The notes under the pieces were generated by a model. The model did no database searches, was not told where the DNA came from, and worked only from the letters and a program-made list of their open reading frames with translations. Below are positions 1 through 64,000 of a stretch of DNA of 64,000 nt, one piece after another. The DNA lies in contig JAKMXF010000111.1 of NCBI GenBank assembly GCA_024704765.1, forward strand, positions 1,194,619 through 1,258,618, written 5' to 3'. Position 1 is the first letter of the stretch; the number at the start of each line of letters is the position of its first letter. A program made the translations under genes and the position numbers. The DNA comes from Oopsacas minuta (taxonomy: Eukaryota; Animalia; Porifera).

Positions 1-41
1 CGGCCTTAATTGTCCCGCCCCTGACTATTTACAGCGTTATA

Positions 42-1370
42 CGAGGGTAGTCCAAAAAGTTTTTAGAATCTATATGAAAGAATAGTAGGAAATGGATTAT
101 TTTTTTATAGTTTCTCGAAGTAAATACCAGATGACTGTATGCATAAATCCATCCTTCTAAACCAACTTTCAAAACAATTTTCCCAGTCTTCTTTGGTTAG
201 GTCTTGGAGGGCCCCATTATAAGCCAGTCTTGCCTCTTCTGCACTATCGAAATGAACCCCTTGATCTTCTTTTTTAGTTTAGGGAAAAGAAAGAAGACGC
301 ATGGCGCCAAATCTGGGGAATATGCTGGATGGGGTATCAATTTTATACCATTTTCTGCAAAGAAATCCATTGTTAAAGCTGCCTTGTGTGCACTTGCATT
401 GTCATGGTGCCATTGAAGTGAGGTGAGGTAGGCTTTAGGATGTAAAATGCTCCACTTTTCTATCACCTGAGGCATGCAAATGTTGACATACCAACTCGCA
501 GTTACAGTCTTTTGCTCTATAAGGGGAATAGTAGCAACATGTCCCTTTTTAGAGAGGAAACTGGCGACCATTTGCTTGTTGCCACTTCGTGCACGTCTCA
601 ATTTTTGAGGGAGATCATCATCTGGAAAAAGCCAAACTGAAGATTGTTGCTTCGTCTCTGGGTCATATTGGTAAATCCAAGTCTCATCTCCCGTAATTAA
701 TGTATTCAATAACTTTGAACGACCATGATCGAATTTTCTGATCATAAATTTGCACCAATCCACTCGAGTTGTCATTTGTTCTTCAGAAAGTTTGTGTGGA
801 ATCCAACGTGCAGCCACTTTCCTCACCAAGAGATGTTCATGAAGTATGGCATGGAGGCTTCCTCTGCTGATGTCTAAATAACTCATTATTTCGTCAATTA
901 TGATTCGACGCTCATTTTTGATTATTTTCTTAACTTTCTGGATATTTTCTGGGTTAACCGCATCTGCAGGACGTCCTGATCGCATCTCATCACTTAGAGT
1001 CTTTCGTCCACGGTTAAATTCACCGTACCAGTTGTACACTGTAGCCAAAGATGGTGATTTTTCTCCAAATGTGTCCTGAAGTTGAATATGTGATTCTTTA
1101 GGACTGAGTTTTCTCATAAAGTCATAAAAAATCATTGCGCGAAAGTCCCTCCTTTCCAAATGTAAATCCATGAGGAATAATTAGGTACGAATTTAAAATA
1201 AGAGCCAAGTGCTGACTATATAAGTAGCTGTCAAAAAAGTAATAAAAGATAAAAAGCTTAGATATTTTAACTAGAGTAGTTATAAATAGTGTACTATAGA
1301 TATAAGATGTATTGGTGTGCAAGAAATGAAGTTACAGCATTCATTCTAAAAACTTTTTGGACGACCCTCG
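42..1370 (-). mobile_element. Tc1/mariner (mariner-type) DNA transposon, full length
   Basis: 28-bp TIRs cgagggtagtccaaaaagtttttagaat (42-69) and attctaaaaactttttggacgaccctcg (1343-1370), 27/28 match; TA dinucleotides at 40-41 and 1371-1372; encloses a mariner transposase. Confidence 0.95.
105..1171 (-). pseudogene. Mariner transposase, frameshifted, third catalytic Asp lost
   Basis: Motifs WIPHKL, TGDETW, HHDNA and YSPDLAPC-V-F (GTC at 296-298 where Asp is expected). After the G-run at 257-260 the typical C-terminus (HFDSAEE...WFRRMDLCIQSSGIYFEKL*) continues in another frame to TAA at 105-107. Confidence 0.9.
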
Positions 1371-1426
1371 TAGTCCTATCATTGATTTAGTAGATACAAG
1401 TCCACTATTCGAAATATACTATCCGG

Positions 1427-1489
1427 CAGGGTTGCCGTGGGAATGGGATGGGAAATGGCAATTGAAATTCCTTTCCCACAGCAACCCTG
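1427..1489. repeat. 63-bp hairpin/mini-TIR element with CAGGG ends
   Basis: cagggttgccgtgggaa ... ttcccacagcaaccctg (16/17). A similar left end occurs near 48686. No clean TSD. Confidence 0.5.
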
Positions 1490-2028
1490 TATACCGGTGA
1501 TTACACTAAACCGTATTTCAAAGTCAGTAGACTAATATGAGTGATATATCATTCAGGGATGATAAATCCGCTCTTAGCCGTGATAAATATATCCCTCTAG
1601 TCATTAAGTCTAACGATAGCCTATGGTCTGACTTTACTCAGGAGTCACTTGCCCATCCACGAGACTTTTGAGGGACCTAGGAAGCCTGGTAAATTTGCAA
1701 CTTAGTCGGATTGTTTTACTTTAATATTCCCGCTCAAATTGGGCGATGTTCTCACATAAAATTAACATAAGACATTATTTTATGAAATTTTTATATTTTT
1801 ACAAATAATAAACTTGTTCTATCTCCACTGACTCCACAAGACAAACATCCTAATATCGGTCATCTCGATTATCTGCGGGCGGTGGAGCTGATACAAGTTC
1901 CTAACTACATAACAGTAGCCTAATGCAAAACATTAAATATAAATGAACAGGGGCGTAGGAGCAGACCCTACACCCCTGAATATACACTTAATCACTTATC
2001 ATATGCCAGTAATTAGTAGATCAGTAGA

Positions 2029-3945
2029 ATGAGTCAGGCTCAGGTAGAGAGTATGATCAAGAATATAATCCGAGAGATTATGTCTGAATGCGAGCGGTTA
2101 GGTGAGTCTCGTTCTGAAACTCTAACAGCATTTATGGTGAAATCTGTAGTACTAGACCCTGATAACCAATTTAACGTGAACAAACCTCTAACACGTACAG
2201 ACGTACAGCGACTCATACAAACATGTGTCACTCGCCTCACAGAGCAAGACTCAGCTCGTCTAGAAACCATACAGCTACAAGTATATTTCGACATGAACTA
2301 CACCCCTCGGGACAACTTCTTATCCGAGCACCATCGTCTCCAGCATCAGAAGCTACAGAATCTACACAGAGAGATTATGGATACTCGTGCACGTACCAGA
2401 GAGGAGTTGGACTCTCTTTATCGTAAAATTGTTATGTTTGTTCTGCTCAATTCAGGTATTGGTTCCCCCAATGACATCATCGCTCTGAAGGAATCTACTG
2501 CTGCTCTTCAGAGTGTGTTCCCTCAATCAGAGCTAGGACCATTCATGAGTCTGTCTAGACAGGACAAGGAGCAACAACTCAGAGAGCTCTGTCAGATTGT
2601 ACCAGGTATACGTCTATTCAACAGAGATGCTAAAAAGGGAGGAGAGGGTATAGAAGACCTCCCTGCTATGTTCCAACAGCTGTGTTTAGCAGCCAGACAG
2701 GAGTTGTTAGAAAGTCTCTCTGCTATCTCTTCTATTTCTCACAGACTGACTGCTTGTGCTGAGCTTCTCAATGAAGATAATGGACAACATTTTGACAGAA
2801 GTGATTATTTTCGTATAAAAGACTGTCTCGTAAACACACGACAGAATGAAGCCTTCCTACTGGTTATCCTTACAGATCTAGCCACAGCTAGTACTAATGT
2901 AGAGCTAGCTCATGCAAGGTTTGAGACTGATATAGCTTCATTGAGAGAGGCAGTGCATTCAAAATCAGCTGTTCCGACTGAGATAGTGTATCCACTATTC
3001 ATGGCTGTATGGAGTGAGTGGTCTAAATTCCAGGATGAGCTTGTGTTGCTAAGCGTGCTCTCTAACGTACACACTAACATGAAGCAGTTCTGTAGAATGC
3101 CAGCTGATCTCGTTACCAAAGAATCAATAAAACAGCTGTTAGATTCCGCGAGTGTTTACACAGACGAGCAGCGTCGCACTGCAGAAGTACCCATCGTAAA
3201 CACTGCTCTATATCCTAATATAGATTTTATATTCCCAGAGAATCTTAAGAACTTTGATCAGGTACCTCTGGAGTTCTCTGGATTTTGTGCATACTCTCTA
3301 GCTTACTACAGCGGTCTACTTATACCAGGGATACCAAAGGTTGCACTGGTGAAATATAAAAACAAGATATACTCTTTCTCAAGCAGTGAGAACGCTGTTG
3401 CTTTTGCTCAATCTCCTGACCAATATATTGACATGATTATAGAATGCTCTAGAAAATCTCCTGAGCTGATACAGCTCCTTTATCTACAGAGTTATTTCTC
3501 TACAGCCAAGCCAGCTGTCCACCCAGGCAAACTGGTGGAAGCTCCTCTCAGTAAGTCAGAACAGAGCACCCAGACAGACACGCACATACTACAGCCTACT
3601 ATTGACAAGTATGTACACTTTATTAATGGAATATATGAGTAATTAATGTAACTATTATTACAATATTATAGATCTTATGAGTGGAATGAGTGGGAGCTGA
3701 GAAGGAAGCTAATTCGTCTGACTAATCTCCGCACAAAGATAACTCACTCTACACAAACTGATTTGAGTAATTTCCGTAGGGAAAACGACACACAAGTGTA
3801 TCTACCTAAAGATAAATGGACACAGAGTACTCGCGAAAAGATGACAACTGTACCGAAACCTAGTACCTTTGTTACAGGCCTGAGAGGTAAGGGACAACCT
3901 CACGCTACTGTTAACTTTACTATACCAAAGGAGTCTCATTATTAG
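2029..3945 (+). CDS. CFAP206: Cilia- and flagella-associated protein 206; join(2029..3608,3672..3945)
   Basis: N-terminus ESMIKNIIREI...TAFMVKSVVLDP...QVYFDMNY matches CFAP206 as recalled. A 63-bp GT-AG intron restores the frame into KSYEWNEWELRRK...STQTD. Confidence 0.92.
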
Positions 3946-4372
3946 AATTAGTTCTCTATCTCTTATCTCCATAACTCGGTAACCAGCTCTCTTATCCAGT
4001 TACTACAATACTACATATAATGCTCTCTACATGCAAGTTATATGTACACCATTATGTATATCTCTCTCTTTATCAATTTACTATATTGAGATAATCAATT
4101 ATTTCAGCCAAGAGTGTAACACTTTATGAAATTGTATATTTTACCTCATTTCCTCGCACGAAAGGTTATTGATATTACAGTTTACTTATATAACGGCGAT
4201 AATTTTTATACGTATTAATACCCTATCCCCTCAGAATATAAAGTGACCTTTCAATACACTGAAATGTGAATAGAACAATCTATCCTACATATAAGTAATG
4301 TGTTAATATTAGCTAAATTCTATTTTAATTATATTTATTCCCAAAATTTCAGCTTCTAGCTAACTCATACAG

Positions 4373-7231
4373 ATGAGCACTGCATTCCCACTACCAGTTC
4401 TCACTCCTCCCATGGCCATGGCCCTAGGGGTTCCTAAGCTGGTACAACAACCCCAGATAATACCTACACTCTCAGAGACAGAGGAAATCCTAGTCAACTC
4501 CAGACTCCAGCTGTTCCTCAAGCCTCTCACTAGATTAAACATTGTAGTAACTCTGCCTGAGATAAAGCTATCTGCTATGTCTGTGTCTAACTGGGAGATT
4601 ATGGAGAAGTTAAAAACACTTGTTAAACCTGAACAGTTTGAGTTCTTGAATGTAGTAAATCTTAGCAGAGAATCTGTTACATTGGAGGCAGAGTTCTCTT
4701 CTGTTAGAGCTATGCGTCGGTCTATTCCTCTCATGACCGGACAGAGATTCAAACACAGTAAATTCACTGACCTTCTGTCTATCAAAGTTGTGACATTTGA
4801 TACTGTAGCTCCTGTCAAGAGTGAGTGGGAAGCGATATTCCGAGACAAGGGGATGATCTCCTTCCAGACCTCTGCTCCTGGAGACCGTCCTGACACGATC
4901 CGCTTAGAGAATCTTCCGATCGCATGGTTCTCTGAGACAGTGGACCCGATTAACAACAGACTCATTCCTAGCACTAAAATCCTGAGAGAAGCTTTTGAGA
5001 GGTTTGGAGGTATTAGACGTGTGGAGATTATTGCAGATGCTCCTCCCTCTGAGGATGGAGCTAATTTCAACTCATTTGGTCCTGGACACACACAAAATCA
5101 GAATATGACTGCATACATTCAATACTTTGACTATCAGAGCTTTTGTAATGCTATGGATGGGCTTAGAGATAGGTAAGGGTCTCTCTTTTATACTTTTAAT
5201 CTTTCTCTCCTTCTAACTTATTCTACGTCTGTAAGTACTAAGTGTATGCATATTAGCGAGCGAGCATAGCCATGTTATCTAATTGTGGAAGTTTTCATTG
5301 TACATCTGATTAGAACTCCATAAGCCTACCGGTGATCTATCATTTATACGAGAAATTTATTCTAGCACATAATAACATTACATCATTGTCAGTATTAGTC
5401 AGTTTTTTTACGGCTCACCTTAAGTACAGCAGCACTATTAAGCAGCACCAACTACACTTTCAGACACAATAAAATTATGAGAACATTAGTATCCCACGAA
5501 TATCTTACATATAACTAAAAAGCTGATTACATGGGGTATGTAATAGTGTTTTTAGACTGTAAAAGATTTATTGTGTGTTTGGCCCTGTTATTAATATATC
5601 TGCTCGATAAATCAGTTCAGATGAGAGAGGGTCTACTGTGATTGAGGAGCGTTTGTTTAATTCTTTTGTCGCCTGAATTTAATCATTATCACCTCAATTA
5701 TACTTATTCTTAGCTCATGCAGTGGTGTGGTGATAATCTGAGGTACAGGGTAATTCGTATTAATGTAGAGTTTATGTTCTCAGCTGTTTTTCAACCTTTA
5801 TTTGGTCACAACAAGTATATCAACTGTTTTCCATTACCCGAACACGTGCAATTCCGTGCTGCATGCATATTCATTATTTGCTAGTTAGAGTCAGGTATAA
5901 GGCGACTTGGCGGGCAGCCATGAAGGACACAAAGTGCCTACCATGAGACTCATATGTACAGGTTTATTATGTTATCGTCCAAAATAATGCCATGCCAAGA
6001 GAGTCCCTGTAAAAAAGTGTCGACCCAGAAATTCCTCTATAAACCCCCGGCAGTATTTCATTATGCTTTTACACCTGTGATTCCAATGTATATGTAAATA
6101 CATTAGCACATCTTCCTCCTAACGCCCTATATCTCTTATTCCTTAACAATTAGCTACTCTATCTAACAGCTGTGTAACAGCAGCGTTAAGTCAAGCTAGC
6201 TCCAGTTTCTATTCAACTAATAATTTTAAATATTTTGTATGCCCAGTATACGTGTGGATAATTATTGCATGTGAAGTGTTTGTTGAGATTTAACAATAAT
6301 AGAGGAGAGTATTTTATTTTGACATTCTATGTCTCACAATTCGATTATTTAACTGTTATATTTATTTTTGAATTGCTCTGTAACTCTCCTAAGTTTTTCT
6401 ATTGTTCTTGAGAGCAGAAGCTCTTGGCTATATAGTAGTAGTGTATTGCCGCTAGCTGAGTGAATGAGGCGATAAAATAATACGTACACGTGTACCTGGA
6501 GTCTCGTTTAAGCATTACTTCTGACTACTCGCAGGAAGCTGGTCAAGAAGGCTGGAGAGGCTGAGAATGCTGCCTTCATCAATCTGAGTGTAGACATGAC
6601 AAGCTATCTCAGTGATGAAAATGTGAAGAAGAGGCTTAGACAACAGGAGAAGCGAAATGAGCTCCAGAAACTGCTCGAACAGAAGAAATGGCTAGAAGAA
6701 CAGCTTGATATGCACTCACGTATAGAAGAAGAAACTCAGCAGCAGGAGCATAAAACTCGTATTAGTTTTCTAGCTCAACAGAAGAATACGTTTGAGTATA
6801 TATCTCGTAAATCTATATTCAGACCTTATCACAATCCGTACAATCAGGGGAATCCCAGAAGGATGAAACCACGCCCTCCCAGAGAAGAAGTGGAGCGAGC
6901 TACAGAGATGTCTACATACCAATTGCGGTATTGTGAAGCTAAGTCTCTACTGGGTTTTCTCCTGGTTGGAGCAGCTGAGGCGAGGAATGAAGAACAGAAG
7001 GAGAGGAAGAAGGGAAAGAATCGTGACAAGTATAGGAGACCTCATTCCCATGACAGAAGGAAAGATTCTTCATCTTCAATTGAACTCTTCCAGAGTGACA
7101 GTGATTCTCCAGACAAGTCCTCAATGGAGGTAGAGATGCGACAGAGACTGAAGAACAGATTCAGATCCTCTCACACTAGCACTAGTTCTAAGAACATGCC
7201 TTCAGATAGTGATGATGATGTTGCTCACTGA
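4373..7231 (+). CDS. AKAP17A: A-kinase anchor protein 17A / XE7-like splicing factor; join(4373..5172,6535..7231)
   Basis: LFLKPLTRLNIVV, SNWEIMEKLK, GDRPDTIRLENLPIAWF, AYIQYFDY motifs. Phase-2 intron 5173-6534 joins in frame to a coiled-coil and Arg/Ser/Lys-rich tail. Confidence 0.85.
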
Positions 7232-8885
7232 TTCACACTCGTTTAATTAGGCAGAGAGAACTTTAGATAGTGATCATGCAGTGCGGTTATTGATGCGAAT
7301 GTCTTATAATAATAATAATATTCACTTTCTTATAACTGTTTTAGCTCTTCTTATAAGTGGGGTGTGTTTAGATTAATGTTAGTTATAGGCAGTGGGGGTT
7401 GTCACTAACGCAATTGAGGTCAAACCTAGCGAGTTTTCTCTATGCGACTGACGAGGGTTTCTAACTGAATCGGAGCACGAGCCATTTTGCTATATTCCCG
7501 AAATGAGTAGATTTTCCACAAAATGTTGTGACGATTATTCTATGTAATATAACATTACATAAATAATCGTCACAGCACCCTTTCAGAGGGTGGGTACTGA
7601 CACTTACCTAGCTTGTAGTTCTATTAATTTTAGCAAGAAGTTATAAGTAATGGAAGCGTTTTAGGGATTATCCTTCTAAATACTCCTGTAAATACTGTAA
7701 TAATTACATTAATAATATGTCCCGTGTTCCAATTAGTGGTCTCTCAGCGGCCGGGACCCCTAGCTGAAATCTCCCCCCCCCCTCCCTCTTGTATATATTG
7801 TAAGGTGTTAATTTTATGCCCCAATGATTCAAATCCTTTTAGCTTCACCATATTATAGCTATTCTAGTTCAGTCACTATTATTCATCTGCAATGGGTGAT
7901 AAAGTTATTCAGAATAAAATCTATCAAACCGCTAACATCTTTGGAGATGAAGAATGTTATTCTAAGAAACTCTGGAACAGTATATTTGACAAGGTAATTC
8001 GTTACTTTATTATTTCTCTATTTGTTAATTACAATGTGCAATACAGTGGAACCTGCATAATCCTGAAGACTTAATACGACAGTGTTTCTGAGCTGAAATA
8101 GCTTCCCACAATGCAAATTAGCCCTGTAAACATCGGCCATTTGCTAATCCGAAGCAATTTTCATGTCCAATGAGTGTCGGTTTATGCAGTTCTCACTGTT
8201 TCAAAGGTTAGTACCTCACGTAATCAGTATTCCTCCAATCGGACACGAATATTGTGCTCTTAAGTCTTAATTAATTTGACAATTGGACCATAAACTGAAT
8301 TACGTCCTTAATAATAGTCTATACTATAATATGTTAATGATTACGTAATTAATCTATTTTTATCTCTATGCTTATTACGAATACTTAAACCATTTAATTA
8401 ATTAATACACAGACATAGTAGGCTGTGTATTTAAGATTTTGTAAATTTGTACGATCAATATTCATTCATAATTGGTTATTTCTGATCTTTTTGTTTTAGT
8501 ATCAGGACCAAGAGGGCCCGTATGACTACAGTATTGATGAACTTGAACTTCATTTAGAAGTGGATCCAGGTATTTATATTACATTATCTAATTCCTTCAA
8601 TAATCTCTGGTTATGTAAATATATATAATTTTAACTCTGATAAAAACTAGATTTTAAAGAAATTTATGGAGAATGTTGCAAAACTAATCCGTACGCTATC
8701 TATAAGCACCCGTCAGTATAAACGGTATTACTATATCTATATGGGGTGCTGGATTTATTTGTTACTGTTAAAGTCATTAGTTACATTCACACACAAAAAT
8801 TGAAATAATAAATAAATAAATATCATACAAATACACCAATAATACATAATATACCGCAATTATGAGTTCACGAAAGATTTTCTAT

Positions 8886-10013
8886 TTAAAAACACTTTCT
8901 ATGTATAATCGATGGTCCGCAATCATCATATTCTGCTTTTGTCACCCACACATCACTGCTCTTAAGAAGAGATGAGAAAATTGCTCCTCCAAACCATGAC
9001 AGTAGATCTTTATCAGGCAGAGAGATAATTTCTACTGGACAACTTCTCGGAGCTAGTTTAGTAAGATCTCTTGCTAGTCTTGTGTCCATTCCCTTAATCA
9101 TAGCATTACCACCTGACAGTACTATATTACCATACAACAGTTTTCTTATGTCTACGTCGGACTTCATAATGCTATCATATACACTTTCTGTCAGTCCGCA
9201 GCTCTCTCTTCCAATTAAACATGGATTAAACATGATTTCAGCACACCTGAATCTCTCGGACCCGATCTTAACAATATTTCCATCTGGTAGAGAGTACCAT
9301 TCTTCCTTTAGACTACTTACTTGACTCATCTCCTTCTGGTAATCTTGTGAGATATAGGCTAGCTCCTCCTTTATCTCATTCACTCTCTCTCTATTCTCTA
9401 ACGAAGTCAGATCATAACCACGTTCTGTAAATAACCTAACTAGATGTTCAGTGACGTTATCACCTCCCTGATCTAATCTTAATATAGCGTGAGGGAGTCC
9501 ATAGCCCAAATACACAGGAATTACATGTGAAACTGTACCTCCAGAGCTGACTACTGTTCCTGTGAGACGTCCACTGGCTATCATTGCTAGGACCATGTCT
9601 AACTTGAGGTGTAATGCGCCTACATTAAATGACTCAAACATAATTTGAGTTGTCTTTTCTCTGTTAGCTTTAGGGCCTATTGGAATCTCTGATAGCAGCA
9701 CTGCATGCTCTTCTGGTGCTACCTTCAGTTCACTGTAAAACACTTTTTGAGTAAATTCCTCGAAATCATCCCAATTAGTGATAATACCGTACTCTATAAA
9801 ACGAAAGATCGAGATCTCTGTCTGTCTCTGAATAGCTTCTTTTCCATGATACAAGGTTCTTTCTACATTTATTCCTGGATTTCCATTAACGCATCTCCCT
9901 AATACTGTACGAAAAACAGACCGTGGTGTGTTCTCACAGGAGAAACCAGCCCTACAATTATAGCTCCCCATTGTAATCACCAGTGTAGGAGTATTGTTAT
10001 ATGAACAGTGCAT
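8886..10013 (-). CDS. Divergent actin / actin-like protein, intronless, 375 aa
   Basis: Colinear with actin: GIITNWDD, ELKVAPEEH, KANREKTTQIMFE, LPHAILRLD, LPDG, ERFRC, IRKLLYGNIVLSGG, GPSIIHRKCF. Confidence 0.93.
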   Translation of the reverse strand: MHCSYNNTPTLVITMGSYNCRAGFSCENTPRSVFRTVLGRCVNGNPGINVERTLYHGKEAIQRQTEISIFRFIEYGIITNWDDFEEFTQKVFYSELKVAPEEHAVLLSEIPIGPKANREKTTQIMFESFNVGALHLKLDMVLAMIASGRLTGTVVSSGGTVSHVIPVYLGYGLPHAILRLDQGGDNVTEHLVRLFTERGYDLTSLENRERVNEIKEELAYISQDYQKEMSQVSSLKEEWYSLPDGNIVKIGSERFRCAEIMFNPCLIGRESCGLTESVYDSIMKSDVDIRKLLYGNIVLSGGNAMIKGMDTRLARDLTKLAPRSCPVEIISLPDKDLLSWFGGAIFSSLLKSSDVWVTKAEYDDCGPSIIHRKCF

Positions 10014-10346
10014 TAGTATAGCTGTAATACTGTTCTGGAAATTACTTTTTTGAAAACTAAGAGAAATTATATCTTATTTGAAAATCTGTTATCCAAAATC
10101 CCTAGTGTAGAGTTATGCTCAGAATTATGACTATTACTAAAATGAGTAAAATCCACTAATATGTAATATATAAGACGAGTGAATTGAATTAATCGTGCAC
10201 GTATATGATATCCATAAATCCCAACAGTAACCTGCTATACTCCAAATGTTCTTCATCACACCGTTTATACGTTTTATGTTGAGTATAGTAATGTAAATAT
10301 CGTAGTACAAGCTATTGATGCAAATACTGGTCAACGGTCACTTTGG

Positions 10347-11620
10347 ATGTATATATGTGATAATACTTTATATATCAATTTTTTCATAGAGATTATTTCT
10401 AAACCATCTCACAAATCCCTTTCTGCAAGTTCCTTCTCTCTCTCAGGAGATGATACCAATCCAAATCTCAAAACTTCTCTTTCAAGTGAAAGTGAAAGTG
10501 AATTTTACCTTCGAAATGCAACCCAATCACTATCAAATTCAGATAATAATATATCTGACAAGTCTCCTAGCACACAGTTAGAACTTAACATTGAAAAAAT
10601 CTCTCCTGATAAAATTAACTCTTCTAATTTATCTCTTCTCTCACGATTTAGGAAAATGCCTAAAATGAGTACAGTAGTGAATTCTACTAAAAATCAACAG
10701 GATTGCCTTAATCTCGACCCTACTTCTCCCTTAAAGCTCTGTCTAAAACAAGAGCCGCGTATACCCTTTGCTCCTTTGCACCCCCCTCAACGTCTGCGAA
10801 GACTAAATGTGTTGAATCAGGACGAAGTGCCACCAGAAGTGGAACACACAATATCAAACGTTTTTGGAGATTTCATCAATACAGATATGCTTCCTGTCCT
10901 ACGCTGTATATTAACATTCAATAATTACAGGCATCAAGGAGAACGATATAACAGAATAATATCTCCTTACATAGAAAAATCTATATCAATGCCTCTACGT
11001 CTAAAAAATGTAAACTATACTCTCAAAATAACGCCAATCAAGCACTTGACAACTTCACAACCAATCAAATCTAACCTCTCTCCTAGTCAATTAATGTTAC
11101 ATAGAAGAGCTAAGTCTACGTCAAATCGTAGTACTATCACTTCTTTTCATAGCACAAACAAATATATTCAACCGAAGAGATCTAATGATAATTGTCCTAT
11201 TAAGCTGTTAGAGACTTCTCATACGAAGATGAAAACATTTCCAGAGAAATTTCTCTATCTGTTAGACCTACTGTAAATAGATTTAAAAATAGTGACGTCA
11301 GAAATTCAACATTTATTCCTATTAAACTCTTAGAAACGTCAGCTGATAAAGATATTCTGCTCCGTGAAAGAGGCGAAAATACTCCAATAAGAATATCACC
11401 TCTTAAATGTAACATCAGACTACTAGACACTACATTACCAACTGTTAAACCTGATAAACTTGCTTCTGGTTCTAAGTCAAACTGCCTAAACTTAGAATCG
11501 AGACCTTTTGAACTTTTCCCTCTGTCAAACTCTACCCCTACTAAACGTACATTTTCAAAAATGAATGATGTTAAACTCTCTAAAAGAGTTAGACTAGATT
11601 ATGATAATTATAAAATTTAG
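10347..11620 (+). CDS. Ser/Thr/Lys-rich uncharacterised protein with a probable 1-nt deletion near 11219
   Basis: 309-aa ORF. A second open frame 11219-11620 repeats the motif PIKLLETS (11196-11219 and 11318-11341) and ends with a basic KRVRL motif. The 5' exon structure is unclear. Confidence 0.55.
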
Positions 11621-11699
11621 AAATCTAAAGCACCTTATAAATCACGTAAAATCTCTTCTAAACAAGTAAGTTATTTAGGAATAGGTTGTTACTTTATTT

Positions 11700-11913
11700 C
11701 AAGGTTGAAACCGATCGAACCGAATATCAGTATTCATGAATAGTTGCTTAACCGAATAGAGATATTATTCAGTTACATCAACCGAATACTGATAATATTC
11801 GGTTTGGACCGACGAATATCGAATACTGATATTCGGTTGGTAACCGAATATTGAACTATTCGCCAAATATTGTTCGGTTGAACCGAATATTGAACTATTT
11901 GGTTGCAACCTTA
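11700..11913. mobile_element. hAT-type MITE (214 bp)
   Basis: Ends caaggttgaaacc / ggttgcaacctta; exact 8-bp TSD ctttattt at 11692-11699 and 11914-11921; internal accgaata subterminal repeats. Related left ends at ~15789, ~25919 and ~37445. Confidence 0.8.
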
Positions 11914-12414
11914 CTTTATTTATTTTCATTATCAACATATAATGGTTCTCTCATTGAAATTATCAATCAGCCATTAATAGTTCATTTGTTTTCCATGTTA
12001 TCAGATAGATAGCTAAATATTTATAGACATCAGAGAGTAGATTCTCTAATAGTCTACCTGAGTACAGTAAAACGTATATCCTCACATTGCAGTCAAATGG
12101 TCCAGTAACTTTGAAATCCAGAAATTGTGTGTAGCGAGAGCTGAATGAATATTCAATTGATGTTAACACTCCAAACCAATTTCACCGTATGGATCCTTTA
12201 AAATGACACGTACTGTAATATTCCCTAATTTTGACACCCTCCCTCACTTCCCTGTGTGACTTTACGTGGCGTTTGAACAGCATCTCGATATCTATGTGTT
12301 CAATTTTACCTATTTAGACATGAAAAAGCTCCACACTTCTTTTAAGAATTAAGATTACTTTCATTGGTTCGTAATATTAGCTTAGAAATCAGATTATTAT
12401 ACATTCAATTCGTT

Positions 12415-12849
12415 ATGCCTAAGAACAAAGGTAAAGGAGGTAAGAACCGTAGACGTGGAAAGAACGAGAATGATTATGAGAAGCGAGAGCTTGTATTCAA
12501 AGAGGATGGACAGGAGTATGGTCAGGTTGTCAAGATGTTAGGTACTGGTCATGTAGAGGCTCTCTGCTTTGATGGAGTCACGAGGGTGTGTCACATACGA
12601 GGTAAGATGAGAAAGAAAGTCTGGATCAATCAATCTGACGTAATACTTATCGGACTAAGAGACTACCAGGATGGGAAAGGTGACGTCATCCTGAAATATA
12701 CTCCAGACGAAGCTAGGAACCTGAAAGCTTACGGGGAGTTACCAGACACTGCAGAAGTAGGCGGTTCCAAACAGGTGGAAGGAGATGAACAAATCTTTTT
12801 CGGAGATAATCTGGATGATGATTACGACGATGACGATGAAACTATTTGA
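12415..12849 (+). CDS. EIF1A: Eukaryotic translation initiation factor 1A, intronless
   Basis: [19 protein letters not shown]...[13 protein letters not shown]...[13 protein letters not shown], acidic tail. The true start is the ATG at 12415, not the TTG at 12364. Confidence 0.97.
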
Positions 12850-13156
12850 GGAGTTACCCTCTCATCTCCTAAAAGCTGTATTGTTGTATAGTAAGAATTA
12901 TTTCCTTGACACAGCAGCTCTTTCTGCTGTAGCCCAACTAACTAACTGACAACATATGAGCATGCTAATATTGTACAATTAGGCCTAGTATCTATTAATG
13001 GATATGTTACCTGTAGCTGTAGGAACATATTAAATGTTAATTAATAGATCTCACATATTTGTATACATGATACACGGGAATTCTCTGAGTATAGCAAATA
13101 CAACAGTTTTATGTCATTAGTATATAGATGTCTAGTTAGAATATTCTAATTGTTTG

Positions 13157-15155
13157 ATGGATAAAATACCCAGCAAATTTACTCTTCCTTCCTCACGTCC
13201 ACCTAAACATATTGAAACTTCGAAGCTAGCAATTAACTCAAAACAATCACGAGATTATTCCCCTCTCCCGTGGAACCATTGCTTCTCTCAGCAGTTAGAC
13301 ATTAGGACAAGTGATACAGATATATTTCATGTGTACACACTAGGTACAGAGGGTCCTGTTGTCCTTCTTCTGCATGGAGGTGGTCACTCAGCCCTCTCTT
13401 GGTCCTTACTAGCAGAGAACTTAGTAGAGAGTGTAAATTGTCGCGTTTTGGCTCTAGACTCTAGAGGACATGGAGGTACGTCCACTAGGGATGATTGTGA
13501 CCTCTCATGGCAGAGACAGGTACAAGATGCTGCTGACGTGTTTAATAAGATGTATGTACATCAAGGTATCGCTATGTTATTATATTAAATTGTTAAGTAC
13601 ATGTGCCAGTTTAGTGTATTAATGGTAGGACGAATTGTTCCCACCTAGACATATTTTGAGGGCACTTTCACCCACTTCTTTGCAATTTTAGCATTTAATA
13701 CTAGTACATAGGAAGCACACTAAAAGGACTTTAGTTTTCGAGATTTGGCCTTGCATGCAAGATGGTTGAACCACATCTAATTGTGGCATAAGCAATAGAT
13801 ATTCACCGAATACTGGTGGGAAATGTGTGATTTTAAGGCGTCAAAAAGTGCTAAAATCTCGTTTTGGTGCGGGAATTGGTTAAAACGAAGTGGTAAAATT
13901 TTAGTCTTCCTTTTCACTACGAACGTAACACTTCGGCCGTAATCGGTTAATGGATATACTGTAAGCAACATTATACCAGCTGATACAAATACGTACAATC
14001 AACTCATATTATATGACTTATATCGAACACGAATATATCGAATTCTGAAATCGTACAAATTCCCAAACTGTCAAAGTAACATATATTCATCGGTTATAGT
14101 GACCTACACTTATATCGAAGTGAGGAATTATCGCGGTCACTTGAGCTTCGATATAATGGGATTTGACTGTATATTATGAGATGAATGTATAGATGATACA
14201 CCAGCTCCTCCAGTAGTAATTGTGGGACACAGTATGGGAGGAGCTATAGCAGTACGTCTATCTCAGGAGAGATTGCTGACGTCACAAGCAGGGCTCGTAG
14301 TGATAGACGTAGTAGAAGGTACTGCTATGGATGCGCTAGGATATGTACATAGTTTCTTAAGAGGTCGTCCTAAAGTATTCAAGTCTGTAGATGAGGCTAT
14401 AGAGTGGACAGTGAGGAGCGGACAGATTAAGAACCTGTTGTCTGCTCGTATATCAGTACCTGGAGTTATTAGCCCTATTAAAATAGAAGAGGTGATTATA
14501 TTTAATCCAGAAATTTTCCGCACGTTTAGACATATTTGAGTACACACATACGCACCTATAAATATTTTTCTATCACTGGGGACGTATAATTTAATTAACA
14601 ATTTTTGCGTGACCTGCTCAACTGAACAATTCAGAACAACTACACTACCAATCCTGGATAGTCCATCATACACAATGAAAATTTGTTGCATTTAACAAAT
14701 TTACTATCAAAATTCGAAATTAATTTCCCTGCAAGGGCTTTACTTATATGATTTGTATTTATCATCAGGTATTTGGTGACAATAATATTGTTACTACAGA
14801 TATTCCTGAACCTACACACTCTATAGATACAGGTGCTACACCTGTATCTAATGTTACAAACAACAATGGATATACTTGGAGAATAGACTTAGCAACCACA
14901 GAGTCACATTGGAAAGGATGGTTCCAAGGCCTCTCCTCCCTCTTCCTCTCTTCTCTTGTACCTAAGGTTCTTATTCTAGCTGGTACAGATCGGTTAGATA
15001 AGGAACTTACTCTAGGACAGATACAAGGGAAGTATCAATTCAATGTATTACCTAAGTGTGGTCACATTGTGCATGAAGATGCTCCTAGTAATGTAGCTGA
15101 TATTATAGGGGACTTCTTAGTTAGATTTAAACTTGCTTGCAAGAATACTCACTAA
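13157..15155 (+). CDS. PPME1: Protein phosphatase methylesterase 1; approx. join(13157..13565,14193..14491,14769..15155)
   Basis: DYSPLPW, LLHGGGHSALSW, DSRGHG, nucleophile GHSMGG, VIDVVEGTA, ARISVPG, WKGWFQGLS, GHIVHED. The first donor is inferred from phase only. Confidence 0.9.
13996..14169. mobile_element. Tc1/pogo-like MITE in PPME1 intron 1
   Basis: TA-caatcaactc ... gatttgactg-TA imperfect TIRs. Confidence 0.5.
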
Positions 15156-15485
15156 TTTAAACCTTTGATTATACTAAATATACACGTATGTAGTTTGTAA
15201 ATATTTATTGCAACGTAATGTTATACTTTTCGTTTACAGCAGATCTGTTAATATATAATAGAGTCATCGGTCAAATTGTCAAGGTCAGAACGAAACCATG
15301 CATGTGTTAATTAAACATCGCCGGTTAATCTTGTCAACACCTTTATTCTGCTTAATAGGGAAAATGACCTTGGTATTGAATACATGTTTCTAACAATCGT
15401 GTAGTCTCTAAAGAGCCATATTATCTAACGAATCATTTGTATGTTATCTGACGCTTTCTAGTTTTGTTCTCTAATGTAATAATCC

Positions 15486-18400
15486 ATGTTAAATATACGT
15501 AATAGATTTCTAGAAAAGCTCTGCATAATAATGGAATCATCAGATATTATTTTCCTATTTCTAAAGAAGATGAGACTAGAGAAATATTATTCTAAATTTA
15601 CTTCTAATTCTTATTTCAATATAAAATCTATTGAAGATTGTAAATATGTACTTTCTAATTTAAACTATTTGGAAGAGATTGGCTTATCATCTGCTGAAGT
15701 TAATCGGTTCAAAAGGCTTTATGAAAAGGCTTTTAAGGTGAGTATTGAGTATGTATAAGTAATCCTTAATCTTATATTTAGTCCTTTGCAAGGTTGAAAC
15801 CGCTCGAACCAAGTATCAGTATTCATGAATAGCTTACTTAGCAATACTGAGATTAATCCTCTTAGATGTTCACAGGTTTACCCAGCCGAATACTATATTG
15901 TTCAGTTGAACTCAATATTGAATTTATCATTGTAATATTGGTTATTTGTTATTGTTACGTTTAACATTAGGAAAGTAAAGAAGAGTATGAGACCCAAATT
16001 TCAGAGAAGAAAGTTACTATTAAGTCACAACCCCTGTTAACTCAACCCTCCACTGAAGGTAGCATTAAAGGTGTTCAGATACAACAGAAGTTAGAAATTA
16101 TACAAAAAGATCCTATTTCTATTAGCTATAAATATCTAAATATTGATGGTATTAAATCAGCCAAAATTCGAAATGAATTAATTGATTCTTCTGAATGGAA
16201 GTCTTTAAGATATTTTGAGTTAGTAACAATATTTTACAAATTATTTCAAAACATTTTACTGTTCCTGAGTGTACAAGCATTGAAATTTATCACAGAACTG
16301 GATATCCAATGGTTACAAGTCCAAATGATTATTTTAAATTAGTTCAAGAATTTTGTGAAGAAGATTTTAAATTTGTTTTTATTTTACCTAAAAGGCTTTT
16401 CAAATATAATTTTAATCCATCAAGCCCGAATAAACGTAGATCAACTTATACCCATTACCAATCATATCTTATTCAAATATCCCATCAAGATTCTCGATCA
16501 AAATATGAAATCAGAATATTCTCCAGTGCAACTATTCTACGTGTTGATGAGTTAAAGTTTGAATGTTCTAAGAAATTCCACTTACCATACTCCTCCATTT
16601 CAATCAATCTTAGACTTCCTGACCAAGGTGGTATGGAATATAACTCAGAAGATAATACAAGTATCACCATTGACAACATATTGAATGGAGATTTCAAATT
16701 GTATGTAAGTGTTGGTGAGTATTTTTGGGAACCAAATTATTTTAACAGTTTCAAGTTTGATTATTATTTTCCTATTACTGAACTTACTCCTGACACACTA
16801 ATCTATACCAATATATATTTACTATTCCTTGCCAGAGAAGCTCATTTGAAGAGTTCATTAGATATATTTACCAGTTGTTTAGGTCTGCTACAGAAGATTT
16901 CTTGCTCCCCTCCTCTAGTTTATTCATTGAGGTTACTCTTTAATCAAAAACCTATTACACTCCCTCATAAGATTGCAATAATTGAAGGATTGATTACTAC
17001 TATAATGATGTTAGATAGAAGTATGAAACAATTTGATTTCTCTTGTCTATGGTGTTATCTGAAACAAAATACGAATTCATCATATTTTAAAAGTGAACAG
17101 TATGAAAAAGGTAGCACTAATGACATTTTACACAAAGAAATTAATCTTGATAACTATAGAGAGACTCCGCACATCAAGTATGATTATACTTCATTCAGAC
17201 GGGAATTTTTCAATTCTGAATCTACCTTTTTCATTTTTCAACACCCTATTGATATATATCGGAATTATCTGATGAGTCAGCACTGTAATGGGTTAACTAC
17301 GATACGATATCAGGAACTATTAATACCTTGTGTATTCTTTGGTTGTTCTATGAAGTCTGATAAACTAATGCTTGACTATTATTCCCCTTATCATGGGTTA
17401 ATACCATTTAATTCTTTTAAAGTTGACTCACCTTGCGAGCTTGAAATCAACGATTATTCTAAGATTTTAGTTATTTTAGATATTAGCAATGATATGAACA
17501 ATACATTAGATGGTTTTAATTACTTCCCGGATACTATCTCTAAAGACAATGTATTCTATCAACTGGATACAGCTCTCTTCTTGATTGAGATTATTATAGA
17601 TACATTAATTAGTAAGAATTTAGAATATTTATTGGGAATAACTTTAGTGTCCAATGACCATGGATTTGAAAATGGATATTTGGTATTTCAGGATTTGACA
17701 CCTGATTATGATTTTACTATTCAAGAATTACGAAAATGGATTCGAACTACTACCCCTGAAATACCCACAAAAGAACGTTCTTCACAAGGAGGTATATGTG
17801 GTGCTCTTATTATTATTTGGCGAAGAAATATAATAATACAGAACTATTTATCTTTACTAACCATAAACATATTGAACGTTTCTATGGAAGTAATGTCCAT
17901 CGTATCGAAACGGATATCTTGATGACGTCATATTGTGTAAACACTATTGTGTTTGGGGGATTAGGTGTGAGGCTGGAACCTTTATGTAAGAAATCACAAG
18001 GATCTTTAATTAGTGGAAATTCTTTCTTCAGTAAGTCTGCCAGAGATTCGAAAGACCCTATGTATTACTTCTGTCAATTCCGAGAATACGTTAATCTTAC
18101 CAGAGAGTTACTTACTGGTACGTCAAATCCTGATCAGCTGACTAGTTTTAAAGATGTTCAAATCCACTACAAGAATCATTTATCAAAAGCAGATGATTCT
18201 ATTAAAATATTACAAAACAAGCATTTATCCTCCAATCCACAATATCGACTAATGCCATCTATCCTACACACTATTTCTCAATATTTGAGTAATCCTAATC
18301 CTTTTGTATTTATCTACTCAGTAGATAACGATGTAACAAATTGGTTGTTAATCTTAAAGTTTCCCCCCAATTCTGTTCTATTCGGTTCTGATCATATTAT

Positions 18401-18986
18401 TTCTCTAACATTTTCCAAGCATTATTTATATCAACCTCCCATCTTTAAATTCCTTACTCCCATTCTACATCCTAATATCTATACAAATGGTAAAATATGT
18501 CATCCAATTCTACTAGAAGATTATGATCCTAACACAACTACTTTGAAGATAATTATTGATTCAATCCATTCTATGCTATGTAAACCAATTAGAACTCATG
18601 TTATCAATAGAGCTATTGGAGAACTATTTTTACTCGGCACTACTCTATATAAATTGCAGATTATATCAGTTATCGAAATAGTTTGTATGAATAGTCTTCC
18701 TCGCAGACAACAGGAAAAATCTCTGAATATTACATTGACTACCTCTGCTGTAACTCCACCAAAGTATTTACTCTGTCCTCTAACTAAAGAACTATATCAA
18801 AATCCTGTTATATCTCCTGATGGAAACACTTTTGAAAGAAGTGCTATCTTAGAAAGTTTGAAAATTTCCCAGACAGATCCCATCTCCAATAACCCGTTGA
18901 CTGAGGAATTCTTATTTCCAAACTATGCTATTGCTGATTGTGTTGTAAAATATAAAATGAACTGTGTTAAATATTCTCCAGTGTGA
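15486..18986 (+). CDS. Gene A1: SAM - Ubl-like x2 - helical region - degenerate VWA - E2/UBC - U-box; join(15486..15737,15971..18986) with two frameshifts
   Basis: SAM-like exon (FLKKMRLEKY...IGLSSAEVNRFKR) ends AAG|GTGAGT; acceptor at 15970. VWA strand ILVILDISNDM; E2 core TPILHPNIYTNGKICHPIL; U-box CPLTKELYQNPVISPDGNTFERSAI...DPISNNPL...PNYAI. Frameshifts at 16248-16251 and 17808/9 are corrected by comparison with copy A2. Confidence 0.8.
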
Positions 18987-19827
18987 GTATATATGTATAT
19001 ATGTATATTTGTATATTTGTATATTTGTATATCTTCTAATTTACCAATTTGTTAATGGCTTGCTATTTTGAATATTTATTGAGTTAATATTTTTTATAGA
19101 TTTTATCCTTTGAATTAACATTTATACGTTGTTATGTTTGACATATTTGTTCTTGCCTCAAAATGGTTCAGACCGGAACTCATCATGATTTCTTCATTTG
19201 ACATACTTGTGACTCCTGTGTCAAAGGGAATATTGTTACCCCGAACATTATTCACTAGTGAATGATGTTTAGGTAGCATCATTTCCTAGGAAACCCTGTT
19301 TCTCCGAGTGTTTCTCCTTGCACACTTAGGAACACGTAAGCGCCACCCTCGCAGGGCCAAGATCCAACGATGATCCAATGAAGTCCAATTCAATCACCAA
19401 AATAGTGAGTTAGAAACACACTTCGCAACACATGCGCGGGTCAAGGAAACGTGAGGTATTCCGTAATCATAATCAGACGTCCTCTGGTTATGCATAGGGA
19501 CCTACGGTTAATTGCTATTTATAATATAGATTATTTCACTATGAATTATACTTACTTAAAATCAACTATAACGTGCCAACCTGAGGGAAGAAGATTCTCC
19601 ATTATTTTTTCGGGTAGTTAAAGATTTCTCAATCGTCTTTCCTGACAAACAAACCCATAAACATAATCACTCAATAGTTATACACCAAAATTATACGTAC
19701 ATAAAGAGCTAATAGAGTTCAATCACACATCGTATCAACCTATATCTAAAGCACTACTGTTGTAAATATCAAATCTTAACTAAACTTGCATGCATATTCT
19801 AAATAAATAATAGAATCTTTGATCTGT

Positions 19828-22800
19828 TCATAGATCGGATAGCTTTGAGCGAAACTCTTCGATACCTTCTAGGACTGCATAGTTAGGAACAAGTTGTTCC
19901 TTTGTTAACGACTTGAATGAGAAAGGATCTTGATTAGCAACAGTTTCAAGGTACTCTTCAATTGCTTCTTTTTCATAAGTATAACCATGGCTAGTAATAA
20001 CTGGTTCTCTGAAAAGATTAAGAGTTAACGGGCAAGTAAACTGCCTATGATAACAATTTTTGATATCAGGATTACCCCCAAGTATCTCAATACGAACATC
20101 TATTTTAGTTTTGTTTCTTGCGTGTGTTTGTGTGAAATTTCTCGCCTCCCTCTCATACTCCTGTTTATTTGAGCTAAGCAAAGCAGCCTTGTAGCTATCC
20201 AGTGGATCATCTGGAGTAGCTTCAAGAAGTAATCCGTACACGTGATCTAATAACTCTCTAATCTTTTTCTCTGGAGAGTAGAAATTATCTAGGACCTTAT
20301 GACATATCCTCCCAGCACTGTTAATATTACAATGATATATAGGAGTGATGAATCTTATATTTGGAGCTTTGTTTGGATAATCTTTTGTAAATTCTATGTA
20401 TAAACAGAATATTCCATCTTCATATGGAGTTCCTTTTGGAGCTTCTAACATCAAGTGCCAGAAGTCAACAGCATCACTACATGGAAATATTTCAAAGTCT
20501 GGATGAGGATTTGTTTGTAGATAAGCTAGCTCTTTAATTATCCTCTTTGTAACTTCAGCACTAACTTGTGAAGATAGTATTTTATGCATTACCGCATTTG
20601 CTAAGCATTTTTGGGATGTTTGAAATGTGCTTGCCAGCTTGTCTGGGTGTCTGAATTCTGGATTAGTATCAAATGGAATTAATAGAGATTCTTCAATACT
20701 ACTATCCAAGTGATTCTTATATTTTCTACAAGCTAAATTTAACATTGTTTCAAATTCGAATATGTTTGATAGTTCCTTTTGGTCCTTTGGTTGAAATGAC
20801 AATCCACCTGATATTTTGGCTATAGCATGGGTATTAACTCTACCTCCACATAGCAACACGCTATCCATCACTATATTGTTGCTTATCAGAGAGTTTGATG
20901 CATTACTAGGTGATGTTTTGGATGCATTATCACCACCATCTCGTTAAACATAATATTCTTGCTTTTAGGGTATTAGGGAAACTGTGTTTCGATTTGAAGG
21001 AGTTAATATACTCAATGGTAAAGATAATAGCATCATAAATCGCGGTACTACCTTTGTTTGGGAATGATCTAATCTCTTTAGAAAAGTGTCTGAATGACTC
21101 AGTTAACTCTAATTCCAATTTAGATGTACCTCCAAATATCACTAATCCAATCATGTTTTTATAATTATAAGCTGTAGTACGATTACAGAACTGTTCAAAT
21201 CCAGTCATTGCTAGTTCATACTTGGATTTGCTTGCGAAATATTGTGAATCCATTGACCTACTTGTATCCAATACCACCATTATGATTTCTTCTATTTCAT
21301 TTAGTGGACGAGTTATAGTTGTGAAATCTACAGTTGTGTTTGTAGCTATAGTATCCGAGCCTTTTAGTAGTTTAGCATACTGAGGGTGATTCCCCTTTCT
21401 TAATGTTTCATCTAAATCATCAGCATCAAAATTGAAAGTATTTCCTCCTAGAGGATCAAATCCTTCATAAGATTTACTATCATCCTTACTACCTCCAATA
21501 TAGTTACAAACCATTCCATTTTCACCAAGAATCATACAAGGAACTGGACAAGTATGATCTTTAAGAGCTAAGGGCAATTGAATGCAGAGAAATTTCATTT
21601 CTAAACATTTTGTTATAATAGTGTTCCATTCTCTTGTTAAATCAACTTCATTGATTACCATAGCTTTTTCTTTCCATATCTGAGCCTCAAAGCCTGAGAA
21701 GCATTTGATTATCCTGACATATTCTGGAAGAGGTTCGAACATTTCGTTGTTAATTTTTCCAGTATAATTTGCTTTGTCAACTATGTGAGGAATTCCTTCA
21801 CTATCCATCACTCTTTTAGGATCTCTCATGCGATTATTCTTAATGGTACAGCAAAGATTGAAATCTGAATATTCCTCTGTTCTGCTGCTATGATATTCTT
21901 TTGCAAATTCAATGAAGTAAGCCCAAAAATTGATGGATTCTTCTAGGATTTGCTTCTCTTGAATGGTAATGGAGCTATTAACATCTCCTTTTAGCTGTTT
22001 CGGTCCTATTGACTTATATACCAACATCAGTACCTCTTGAATAGCAACTCTGTGTGGTAGAGTTAAACATTCTTTATTGAATAATAGTTTTAGTGCATGG
22101 ATTAATGGAGCACATCCTGTAATGCTTCTAATATGGCCAAGAACATTGGTTCGAATATTTAACGACTGTTTTCTAATCCATATGGAAAGTGTGTAGAGCG
22201 AAGCGAAAAACAAACTTTTTCCATAAACTGTTTGAGAATCATTCCATGAAGCTAAACATGCACTAGCAAAGAAATTCTGATCCCAGGATGATAACCAAAA
22301 TTCACTTTCTGGTATTATCTCTATCACAGATTGATCTTTAATATCATACTCTGTCAAAAGTTTTTCTTTATTTTCGAGTTTGATTTCCTTATCCTTAGAG
22401 ATAACTTCTAATTTGAAACATGTTGGTGGGAGAGATGTCATTTGATGAATGATATTCGTTAGTTCCTTCACTTTTACTTTCTTACAGTTAATACCAACAG
22501 GTATCGGTCCAAATCCTACCTCCTTAGCTCGAATATATATTACATCTTCTTTTTCATTTACCCTTTCGTTACCGACTTATTTATACTTGAAACTTTTTCA
22601 TCGGTTTCTGTGAATATTTTAGGTCTGGGTATCGCGTATAGTACAATTGTGTCATACGTCTCAAGACACCAATCACTCAACTTAGAAATATAACAAGATG
22701 GATTAATTGCTAGAGGATATCCTTCACGAGTATAGAGTTCTATTGTAAGCTTGTTTCCCAATTTTGTGTTCTTGTTCACAAATCATGTTAACCAAATCAA

Positions 22801-24294
22801 AATAATGCATCTTTTCGCTGTCAAATGTACACCCAAATGGTTTATTTCTGGTTTGAGCTCTGTCATTATTAGCTGATAGGATATTCGTAGATTACAACGG
22901 ATTCTCTGTTGAGATATTATCTTTTTCAATTTTTCTTGATCGACAGTTGTGGGACTAAATGGTAGATCAGAGGATTGTACTACAGGCTTCTGGTTCATCG
23001 AAGATTCCTGTTGAAAAAATACATCAATTATCGGATTACATATATATTACAAAGCGATTTTATCACACTGTGATGAAATCACAGAGAATTGCCAAAAATG
23101 AGGTGTGATGCAATTTTCTCGTCTTTTTTTATTTACTATTACTTCTATATGATTAATCATATTTCACACCTTTTTGCATGTTATTCACATCTTTATTTCC
23201 AGCTGGACACTGCAAAAAGTTCAACCCTTTTACACATCCTGTTAAGGAGGTTAGGACTTTGACAGAGCCCATGTACATTATATTGTGTTTAATATTTTTG
23301 CTTTGATGTGTACATTTTGTTGCAAATTGACAGTCCTTATGGGGCCGTAATATGATTAATCATATGACAGACCATGTAGATATAGATTTGAAATGTAAAA
23401 TTTATATCTACATACTCGATTACCCCCGACTAGCAGTTATAACGAAAACTCTAACATAATTTTGAATAATATGCAAAAGGGTGTAATATATGATTAATCA
23501 TTAGATAGATCTGGGAATTTATAGCTTTCAGACTCTGAAATATCTAAATATCGGACTCTACACACCCAATTACCCTTGCCAACATGTTGAAACCTAATCT
23601 CTAGCTTGCTTTTGAAATTGACATGGAAAGGTGTGAAATAATCACTTTAGAAATTCATAGCCGAGGTGCAAATCTCCGACCAAAAATGTATATGTATACG
23701 AATTTTCATGTAAATCTGATTGTTAGATTTCGCACGGCAGCGCAGACGGAAGGACGGACGTTACACATTGGCCATGCCATTGGGACATTTCCCTATAGAA
23801 GCTGCACTAAAATATGGATTCAGCATATCCAATATACTATTTAATTGAATTAAATTTACCGTACTTGATAAACGCGATTAATACTTAACATTTCAGAATT
23901 GCGAAATTCAAAATCTAAATTACACACCATATTTACTTACTTGACAACGCAGGGCGGCATACCCGGTACCCTATGGCTAGTCCGGCATCGCGGTACCACA
24001 TTCCAATAGGAATACAAAACAAGATAACTTCTTCAAGTGACTCAGAAAAGAAAATACTTATTGCTAATATAATATTTAGTGACTTACCTTTCTTATTTCT
24101 TCATTTACTTTTCGTTTAAACCGTCCAATTTCAACTGGTTTCATCCCCATTTTTACAAGCTCATCATCTGGAATATCTTGAAGGTCTTCCAGTTCTTCAG
24201 CTCCTAGATCGAGAATATGTTCTCTGTATTTGGCCAAACGGATCTGTTTTAAAAATGTATCCATCTCTGTCTCAGGGGTACAATTTGACGCCAT
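19828..24294 (-). CDS. Gene B1: SAM - Ubl x2 - helical region - VWA - E2/UBC - U-box; complement(join(19828..23007,24088..24294)) with four small indels
   Basis: SAM exon (FLKQIRLAKY...MGMKPVEIGRFKRK) ends AAG|GTAAGT. Ubl-like KLLTEYDIKDQSVIEI; VWA VVLDTSRSM...GSTAIYDAI...T-DGG; E2 GTPYEDGIF...YHCNINSAGRICHKVL; U-box CPLTLNLFREPVITSHGYTYEKEAIEEYL. Indels near 22829, 22762, 22560 and 20942 relative to B2. Confidence 0.82.
23560..23981 (+). mobile_element. Possible Helitron/Helentron-associated non-autonomous element in the B1 intron
   Basis: aattttcatgtaaatctg followed by a gacgg microsatellite, and a GC-rich end terminating in ctagt, as recalled for DINE/HINE-like elements. Boundaries are approximate. 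Confidence 0.35.
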
Positions 24295-24694
24295 GAGTTA
24301 TCACGGGAATTCAGGAAAATTGTGTATCTGCATTTCTGATTATCATTTACGTGTACTTATACTTTAGCTGATGTACATATACAAATAATTCTATAGTAAA
24401 GAAATTCTATCTTACCAGTTCTTATTGTCAATGGGAGGGATTAGGACGTATATTAAATGGTACTTTATGTGTTTATTACATATTATAATTTTTCCTAAAT
24501 CACATATGAATAGTGTTCTATTAGCATCGACGATATACGACGACTGTGCCGTCTGTCGAATACGTAGGATAGCGCTAGTTGCTAAGAACTTCAACTTGCA
24601 TGCTTGCAACATCTTTTACCTATTTATTTGATTAAAAATCAATAATAGCTTCTAATTGGTTAGACTAATAGCTATAAAGTAGAATAGTTAGCTG
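24295..24694. promoter_or_regulatory. Putative bidirectional promoter between B1 and SPCS3 (duplicated at 34681-35067)
   Basis: Head-to-head start codons 400 bp apart; sequence nearly identical in both units. Confidence 0.5.
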
Positions 24695-25854
24695 ATGAAC
24701 ACTGTATTGGCTCGATTGAATGCAATATTTGCATTCTCCCTAACTGTCCTTGCAGTTTGCGCTTTCCTCCTATTCATTACTTCAATACCTCTGAACAATT
24801 TTCTAAATGACGTCACTATTCTACCTAGTCAGGTGAAAGTACGTAATGTTAGAGAGTTCCCTCGGTCTCCTGTTACGTCAGACCTAGGCTATCTGGTGTT
24901 TGATCTGTCAGCTAACCTGTCAGGTCTCTTCCATTGGAATTGTAAAGAGGTGTTTCTCTATCTGACAGCTGAGTACCAAACTGAAGATAATACTTTGAAC
25001 CAGGTTAGTCATTTTCTTAGTTTTGTTGTTGATAGATATTTTCTATATGTTATTGTTTAGTATTTATATAGTTATCAGACGCAGGTAGTTATTATATTTT
25101 CATCATTGAATAGATAAATGCATAATCACATATAAACCATATACTTGTATCTAGTCATTAATTCTCCTCACATTATACTGGGGTATTGCATGACAGGCCG
25201 CAACTAGGGCCTTTTGGGTGGCCACGTGCCAGGGAATTATACAAGTTATTCGGAGCTCGCTCCTAACACTCCTCTCAAATTTCATACACCCAAATCAGTA
25301 AATTAGTGTTATGGCATAGGGAAAGATCTTCAATTTTCACGCTCCCAATGTAATACGCCTATAGCAGTGTACGGCGCTCCTTGATAATTCCTTGACACGT
25401 GGCCACCCAGTTTCGACTCCACCCTAATACAAAAAGTATAGGCGGGTGGCATATCGCCTTATTTCCCACCCAGATTCAAGAGCCTAGTTGCGCCAATATT
25501 GTATAATAATATAATTTTAGCAGCTAGCGGCAATTCCCTAGTTTCCTAGCTACCCCGATTAATATTTGGTTACAATTCAATGCTCGGGTGGCGATTAGGC
25601 TACTATTCGAGATAATACAGTATTCTATCTAGATTATACTCTGGGATTCAATAATCCTCAGACATGGAAACTTACTTCTTGATTATCGTAATATGAATAC
25701 CAAGTATCCTTTCTTTGATGATGGACACGGTCTGAAGGGTAGAAATATTTCTCTAATTCTATCTTGGAATACTATACCTAATGCTGGTATGTTACCTATG
25801 TACTCTACTGATAGGGACCAAGTACGATTCTCATTTCCTAGATTGTATGAGTAG
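24695..25854 (+). CDS. SPCS3: Signal peptidase complex subunit 3, copy 1; join(24695..25003,25633..25854)
   Basis: MNTVLARLNAIFAFSLTVLA, LFHWNCKEVFLYLTAEY, NQ|IILWD, KYPFFDDGHGLKG, LSWNTIPNAG; 176 aa, intact. Confidence 0.95.
25196..25494. mobile_element. MITE-like element in the SPCS3 intron (also at 35570-35875)
   Basis: Imperfect TIR ggccgcaactagg / cctagttgcgcc plus a nested inverted repeat 25216-25238 vs 25386-25408 (21/23). No TSD seen. Confidence 0.5.
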
Positions 25855-26140
25855 CTTATTAAATAGTTATGTGTTTGGTGTAGTTATTATTCATAATCCC
25901 TTATGTTTAGTTATTTGCCAGGTTGAACCGCTCGAACCAACTATCAGTATTCATGAGTAGGTTCGCTTCCTTGTCCAATACGTACTGATATGAATGTTAA
26001 CCCAACCGAATGCCAATACTATGTATCCTAAATATTGAGTACAACTGAATAACATCAAAATGTATCGTGATACTGATATTATTCAGTTGGTTTATTTAAT
26101 TGCAATTTGGCTTTTCATATATTCTTACAATCAACATTAG

Positions 26141-28773
26141 CACAGTAAAGAAGAATATGAGGCCCGAATTACAGATGAGAAAGGTAGTATTAAAGGTGTT
26201 CAGATAGAACAGAAGATAGAAATTACAAAAAGATCCTATTTCTATTTCTATTAGCTATAAATATCTAAATATTGATAGTATTAAATCAGCCAAAATTCGA
26301 AATGAATTAATTGATTCCTCTGAATGGATGTCTTTAAGATATTTTGAGTTAGTAACAATATTTTACAATTTATTTCAAAAACATTTTACTGTTCTTGAGT
26401 GTACAAGCATTGAAATTTATCACAGAACTGGATATCCAATGGTTACAAGTCCAAATGATTATTTTAAATTAGTCCAAGAATTTTGTGAAGAAGATTTTAA
26501 ATTTGTTTTTATTTTACCAAAAAGGCTTTTCAAATATAATTTTAATCCATCAAGCTCGAATAAACGTAGATCAACTTATACCCATTACCAATCACATCTT
26601 ATTCAAATATCCCATCAAGATTCTCGATCAAAATATGAAATCAGAATATTCCTCAATACTACTATTCTACGTGTTGATGAGTTAAAGTTTGAATGTTCTA
26701 AGAAATTCCACTTACCATACTCCTCTATTTCAATCAATCTTGGACTTCCTGACCAAGGTGGTATGGAATATAACTTAGAAGATAATACAAGTATCCACAT
26801 TGACAACATATTGAATGGAGATTTCAAATTGTATGTAAGTGTTGGTGAGTATTTTTGGGAACCAAATTATTTTAACAGTTTCAAGTTTGATTATTATTTC
26901 CTATTACTGAACTTACTGCTGACACACTAATCTATACCAATATATATTTGCTATTCCTTGCCAGAGAAGCTCATTTGAAGAGTTCATTAGATACAGTTAC
27001 TAGTTGTTTAGGTCTGCTACGGAAGATTTCTTGTTCCCCTCCTCTTGTTTATTCATTGAGGTTACTCTTTAATCAAAAACCCATTACACTCCCTCATAAG
27101 ATTGCAATTATTGAAGGATTGATTACTACTATAATGATGTTGAAATCTCATAGTAAATATATGAAACAATTCGAATTATCCTGTTTATGGCTCTATTTGT
27201 GTAGAAAGAGTGATGCATTTAATTTTGAAAGTGAACAAAAGGAAATTAATTCAAAAACGAACCCTAAAAATCAAATATTCAAGGAAACTGATCTTGATAA
27301 GTATAGAGAGTCTCCTCATATCAAATACGATTATACTTCATTCAGACGAAACAGGTATTCTCAATCCAGCTTAAATCCAACCATTTTTCATCACCCTATT
27401 GATTTATACCGGGAGTATCTAATGACTAGGCATTGCAATGGGTTAACTAAAATACGATATAAGAATGGCATAGAAACACCATTTGTATTCTATGGTTTTT
27501 CTATCAAGTCTAATACACCGACTCTTAATTGTTTTTCTCCTCTCCTTGGAGAGATTTCATTTGATCCTTATGTAGTCGGTAGTTGTGAAATATTGAATGT
27601 TAGTAATTATTCTAAGATATTAATTATCCTAGATATCAGTTATGATATGAACAATACATTAGATGGTCTTAATTCCATCCCGGATACTATCTCTAAAGAC
27701 AATGTATTCTATCAACTGGATACAGCTCTCTTCTTGATTGAGATTATTATAGATACATTAATTAGTAAGAATTTAGAATATTTATTGGGAATAACTTTAG
27801 TGTCCAATGACCATGGATTTGAAAATGGATATTTGGTATTTCAGGATTTGACTATTAAGTATAATCATTCTATTCAAGAATTACGAAAATGGATTCGAGC
27901 TACTACCCCTGAAATACCCACAAAAGAACGCTCTTCGCAAGGAGGTATATGTGGTGCTCTTGATTATTATTTGGCGAAGAAATATAATAATACAGAACTA
28001 TTTATCTTTACTAACCATAAATATATTGAACGTTTCTATGGAAGTAGTGTCCATCGTATCGAAACGGATATCTTGATGACGTCATATCGGTAAACACTAT
28101 TATGTTTGGGACATTAGGTGTGAGGCTTGAAACTTTATGTAAGAAATCACAAGGATCTTTAATTAATAGAGATTCTTTCTTCAGTAAGTCTGCCAGAGAT
28201 TCGAAAGACCCTATGTATTACTTCTGTCAATTCCGAGAATATGTTAATCGTACCAGAAAGTTACTTATTGGTACGACAAATCCTGATCAACTGTCTAGTT
28301 TTAAAGATATTTACAGTCAGTACAGGAATCGTTTGTCAAAGCAGAAGATTCCATTAAACGTAAGCATGATTCCTCCAATCAACACTACCAAGTAATTTCA
28401 TCTATCCTACACACTATTTCTCAATATTTGAGTAATCCTAATCCTTTTGTATCTATCTACTCAGTAGATGACGATGTAACAAATTGGTTGTTGTCCTCTA
28501 ACTAAAGAACTATATCACAATCCTGTTATATCTCCTGATGGAAACATTTTTGAAAGAAGTGCTATCTTAAAAAGTTTGAAAATTTCCCAGACAGATTTCA
28601 TCTCCAATAACCCGTTGACTGAGGAATTCTTATTTCCAAACTATGCTATTGCTGATTGTGTTGTAAAATATAAAATGAACTGTGTAAAATTCTGCAATGT
28701 GAGTATATATGTATATCTGTATATGAGTATATCTGTGTATGAGTATATCTCCTCTAATTTAGTAATTTGTTAA
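26141..28773 (+). pseudogene. Gene A2: copy of A1 lacking the SAM exon and the E2 core
   Basis: Aligns to A1 from its acceptor onward. Indels near 26225, 26899, 28089 and 28338; a 425-bp deletion at 28491/2 equivalent to A1 18349-18773; U-box retained. Confidence 0.8.
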
Positions 28774-29584
28774 TGGCTTGCTATTTTGAATATTTATTGA
28801 GTTATATATGTTTTATAGATTTTATCCTCTGAATTAACATTTGTACGTTTGTTATGTTTTGATATATTCGTTCCTGCCTCAAAATGGTTGGGATCGGAAC
28901 TCATTCGTGATGATTTCTTCATTTGACATACTTGTGACTCCGGTGTCAAAGGGAATAATGTTACCCCGAACATTATTCCCTAGTGAATGATGTTTAGGTA
29001 GCATCATTTCCTAGGAAACCCTGTTTCTCCGAGTGTTTCCCCTTGTACACTTAGGAACACGTAAGCGGGTCAAGGAAACTTCCAGCCACCCTCGCAGGGC
29101 CAAGATCCAACGATAATCCAATGAAAATCCAGTTCAATCAACAAAATAGTGAGTTAGAAACACACTTCGCAACACATGTGCGGGTCAAGGAAACGTGAGG
29201 TATTCTGTACAGTATTCCGTAATCATAACCAGACGTCCTCTGGTTATGCATTGGGACGTACGGTTAATTGCTATTTAATAATATAGATTATTTCACTATG
29301 AATTATACTTACTTAAAATCAACTATATCGTGCCAACCTGAGGGAAGAAGATTTCCTATTATTTTTTCGGCTAGTTGAAGATTTCTCAATCGTCTTTCCT
29401 GACAAACAACCCATAAACCTAATCACTCAATAGTTATACACCAAAATTATACAAACATAAAGAGCTAATAGAGTTCAATCACACATCCTATCAACCTAGT
29501 ATCTAAAGCACTGCTGTTGTAAATATCAAATCTTAACTAAATTTGCATGCATATTCTAAATAAATAATAGAATCTTTGATCTGT

Positions 29585-32500
29585 TCATAGATCGGATAGC
29601 TTTGAGCGAAACTCTTTGATGCCTTCTATGACTGCATAGTTAGGAAAAAGTTGTTCCTTTGTTAACGACTTGAATGAGAAAGGATCTTGATTAGCAACAG
29701 TTTTAAGGTACTCTTCAATTGCTTCTTTTTCATAAGTGTGACCATAGATAGTAATAACTGGTTCTCTGAAAAGACCGAGAGTTAACGGGCAAGTGAACTG
29801 CCCATGATAACAATTTTTGATATCAGGATTACCCCCTAGTATCTCAATACGAACATCTCGTTTAGTTTTGTGCCTTGCGTGTGTTTGTGTGAAATTTCTT
29901 GCCTCCTTCTCATACTCCTGTTTATTTGAGCTAAGCAAAGCAGCCTTGTAGCTATCTAGTGGATCATCTGGAGTAGCTTCAAGAAGTAATCCGTACACGT
30001 AATTCAATATCTCTCTAATTTTCATCTCTGGTGAGTAAAACCTATCTAGGACCTTATGACATATCCTCCCAGCACTGTTAATATTACAATGATATATAGG
30101 AGTGATGAACCTGATATTTGGAGGTTTATTTGGATAATCTTTTGTAAATTCTATGTATAAACAGAATATTCCTTTTCATATGGAGTTCCTTCTGGTGCTT
30201 CTAACATCAAGTGCCAGAAGTCAACAGCATCACTACATGGAAATATTTCAAAGTCTGGGTGAGGATTTGTTTGTAGATAAGCTAGCTCTTTAATTATCTC
30301 CTTGTAACTTCAGCACTAACTTGTGAAGATATTATTTTATGCATTACCGCATTTACTAAGCATTTTAGGGATGTTTGAAACGAGCTTGCCAGCTTGTCTG
30401 GGTGTCTGAATTCTGGATTAGTATCAAATGGATTAATAGAGATTCTTCAATACTAATATCCAAGTGATTCTTATATTTCCTACAAGCTAAATTTAACATT
30501 GTTTCAAATTCAAATATGTTTGATAGTTCCTTTTGGTCCTTTGGTTGAAATGACAATCCACCTGATATTTTGGCTATAGCATGGGTATTAACTTTACCTC
30601 CACATAGTAACACGCTATCCATCACTATATTGTTGCTTATCAGAGAGTTTGATGCATTACTAGGTGATATTTTAGATGCATTATCACCACCAGATGTTAA
30701 ACATAATATTCTTGCTTTTAGAGTATTAGGGAAACTGTGTTTCAATTTGAAGGAGTTAATATGCCCAATGGTAAAGATAATAGCATCATAAATCGCGGTA
30801 CTACCTTTGTTTGGGAATGATCTAATCTCTTTAGAAAAGTGTCTGAATGACTCAGTTAACTCTAATTCCAATTTAGATGTACCTCCAAATATCACTAATC
30901 CAATCATGTTTTTATAATTATAAGCTGTAGTACGATTACAGAACTGTTCGAATCCAGTCATTGCTAATTCATACTTGGATTTGTTTGCGAAATATTGTGA
31001 ATCCATTGACCTACTTGTATCCAATACCACCATTATGATTTCTTCTATTTCATTTAGTGGACGAGTTATAGTTGTGAGATCTACAGTTGTGTTTGTAGCT
31101 ATAGTATCCGAGCCTTTTAGTAGTTTATCATACTGAGAGTAATTCCCCTTTCTTAATGTTTCACCTAAATCATCAGCATCAAAATTGAAAATATTTCCTC
31201 CTAGAGGATCAAATCCTTCATAAGATTTACTATCATCCTTACTACCTCCAATATAGTTACAAACCATTCCATTTACACCAAGAATCATACAAGGAACTGG
31301 ACAAGTATGATCTTTAAGAGCTAAGGGTGATTGAATGCAGAGAAATTTCATTTCTGACCGTTTTGTTATAATAGTGTTCCATTCTCTTGTTAAATCAACT
31401 TCATTGATTACCATAGATTTTTCTTTCCATATCTGAACCTCAAAGCCTGAGAAGCATTTGATTATCCTGACATATTCTGGAAGAGGTTCGAACATTTCGT
31501 TATTAATTTTTCCAGTATAATTTGCTTTGTCAACTATGTGAGGAATTCCTTCACTATCCATCACTCTTTTAGGATCTCTCATGCGATTATTCTTAACACT
31601 ACAGCAAAGATCGAAATTTGAATATTCCTCTGTTCTGCTGCTATGATATTCTTTTGCAAATTCAATGAAGTAAGCCCAAAAATTGGTGGATTCTTCTAGG
31701 ATTTTATTCTCTTGAATGGTAATGGAGCTATTAACATCTCCTTTTAGCTGTTTCGGTCCTATTGACTTATATACCAACATCAGTACCTCTTGAATGGCAA
31801 CTCTGTGTGGTAGAGTTAAACATTCTTTATTGAATAATAGTTTTAGTGCATGGATTAATGGAGCACATCCTGTAATGCTTCTAATATGGCCAAGAACATT
31901 GGTTCGAATATTTAACGGTTGTTTTCTAATCCATATAGAAAGTGTGTAGAGCGAAGCGAAAAACAAACTTTTTCCATAAACCGTTTGAGAATCATTCCAT
32001 GAAGCTAAACATGCACCAGCAAAGAAATTCTGATCCCAGGATGATAACCAAAATTCACTTTCTGGTGTTATCTCTATCACAGATTGATCTTTAATATCAT
32101 ACTCTGTCAAAAGTTTTTCTCTATTTTCGAGTTTGACTTCCTTATCCTTAGAGATAACTTTTAATTTGAAACATGTCAGTGGGAGAGATGTCATTTGATG
32201 AATGATATTCGTTAGTTCCTTCACTTTTACTTTATTACAGTTAATACCAACCTGTATCGGTCCAAATCCTACCTCCTCATTTTGAAAGAATATCATATCT
32301 TCTTTTTCATTTATCCCTTTCGTTACCGACTTATTTATACTTGAAACTTTTTTATCCTCTTCCGTGAATATTTTAGGCCTGGGTATCGCGTATAGCAAAA
32401 TTGGGTCATACGTCTCAAGACACCAATCACTCAACTTAGAAATATAGCTAGATGGATTAATTGCTAGAGGATATCCTTCACGAGTATAGAGTTCTATTGT

Positions 32501-34680
32501 AAGGTTGTTTCCCAAATTCCTGTGTTCTTGTTCACAAATCATGTTAACCAAATCAAAATAATAGTTCTTTTCGCTGTCAAATGTAACACTCAAATGGTTT
32601 ATTTGTGGTTTGAGCTCTGTCATTATTAGCTGATAGGATATTCTTAAGTTACAACGGATTCTCTGTTGAGATATTATCTTTTTCAATTTTCCTTGATCGA
32701 CAGTTGTGGGACTAAATGGTACGCCAGTGGTTTGTAGCTTAAGAGGAGGGCTCATCGGAGACGCCTGTCGGAAATTTATTTAATTATTACAGCTTCCAAA
32801 ATATTTGTTGATTAGGCCATGTAATGTATATTCTTGTTTCTCATCCCCTCCCGTCCGAGAAGATTTTATTTAGCATTTTTCCAAATTTATGGATAATTCT
32901 TTGGTCACCGATTGTGCAATCCATATTTTACTAGTACTTGTATAGTTGAATAAATTAATAATTTTAATGCTGAGAGGGAACGTGATGAGCAGGATATATT
33001 CCTAAGTATAAAAGTAAGGAAAGGCTTCAAAGTATTGCCCCCTCCACAAACTTGCTCCTCTTATGTAGTATAACCGGCGCCTGTTTTAATGTCCTAGTTT
33101 CCCACAACTTGTCTACATCTACATCCTTTGAGATACAATATATTTTCATTACTTGTGGAAGCTTCCGAGTACAAAAACGTTGATACTATCATAATTAGAA
33201 CTTTTAAGTTGAAAATTTGAAGGAATATAAGAATTCCAACATGATAACGATATTTACACAAAATAGGAGAATACAAAAGTATATTACTTGTTCATAACAT
33301 ATTGAATTATAATTTCTAAACTGAAAAATCTATCTTAATAATCCAAATATTTCCATAAAGAAGCGACTTCGCATTCCCCTGGAATTTAAACTAAGGGAAC
33401 GACATCCTCCCCAATATACCCCTGTTGATGAGATGGTCAAAATATTTACATATTAACTGGACTATAAAAATACAAGTAAATACAGTCCGCGTCCCATTTC
33501 TGAAGAAATTCCCGATGAGAAACAAGTAACTTATTTTCCATAACCTAAATCAGCGTACTCTATTACCCAGCATAACAGTTGAAACCAATGAGAAACTTGG
33601 AAATTCGAAATTCGGAAAAATGAGACCTTAAATGGAGGCCATTCGTTAACTCGAACAGATTTTCAATTCCCTTGAGGTTCGAGTTACCGAGTTTGGAGTT
33701 GTTGACTGTACTATCGTCATATACAATTAACATACATTCCATAGGTACTAACCGGAAACTGGGGTGAATAATAATCAGGGTGACCATTTCCTCATTCGTA
33801 AAAAAGGACATTTAATGATAAAGAATTTTCATTTATAGTTATTACGATGATTAGCTATGCTTGCTTATAGCGCTATTTTTCCACATTAATTGCGGCCATT
33901 TTAAGGAAATCCAGTGGGATGTTCTAGAAATACGATTTATTGAGTGCTAGTCTGGTTTGAAGCCTCAATAAAGGAAATTATTAAAAGCAAAAATACAGGA
34001 TTATATTTAGGGGTCTCCTGCCCAAATCGATGTTTTGAGAAGTTGCACGTTTGGAGCCTACTCCTTTCCCCAATCAGAATCGTTGACAACTTTTCTAATG
34101 TGGGGAGAGCTATTTCTTAGTGGCCATAAAGGTTTATATTAATAGTATAGTAGAAAAACTGAGCCCCCTTGTCTACGGTCTTGCCATTATTTGACCTAGT
34201 ATGGTGTGTGTACATACTACTCTTGAGTTTAAAGAAGTTTGTATGAAAATTAAGTACAGTCAACATCCACTAACTTTAATGCTCATTAACTCGAACGATG
34301 TTCACTCCCATTCGTTGTACTTTTACTACTTATCGTATCCGTTAACTCGAACATTCGCTATTTTGAACAGATTATGATTTCCCTTGAGGGTAAGAGTTAT
34401 TTACTGTATGTCACAAAAGCACAAAATCTCTCAATTAATATACTTATTGCTAATATAATATTTAGTGACTTACCTTTCTTATTTCTTCATTTACTTTTCG
34501 TTTAAACCGTCCAATTTCAGCTGGTTTCATCCCCATTTTTACAAGCTCATCATCTGGAATATCTTGAAGGTCTTCCAGTTCTTCAGCTCCTAGATCGAGA
34601 ATATGTTCTCTGTATTTGGCCAAACGGATCTGTTTTAAAAATGTATCCATCTCTGTCTCAGGGGTACAATTTGACGCCAT
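29585..34680 (-). CDS. Gene B2: SAM - Ubl x2 - helical region - VWA - E2/UBC - U-box; complement(join(29585..32764,34474..34680)) with three 1-nt deletions
   Basis: Paralog of B1; open for 796 aa, then -1 indels near 30431, 30299 and 30173. E2 YHCNINSAGRICHKVL and the U-box are intact when the frame is restored. Confidence 0.82.
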
Positions 34681-35067
34681 GAGTTATCACGGGAATTCAG
34701 GAAAATTGTGTATCTGCATTTCTGATTATCATTTACGTGTACTTATACTTTAGCTGATGTACATATACAAATAATTCTATAGTAAAGAAATTCTATCTTA
34801 CCAGTTCTTATTGTCAATGGGAGGGATTAGGACGTATATTAAATGGTACTTTATGTGTTTATTACATATTATAATTTTTCCTAAATCACATATGAATAGT
34901 GTTCTATTAGCATCGACGATATACGACAACTGTGCCGTCTGTCGAATACGTAGGATAGCGCTAGTTGCTAAGAACTTCAACTTGCATGCTTGCAACATCT
35001 TTTACCTATTTATTTGATTAAAAATCAATAATAGCTTATAATAGCTATAAAGTAGAATAGTTAGCTG

Positions 35068-36235
35068 ATGAACACTGTATTGGCTCGATTGAATGCAATA
35101 TTTGCATTCTCCCTAACTGTCCTTGCAGTTTGCGCTTTCCTCCTATTCATTACTTCAATACCTCTGAACAATTTTCTAAATGACGTCACTATTCTACCTA
35201 GTCAGGTGAAAGTACGTAATGTTAGAGAGTTCCCTCGGTCTCCTGTTACGTCAGACCTAGGCTATCTGGTGTTTGATCTGTCAGCTAACCTGTCAGGTCT
35301 CTTCCATTGGAATTGTAAAGAGGTGTTTCTCTATCTGACAGCTGAGTACCAAACTGAAGATAATACTTTGAACCAGGTTAGTCATTTTCTTAGTTTTGTT
35401 GTTGATAGATATTTTCTATATGTTATTGTTTAGTATTTATATAGTTATCAGACGCAGGTAGTTATTATATTTTCATCATTGAATAGATAAAATGCATAAT
35501 CACATATAAACCATGTACTTGTATCTATTCATTAATTCTCCTCACATGATACTGGGGTATTGCATGACAGGCCGCAACTAAGGCATTTTAGGTGGCCACG
35601 CGCCAGGGAATTATACAATTTATTCGGAGCTCGCACCTAGCACTCCTCTCAAATTTCATACACCTAAATCAGTAAGTTAGTGTTATGGTAAACGTAAAGG
35701 GAAAGATCTTCAATTTTCATGCTCCCAATATAATACGCCTATTGCAGTGTACGGCGCTCCTTGATAAATCCTTGACACGTGGCCACCCAGTTTCGACTCC
35801 ATCCTAATACAAAAAGTATAGGCGGGTGGGCATGTCGCCATATTTCCCACCCAGATTCAAGAGCCTAGTTGTGCCAATATTGTATAATAATATAATTTTA
35901 GCAGCTAGCGGCAATTCCCTAGTTTCCTAGCTACCCCGATTAATATTTGGTTACAATTCAATGCTCGAGTGGCGATTAGGCTACTATTCGAGATAATACA
36001 GTATTCTATCTAGATTATACTCTGGGATTCAATAATCCTCAGACATGGAAACTTACTTCTTGATTATCGTAATATGAATACCAAGTATCCTTTCTTTGAT
36101 GATGGACACGGTCTGAGGGGTAGAAATATTTCTCTAATTTTATCTTGGAATACTATACCTAATGCTGGTATGTTACCTATGTACTCTACTGATAGAGACC
36201 AAGTACGATTCTCATTTCCTAGATTGTATGAGTAG
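35068..36235 (+). CDS. SPCS3: Signal peptidase complex subunit 3, copy 2; join(35068..35376,36014..36235)
   Basis: Nearly identical to copy 1 (one K>R change seen, GLKG vs GLRG); intact splice sites and stop. Confidence 0.95.
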
Positions 36236-37840
36236 CTTATTAAACGGTTATATGTTTGGTGTAATTATTTATTCATAATCCTTCTAATCCAGTGTATAAT
36301 TAATTACAATAGGCTACACGTAATGAGCCACATCGCATCGGGTCAGGCCATTTTGGCCCGATTAAGCTGAATAAAGGCGTTGGTCCAATTTATTAACAGG
36401 AGTTATTTAACACTATTTATATGATTCTGTTTCTGGCAATATGACCGACCTAATTAACCGGGGAATCAAATAAGCAGAGTCTAGTGCGAATTTTGAAATA
36501 TATTATAGAGTATTTTGCACATTTTTTCACATTTTATGAATTATTTGTTGAATATAATTGTGGTCACCTGCTTGGTTCTCTCTTAATTGGGACAAACATC
36601 CTAGAACTAACGTATCTCGATTAAGCTGATTCGGCTGGACTAATTAATTGAATGATTTTTAAATGAAGTGCATAAGAGCTAGCTAGTAGAGTAGATATAT
36701 TATGGTTTGGGACATAATTTGATTCGAAACCTCTTTCATCAGCTTGTCATTTCCTGAATGTACGTTTACAGTAAATACATATGTGATGTGTGTTCGCTCC
36801 CTAATGTGATATTTTATTTGTGATTTGAGTTTATTTGAACTTAATATAATTGTATTAATACAATTGCAGGAAGTTATATACATCCATACAAACGTTAATT
36901 CATACATAAAATATGCTAAGGGAGATGTTAACATTATTGGTTTATACATTTCTCTAAATGCTATTTCATGGCTCTGAAACGCAAAATTCAAGGGCGGGAC
37001 GGATAGCACCGTCAGTCACGAAATATACTGTATATGTATTCCAACAGGGCAAAATTCTTAAATGATAAGTTTAGTGAAAATAACCAATCCTTTCATAAAC
37101 CTTCCATTACATGTCTGACAGTCTGACAGCCAGTCTACAATATGTTCGATAGTATGTGGAGGAAGTAGTAAGTAGTAAGTATTTATCAAATAGTTTGTCA
37201 ACAAATATGTGTGTTTTCTTTCCGGTTAATTAGTTAAAATGATGGCAAAAGTTTCACTAGATCAAAGTGAAGTCAATACTTTGGTGAGTCTTGTGTATGT
37301 TTTCTAGTAAGAACAATATTTAGAAGATGCATAAACCAATAATGTCCAGATCTCCCGCGGTAGATGTTAACATGTTCCAAATATCAACATCTCCCTTAGG
37401 AAATATAAGTTTACAACATAAGTTACATTAGTAAATATTTGAAGCAAGGTTGAAACCAAACATGAATTATTCGCTTTGAAGTATACACTCCTTTTATACG
37501 TATTTATAATATTGTATGGTAGTAATTATAAATAGTGACACAGATGGCACAAATAATTATTTTCAATCACTTCCTCAACACAACTTAGCTATTATTAAAG
37601 TGTTAATAGAATTGACTTCCTGCTACCACATAAAGTGTCTTCAGAAGACTGATTAGACAATATATATAATGAATACAACTTGAAGAATAGTATAATTTTA
37701 CATTTTATTATACTACTCAGTGTCAAAGTACACCTGTGGCTGAAAGTTACTCCTTAATCGTACAATACGTATATCCATAATCTACAAAGTGGTCGTTATT
37801 ACTGTCTAGTAGGCATATACATTCTTCTACAGTTAAATAC

Positions 37841-40800
37841 ATGGCAACTCTTGAACAAGGCTATTCGACTGCATTTGAAGATTTATTCAGCAGGAAACCT
37901 ATAGCTCCTACCAGTCCTTATTCTAAGAGAAGATCGATATCGCCCATGGCAGAAGCTACTGTAAAAATCCGTACATTGGTGGACAATATTAAAGAGAATG
38001 CCAGATACCGTCTTTCTATTCGTATGAAGAAGGATAGCGGACAAGCCGATAGGTTTCGCCCCTTTCCATTCACTAATTCCTCTGAAAAAGAACTACCTAC
38101 TTATAGTGATGTCCTGCATGAAGAAATACAGCGGAAATACGAGGAAGAGCTCGAAAAACGGCCCAACTCGGAGCCACAAGGTCAAGTCGCGTTTCCACCT
38201 AAAGAACTTTACCCTCAGTTCTTAGAAACTCTGCCTGATGACAGATTACATCAAGCTAGTTTATCTCCTGAAGAGAATATGTCTGCTTATCTGAGTGCCT
38301 TACAGAGCACTTTGTGTCTGTTAGAAGCAGGGCTGAGCAAGGCAGACGGAAAAACTATGTTAACTAAGGTACAGGAAGTATTTGATATTCAAGATGAAGA
38401 GCAAGAGAGCTGGTTAGAGCACATCACAAAAAGTGCAGATTTCAATTACAGTATTCAATGCAGGTAAATATTAAGTTTAATTCATTGACTTTTAATTATG
38501 TAATTTGTATTCAATAATTTTATTGTTGTATTTATAGAGTGGTTAGTGTGGGTTACATAGTAGAAAAGTATAGAAGAGATGACATATACTGTCGTGTTGG
38601 TATATCTCATATAAATCCTGATTCTATCAGTCCAAAGACTCACATCACAGAGCTGGTAAGATATTCACCGCTTCAAACTACGTATTTTCATATTTTATTA
38701 TGATCTTTATTTCAGATTAGTGAGAACCACTGGGAGAGTACCTCTTCGATTTCTCTAGCGAGGAGTGGAGTAGGATTTGATGAGACAAAGATATTACCTC
38801 TACCAAAAAAAAATCTTTTCTTCTTCCTTGAGCTCTGGTCAGGCTCTGAGTTTGCTCTTCCCTCTCAGAGCAGATATTCTCCTCGGATGAGAGAAGCTTC
38901 CAGACCGACCTCTGACCACCCTCTCTTCAATTCCAATGAATCTAGTAGTAACTACTCCTCATCTAAGAGGAATAGCTCTTCTCCCAATCTATACGGTAAA
39001 TTTCAATTTGATATTAGCAAGAATTGATACACTAGAGTTAAGAAAAACGTATAGAAGTTTATTACGAACCTATTTTTAGAAAGTATGAGTTTACCACGCA
39101 ATGTACCCTCGCGACCTGCACCAGAGAATGAAGATAGAGTGCGAATGATAGGAGGCTGTATTCCAGCACGCTTCATGCATATCCCTGTATTTCACGGGTT
39201 GAGGCCGACACCCAGTCCTCGTTCCAAGAGCACAGGGGATGTATTCATAGGACGTATGTACATTGATGCACAGAAGATAACAATAGAGTGTGCTGGAGGA
39301 GCTGTGCAATCCTACCCTCTATTTTCAAGGTAATTACACTAAATTTCTTTAAATAAGAAACTTAATTAATTGAATAAGTCATAGCATATTAGCTAGCATA
39401 TTAGCTAGCAAATGTATTCAATAATGCAAATGAGTTAGTAATGTCCGCTGAGGTGATTAAATTGATTAATTATTCTGAATTGTGCTGAACTCTCTAATAT
39501 TGTTTGGCTGTATAACCATTCTAGATGATTATCTAGTGTCTATTTAATTAAGATATTATTAAGACAATTATTTCATTAGTCTACTGAATCATTATCTAGG
39601 TCTGGAAAACACATGAGGGGCACTATACAGTTACAACTACGACTTGTGTCACGGTGTATTCTATCGAATGAACGTCTTTTTCAAAATTGCCCTACATTTG
39701 ACGTCACGAGACCATCAGCTTTAGAACCCTTGGAGTTACATAGGAATGTACAAGTTGCATTAGCTAAGTACGAGATAGAAAATTCTAATGACAGGATTTG
39801 GGATGGAAGTTTCGATTCTTATTTCAAAGCTCTTTTGAAACAACACCGTTTTGATCATGAGTTGACTGAGGTATGTATTCGTTAGATATAATTTATAAAC
39901 TAAAATATTATCATACAGTACGTAATACAATGGTTATTAGGTTCAGAGTGCAGTAGCTACTTTAGATGTTCTTAGTAAGGTACAACCCTCTCTCTATTGT
40001 AAGGCTACTACTCTAGAGTCTCATTTCAATAGACTATTGGTCCTCTTCGAGGGTTCAGACTCTGGACTGGGCCCGGGGGAGAAAAAATTACTCCGTCGTA
40101 CTCTAGAGGGTCTCATGGATTATCATCTACACGGACTAGCTCTTAACATGCTATTTGTTGTCACTACTGAGAGAGAGAAGAGTCAAAAAGTAATTGCAGA
40201 AGTTGACAATCTTCTAGATGTAAGTTACTTACGAGCTAGCTAAACAGTTAATTACGCTAATAATAGAATGGAAATATTTCATTGCAGATATTTCTGTGAT
40301 TACTGATTAGTATTCACTAATTGTTAAGATATACCAAATTATGAAAAGTTAAGTTGAACATTACTTTATTGTGAACAAAGCCGGTTGTACCAATAAAAAC
40401 ATCTGCAATTATGATCATACTATAAATAGATTTGACTATAATGATTAATAAATAATTATCCTATGTGATTAGGTGATAAATAAACTGATGAAAGAACTCT
40501 CTATATATCATTATGAAACAGAAACAAAATTCCGTCTAGAGCAGAAAGTAATGCATCTGGTTACTCTATGTTTTGACTCGTGTCTAGAGACTTATTCTAT
40601 TACAACTTTTCGATTTATTTGTCTTGTTGAGGGCATTCACGAATACCTGAGAAAGATAAGAGACTATAAAACTACATACACTATAGAGGGGGAATGTTTG
40701 AGACATCTCTACAAGTGTATTATTATGCATCTAACTGAGTGTATTAGAAGGTTCATGACAGGAGAAGCTGTTTCCAGGTGAGTTAAATAATAACTGCTTG

Positions 40801-43117
40801 TATACGAATAATCTCAATAATATTTGTAATGTTGGATTACATATCTCATTTGATTTATAGGAATAATTATAAGAAATAGGAAGAATAATGTTATATCTTT
40901 TACTTCATTATTCTATATTGTCATAAATAAGGCGTATACATTTACATATTTCTAAGAAGGTTTAAACACAATGGGTGTGACTCCCCTTGAGAATATTACC
41001 TCATTTTATGGATCATAATAATGGAATATAATCCTTAAGATATCATCTAATATACTTATTAATTGAATATTCATTTTTACCAAGAATTACATAATACACA
41101 TTACATATTACTAATATGAAAATAAATATAAATTTTCCGTAATGTGGGTTGAATTGCTGACATCCATAAATGAACATGCCAATATAGCATTGATTTTATC
41201 AGAATATTTTCCATTTATGAAGGATTATATTCGGGAAATATAATCTCTACGGAATATTTATTATATCATATTTATTCACAGAGCAACTGAACTTGAGACA
41301 ATTCGTCAAGAAATATACTCTCTCTACGTTGTCATAAGGAATATACAAGAACTCAGACCTTCTTTTACAATTATAACCAGTGAAGATGGACAGAACAATG
41401 AAATACTACAACCATTTGAGTCTTACATAATACCTTGGTTTGGAGATATCTGTTCTAGATCGTGTGATGTTGTGAGGGATGCTATTATGGTAAGTATTTA
41501 TCATAAAGCATATCTATCATATACCTGAATGTATCTGAACAGTTCCAACTGCTTTGTGGATCTATCAATTGTTCATATACATACATCTCCCTTTTTGAGA
41601 ATTTTAATATAATCATTTTGGGATATCCTACTCTAATCTACAAAATGTATTTTACCATTCTTTAACCACGCAAGACAATACAAGAATTGTCTGTTTTTGC
41701 TAATTATATGCATTTCTATATGCAACGACAATCTTTAATATTGATAATTAGTTGTTGCTCCACAACTTAACAATTCATTTCATTACTTCTAGGCTAGGTG
41801 GTGGCACTAGGGTCATATTACGTTAAATTAGTTGAAAGCACTGCTCAGTTTTGGAATGATCGTTGAATTACTTAGCTGGGGAGATTAACTAAATTAATAA
41901 TAGCAATTATGACATGATAACCCATCTGCTATCTAATGAGGATATCTTTTACTCAAAATGTGATTTTACAACTGCAACGTTACTGGAATAATACAATTAC
42001 ATTGGAGACACAAAGTTAATACTAAACTTAGTCAAAATACATGCACAATTTAATTCACTTCCCAATGCCTTTTCAATGAGAATAACCTAAGCTAATATAT
42101 ACTGATAAAGAGCATATGTAGTTTGACGGTCCCTTGTTGTTCTTATTAAAAAGAGTCTACAATAAATAAGATCTTGTTAGTTAATAGGGTATATGATAAT
42201 AAATATTGTTAATCTTTCAGGTAGACCAGCTTGTTCCTGTGGACATTCATGTGAAGTACAGCACAATGGTGGTTGACATAGATGGAATTCTGAATGATAC
42301 ATATCACTTCTTACGTCGTTTCCAATGGGCACGACCTCAAGCCTTTGCTAAACTGATAGAACGAGTACTTCACTATCTGCATAGATTAGTGGATATATTC
42401 GTAATACAGTCTAGAGAGAAGCTAAGCAGGGTTAATTCTGAATTTCCGTATATAACCAATGAAGAGGTGAGTTGCACTAATTTATGATTCAAAACTTGAC
42501 TTCATTACGCTATCTGCCCCAAATACTTTACTACCCCAATAGCAATAAAATAATACATCCAATATTTCTAGATTATAATCCTGGAGAACACTTGTAAAAT
42601 GCATGAGGTACTGGAAACAGCTAAAGAAAAGATCTGTAAAGTATCAACAGTAACAAAGGCATCAATATGTAACATAGACGAGAATATAGAGACAATCCAC
42701 GAGAGATTAGACACATATATAGAAGCAGTCATCTCACAAATGGCTAAAATGTTCTCTGCCGATGCTAAAGATTATTTAAAGGATGTATTGAAATTACCAA
42801 AGGATAACTCACTGATACAACCAATGAACAAATGGAACAGTTTCATATATACTATAACACAACGAGTATCTACCAATACATCTCTTGATGTCCTTAGAAT
42901 AATATACCAAATGATGTGGGATGATATTTTAGAAATAATAGTTAAACAATTAGACAGGAAACAATTCAAACTCAAAGGTAAACTCCAAGAAAGATTAGAC
43001 AATATTATGCCAATGATGTATGACTATTTTCACCGAGAAGGAGAAGGTTTGAAACCAGAAGAGCTGAAGACAGAGAACTACGCTAATATCATATACAAAT
43101 TAATCAAACATCATTAA
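37841..43117 (+). CDS. BAIAP3: BAIAP3/Munc13-4-like protein (C2A + MUN, no C2B). Exons 37841-38463, 38538-38655, 38716-38995, 39080-39329, 39600-39870, 39941-40219, 40473-40777, 41282-41489, 42221-42466, 42572-43117
   Basis: All GT-AG phases are consistent (3126 nt, 1041 aa). AYLSALQSTL...VQEVFDIQDEEQ precedes a C2 fold ending RSGKHMRGTIQLQLRL. MHD1-like PFESYIIPWF...AIMVDQLVPVD...FQWARP; MHD2 end YFHREGEGLKPEELKTENY. BAIAP3 versus UNC13D is not resolved, and small extra exons in 40778-41281 are possible. Confidence 0.78.
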
Positions 43118-43748
43118 CGTTTTTCCCATTCCAAAATGACTTTTCACCAATCAAACTTTCGAGCATTTTACTTAGCCATCAAGTTAGCTAGTTTGATACA
43201 AATGCTCTATATACTAGTAATGCTATACTGCATAAAGCTTATAAATATGTATAAATTGACATTTTATATTTTCATCTCATTAATTCTTTCTATAAATTGT
43301 ATCAATTACTCTAATACAATAAGTTACCTTATTACCCGAAACATACGTACAGTACAGTAGTACTAGTACTATTCGGGGAAAGACGGTACTCAATTCTTTC
43401 TCTAATCATAGTAGAAAGTTAAAATAATCTCAGTTGATAACTTGAGTCGCCTCAATTGTAGAAAGTGTTTCTAATCAGTAATATAGGTTGCTAGTAGGGC
43501 TCCCTATCTCTTATCCTATACGCTATGTATTAAATTTTATTAATATTATAATTTTAACGAATGATACTGTATGAAATTTCGCATGTGTGTTGATAATCTG
43601 AAAACATAACTGTTGGTAATTTAACGACAGTTTTGTTGTTAATTTGCAGGCATCTCTTATTAAGATTGTATAACATTCAATTGTACGACAACTTTAACAT
43701 AATTAATTCCAGCAGCAGCATAGCGTATAGCATTATAAAAATATATAA

Positions 43749-46373
43749 TTAATCATTCTCTAATAATTCGTCTCCTTGTACGAGTGGTACTGTGTCTCTC
43801 ACTTCCACCTCACTAGTGTATCTAGCTGCTACTACTGTAGTATCTCTGTATCTCCAGCAGCAGAATAAGCTACCGTTACGTGTAGGAAGAGAGTGATGTG
43901 TTAAGGTAGATACTGTAGGCATAGGTTCTGAGTTTATGTAACTTGATATAGAAGTGTTATCTGATTCTCTGGAGCTGTTCAAACGATTCAAGATGTCTCG
44001 AGATGATAGTTTGTTTGGTGTCTTCCCTTTCTGAATACGCTTCAGTTTGTTTTCTAAATGAACTAGTAGTATAAAACTTTTATATTAAGATTATAATGTC
44101 CTCCTATCAATGTGAATTAACTCCTAATCTTAGGAATCTAACATTCCTTGAATGCAAGTAATCACTGCTGGATCAGATAACCTCCTTACAAGATATCAAG
44201 TCAGCCTCAGATCGAATGGTAGTCTGTGTGTAGAGTTTATATATTTGTAGATTTTAAGATGTTCTATAACTAAACTCTAAATAAATTCGAGCTAAGAATA
44301 TACATATCGTATTATATGGATTAGCCCCCACACATCCTCGATAATCGCCTCACGCGGAGGGGTGGCGAATTCCAATAAATAAATAATATTTCAACGCTAA
44401 TGAAGCAAATTATGGGAGTTTGTGAATTTTTAACGCTTCACTTGAACAATACATAAATACACACGAATTCAGGGATAGAATCTTTACATATTTGTAGGAA
44501 ATAATATACCTAAACTCTGCATATATTGCTACAAAAAACTTTATTAGAACTACAGTTAACTAAATATCTGAGATGGCATTCAACCCGTTCATATACGTAG
44601 CAGGGTTGGTGATGGAAGCACCATTGTACCATTTGGTGCTGGAAGGACTACTGGTCATTTGGATATTCCAGCTGTTATTCTCTAAGAGCTACTACATCAG
44701 GAAGCGTCCAGGCCTGAGCGCTAAAGAAGAGGAGGAGTTGATAGCCGAATGGACCCCTGAGCCTCTGGTTCCTCCCTGTGATGATCCACCCCCTGAAAAC
44801 AACAACATAGTAGATAAGATTGCAACTAGAACAATATCAATCAACGGAGAAGAACGTCTAAACTTAGCAACCACTTCATTCCATGGAATGAATGGGGATA
44901 AGAGTTGCATTGAGACAGCACTGAGTGCAATCGATAAGTATGGGGTTGGAGCTTGTGGTCCTCGTGCTTTCTACGGTACCATTGACATCCATCTGGAGTT
45001 TGAGAAGCGAATAGCAGCACATATGGGAGCAGAAATAGCCATCCTATACTCATACGGGTTCTCAACAGTAAGCAGTAGTATCAATTGCTACTGCAAACGA
45101 ATGGATATAGTATTCTGTGATGAAGGTGCCAATCTAGCTATCAAGAAGGGGATCGAGGCATCACGCTCTAAAGTACGTTATTTCAAGCACAATGATACTG
45201 ATGACCTGAATACTCTCCTGGAAGAACACGCTAGATGGGAGCGCAAAAATTCGCGACAAGCTAAGGTAACAAAAAAGTTCCTGGTAGCAGAGGGTCTGTA
45301 CAATTACTACGGAGACATCTGTCCATTGAAAGAACTGATCGCTTTCAAGTACAAATACGGAGCTAGACTGATTATTGATGAGAGCTACTCGTTCGGAGTC
45401 CTGGGGGAGACAGGAAGGGGAGTGGCGGAGTATTTCGGAGCCGACAACTCAGACATTGACGTGGTCACTGTATCGATGGACCATGCACTCGGCTCCAACG
45501 GAGGTTTCGCATACGGTACTGCTTACATGATAGAAATACAAAGACTGGGAGGTCTCGGGTACTGCTTCTCAGCTGCGCTACCTCCCTATCTGACAGCCTC
45601 AGCTCTCAAGGCTCTAGAACTTATTGATGAGAATCCTAAACTCATTTCACGTTTGAAAGAGAATTCCAACTATTTATACGACCAGCTCTGGTCTCTAGAC
45701 GGAATCAAGCTTAGCAACCATAGGGACTCTCCGGTATTTCACTTGCGACTGATGGCGCCCACAACCTGGGGGCAGGACTTCGCTCTGCTTCAGAGAGCTG
45801 CAGAGAGAATTAACGCTAGGGGAGTAGCTGTAACTATGACAACGTATGTACGCAGTGAGGAATTGATTCTCCCAGAACCTAGTCTGCGCATTGTAGTAAA
45901 CAGCTGTTTAACACGAGAAGACATTACACGTGTGTCAGGTGTAGTATCTGAGGTAGTGACAGAGATGCTAGATGCTAAGTGAAGATAGCATCTATTTACT
46001 CGTTGCTGACTGGAATAGCAATAACTATAGTACATACTTTATTATTATTCACTGTTTTTAGTTGTCGTTATAGCAGGTTACACTGTATTAAAAATTGAAT
46101 AATATTTAATTTCTATAAATACTTACATTACTTACCCATGCGCCTGAGACCCTTCTCTAAATCCAATGGAGGTGGCAGCTCTGGGCAAGGCATGAGATGG
46201 GCTGGGAATTGTTTATCTTGAGAAGTAAAATCGTTATCGAATTTGTTGCCAAGTTTCTTTGAGCTACAATTCTCTAGTTTAGATTGCCATAAGTCTGAAC
46301 CATCTTCTGAGGGTGTGTCTGGTGTCCAGGGATCTGCATAGAATGACTCACTCAACAGAGATATATTCTGCAT
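43749..46373 (-). CDS. CCDC32: CCDC32-like protein; complement(join(43749..44062,46136..46373)), 183 aa
   Basis: A phase-1 donor (ATG G|GTAAGT) matches a phase-1 acceptor (TAG|TT CAT). The joined peptide DLWQS..FDNDF..PPLD..HLENKLKRIQKG..LSSRDILNRL resembles CCDC32 as recalled (DLWAE, FSDSF, SLEKKLRRIKG, TSKDMLRTL). Confidence 0.6.
44573..45982 (+). CDS. SPTLC1: Serine palmitoyltransferase subunit 1 (LCB1), intronless
   Basis: PLYHLVLEGLL, EEELIAEWTPEPLVP, KYGVGACGPRAFYGTIDIHL, YFKHNDTDDL, IDESYSFGVLG, YCFSAALPP; lacks the PLP lysine, as expected for LCB1. Confidence 0.95.
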   Translation: MAFNPFIYVAGLVMEAPLYHLVLEGLLVIWIFQLLFSKSYYIRKRPGLSAKEEEELIAEWTPEPLVPPCDDPPPENNNIVDKIATRTISINGEERLNLATTSFHGMNGDKSCIETALSAIDKYGVGACGPRAFYGTIDIHLEFEKRIAAHMGAEIAILYSYGFSTVSSSINCYCKRMDIVFCDEGANLAIKKGIEASRSKVRYFKHNDTDDLNTLLEEHARWERKNSRQAKVTKKFLVAEGLYNYYGDICPLKELIAFKYKYGARLIIDESYSFGVLGETGRGVAEYFGADNSDIDVVTVSMDHALGSNGGFAYGTAYMIEIQRLGGLGYCFSAALPPYLTASALKALELIDENPKLISRLKENSNYLYDQLWSLDGIKLSNHRDSPVFHLRLMAPTTWGQDFALLQRAAERINARGVAVTMTTYVRSEELILPEPSLRIVVNSCLTREDITRVSGVVSEVVTEMLDAK

Positions 46374-46675
46374 TTAATCTTACTTATATAAAATACCATA
46401 TATCATTAAATTTCTTAAAGCAGCATCTCAGATTTATGGCTTATTCTCATTCTACTGATTGATTACATACCTACAAACTCTTCAAATGGTCTCTGGACTA
46501 TCCAGGGATTTTGTTGGGTGGACGTTTTGTTCAACTGAGTTTTGACAAAATTTGCAATTGGGATGGCTATGCACTTGCAACAGCTTCAAGATTGTATTTA
46601 AATTTATTCTCTCATATAATACATAACATATGCAAACAGGATTAGTTTTAATAGCACTTTTTAAAATACTAATTA

Positions 46676-46855
46676 CTGTAGAACTCGGATAAGACACCTT
46701 CGGGAAGCCAACATACTAATTACTATCCGAGCGTACTTCTTATCCGGTTAGAGATTGTACGTATATAATTAATGGACGCTAAATTTTGAGTTTGAAAGAA
46801 GTTCGTATTATCCCAGTGTACTTCTTATCCGAATATGTCTTACCGAGTTCTACTG
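46676..46855. mobile_element. Tc1/pogo-like MITE (180 bp)
   Basis: TA-ctgtagaactcggataagac ... gtcttaccgagttctactg-TA. Confidence 0.75.
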
Positions 46856-46968
46856 TATGTTCTAACTAATAAATAGGAAGAAATTTAATATCCTAAGTAA
46901 TGTAATATTTATTTGCCTGTTTAGAGTTTACTCAATTAAGCTCAAAGTCATTCTACTGTGAAATAATA

Positions 46969-48541
46969 ATGGCTGAAAGTGAAAATCTAAATTGTTTAAT
47001 TAATCCACCCGATCAAACACTAGATAAGAATGATAATTTGTTGTATATCCGAGAAAGATGGGACATTAAGAGGTTACAAACTTGAGTTTCTAAAAGAAGA
47101 AATACCTCATTGTTTCAAAGGCTTTGTAATCTGTACTATTTGTGAGGGAATAATGCGAGATGCATGCGGAGTGGGAAAGCCTCAGGTGTTCATGTGTGCA
47201 GTATGTGCAAATGAAAAGACTACTATTTCCCTGCCACCTAATCGTAACGTAATACATATGATGGTTGTATACTGCCCTTTGAAATCACGTGGTTGTGGTT
47301 GGGAAGGAACGCTTCAATCAGCTGATACACATTTGGATGAGTGTGGATATTTTCACATTGGTTGTGAGCTGTCATGTGGGATTATGCTTGAGAGGAGCGA
47401 AATGGAAACACACCTTACCAAATATTGTCCATTTCGTGAAATAGTTTGTGAATACTGTTCAGAAAATCACAAAGAAACCAATACGAATCTGCACCTAGAG
47501 ACTTGTATAAAGTTACCAATACAGTGTAGTAATGAATGTGGAGTTATAATTGAGAGGATAGACATGGAGAATCACATTGAAGAGACGTGTCCTAATACTC
47601 GGTTAGATTGTGAATATAAAAAGTACGGTTGTGATGTTATAGTCCTCAGAAATGAGGTTGATAAACATAAACTGGAGAACAGACTAATGCACATAGAATT
47701 AATAATGCAGTCTGGAATGCAGAAACAAACAGAAGAGTTAGATAAAGTCAACCAGGAAAACGAGTCTATTAAACAACAGCTTGAATTAGTAATTGAAAAG
47801 AATGAATCCCAGAAAACTATTCTATGTAAATTAACTGAGGATTATTACTCTCTCAAAGACGAATTGAATGAACTTAAGGCTGAATGTAAGAAGGATAGTG
47901 AAATTACCGGAAAAAATCAAGGAAAATTCTTGGATGAGACCTTTAAACCATTAGTCGAACGAGTGGAACTTGTTCATAGGAATAACAATTTATTGCAAGC
48001 AAAGGTATCTGACAAAATAAATTCAGATAAGATAGTAGCATTAACTAGTAATTGCATGGATCTTCAGTATCTAACAGTCTTCCAACAAAAGAAAACTTTT
48101 AAACTAACTGAAATATCCGAAAGAGGTTGGAAATGTCTATTTGAAAATTGGGAAGAGTTGAAGAGTTCGAAGGTTAGGATACTTACGATAAACTATGACC
48201 ATGTTAGCAATGATAATAATGAATTAGTAGTTAGATTTACTGGAAGGTTTTCTGCATCAGAATACAGTAATGCAACTGTAAATATATGTGTCGTTCTATT
48301 GAACAATACTCGGGATATCATGCAGAAGATATACAGAAGTACTGTTAAATTCAGACAGGATGATAATGTCAATGTGAATAATCCTACTCTCCCTCTAATC
48401 AAATATTCCAGTCTGCTCAGTCCTACGAAAAAAACTAATAAGATAGCGTATTCAGTATTGGCAGATATTCCTATGTTAGAGATTCGGAAGGAAGGAGTCT
48501 GCATTAATGATTGTATCTATATTCAAGTATACTATGATTGA
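46969..48541 (+). CDS. TRAF-like protein: degenerate RING, TRAF zinc fingers, coiled coil, divergent MATH-like C-terminus; extra C at 47049-47050
   Basis: ATG GCT GAA at 46969 reads to NLLYI, and a +1 base shifts into EKDGTLRGYK, paralleling LLYVEKDGMFRGYK in the neighbouring paralog. YCPLKSRGCGWEG, C-x-CG...H-x-C zinc-finger repeats, CEYKKYGC; C-terminal INDCIYIQV. Confidence 0.82.
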
Positions 48542-49601
48542 GAGGAAGGCTAGATATGGATCTTCTGAAGGTGCTTTGTATTATATAATAATTTCTCAAT
48601 GAGAGCATGATGAACATATTAACTTGAAATATTAATAATATTATAGTTGAAAAAGATAATTGACAAAATGACGGGAAGGCAGGGCAGGGCTGCCGTGGGA
48701 ATGAAATTTTGAAACCCACTCCTAAGTGGGAAACCCATTGTAAGGAAATCATTTACCATTCCCATCCCTTAAATTAATAATTCCAGCTAATCACGTGGTC
48801 TGGTCCCGAGGTGACCATAGGTATAAATCTGTTTCACTTCTACACCTGGGATGTTATCGTAAACTTGAAAATTATTATACATTTATATGTGAAATGTTTA
48901 GATTTAGCTATTCATTAATTATACGTATCAGTTTCACATAAGACAAGTTATATGCATTACCATTGCATTGTGCGGATTGCATGCTGTTGATTATAGTCCC
49001 TTGGGTACAATTTTCAATTGAAATCGACCTCTTAGTCTCCCCAGTGACCGTTAAGACAAGTTTGACTGTATTGTATTTACTGTTTAGTTTATCAAATCAT
49101 AGATGCGTCACAATAATCTGTTTGAGTGTATGTTTTGCGGAGAAAAGTTTAAATCTGAAAATAGTAAAGATTGTCACATGGTTGAATGTTCAGCTGATGA
49201 CAGACAAATCAGCTGGTTGGATACAGTTACTAATAAAAGTAAGTATTGAAAATATACATGCAGTAGAACCTCCACTAACGGGAACTTCGGGAAACGGAGT
49301 GAAAATCAATAGAGTGAATTCCTAGTCCCATACAATTGAACCCCCACAAACAGGGAAACAGGGAAGCAGGGTAGCATTTTCGGCGTCCCTGGCTCCCTGT
49401 GTTGTGGAGGTGCCACTTCCAACTATTATTGATTATAATTAAAATTAATACACCGAATATTAAGAACCACATAATTAATTTAATACTGAATCCAATCTCT
49501 TTAATTTTTCATCAGATATTGCTTGAAATGCTTAGTTATCTAAACCATTCGCACAATTTTATATACACACAGCCTGTAACTTAATAGTAGTTCATGTATA
49601 G

Positions 49602-50443
49602 GTGTTGAGGGACGTATACATTTTGCATCAAAAGATAATAGAGAGACTCTATTGTATGTTGAGAAAGATGGAATGTTTAGAGGTTATAAAACTGAACTTT
49701 TAAAAGAGGAACTACCTACGTATTTTAGAAGCTTTGTATCATGTAGTAGTTGTGGGGGATTAATGCGGGAGGCTCGTGGAGTGGGAGATCCTCAGATACT
49801 TTTATGTCTAGTTTGTACTGAAAAAAAGAATTCTAATGCATTCGTAGCTAGCGATGAAGCAGTGGGGAATTTGGCAGTCTACTGCCCATTAAAGTCACGT
49901 GGATGTAAATGGGAAAATACAATCTCGTTAATTGACAAACATTTGGACATCTGTGAGTATTTTAATTTAGAATGTCCCCTGAAATGTGGAGTAATACTCA
50001 AGAGAGTAGACATACAAAATCATATAACGATATCATGTCCACATAGATTGATAAAGTGTAAATACTGTAGAGCGCTACATAAAGACATAGATTTGGCTTC
50101 TCATCAAAGATCAGTGTGTACAAATTTTCCATTGGATTGCAGTAATAAATGTGGAAATAAATTCAAAAGAGTAGACATGAAGTATCATATGGAAAAGGTG
50201 TGCCCGAATACTAAGTCAGAATGTTCCTATAAGAAGTATGGATGTGATGTGATACTAGCAAGGAAGGATTTGGAATCTCACAAAAATGAAAATAGATTTG
50301 TACATTTGGAACTGAAAACTGATTTTATTGAAAAGGAGATGAAATCAGAAATACAAAAACTGAAAAGCGAAAACGCATCTCTCCGAAAAGATTTTGATTC
50401 AATGAAGAGAATTAATTATAAAACTTCTAAAATTTTTAAGTAA
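49602..50443 (+). CDS. Second TRAF-like protein, ending after the coiled coil (no MATH seen); first exon not located
   Basis: Same RING-like and zinc-finger pattern (CPLKSRGCKWE, CSYKKYGC). Open frame from an acceptor at 49601; stop at 50443. Confidence 0.72.
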
Positions 50444-50579
50444 CATTTATATTTTAATAATAATATTACAGTTATAGTTCCAATAGTCAATTAGTGAAAA
50501 TATTGGTCAACAAACTGGTATAAATATTTATTGATAACCAGGTATGGTGAGAAGCTGTTACCAGCCAATTTACTTGTCT

Positions 50580-50945
50580 TGCTGTTAACAACACAAACTT
50601 GTCTATAACGGTAACCGAAGGGACTGGCCAAAAGTGGCCATTATATACAGACGGCCGCTATAGAGAGGTTGACCGTAATACATAAGTATGGTAGTAATTT
50701 TATGTTAATGGTGGTAATATAGATAAATTGGCCTTTAAGACAAGTAACCGATATTTAAGATAATATAGTGGAAGTAATTAATGATAGTCACCTAAGGGAC
50801 TTGTCAAGGAAAACGTATAGGAGGCGACCACTATATAAAGTGGCCGTTAGAGCCAGGTTTATCGCCAGCAAAGAACCAAAATGGTGGCCGCTATGTGCAG
50901 GTGACCGTTATACGGATGTACTAGGTTAGGCAGGTTTGACTCTAT
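50580..50945. mobile_element. Degenerate pogo/Tigger-like MITE
   Basis: Repeated ggccgctat / gaccgtta motifs and right end caggtttgact; left end not clear. Confidence 0.4.
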
Positions 50946-51324
50946 TTGCCATTGTTGACAACTACATTTCTCCAAACAATTAGCAGTTTAGCTTTGCTAT
51001 TATTCGAGCCGTTAGCTAACAGCTGTTAAATAACCCAACTCTATAATAGTATCTATTTATTAGAATAATTTATTTCTAATTTGGATAAATACAGACAGAT
51101 ATAATTAAATTTAGTCATAGCTGATCAGAGCACTCTACAGCTTACCTGTTTCCAGGCCTGTCGATTAGCTCCCCTTGATACCATTAAGTAACTTCTGTAT
51201 AACCCTTATGTGTATATTTCATCTTTTAACGAGCGCGGTTGCGAACATTTCGTGTCCACACTCCATATTCGGACTCAGCATACTCTATTACCCTAGTATA
51301 GCCTTTGAAAGTATGAATCTACTA

Positions 51325-51501
51325 AGAATTTGAAATTTGCTTAGTTTCTGTACCTAAAAGTACAGAATGTAAGCAAATTTCAAATTCTATCTGTTTACTT
51401 TATATTCATAAAAAACAACAATAAATTTACATATTATTATCCAGATTCTCAGAATCGTATTATATGCACTCAGTTACCCTGACAAAGTGTCAGGGTAACT
51501 G
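51325..51501. repeat. Two perfect hairpins
   Basis: 19-bp IR agaatttgaaatttgctta / taagcaaatttcaaattct with an inner 8-bp IR (51325-51388); 14-bp stem cagttaccctgaca-aag-tgtcagggtaactg (51471-51501). Confidence 0.8.
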
Positions 51502-51996
51502 GGAAGTGAATAATTTATCTCTATCAATCTTACATAGATAGGAAAGAAAAACAAGGCAGACAGCAGGTGCCAATTAGCACCATAAACGTACTTATGTGAC
51601 AATTTTCATTTTCATTGAATTCAATACAGACATTATCCATGTTAATTATTGGACATCTCCTAAGGGTCTACATGTGTAAGACTACAAGCATGATCAATGT
51701 ATAATTAAATGACATCTCCCCAATGCTAATCATTATTAAAGATATGTTTGTAATATCTTTAATTTTCCGCATTTCTATAAATGCAATGGTAATGATTACA
51801 TATTAATAGATTTATATTTTCGTATTATTTCTATAACTGATATTATTTCAGCAAATATCGATTACAAACCTTTAGCTTGACATATAAAGCTAATGAAGTA
51901 TTATTACATAAGGTTATTATGCTTAGTCGATAAATAAATGAATAATATAAAGTGTAGGAGATTTTAAGTTTGTATATAAACAAGTGGTGTAAGTAA

Positions 51997-53001
51997 ATGG
52001 CTAAGTTAATTATTTCAAAAGATTGCAGTTCTGTTACTGAAAGCACAAATTCGGACATGAGTGTAATAGTAGAACGTAACGCTCACACTCCCCTACCCAC
52101 CCTTCGTCCTCAAAACGAGAGAATACCTCTATCTTTCAACCATATTTCAGACTCTCTTACAGACCTGAATAGTCAGAGCGATTCTGGTGAAGAAGATTAT
52201 CCACCTAACTCCATAAAGCAAATCGAATGGTTCCATCCTGACATGAACAGATTGATGGCATCTTCTTTTCTGAAAACACACAATTTGGAAGGGTCTTATC
52301 TCCTGCGTCCATCGGATAATTATCCCATTGAAAACATAGAACAGTACACACTATCTGTCTGGTCTGGTGGCGGAGCATTCGAATTCCCAGTAAAATACAA
52401 ATTAGATGATTTAACGTTAGAGTATGGACTCCATGCTTATACAATGGCAGAGTTCATATCTCACTTTAAGAAATTTCCTCGTATCGGAAAACCTAATCTC
52501 GCTCTCATTCTCAAATTTCCTTTGGGACGTTCCATAATGGAACCATCACAATACGAGGTATATAAACCAGAGGGGTATGGTCGAAACGTTGACACTCTGG
52601 AAGGACTCAAAAATAGCATATTCGAAGGACAAGATAGCGCCAGTCTAACGACTAATTTCTTCCCAATCAATAAATCAGGTTTCTTGCATAAACGGGGTCA
52701 TGTTAGGAAGAACTGGAAGAAACGCTGGTTTGTTTTGGACAGAGGAGAGCTCTCCTACTATTCAGGAACTCCGACTACACCTCAGCAAGCCCATAACAAA
52801 CTGATACGTAAACTTGATTTAGGACAGGTATTGTGGTTAGATGAAAAAGAGCATACGTTTAAACAGAAGTATTGCTTCACGCTATACTTCCCTGGAATTA
52901 AGTACAGTATGTATGCATTTGAAGAGGAAGATTACGAAGCATGGATCTCGATACTCAAACAAGCTCTTAAACTACCTCGTCATAATGAATCTACAAGTTG
53001 A
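51997..53001 (+). CDS. DAPP1: DAPP1/Bam32-like SH2-PH adaptor, intronless
   Basis: SH2 (EWFHPDMNR...GSYLLRPS), linker EPSQYE, PH (KSGFLHKRGHVRKNWKKRWFVL...WISIL). Confidence 0.8.
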   Translation: MAKLIISKDCSSVTESTNSDMSVIVERNAHTPLPTLRPQNERIPLSFNHISDSLTDLNSQSDSGEEDYPPNSIKQIEWFHPDMNRLMASSFLKTHNLEGSYLLRPSDNYPIENIEQYTLSVWSGGGAFEFPVKYKLDDLTLEYGLHAYTMAEFISHFKKFPRIGKPNLALILKFPLGRSIMEPSQYEVYKPEGYGRNVDTLEGLKNSIFEGQDSASLTTNFFPINKSGFLHKRGHVRKNWKKRWFVLDRGELSYYSGTPTTPQQAHNKLIRKLDLGQVLWLDEKEHTFKQKYCFTLYFPGIKYSMYAFEEEDYEAWISILKQALKLPRHNESTS

Positions 53002-53802
53002 CACCATTAATTTGTTTTATTTGTATTGTTTGTTGTAATATATAGATTCTGATTTTAACGTTGCCCACTGAGTTCTCTTTACCTGGCAAAACTATCTATA
53101 TTCTAGACAATCGAGAACACGATTGACACATTAACTACAGATATAGAGTAATACATTTACAAATGTTACGTGAGTCTACAGTAATTATTATATTGAAGTA
53201 TCCATGGTTAAATTGTATTAATTATTTAAATTCAACTTTATAATCAGTGATATTAAATCTAAGAACAAATTTATCAATCTCGATATCCTATTCATCTGAA
53301 TTCGTATAGCGGGCCGCTAGATTGGCATGGTCATCATAACAACCCTCCACTGTAAATTAAGTTTAGGGGTAAACTGCGAAGTATTGCAACTATACTCTTT
53401 TCTATAATATTCTGTATTAACTATAGCTTTCAAATTCTTATTTTCTGATTAACAAAAATTAAATATGTACTCTGAACTACAAGTATTATTTTTGGGAAAT
53501 TTTTTCGATAGTTACAGACGTAAACATTTTGCACACAGAGAGAGCATCATTGTACAATTATTATCAAATCATTATACCAATTAATCTTAGATCATTTTAC
53601 AAATGAGCATTATTTATCAATTGTATGTGTTTATTCAGCAGTAAATCGTAGCTCTAACTATTCCAAGTGATGAATCTCCCTCCCTATGAATTGTGAACAA
53701 AGATACATGGTCTAGGAATAAGGGGACATTCAATATTAATGAGAGTAAATCGTTAACAATAATATTACAGCTACAATGAGTTATTGACTATATTTATGAG
53801 AA

Positions 53803-53933
53803 TCTGGAAGGTAATTCTATTCTTATTAATCCTATTCAAATGTAATTTACTGTTGAATAAGTCATGTTTTACGCTTATTTATGGAGGCTACATAGCTTTT
53901 TTCGAATTAAAACCAACAGAATTACCTTCCAGA
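53803..53933. repeat. 131-bp inverted-repeat element
   Basis: Perfect 16-bp IR tctggaaggtaattct / agaattaccttccaga. Confidence 0.7.
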
Positions 53934-54503
53934 CAGAAATTTAGCTAAAATATACATAAATATTATATTATAAATCGTATTACCTCGAATAATCGCAATC
54001 TCCTGAGACTCCTAACAGTTTTAACTGCCTAAAGTGAATCGTTGTTTCCCATTATTTGGCTTACTGTTTATAAGGATAAATACACATAATGCAAGCACAT
54101 AGGTATAGTTATATCGAAATGATCGTGTTTACAAAAATCGAAACTGTCCTCTCAAGGGGTCTTGAAATAATTAATCGCCCTGGCTATTATTTGAGGTAAT
54201 ACCGTAATTTACTACTTATCGAATTATCGCTAATATCTTCTCTGATAAACTACGTTTGCTGAATCAGATTTATTCTAATTTCGACACAGCTGACAAAATA
54301 AAACGCTCATGATGAATAATAAGATACTAATTAGTGCTAATTCTATATCTCAATTGCAAGACTTAGCCTACCACACCACTAATGAACTAAAACTACTATA
54401 TAAACTGGAGTAGTATAAGAAAGTGCATTTGAGTTAGTTTAGAAACTTGTTAAAGACTTGAGTAGCTGCAAGAATAAATAATTATACGTAAATATAATCA
54501 AGC

Positions 54504-55145
54504 ATGCAAACACTCAAAAAAGAACATCCCCAGTATTTCAGAGTACAGGACAGATTCAACAAGACTCTAAATTCAAAAGATGCATGGGAGTTCCTCCTTG
54601 CTTCCAATTCCACTCACGTGCTCATTCACTACTTCGCACAATACATGTACGCACGTCCTAATGCTGATTTTGGAACTGAAGGAGGTTTTAGTAAACAGAC
54701 ACTAAACTGGTTGAATCTAATCCTATTCTTTTTTGTGATAGCATTCATCCTGGTGTTCATGTTGCTGGTACCAATAGCATGTTTAGGAACAGGAGTGTAT
54801 GGACAGTTAAGTAGTAGCCCAGATGATCTGTCTAACATACAACTAATGGTTGTAGGTTCATTAGCTATTATAGAGTTCATTGCTCGAGTTGTATGGTACT
54901 TTATTGGACGACTTGATACCAAAGATTCCGTATTTACATTTGTGGAAACTTTTGACTTTTTGCCAGTCCCCATCATTGCTCTCTTCATTTGGGGAATAGT
55001 AGAAGCTGTAAGTGTACAGTTTGATATCTACTCAGTTGTAAATGCTCCATTACTCCTGAATGTATTGGGAGTATTGGGATGGGGAATATACCTGCTGTTT
55101 AGACTACAGAAGTTTGCTATTCGGATTTTTGATGGTCCAGATTAA
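54504..55145 (+). CDS. Uncharacterised membrane protein (about 4 TM), copy 1
   Basis: 213-aa ORF with several hydrophobic stretches; duplicated at 57224. Confidence 0.7.
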   Translation: MQTLKKEHPQYFRVQDRFNKTLNSKDAWEFLLASNSTHVLIHYFAQYMYARPNADFGTEGGFSKQTLNWLNLILFFFVIAFILVFMLLVPIACLGTGVYGQLSSSPDDLSNIQLMVVGSLAIIEFIARVVWYFIGRLDTKDSVFTFVETFDFLPVPIIALFIWGIVEAVSVQFDIYSVVNAPLLLNVLGVLGWGIYLLFRLQKFAIRIFDGPD

Positions 55146-55439
55146 CTATACCATCTTGGAAAAAAAGATATACTGTAAAACTACATGTTTATGTTTGGGA
55201 TTTTGCTATATTACCACTATATGTATTGCTGGTATTTGTATGCAGATATCTTTTAATGAGTTATATATCTCTGGTAAATATTCTAATAATAACCACTTGG
55301 GTGCTTCATGACGTGAGGCTCTTATGACTTACCCTGCGAGCCATTGATTTCTAACTCGAACCATTTAAACGTGTCGATTGTAATTGTATAATAATGAATT
55401 GATTAGAAGGTAATAGATTTTGCAAACTAATCTCTATTA

Positions 55440-56030
55440 CTTTAATCTGTAGCTTATGTCAACCCATCGAATACAGAGGACTCACCACCCACAAGGAAAT
55501 AGGTTAGTATGACCGTTCTTTTTTTGCTAGAGAAGATGATGGGAAGATTTCCTTTAATGCTCTACTCATACGTACGCTAGTTCTTGTAATTCTTCAATTC
55601 AAACAACTCCTTTGAATTTCTAAGTACTTAATCCCTTAACTTGATGTATGGAAGGTGCAAAGGTTTTCGTTCCGAATTGGCGATGAATTAGCTTATGAAA
55701 CTCAAGTATACGAAAAGCTATTAAAATAAGCTTCAATACTATACAAATAATAGTTATACATCTCCAGAAAGCGGAAAAAAGTTATTATAATTATACTAAT
55801 GCTTCAAACAAGAGAGAATTTAATGTATGAGAAGTTTTGCTCAGTATTCCTAACAGAGGAAGATTGGATCCTAGTTGGGGAGGAGAATGATTGGTTCCAG
55901 AAGTAATTGGCAAGTGAATCTTAGAGTAAGACAACAGGATGGACGAATTCGAGTAGTACTTACAAATAGAGTAAGACCTCGATATATGCCTGAAATTGAA
56001 ACTGATGATTATGACGATATTAATGAGATA
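55440..56030 (+). pseudogene. Possible Gypsy-type LTR retrotransposon integrase C-terminal remnant
   Basis: Broken frames give EVLLSIPNRGRLDPSW and QVNLRVRQQDGRIRVVLTNRVRP, resembling the KL-P-W...VH-NRL region downstream of the integrase core. Confidence 0.35.
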
Positions 56031-56165
56031 ACAAACAGTATATATCTATATATATCTATACAGAGCATGCTACTATAAAACTACACAGAGCATACTTAAA
56101 CCTTCTCGCAAAAAGGTACACAGAGCTTTATTTGAATTATGGATAGAGATCCAAGAATTCAAATA

Positions 56166-56327
56166 CAGTAGACTCCACTTATATAGAGCCACCGTTAAAT
56201 CGGGCCAACCTGGTTAACCATACAATAGTTTTAATTCACTCCGGTTAATCGGGCCAACACCCTTATTACGCTTAATCGGGTCAAAATGGCCTGGTCCCGA
56301 TGTGACCCTATTTAGCGGAGTCTAATG
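56166..56327. mobile_element. Tc1/pogo-like MITE
   Basis: TA-cagtagactcc ... ggagtctaatg. A related inverted copy lies near 36310-36490. Confidence 0.6.
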
Positions 56328-56776
56328 TTTACGTAACTCTCCAAAAAGAAGGGCAAGTAAGCTTTGAACGGCAGCCTCTATACTACTAAATAATTTATAA
56401 TTGTATGCATGGGCGAAATTCGATTATGGAGATCGACATATATAACTTTTTGTTACCCAAATAATGGGCCCAAGTCCGATTCCTAAACCTCTGAATGGGA
56501 GTTTGAGACCATGCTTGGATAATGAAAAGTTAGGTTAATCACAGGTCAAATAATCGCTTGACACTGGAAAAAAGGTATTACACTTTCTATTAAATACAAT
56601 TTATAGATTATTATGTAAGTTAGAGGCAAATTATTCAAACTTTCTTTCTGGAAGACATTTGAATTTAATCCGCTATGGTCGTAACCATAATTACAAATAA
56701 TGCTGTGTGTACTAGTATACGAAAACGCTCTGTTTACTATTATACGAGCATCTGTGTATCTTTCTATTTGTAGAAG

Positions 56777-56905
56777 GGAGTGTTATACGTACCTTTTTGG
56801 AAAGTTTCTGCCATGTGGAAGCAGAAAAAATATGTAATATATTTTGTCCATATTTTTCAGATTCTGCATGCATAAACTTTCCAAAAAATGTACGTATAAC
56901 ACTCC
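56777..56905. repeat. Fold-back element (about 35-bp arms)
   Basis: ggagtgttatacgtacctttttggaaagttt ... aaactttccaaaaaatgtacgtataacactcc. Confidence 0.75.
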
Positions 56906-57223
56906 TTTATTTTTACTAAATATTCGCGGGAATTACAATTATGACTACACTACTAGATAAATTATGAGGATAGCATAGAAACATTTTTTAACCAAATGAA
57001 ACGCTCATGATTAATAGCTAATCTGCGTGTAAAACTAACGTTATATTCTATATCTCCATTGTACATACCACTCAAAGAACTAGACTACTAGAGATTCTAT
57101 ATGTGTATATTCTACATATAAGCTAGCTGGCTCAGGTGAGTGCATTTGAATTCCAACTAGATTAGTAACTTGTTAATGACTTGAATAGCTGCAATTATTT
57201 AATAAGTATCTTTGTAATCAAGC

Positions 57224-57865
57224 ATGCAAGAACTCAAAAAAGAACATCCCCAGTATTTCAGAGTACAGGACAGATTCAACAAGACTCTAAATTCAAAAGA
57301 TGCATGGGAGTTCCTCCTTGCTTCCAATTCCACTCACGTGCTCATTCACTACTTCGCACAATACATGTACGCACGTCCTAATGCTGATTTTGGAACTGAA
57401 AGAGGTTTTAGTAAACAGACACTAAACTGGTTGAATCTAATCCTATTCTTTTTTGTGATAGCATTCATCCTGGTGTTCATGTTGCTGGTACCAATAGCAT
57501 GTTTAGGAACAGGAGTGTATGGACAGTTAAGTAGTAGCCCAGATGATCTGTCTAACATACAACTAATGGTTGTAGGTTCATTAGCTATTATAGAGTTCAT
57601 TGCTCGAGTTGTATGGTACTTTATTGGACGACTTGATACCAAAGATTCCGTATTTACATTTGTGGAAACTTTTGACTTTTTGCCAGTCCCCATCATTGCT
57701 CTCTTCATTTGGGGAATAGTAGAAGCTGTAAGTGTACAGTTTGATATCTACTCAGTTGTAAATGCTCCATTACTCCTGAATGTATTGGGAGTATTGGGAT
57801 GGGGAATATACCTGCTGTTTAGACTACAGAAGTTTGCTATTCGGATTTTTGATGGTCCAGATTAA
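57224..57865 (+). CDS. Uncharacterised membrane protein (about 4 TM), copy 2
   Basis: Differs from copy 1 at two residues (T3E and G60R). Confidence 0.7.
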   Translation: MQELKKEHPQYFRVQDRFNKTLNSKDAWEFLLASNSTHVLIHYFAQYMYARPNADFGTERGFSKQTLNWLNLILFFFVIAFILVFMLLVPIACLGTGVYGQLSSSPDDLSNIQLMVVGSLAIIEFIARVVWYFIGRLDTKDSVFTFVETFDFLPVPIIALFIWGIVEAVSVQFDIYSVVNAPLLLNVLGVLGWGIYLLFRLQKFAIRIFDGPD

Positions 57866-58967
57866 CTATACCATCTTGTCGTTAACTACATGTTCATATT
57901 TCGGATGTTTATATATTACCGCAAATAATATTGCAAGTATTTGTATTAATACGGAAATCAGTTTATCTTGTATTGAGTTCTTTAGATCTTTGGCCAACTT
58001 CTTATTATAATAACCACTTGCACGCTTCATGACGTGAGGCACATCTGGACTTACATGGTGAATCGTATCCAACGCCAACCAGGAGGGATAATTTAAAAGT
58101 ATTGATCATGAAGTCATGCATGATGAAGTTGCCCATGGGTCATGTATCTTTATAGTAGTGTCCTGCTGGAATCCACGCCCATAGGGGGATGAGGCCAGGG
58201 CCCCCACATGCGGTTTCATCTAGGTTCTCAAGACCATATGGCTAAAACTGAATTTTAATTATTTTCATCGTCTAGACTAGCCATATTGTATTATCATATA
58301 GGTTTTCATACGCCTATAGATATTGCTGAGATTTTTGCGCCTGGAATACCCTGCCCACATATATCTTCCAGGGCACACCATATAAGTACCTACTGATAAT
58401 AATTGGCCAACTAATTTCATACGCATCTTTCAGGGTTTGCCCTCCTAACAGGCCGGGGGCTTACAACGCTTCCCCAGACCCCCAACTAGTACTTGGATTT
58501 CCAGGTTTCAATACCCCCGCCGATATATTTTGTTTATATATCACTAAATATATGTAATGTATAGTTATTTCAGAAATTAGTGATGTGTGGGGATGATTCA
58601 AATATAATAGCTTATAATCATCGTATTTTTTGAGCCAACCCATGGGTACGAGGCCAGTTAGGGCTATTATTCTACCTCGAATTCTTGTGGCCCTACTGAC
58701 AGTTTGACTAGCCCTTACCACCTATTCGCATCTTTGTGTGTCGGTGATGTACTTACACACTACGTTATTCATGGTATACACATAAAAGTTCATAAATCGT
58801 TACCTGTATAAAAAATCTTAGAAAGCAAATTATGTTAGTTTATTAATGAATGAGTGTATAGTATGCAGAGCATGAACCGATAAAAAACATGAACCACAAG
58901 GCAAAACAGTGATTACTCTAAACATGTTTAAAACAGGTTAAGAATCCTTGCTTCAGCGCCCTCTACC

Positions 58968-59717
<750 letters not shown>

Positions 59718-60963
59718 TTATATTTTGATAAGCTAATAACGAAAATAATAACAAAAGAATTACTACCAATACAATAGTGGTTACCTATTTATAATAACAG
59801 ATTTTATATAACATTTATTCGTCTTCACGCAATTATAATTTATGTACCTAGATGATTATACGATTTAAAGTTCAAGTAAGGCCTAATATATTCAAACTGT
59901 GTGCCACAATTGTACAAACTAGTGTCTAGTATAAGATGCGTTCTTAATCCAGCACTAATTTTAGTACCTAAAGGATGATCGTATTACACTAGTTCAGTCT
60001 TATGGCCTAAAGTACTATTACATGGTAATAGATTATGATATAGTGTGTATCACTCAATGGTGGTAGAGATAATGAATTGGCATATACCCATGATCAATTC
60101 ATTATATTCATGTGTAATGTGATGAAATCATTCATCATTAATATACTATTTCAGGAGTAGAATCACCATAACATTTCTCAATGTATTAATTTAATAAGAT
60201 ACTATTTAACACTTGACGCAATTAGTTTGGGTTCATTTCCAATGAAAAGAGGAAATTATGAGGTTTAACATTATCTCATATGATATGGATATGTAAGTAC
60301 ACATCATGAATAAGGCTTTCAATGATTCATATAATTATAAGAGGCTAGAATAATGAGAATCCATTCTCCATTTATAGTGGATAGTATAAATTCTGTGATG
60401 ATGTAAGTAGGATTTATTAGGTATATTTATAGGCACACATGTGATGATATATCATAGCAAAAGTAATTATATTTATCTAATTGTGTAGATTAACATTATT
60501 ATAATGAGGTTGTAATTAAAACGTTAAATATCTAGAAGATCACATTATTGTCTTTTGTACTTCTTGCTACGTTTCAAAATCTAGCACAAACCCTACAGAA
60601 TTGAATAATTCGATTCATTATTTACTTCATAGTTTATTAACTTTCGCCTAAGTGTAATAATTAAATTACTTCAACCGTGACCTATGTAGGTCACTCTTCA
60701 GCTTAGTTGTCAAGCCTGACAAATCTGAAGTGAGACTCACATATTTGAACACAATGTCACTTTCGTTTTCACCTTCTCAATGTATATTTTTCTGGGGTTT
60801 TACTACAGTGATTGATAACTATTAGTCATTATTGTGGTGTATATCCTATTAATCATCCATTTCATTCAAAACTATCTAAATTCAAAGATCCTATAAAGAT
60901 CTCACGGGTAGAATTTACAAAAGGTGACAACTATGCTTCAGGAACCATACTCCATGGCTGTTT

Positions 60964-61890
60964 GCCAGTCAACTCGTACCTATTTTCATCGTCAAGCCGT
61001 CCCAAAATTTTTTGGGCAACTCTTACGCGTACCTATTCTATAACAACAGGCAGTGTTGGTAAAGATTGCAAACTTCGTTTAGAACCATATCGTAATCAAT
61101 TATTTTACGGTGTGACATGAGAACGAATAAAAGTGGAATCTGTTTACATGCGGTCCCATGCTTAATAAATAAATGGATTGAAAATATCTGAACAAAAATT
61201 CCTTATTACCTTAATGTTGCATCTAGGTACCAACACTTTGCACGTGAGAGTAGCTGAAGGATATGGATCCAGTTGCTAAGATTATGTGTCTACGGTGTCC
61301 GATAAAATATCTTTTTATAAGAATCCCGTTGGTAAATGTTCAAAGGAAAGATAGAAATTAAATGTCTTAGGGTCTTCAGGGCGAAGCTGATACCAATGTC
61401 CGTTAGCCGCTTGAGCTAAAGCTGTAGGTGGTGGTAATGATTCTAATGGCATGCTAGGAGTCACTTTCTCAATGAAAACATCATCAACAATTCATTGTGC
61501 GGGACTAAACATTCGGGAACTGGCCTGCTGTTTAACTTCTCTAATTTGAGTACTTTCCAGTGAGACTGACAGATAACTGATGAGAATGTGATCGTGGTCC
61601 TAAAAGCATTATAAGAATGAAGTTAATAGTAGATTATTCATGACAAAAAATTCACCAGGTATAAATGTATTTCCAGTTTGAGAAACTGTAGCCTTGTAAT
61701 TGTTTGGTGGACTTCGTCTAGAACAAGTACATCTTAACATTATTCCTCTAACCTTTATAGTGAAACTGTATCCTCTACAATCAATTAATATTGGCTTTCT
61801 TCTTTGGCTGACGGTATTCACAACTTCATATACATTCTGTTGATTTTCCGAAGGATTCCGACGAGTTGAAATAGGTACGAGTTGGCTGGC
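60964..61890 (-). mobile_element. Internally deleted, decayed MULE (Mutator-like) element
   Basis: 21-bp TIR (60964-60984 vs 61870-61890, 20/21). Minus-strand remnants: FLYWCH-like SQRRKPILIDCRGYSF and transposase-like LRPEDPKTFNF...HLPTGFL*KDI...RRHIILAT, with stops and frameshifts. Confidence 0.6.
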
Positions 61891-62042
61891 TCTCCCCTAG
61901 TTACTCAGCCAGAGACTCTAACGAATCATTCCAAGATTCGACGAGATAATTAAAAATTAAATATCTGTATTCCATCTTCTGCCTAGATATTATGTGTTGT
62001 TTCAGAATCCGTTAATTCAGGTTGATATCGCTCAATTTGATA

Positions 62043-62874
62043 ATCCATAGCATAAATAAGGCAATGATAGTCCATTGAAATTTAGGACCAGGGACAGCGA
62101 TATATAGCGATGAATTTGCATAGGGCATCCTATTATTGTCTCTAGTATCAAAATGGTACACTTTTACCCGACTAAATGTATTAGTGATATTTAACTACAC
62201 ACAATCAATATCTGCAAAAATTTCAGGACTAAATGACGTCACCAGATTTATCACTCGACAATTATATTACTAAAATGCCCCATTTTGAAGCTCTGTAAAG
62301 TGTGTATTAATGTATCTAAGAATCCAAAATTTTTACGATGGGATTCCAGGCTGTTTGCATACAAAATATCAAAAATTAGTTATTAATGATTGCGGAAAAT
62401 TCTTTGGAGATATCATATCAAATGTACTATTAGGGTATGGGAAGTTGGGTATATACTATTTGTATGTCAGATATTTGGCCATAACGTTGAAAGTTGTCAA
62501 GTTATTGGCGAATATAGGCAAAATGTGTCATCCTGGTCACTACTATAACTCTGAAACGTGCTAACTTTATCATGACAAATTTTAGATATTTTCTATGAAA
62601 ACAGCCTTGAATCCCATGGGAAGAATCGTAGATGCAATAATACACACTTCACAGAGCTTCCAAATAGCATTTTAAGTAATAAAATTGTCGAGCGAGCTAT
62701 CTGGTCATTTCTATGTGTAGTTAAATATCGCTAATACATTTAGTCGGGTAAAGGTGTACCATGATACTATAGAAATAATAGGATTCCCTATGTAAATTCA
62801 TTGCTATATATCGCTGTCCCTGGTCCTAAATTTCAATGGATTATCATTGCCTTAGTGTATAGAATGCTATGGAT
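62043..62874. mobile_element. Non-autonomous element with about 160-bp TIRs
   Basis: 62043-62201 is an imperfect inverted copy of 62714-62874; a further inner IR lies at ~62281-62310 / 62638-62670. No TSD found. Confidence 0.7.
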
Positions 62875-64000
62875 AATGATTCATGAGTAGCTAATAGCTG
62901 CCTTGCTGATACGAACTGATAATATTCAGTTGAACCAAGTTCTAGTAAGTCTATATCATCAGAACGCAACTAATCTATGTATATATTTATGTTTGTATGT
63001 CCAGGATTGATTGAAGAAACTGGAAGACACCCAGGGCTGATTTATGGCATACAGGGGTATTTGGGGCCTGGCTCGGACATGTTCGAGTCTTGGACGTAAA
63101 TTCATACCTATGACGAAATTATGACGTTATTGTCACCTTTTGGAATTTCGAAAAATCACATTATTAACCACTGCTCAGCCAATATATATGTTAGAAGTTT
63201 GAAATTTGAATCACAGGTACCCCTTAATGTGAAAAATGTCCTGACGTCATGATTCTAACTAAAGCTATCTCATCATGGGATTATTACGTCATCATGACTG
63301 TACAAAATAATAAAAATTTCAGATATTCTTAATACCCGAGGCACGAGGTGCGAGATTACTAACCATAAAGGGAAATATCATCTCCAGTGTCATTACAGAA
63401 GGGCATTGAATGTAAATTGGATGGGCCATGGATAACAAAATCTTAAAATTTTAACTATTCTGTGAATTCGAGGCACGTAGTACCGAGTATATTCTGTCGC
63501 TTAGAGACCAATAACACAATAAAATTTACTGTTTAATTAATACTTAAGCTAACCTGGAGCACTAAGCTGTCGTGCAGCGACCTAGCAAGCGAAGCACGCT
63601 AGTAGAAATAAAATTGTAACGTATTCGTATTGTAATGTCGAAAAATTTTAATAGGAAAATATGAACTGAATTGGAGATAATATATAACTAAAAGTGAATA
63701 TATCTATAGCCTACGATAAATCCCAAATAATCACAATTATATGATAAATATGATAACTGATTTACTGCTGCAAGTTATGAAGATTGTTTGAGATCTTCAG
63801 GACAATCTGGTTGATTGAAGGGATGTGCTGCTTTGAATGCCTCATTCTTTTCCAGCTCTTCTACTATTCTACATATTGTTGGATAAGGTTCTACCTCTAC
63901 TTTGAACCTAAACGTAGAAATAATTATGGGGTTAATTCATTTGCAGAATTATTAATTGGATATTTCATATTTTGAAAGACAATTTTGACTCGAAATTACT

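What the first reader, a model, noticed from the sequence alone, without database searches (positions are those of the whole stretch)
15486..34680. Self-contained ubiquitylation machines: SAM-Ubl-Ubl-VWA-E2-U-box proteins hidden by introns and frameshifts
Seen in sequence: the ORF track breaks this region into more than a dozen pieces, but splicing the phase-0 SAM exons and correcting indels against the sister copy yields proteins of roughly 1,100-1,150 aa. Each has SAM, two ubiquitin-like segments (e.g. KLLTEYDIKDQSVIEI, compare ubiquitin TLSDYNIQKESTLHL), VWA, an E2 with its catalytic Cys (HPNIYTNGKIC in A, YHCNINSAGRIC in B) and a C-terminal U-box. Established: U-boxes normally activate a separate E2~Ub in trans, and the E2/E3 hybrids I know in animals (UBE2O, BIRC6) have no U-box. 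Inference: an intramolecular E2-E3 chain builder with SAM oligomerisation and VWA ligand sensing, possibly acting in innate defence or proteostasis. I do not recognise this architecture from characterised proteins, but cannot confirm it is undescribed.
Basis: partly seen in the sequence, partly recalled or inferred. Interest (0 to 1): 0.9.

Follow-up and report, generated by a model that had tools for sequence, protein, structure and literature searches.

The report
Broken copies of single-chain E2–U-box ligases
The region holds four tandemly duplicated, apparently frameshifted copies of a real gene family, found from protists to fish but not studied in any paper I could find, whose single protein chain combines a ubiquitin-conjugating enzyme (E2) with its own U-box ligase domain.

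Summary
Window 15486-34680 is in Oopsacas minuta (glass sponge), contig JAKMXF010000111.1. It contains a ~10-kb tandem duplication with two convergent gene pairs: A1/B1 and A2/B2.

Pfam and AlphaFold/Foldseek confirm SAM, two tandem ubiquitin-like domains, VWA, a UBE2D/E-like UBC domain with His, Asn and Cys invariant in the 28-sequence glass-sponge alignment, and a C-terminal U-box.

The architecture is not rare. A profile search gives 875 cluster representatives at E<=1e-30. They include an intact single-exon paralog in O. minuta itself, other glass sponges (with full-length Vazella transcripts), many ray-finned fishes, a lamprey, a ciliate, Cyanophora and Chromera. All carry only automatic or "uncharacterized" names, and I found no paper describing it.

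In this assembly all four local copies are interrupted by 1-2 bp frameshifts. A2 also lacks the SAM exon and the E2 core. Yet there are no nonsense substitutions among about 394 differences, so assembly indel errors remain possible. My single read-mapping call was lost to a filter.

The self-contained E2-E3 mechanism is plausible but untested. The scan noted the same family at two other loci of this genome.

The parts
16056..25899 (.). Tandem duplication, unit 1. It holds the A1 main exon, B1 and an SPC22/SPCS3 gene.
   Evidence: Self-BLAST: 88% identity over gene A, 94.5% over gene B, 97% over the B SAM exon plus SPCS3.
26181..36281 (.). Tandem duplication, unit 2. It holds the A2 remnant, B2 and the second SPC22/SPCS3 gene.
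   Evidence: NCBI gene calls are shown.
15486..15737 (+). A1 exon 1: SAM domain, with donor AAG|GTGAGT in phase 0. This is the only A-type SAM exon in the window.
   Evidence: Pfam SAM_TNK, 25.2 bits. Donor site. tblastn finds no second copy. A 77%-identical exon exists in a relative, L001.
16037..18986 (+). A1 main exon; its start is approximate. It encodes Ubl-Ubl, a helical region, a MIDAS-less VWA-like domain, UBC (about 18291-18650, HPN...C) and U-box (about 18759-18953). It is interrupted by 1-bp deletions near 16247 and at 17808.
   Evidence: Intact orthologs P0044-P0049 are 878-926 aa.
19828..23007 (-). B1 main exon. It encodes Ubl-Ubl, a helical region, a degenerate U-box-like stretch, VWA (from about 21283), UBC (about 20544-20134, HCN...CH) and U-box (about 20040-19846). 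Frameshifts lie at 22830, 22762, 22561 and 20942.
24088..24294 (-). B1 exon 1: SAM domain, with donor AAG|GTAAGT in phase 0.
26307..28773 (+). A2, a truncated and decayed copy of A. It has no SAM exon, four frameshifts, and a 425-bp deletion that removes the E2 core.
   Evidence: It is annotated as the 510-aa LOD99_412.
29585..32764 (-). B2 main exon. A 796-aa ORF (32755-30365) covers Ubl-Ubl through VWA (about 31036-30512). Three 1-bp deletions at 30433, 30299 and 30173 put the N-terminal half of the UBC fold out of frame. The catalytic loop and U-box (30025-29585) are back in frame. The MIDAS element LTDGGD reads LTSGGD.
34474..34680 (-). B2 exon 1: SAM domain, 98.6% identical to that of B1.

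Best explanation
The region is a ~10-kb tandem duplication in the glass sponge Oopsacas minuta. It carries two convergent pairs (A1 -> <- B1, A2 -> <- B2) of lineage-specific, fast-evolving paralogs.

They belong to an ancient eukaryotic family with no studied member that I could find. Its single chain reads: SAM, Ubl, Ubl, helical domain, a divergent U-box-like domain, VWA (MIDAS), a UBE2D/E-like UBC domain, and a C-terminal U-box.

Likely mechanism of intact members (inferred, not shown):
- The built-in E2 is charged by E1 in trans on its conserved Cys.
- The C-terminal U-box sits about 25 helical residues after the UBC fold. It clamps the E2~Ub of its own chain, or of a neighbour in a SAM-driven oligomer, into the closed reactive state.
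- The VWA metal site binds an acidic ligand or substrate.
- The rigid Ubl-Ubl-helical-U-box-like body provides docking or regulation.

At this locus the copies are decaying. A2 is dead: it has no SAM exon and its E2 core is deleted. A1, B1 and B2 each carry 2-4 frameshifts in the deposited assembly. Intact function in this species probably rests on paralogs elsewhere, for example KAI6660015.1.
For: - Domains: Pfam hits on window pieces and on intact homologs.
- Structure: the AF2 model of Vazella P0002 has pLDDT 83. Its E2 matches UBE2D/E structures at 40-44% identity and rmsd about 1 A.
- N-terminal half: the model has pLDDT 89 and pTM 0.89. Its tandem beta-grasp matches linear di-ubiquitin, ISG15 and OASL. 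Ubl2 matches ubiquitin at Z=13, rmsd 1.2 A.
- Internal U-box-like domain: zf-Nse hits in 6 of 10 slices and U-box hits in 3 of 10 slices from diverse members, with E down to 4e-5 for zf-Nse and 5e-4 for U-box.
- Catalytic residues: H946, N948 and C956 are invariant in 28 glass-sponge sequences. Helix 1 KR and PxxDPL are kept in B-type and in most other members.
- MIDAS (DxSxS, T, D) is complete in B/C types.
- Breadth: 875 representatives at E<=1e-30. Named members come from O. minuta, Blepharisma, Cyanophora, Chromera, a lamprey and many ray-finned fishes. Structural relatives of the N-terminal body exist in AFDB clusters.
- N-terminal module swaps: SAM is replaced by Par3-NTD in Cyanophora and by RING in some fishes. 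This fits a requirement for self-association or an extra E3 module.
- Duplication and breaks.
- Relatives keep an intact convergent A/B pair with the same neighbours (L002) and intact tandem B copies (L001).
- dN/dS between the two local copies is 0.36-1.1.
- In the tree, A and B/C types are glass-sponge expansions.
Against:
- There are no nonsense substitutions among 148 (B pair) and 246 (A pair) differences, where about 7.5 and about 13.5 are expected under neutral decay. This sits badly with 14 real frameshifts and favours either very recent decay or assembly indel errors.
- The position equivalent to UbcH5 Phe62, and the SPA loop that usually contacts RING/U-box domains, are not conserved in the family. 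Canonical cis-activation is therefore not assured.
- The relative placement of E2 and U-box in the model could not be inspected, because no coordinates or PAE were returned.
- The profile-profile comparison of the sponge internal domain with the C-terminal U-box was not significant.
Confidence: 0.65

Rival explanations
1. The frameshifts are consensus errors of the hybrid PacBio/Illumina assembly inside a tandem repeat. Under this reading A1, B1 and B2 are intact, expressed genes of about 1,080-1,130 aa. Only A2 is truly truncated.
For: - None of the four copies has a nonsense substitution in the homology-defined frame. About 21 in total would be expected if the divergence were neutral.
- 12 of the 14 frame-breaking indels are 1 bp long.
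- Indels in the hypervariable part of A are all multiples of 3.
- dN/dS is below 1 for the VWA and E2-U-box parts of B, at 0.36-0.37.
- Orthologous pairs in two relatives are intact.
- Canu-corrected PacBio CLR reads were co-assembled (PMC10280926).
Against: - The assembly was built with SPAdes --careful on Illumina k-mers and polished with Pilon.
- The copies differ by 6-11%, so 150-bp reads should map uniquely.
- Neighbouring genes (the SPC22 copies, actin) are intact.
- Several indels sit in clusters with adjacent substitutions, which looks like real mutation.
- B2 also has a MIDAS D->S change, and A2 has undeniable structural losses.
Confidence: 0.35
2. The ORF pieces are separate small genes, for example a free-standing 346-aa E2-U-box protein from B1, rather than parts of one long protein.
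For: The NCBI annotation calls B1 as three genes and B2 as two. The 346-aa piece contains complete UBC and U-box domains.
Against: The pieces are collinear, without gaps, with single intact ORFs of 1,000-1,150 aa in relatives and with Vazella full-length transcripts. The piece boundaries coincide with 1-2 bp indels relative to the sister copy.
Confidence: 0.05
3. The UBC domain is a non-catalytic, UEV-like scaffold. Under this reading the protein is an ordinary U-box E3 that recruits a free E2.
For: - The family replaces HPN by HCN.
- It changes the usual E3-contact residues.
- A-type copies lack helix-1 KR and PxxDPL.
- There is a weak UEV Pfam hit.
Against: - The catalytic Cys, and the His and Asn of the H-x-N motif, are invariant in the 28 glass-sponge sequences.
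- In the 39 wider members, Cys and Asn are kept in every row printed, and His in all but one row, whose segment did not align.
- UQ_con scores reach 1e-46.
- The fold matches active UBE2D/E at rmsd about 1 A.
- UEVs characteristically lack the Cys (established knowledge).
Confidence: 0.1

Closest known systems
Uncharacterised database proteins of the same family: O. minuta KAI6660015.1 (LOD99_14356), Blepharisma stoltei CAG9312007.1, Lampetra planeri CAN0424417.1, and many fish 'uncharacterized protein LOC...' / 'UBC core domain-containing protein' entries such as Esox lucius A0A3P8Z502
   Same: They align over the full length, profile positions about 10-987. They share the domain order: (SAM)-Ubl-...-VWA-UQ_con-U-box. 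They share the active-site signature YHCN[IV]N..GR[IV]CH.
   Different: The window's A and B types belong to fast-evolving glass-sponge-specific clades. They have an intron after the SAM exon, whereas LOD99_14356 is a single exon. Their internal U-box-like domain is degenerate (B) or deleted (A). They are interrupted in this assembly.
E2/E3 hybrid enzymes UBE2O and BIRC6
   Same: A UBC domain is embedded in a large multidomain chain that carries its own substrate-handling parts. The concept is E3-independent ubiquitylation (PMC12818219 abstract).
   Different: There is no homology outside the UBC fold. Here a bona fide U-box follows the E2.
Mb_UBOXa, the VWA + U-box protein of Monosiga, Naegleria, Trimastix and Spironucleus (Marin 2010, PMC3087547)
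   Same: VWA and U-box occur in one chain, and the gene is described as ancient and widespread among protists. It is possibly the same family.
   Different: The paper reports no UBC domain and states that the gene is absent from animals. I did not retrieve those sequences, so identity with this family is untested.
Plant RGLG1/2 (copine-like VWA + RING E3) and WDSUB1 (WD40-SAM-U-box)
   Same: An intracellular VWA, or a SAM, is combined with a RING-clan E3 domain (RGLG papers listed; WDSUB1 in PMC3087547).
   Different: Neither contains an E2 domain. RGLG uses a free E2 (from my own knowledge).
Engineered E2-RING fusion constructs (e.g. PDB 8v0d, UbcH5B-RING3 of MIB1)
   Same: This is the top Foldseek hit of the full model, with an E2 followed by a RING-type domain in one chain.
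   Different: It is artificial. The rmsd of 14 A over both domains shows a different relative placement in the model.
ISG15 / OASL tandem ubiquitin-like domains
   Same: Two consecutive beta-grasp domains; these are the best PDB matches of the N-terminal part.
   Different: The Ubls here are internal. They have no C-terminal Gly-Gly, so they are not conjugatable modifiers (read from the P0002 sequence).

Membership tests
UBC/E2 superfamily (catalytically competent) | UBC fold | tested here: met
   Pfam UQ_con: A1 6e-19, B1 8e-34. The homolog model matches UBE2D/E structures at TM 0.9-0.96.
UBC/E2 superfamily (catalytically competent) | Active-site Cys plus the H-P-N motif | tested here: inconclusive
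   Cys, His and Asn are invariant in the 28 glass-sponge sequences. A types have HPN. B types and most of the family have HCN, with Pro replaced by Cys. In B2 the N-terminal half of the fold is out of frame.
UBC/E2 superfamily (catalytically competent) | E1-dependent thioester formation | not testable with these tools
   This needs biochemistry.
U-box E3 ligases | U-box domain with conserved core (CP[IL]..., DP, PN) | tested here: met
   Pfam U-box at 1e-14 to 4e-16 on A1, B1 and B2. Invariant C, P, L, P, V, G, T, E, I, D, P, L and N columns.
U-box E3 ligases | Stimulates Ub discharge from an E2 | not testable with these tools
   This needs biochemistry.
VWA domain with MIDAS | DxSxS + Thr + Asp metal site | tested here: inconclusive
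   B1 is complete but split by the frameshift at 20942. B2 has Asp replaced by Ser. The whole A clade has the site degenerate (DISND, no Thr, FTNH) and falls below the Pfam VWA threshold.
SAM domain | Five-helix SAM bundle / Pfam SAM models | tested here: met
   A1 SAM_TNK scores 25.2 bits (cutoff 25). B1 SAM_1 scores 22.8 bits (cutoff 23), which is borderline. The paralog P0058 hits three SAM models. There are five helices at residues 9-69 of the P0002 model. Polymerisation was not tested.
Ubiquitin-like beta-grasp (two copies) | beta-grasp fold | tested here: met
   Ubl2 matches ubiquitin at Z 13, rmsd 1.2 A, and Pfam ubiquitin is above cutoff in P0008, P0057 and P0058. Ubl1 is covered by the first unit of linear Ub chains but has no sequence-level hit.
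SAM-Ubl-Ubl-(U-box-like)-VWA-UBC-U-box family (unnamed) | Collinear full-length homology to intact members | tested here: met
   tblastn of P0002 and P0033 onto the window. Homolog searches. Tree.
Functional protein-coding gene | Uninterrupted reading frame after splicing | tested here: not met
   All four copies carry frameshifts in the deposited assembly. Whether the reads agree could not be tested.
UBE2O/BIRC6-type E2/E3 hybrids | Homology beyond the UBC domain (UBE2O CR1-CR2 regions; BIRC6 BIR and giant scaffold) | tested here: not met
   No such Pfam families were found on any member. The resemblance is functional only.

The most novel reading that the evidence does not exclude
The family would be a previously unstudied, pan-eukaryotic class of autonomous ubiquitin ligases, present in ray-finned fishes, a lamprey and glass sponges among animals.

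In this reading a built-in E2 has a special active site: HCN...CH, with a second Cys next to the oxyanion Asn. It is driven by one or two in-chain U-boxes. It is switched on by oligomerisation through SAM, Par3-NTD or RING modules, and by ligand binding at the VWA metal site. That would make it a self-contained sensor-effector, possibly of innate defence.

The tandem, fast-evolving A/B pairs of glass sponges would then be its arms-race edition.
Probability: 0.3. Interest if true: 0.8.

Novelty: new variant of a known kind. Interest (0 to 1): 0.6.

Why it matters
Ubiquitylation is usually described as a relay between separate E2 and E3 proteins. UBE2O and BIRC6, described as the only two E2s that ubiquitinate substrates without an E3 (PMC12818219 abstract), have no RING or U-box.

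A conserved natural fusion of a UBE2D/E-like E2 with a U-box would be a new model for how E3 domains activate E2~Ub in cis or within polymers. Its extra parts (oligomerisation, ubiquitin-like and metal-dependent binding domains) add to that interest.

The family occurs in fish, so it is testable in zebrafish or salmonid cells. It is expanded and fast-evolving in glass sponges, which hints at a role in conflict or defence.

For this window specifically, the value is mostly as a pointer to the family. The local copies are probably decaying or mis-assembled.

Tried and rejected
- **Read mapping.** The runs found are of unknown kind and hold about 0.6 of the sampled words.
- **Independent assemblies.** Exact-protein look-ups for B1 pieces returned only the deposited O. 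minuta assembly.
- **Internal domain versus C-terminal U-box.** The profile-profile comparison using sponge-only alignments was not significant: probability about 1%, 18 columns. Support for a U-box-like fold comes only from sub-threshold but consistent Pfam hits in diverse members and one suggestive VIA row (7bbd_B).
- **Ubl1 profile against PDB sequences.** Nothing meaningful was found.
- **ESM Atlas, N-terminal half.** Scores were at most 0.71, so these are leads only (UBR4 C-terminal, USP9X/24 Ubl).
- **Literature.** Seven attempts, of which five ran on this family, gave no paper on a natural E2-U-box or VWA-E2-U-box protein. Two were rejected for term syntax.
- **Alternative genetic code.** Rejected as the cause of the ORF breaks, because the breaks coincide with 1-2 bp indels relative to the sister copy.
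- **E2/U-box docking.** The geometry could not be read, because the structure tool returns no coordinates or PAE.

Full report
**What is at the locus**

The window is eukaryotic, with about 34% GC. An annotated protein from the same 1,926,057-bp contig identifies it as Oopsacas minuta (Hexactinellida), GCA_024704765.1, JAKMXF010000111.1.

Self-comparison shows a tandem duplication: unit 1 at 16056-25899 and unit 2 at 26181-36281. Identity is 88% over gene A, 94.5% over gene B and 97% over the B SAM exon plus an SPC22/SPCS3 gene.

Each unit holds a plus-strand gene (A) converging on a minus-strand gene (B). This gives A1 (15486-18986), B1 (24294-19828), A2 (26307-28773) and B2 (34680-29585).

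**Domains**

Pfam on the ORF pieces gives SAM, VWA_2/VWA, UQ_con and U-box. Homolog searches return uninterrupted proteins of about 1,000-1,150 aa with the same domain set. They include complete transcripts of the glass sponge Vazella pourtalesii: P0002 at 1,112 aa, P0004 at 1,150 aa, and P0033 at 1,149 aa.

An AlphaFold2 model of P0002 has pLDDT 83. It shows a five-helix SAM domain. Its UBC domain superposes on UBE2D and UBE2E structures at rmsd about 1 A and 40-44% identity.

A separate model of residues 95-625 has pLDDT 89 and pTM 0.89. It is one compact body whose first about 200 residues match linear di-ubiquitin, ISG15 and the OASL tandem Ubl.

**An extra domain**

Between the helical region and the VWA lies a stretch (P0002 about 436-500) with a U-box-like pattern. 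In diverse family members it hits RING-clan Pfam models: zf-Nse in 6 of 10 slices and U-box in 3 of 10. The two strongest U-box hits score 19.8-20.7 bits against a cutoff of 21.4.

It is degenerate in the sponge B/C types and deleted in the A type. A sponge-only profile comparison with the C-terminal U-box was not significant. I call it probable, not shown.

A related class of 1,750-2,230-aa proteins, such as Chromera velia A0A0G4HFP5, has the order U-box-(Ub)-VWA-UBC.

**Gene structure and breaks**

The SAM exons end at canonical phase-0 donors, and the main exons begin at CAG|G acceptors. The spliced product is collinear with the Vazella transcripts.

Relative to intact homologs and to the sister copy:
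- B1 has 1-2 bp indels at 22830, 22762, 22561 and 20942.
- B2 has three 1-bp deletions at 30433, 30299 and 30173. They put the first half of the UBC fold out of frame.
- A1 has 1-bp deletions near 16247 and at 17808.
- A2 has four small frameshifts and a 425-bp deletion of the E2 core. The duplication breakpoint lies in A's intron, so A2 has no SAM exon.

The NCBI annotation accordingly splits B1 into three genes and B2 into two. It bridges A1 into a 990-aa model.

**Real decay or assembly error?**

Two relatives keep these genes intact:
- L002 has actin, eIF1A, abhydrolase, then an A-type gene (914 aa) converging on a B-type gene (1,003 aa). The convergent A/B pair and the neighbouring actin match the window.
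- L001 has two intact tandem B copies next to SPCS3 and an A-type SAM exon.

Between the local copies dN/dS is 0.36-0.74 for B and 0.5-1.1 for A.

Strikingly, none of the four copies has a nonsense substitution in the correct frame. There are 0 among 148 B differences and 0 among 246 A differences, where about 7.5 and about 13.5 are expected if the changes were neutral. Frameshifts without nonsense codons suggest either very recent inactivation or consensus indel errors.

The assembly is a SPAdes --careful hybrid of Illumina and Canu-corrected PacBio reads, polished with Pilon (PMC10280926). This argues for base-level accuracy, and several indels are embedded in substitution clusters.

No independent assembly carries these ORFs.

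I put about 60-65% on real frameshifts, meaning decaying copies, and about 35% on artefacts. A2 is dead either way.

**The family is large and old**

A profile of 28 glass-sponge sequences was searched against 1.84 billion cluster representatives. It finds 875 at E<=1e-30. Many 1,000-1,160-aa proteins match over essentially the whole profile.

Named examples:
- An intact, single-exon O. minuta paralog, KAI6660015.1, with SAM + ubiquitin + VWA + UQ_con + U-box.
- The ciliate Blepharisma stoltei, the glaucophyte Cyanophora paradoxa (N-terminal Par3-NTD instead of SAM), Lampetra planeri, and Chromera velia.
- At least 120 clusters from ray-finned fishes, from Amia to salmonids, cyprinids, cod and percomorphs. 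Most are named "uncharacterized protein LOC..." or "UBC core domain-containing protein". Some carry an N-terminal TRIM-like RING.

The N-terminal body also finds AlphaFold DB clusters at E 3e-27 to 1e-7. Several of these are named "UBC core domain-containing protein" or "VWFA domain-containing protein".

In a maximum-likelihood tree the window's B type groups with C types as a glass-sponge expansion. The A type is a separate long-branched clade. LOD99_14356 sits with the conserved vertebrate and protist set.

The scan's own notes list two more loci of this family in the same genome.

**Motif states**

The family hallmark is YHCN[IV]N..GR[IV]CH. The Pro of the canonical HPN is a Cys, and a His follows the catalytic Cys. 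This holds in fishes, the lamprey, ciliate-type members and sponges.

The glass-sponge A clade has HPN. It has lost the helix-1 Lys-Arg, the PxxDPL motif and the whole VWA metal site. B/C types keep all of these, except that B2 has Asp->Ser in the third MIDAS element.

The UbcH5 Phe62-equivalent and the SPA loop, the usual RING/U-box contacts, vary across the family.

**Mechanism (inference)**

These features argue for an active E2 charged by E1:
- The catalytic triad-like residues are invariant.
- The fold is UBE2D/E-like.
- The E1-binding helix is retained.

The U-box sits about 25 helical residues downstream. This is compatible with cis or neighbour-in-polymer activation.

SAM, Par3-NTD or RING at the N-terminus suggests self-association. 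The intact MIDAS suggests metal-dependent binding of an acidic ligand. None of this was tested.

**Known relatives and literature**

I found no paper on a natural E2-U-box fusion.

Marin 2010 (PMC3087547) described a VWA + U-box gene, Mb_UBOXa, in Monosiga, Naegleria, Trimastix and Spironucleus. He called it ancient and absent from animals. It may be this family with the E2 unnoticed; I did not test that.

UBE2O and BIRC6 are functional analogues only.

**Verdict**

- The architecture is a widespread family with no study that I could find, rather than a locus-specific invention.
- The local copies are broken in the assembly.

Noticed in passing
P0002 residues 946-957; window B1 about 20290-20250 (minus strand): The family-wide active-site signature is H-C-N ... 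C-H instead of H-P-N ... C. A second Cys sits next to the oxyanion Asn, and a His follows the catalytic Cys. This holds from fish and lamprey to ciliate-type members. Only the glass-sponge A clade (and P0077) has HPN. A redox, relay or metal role is conceivable but untested.
   Followed up: partly
P0002 residues about 436-500; window B1 about 21900-21700, B2 about 31650-31450 (minus strand): There is a probable internal divergent U-box-like (RING-clan) domain between the helical region and the VWA. It is clearer in fish, protist and LOD99_14356 members, degenerate in sponge B/C types, and deleted in A types.
   Followed up: partly
window 24695-25899 and 35068-36281: A signal-peptidase-complex subunit gene (SPC22/SPCS3, annotated 176 aa) is duplicated along with the ligase genes. 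The two copies are 97% identical at the DNA level, and their first exons encode identical protein.
   Followed up: partly
window 17015-17313 versus 27144-27463: All indels between A1 and A2 in this stretch, just before the VWA-like domain, are multiples of three (9, 9, 3, 3). This is a hypervariable but frame-preserving segment and matches the scan note s1-293688.
   Followed up: partly
window 54435-55158 and 57158-57878: A further 0.72-kb direct repeat at 97.5% identity lies outside the finding. It was not examined.
   Followed up: no
L006 8001-11462 (O. minuta JAKMXF010000044.1): This is an intact single-exon paralog, LOD99_14356 (1,153 aa). It has the strongest Pfam SAM hits among the members I scanned, a Pfam ubiquitin hit above cutoff, and one of the clearest internal U-box-like hits. 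UniRef auto-names it 'non-specific protein-tyrosine kinase', apparently because of the SAM_TNK hit.
   Followed up: partly
P0242, P0283, P0295, P0298, P0318 (fish); P0126, P0094: The N-terminal module is swapped in some members. Some fish paralogs have a TRIM-like C3HC4 RING there, and Cyanophora and an unnamed protist have a Par3/HAL N-terminal oligomerisation domain in place of SAM.
   Followed up: no
L001 887-1108 and 2269-3201: In a related glass sponge the A-type SAM exon lies just beyond SPCS3, next to tandem B copies. The gene order around the cluster therefore differs between species, which suggests rearrangement of the A/B/SPCS3 block.
   Followed up: partly
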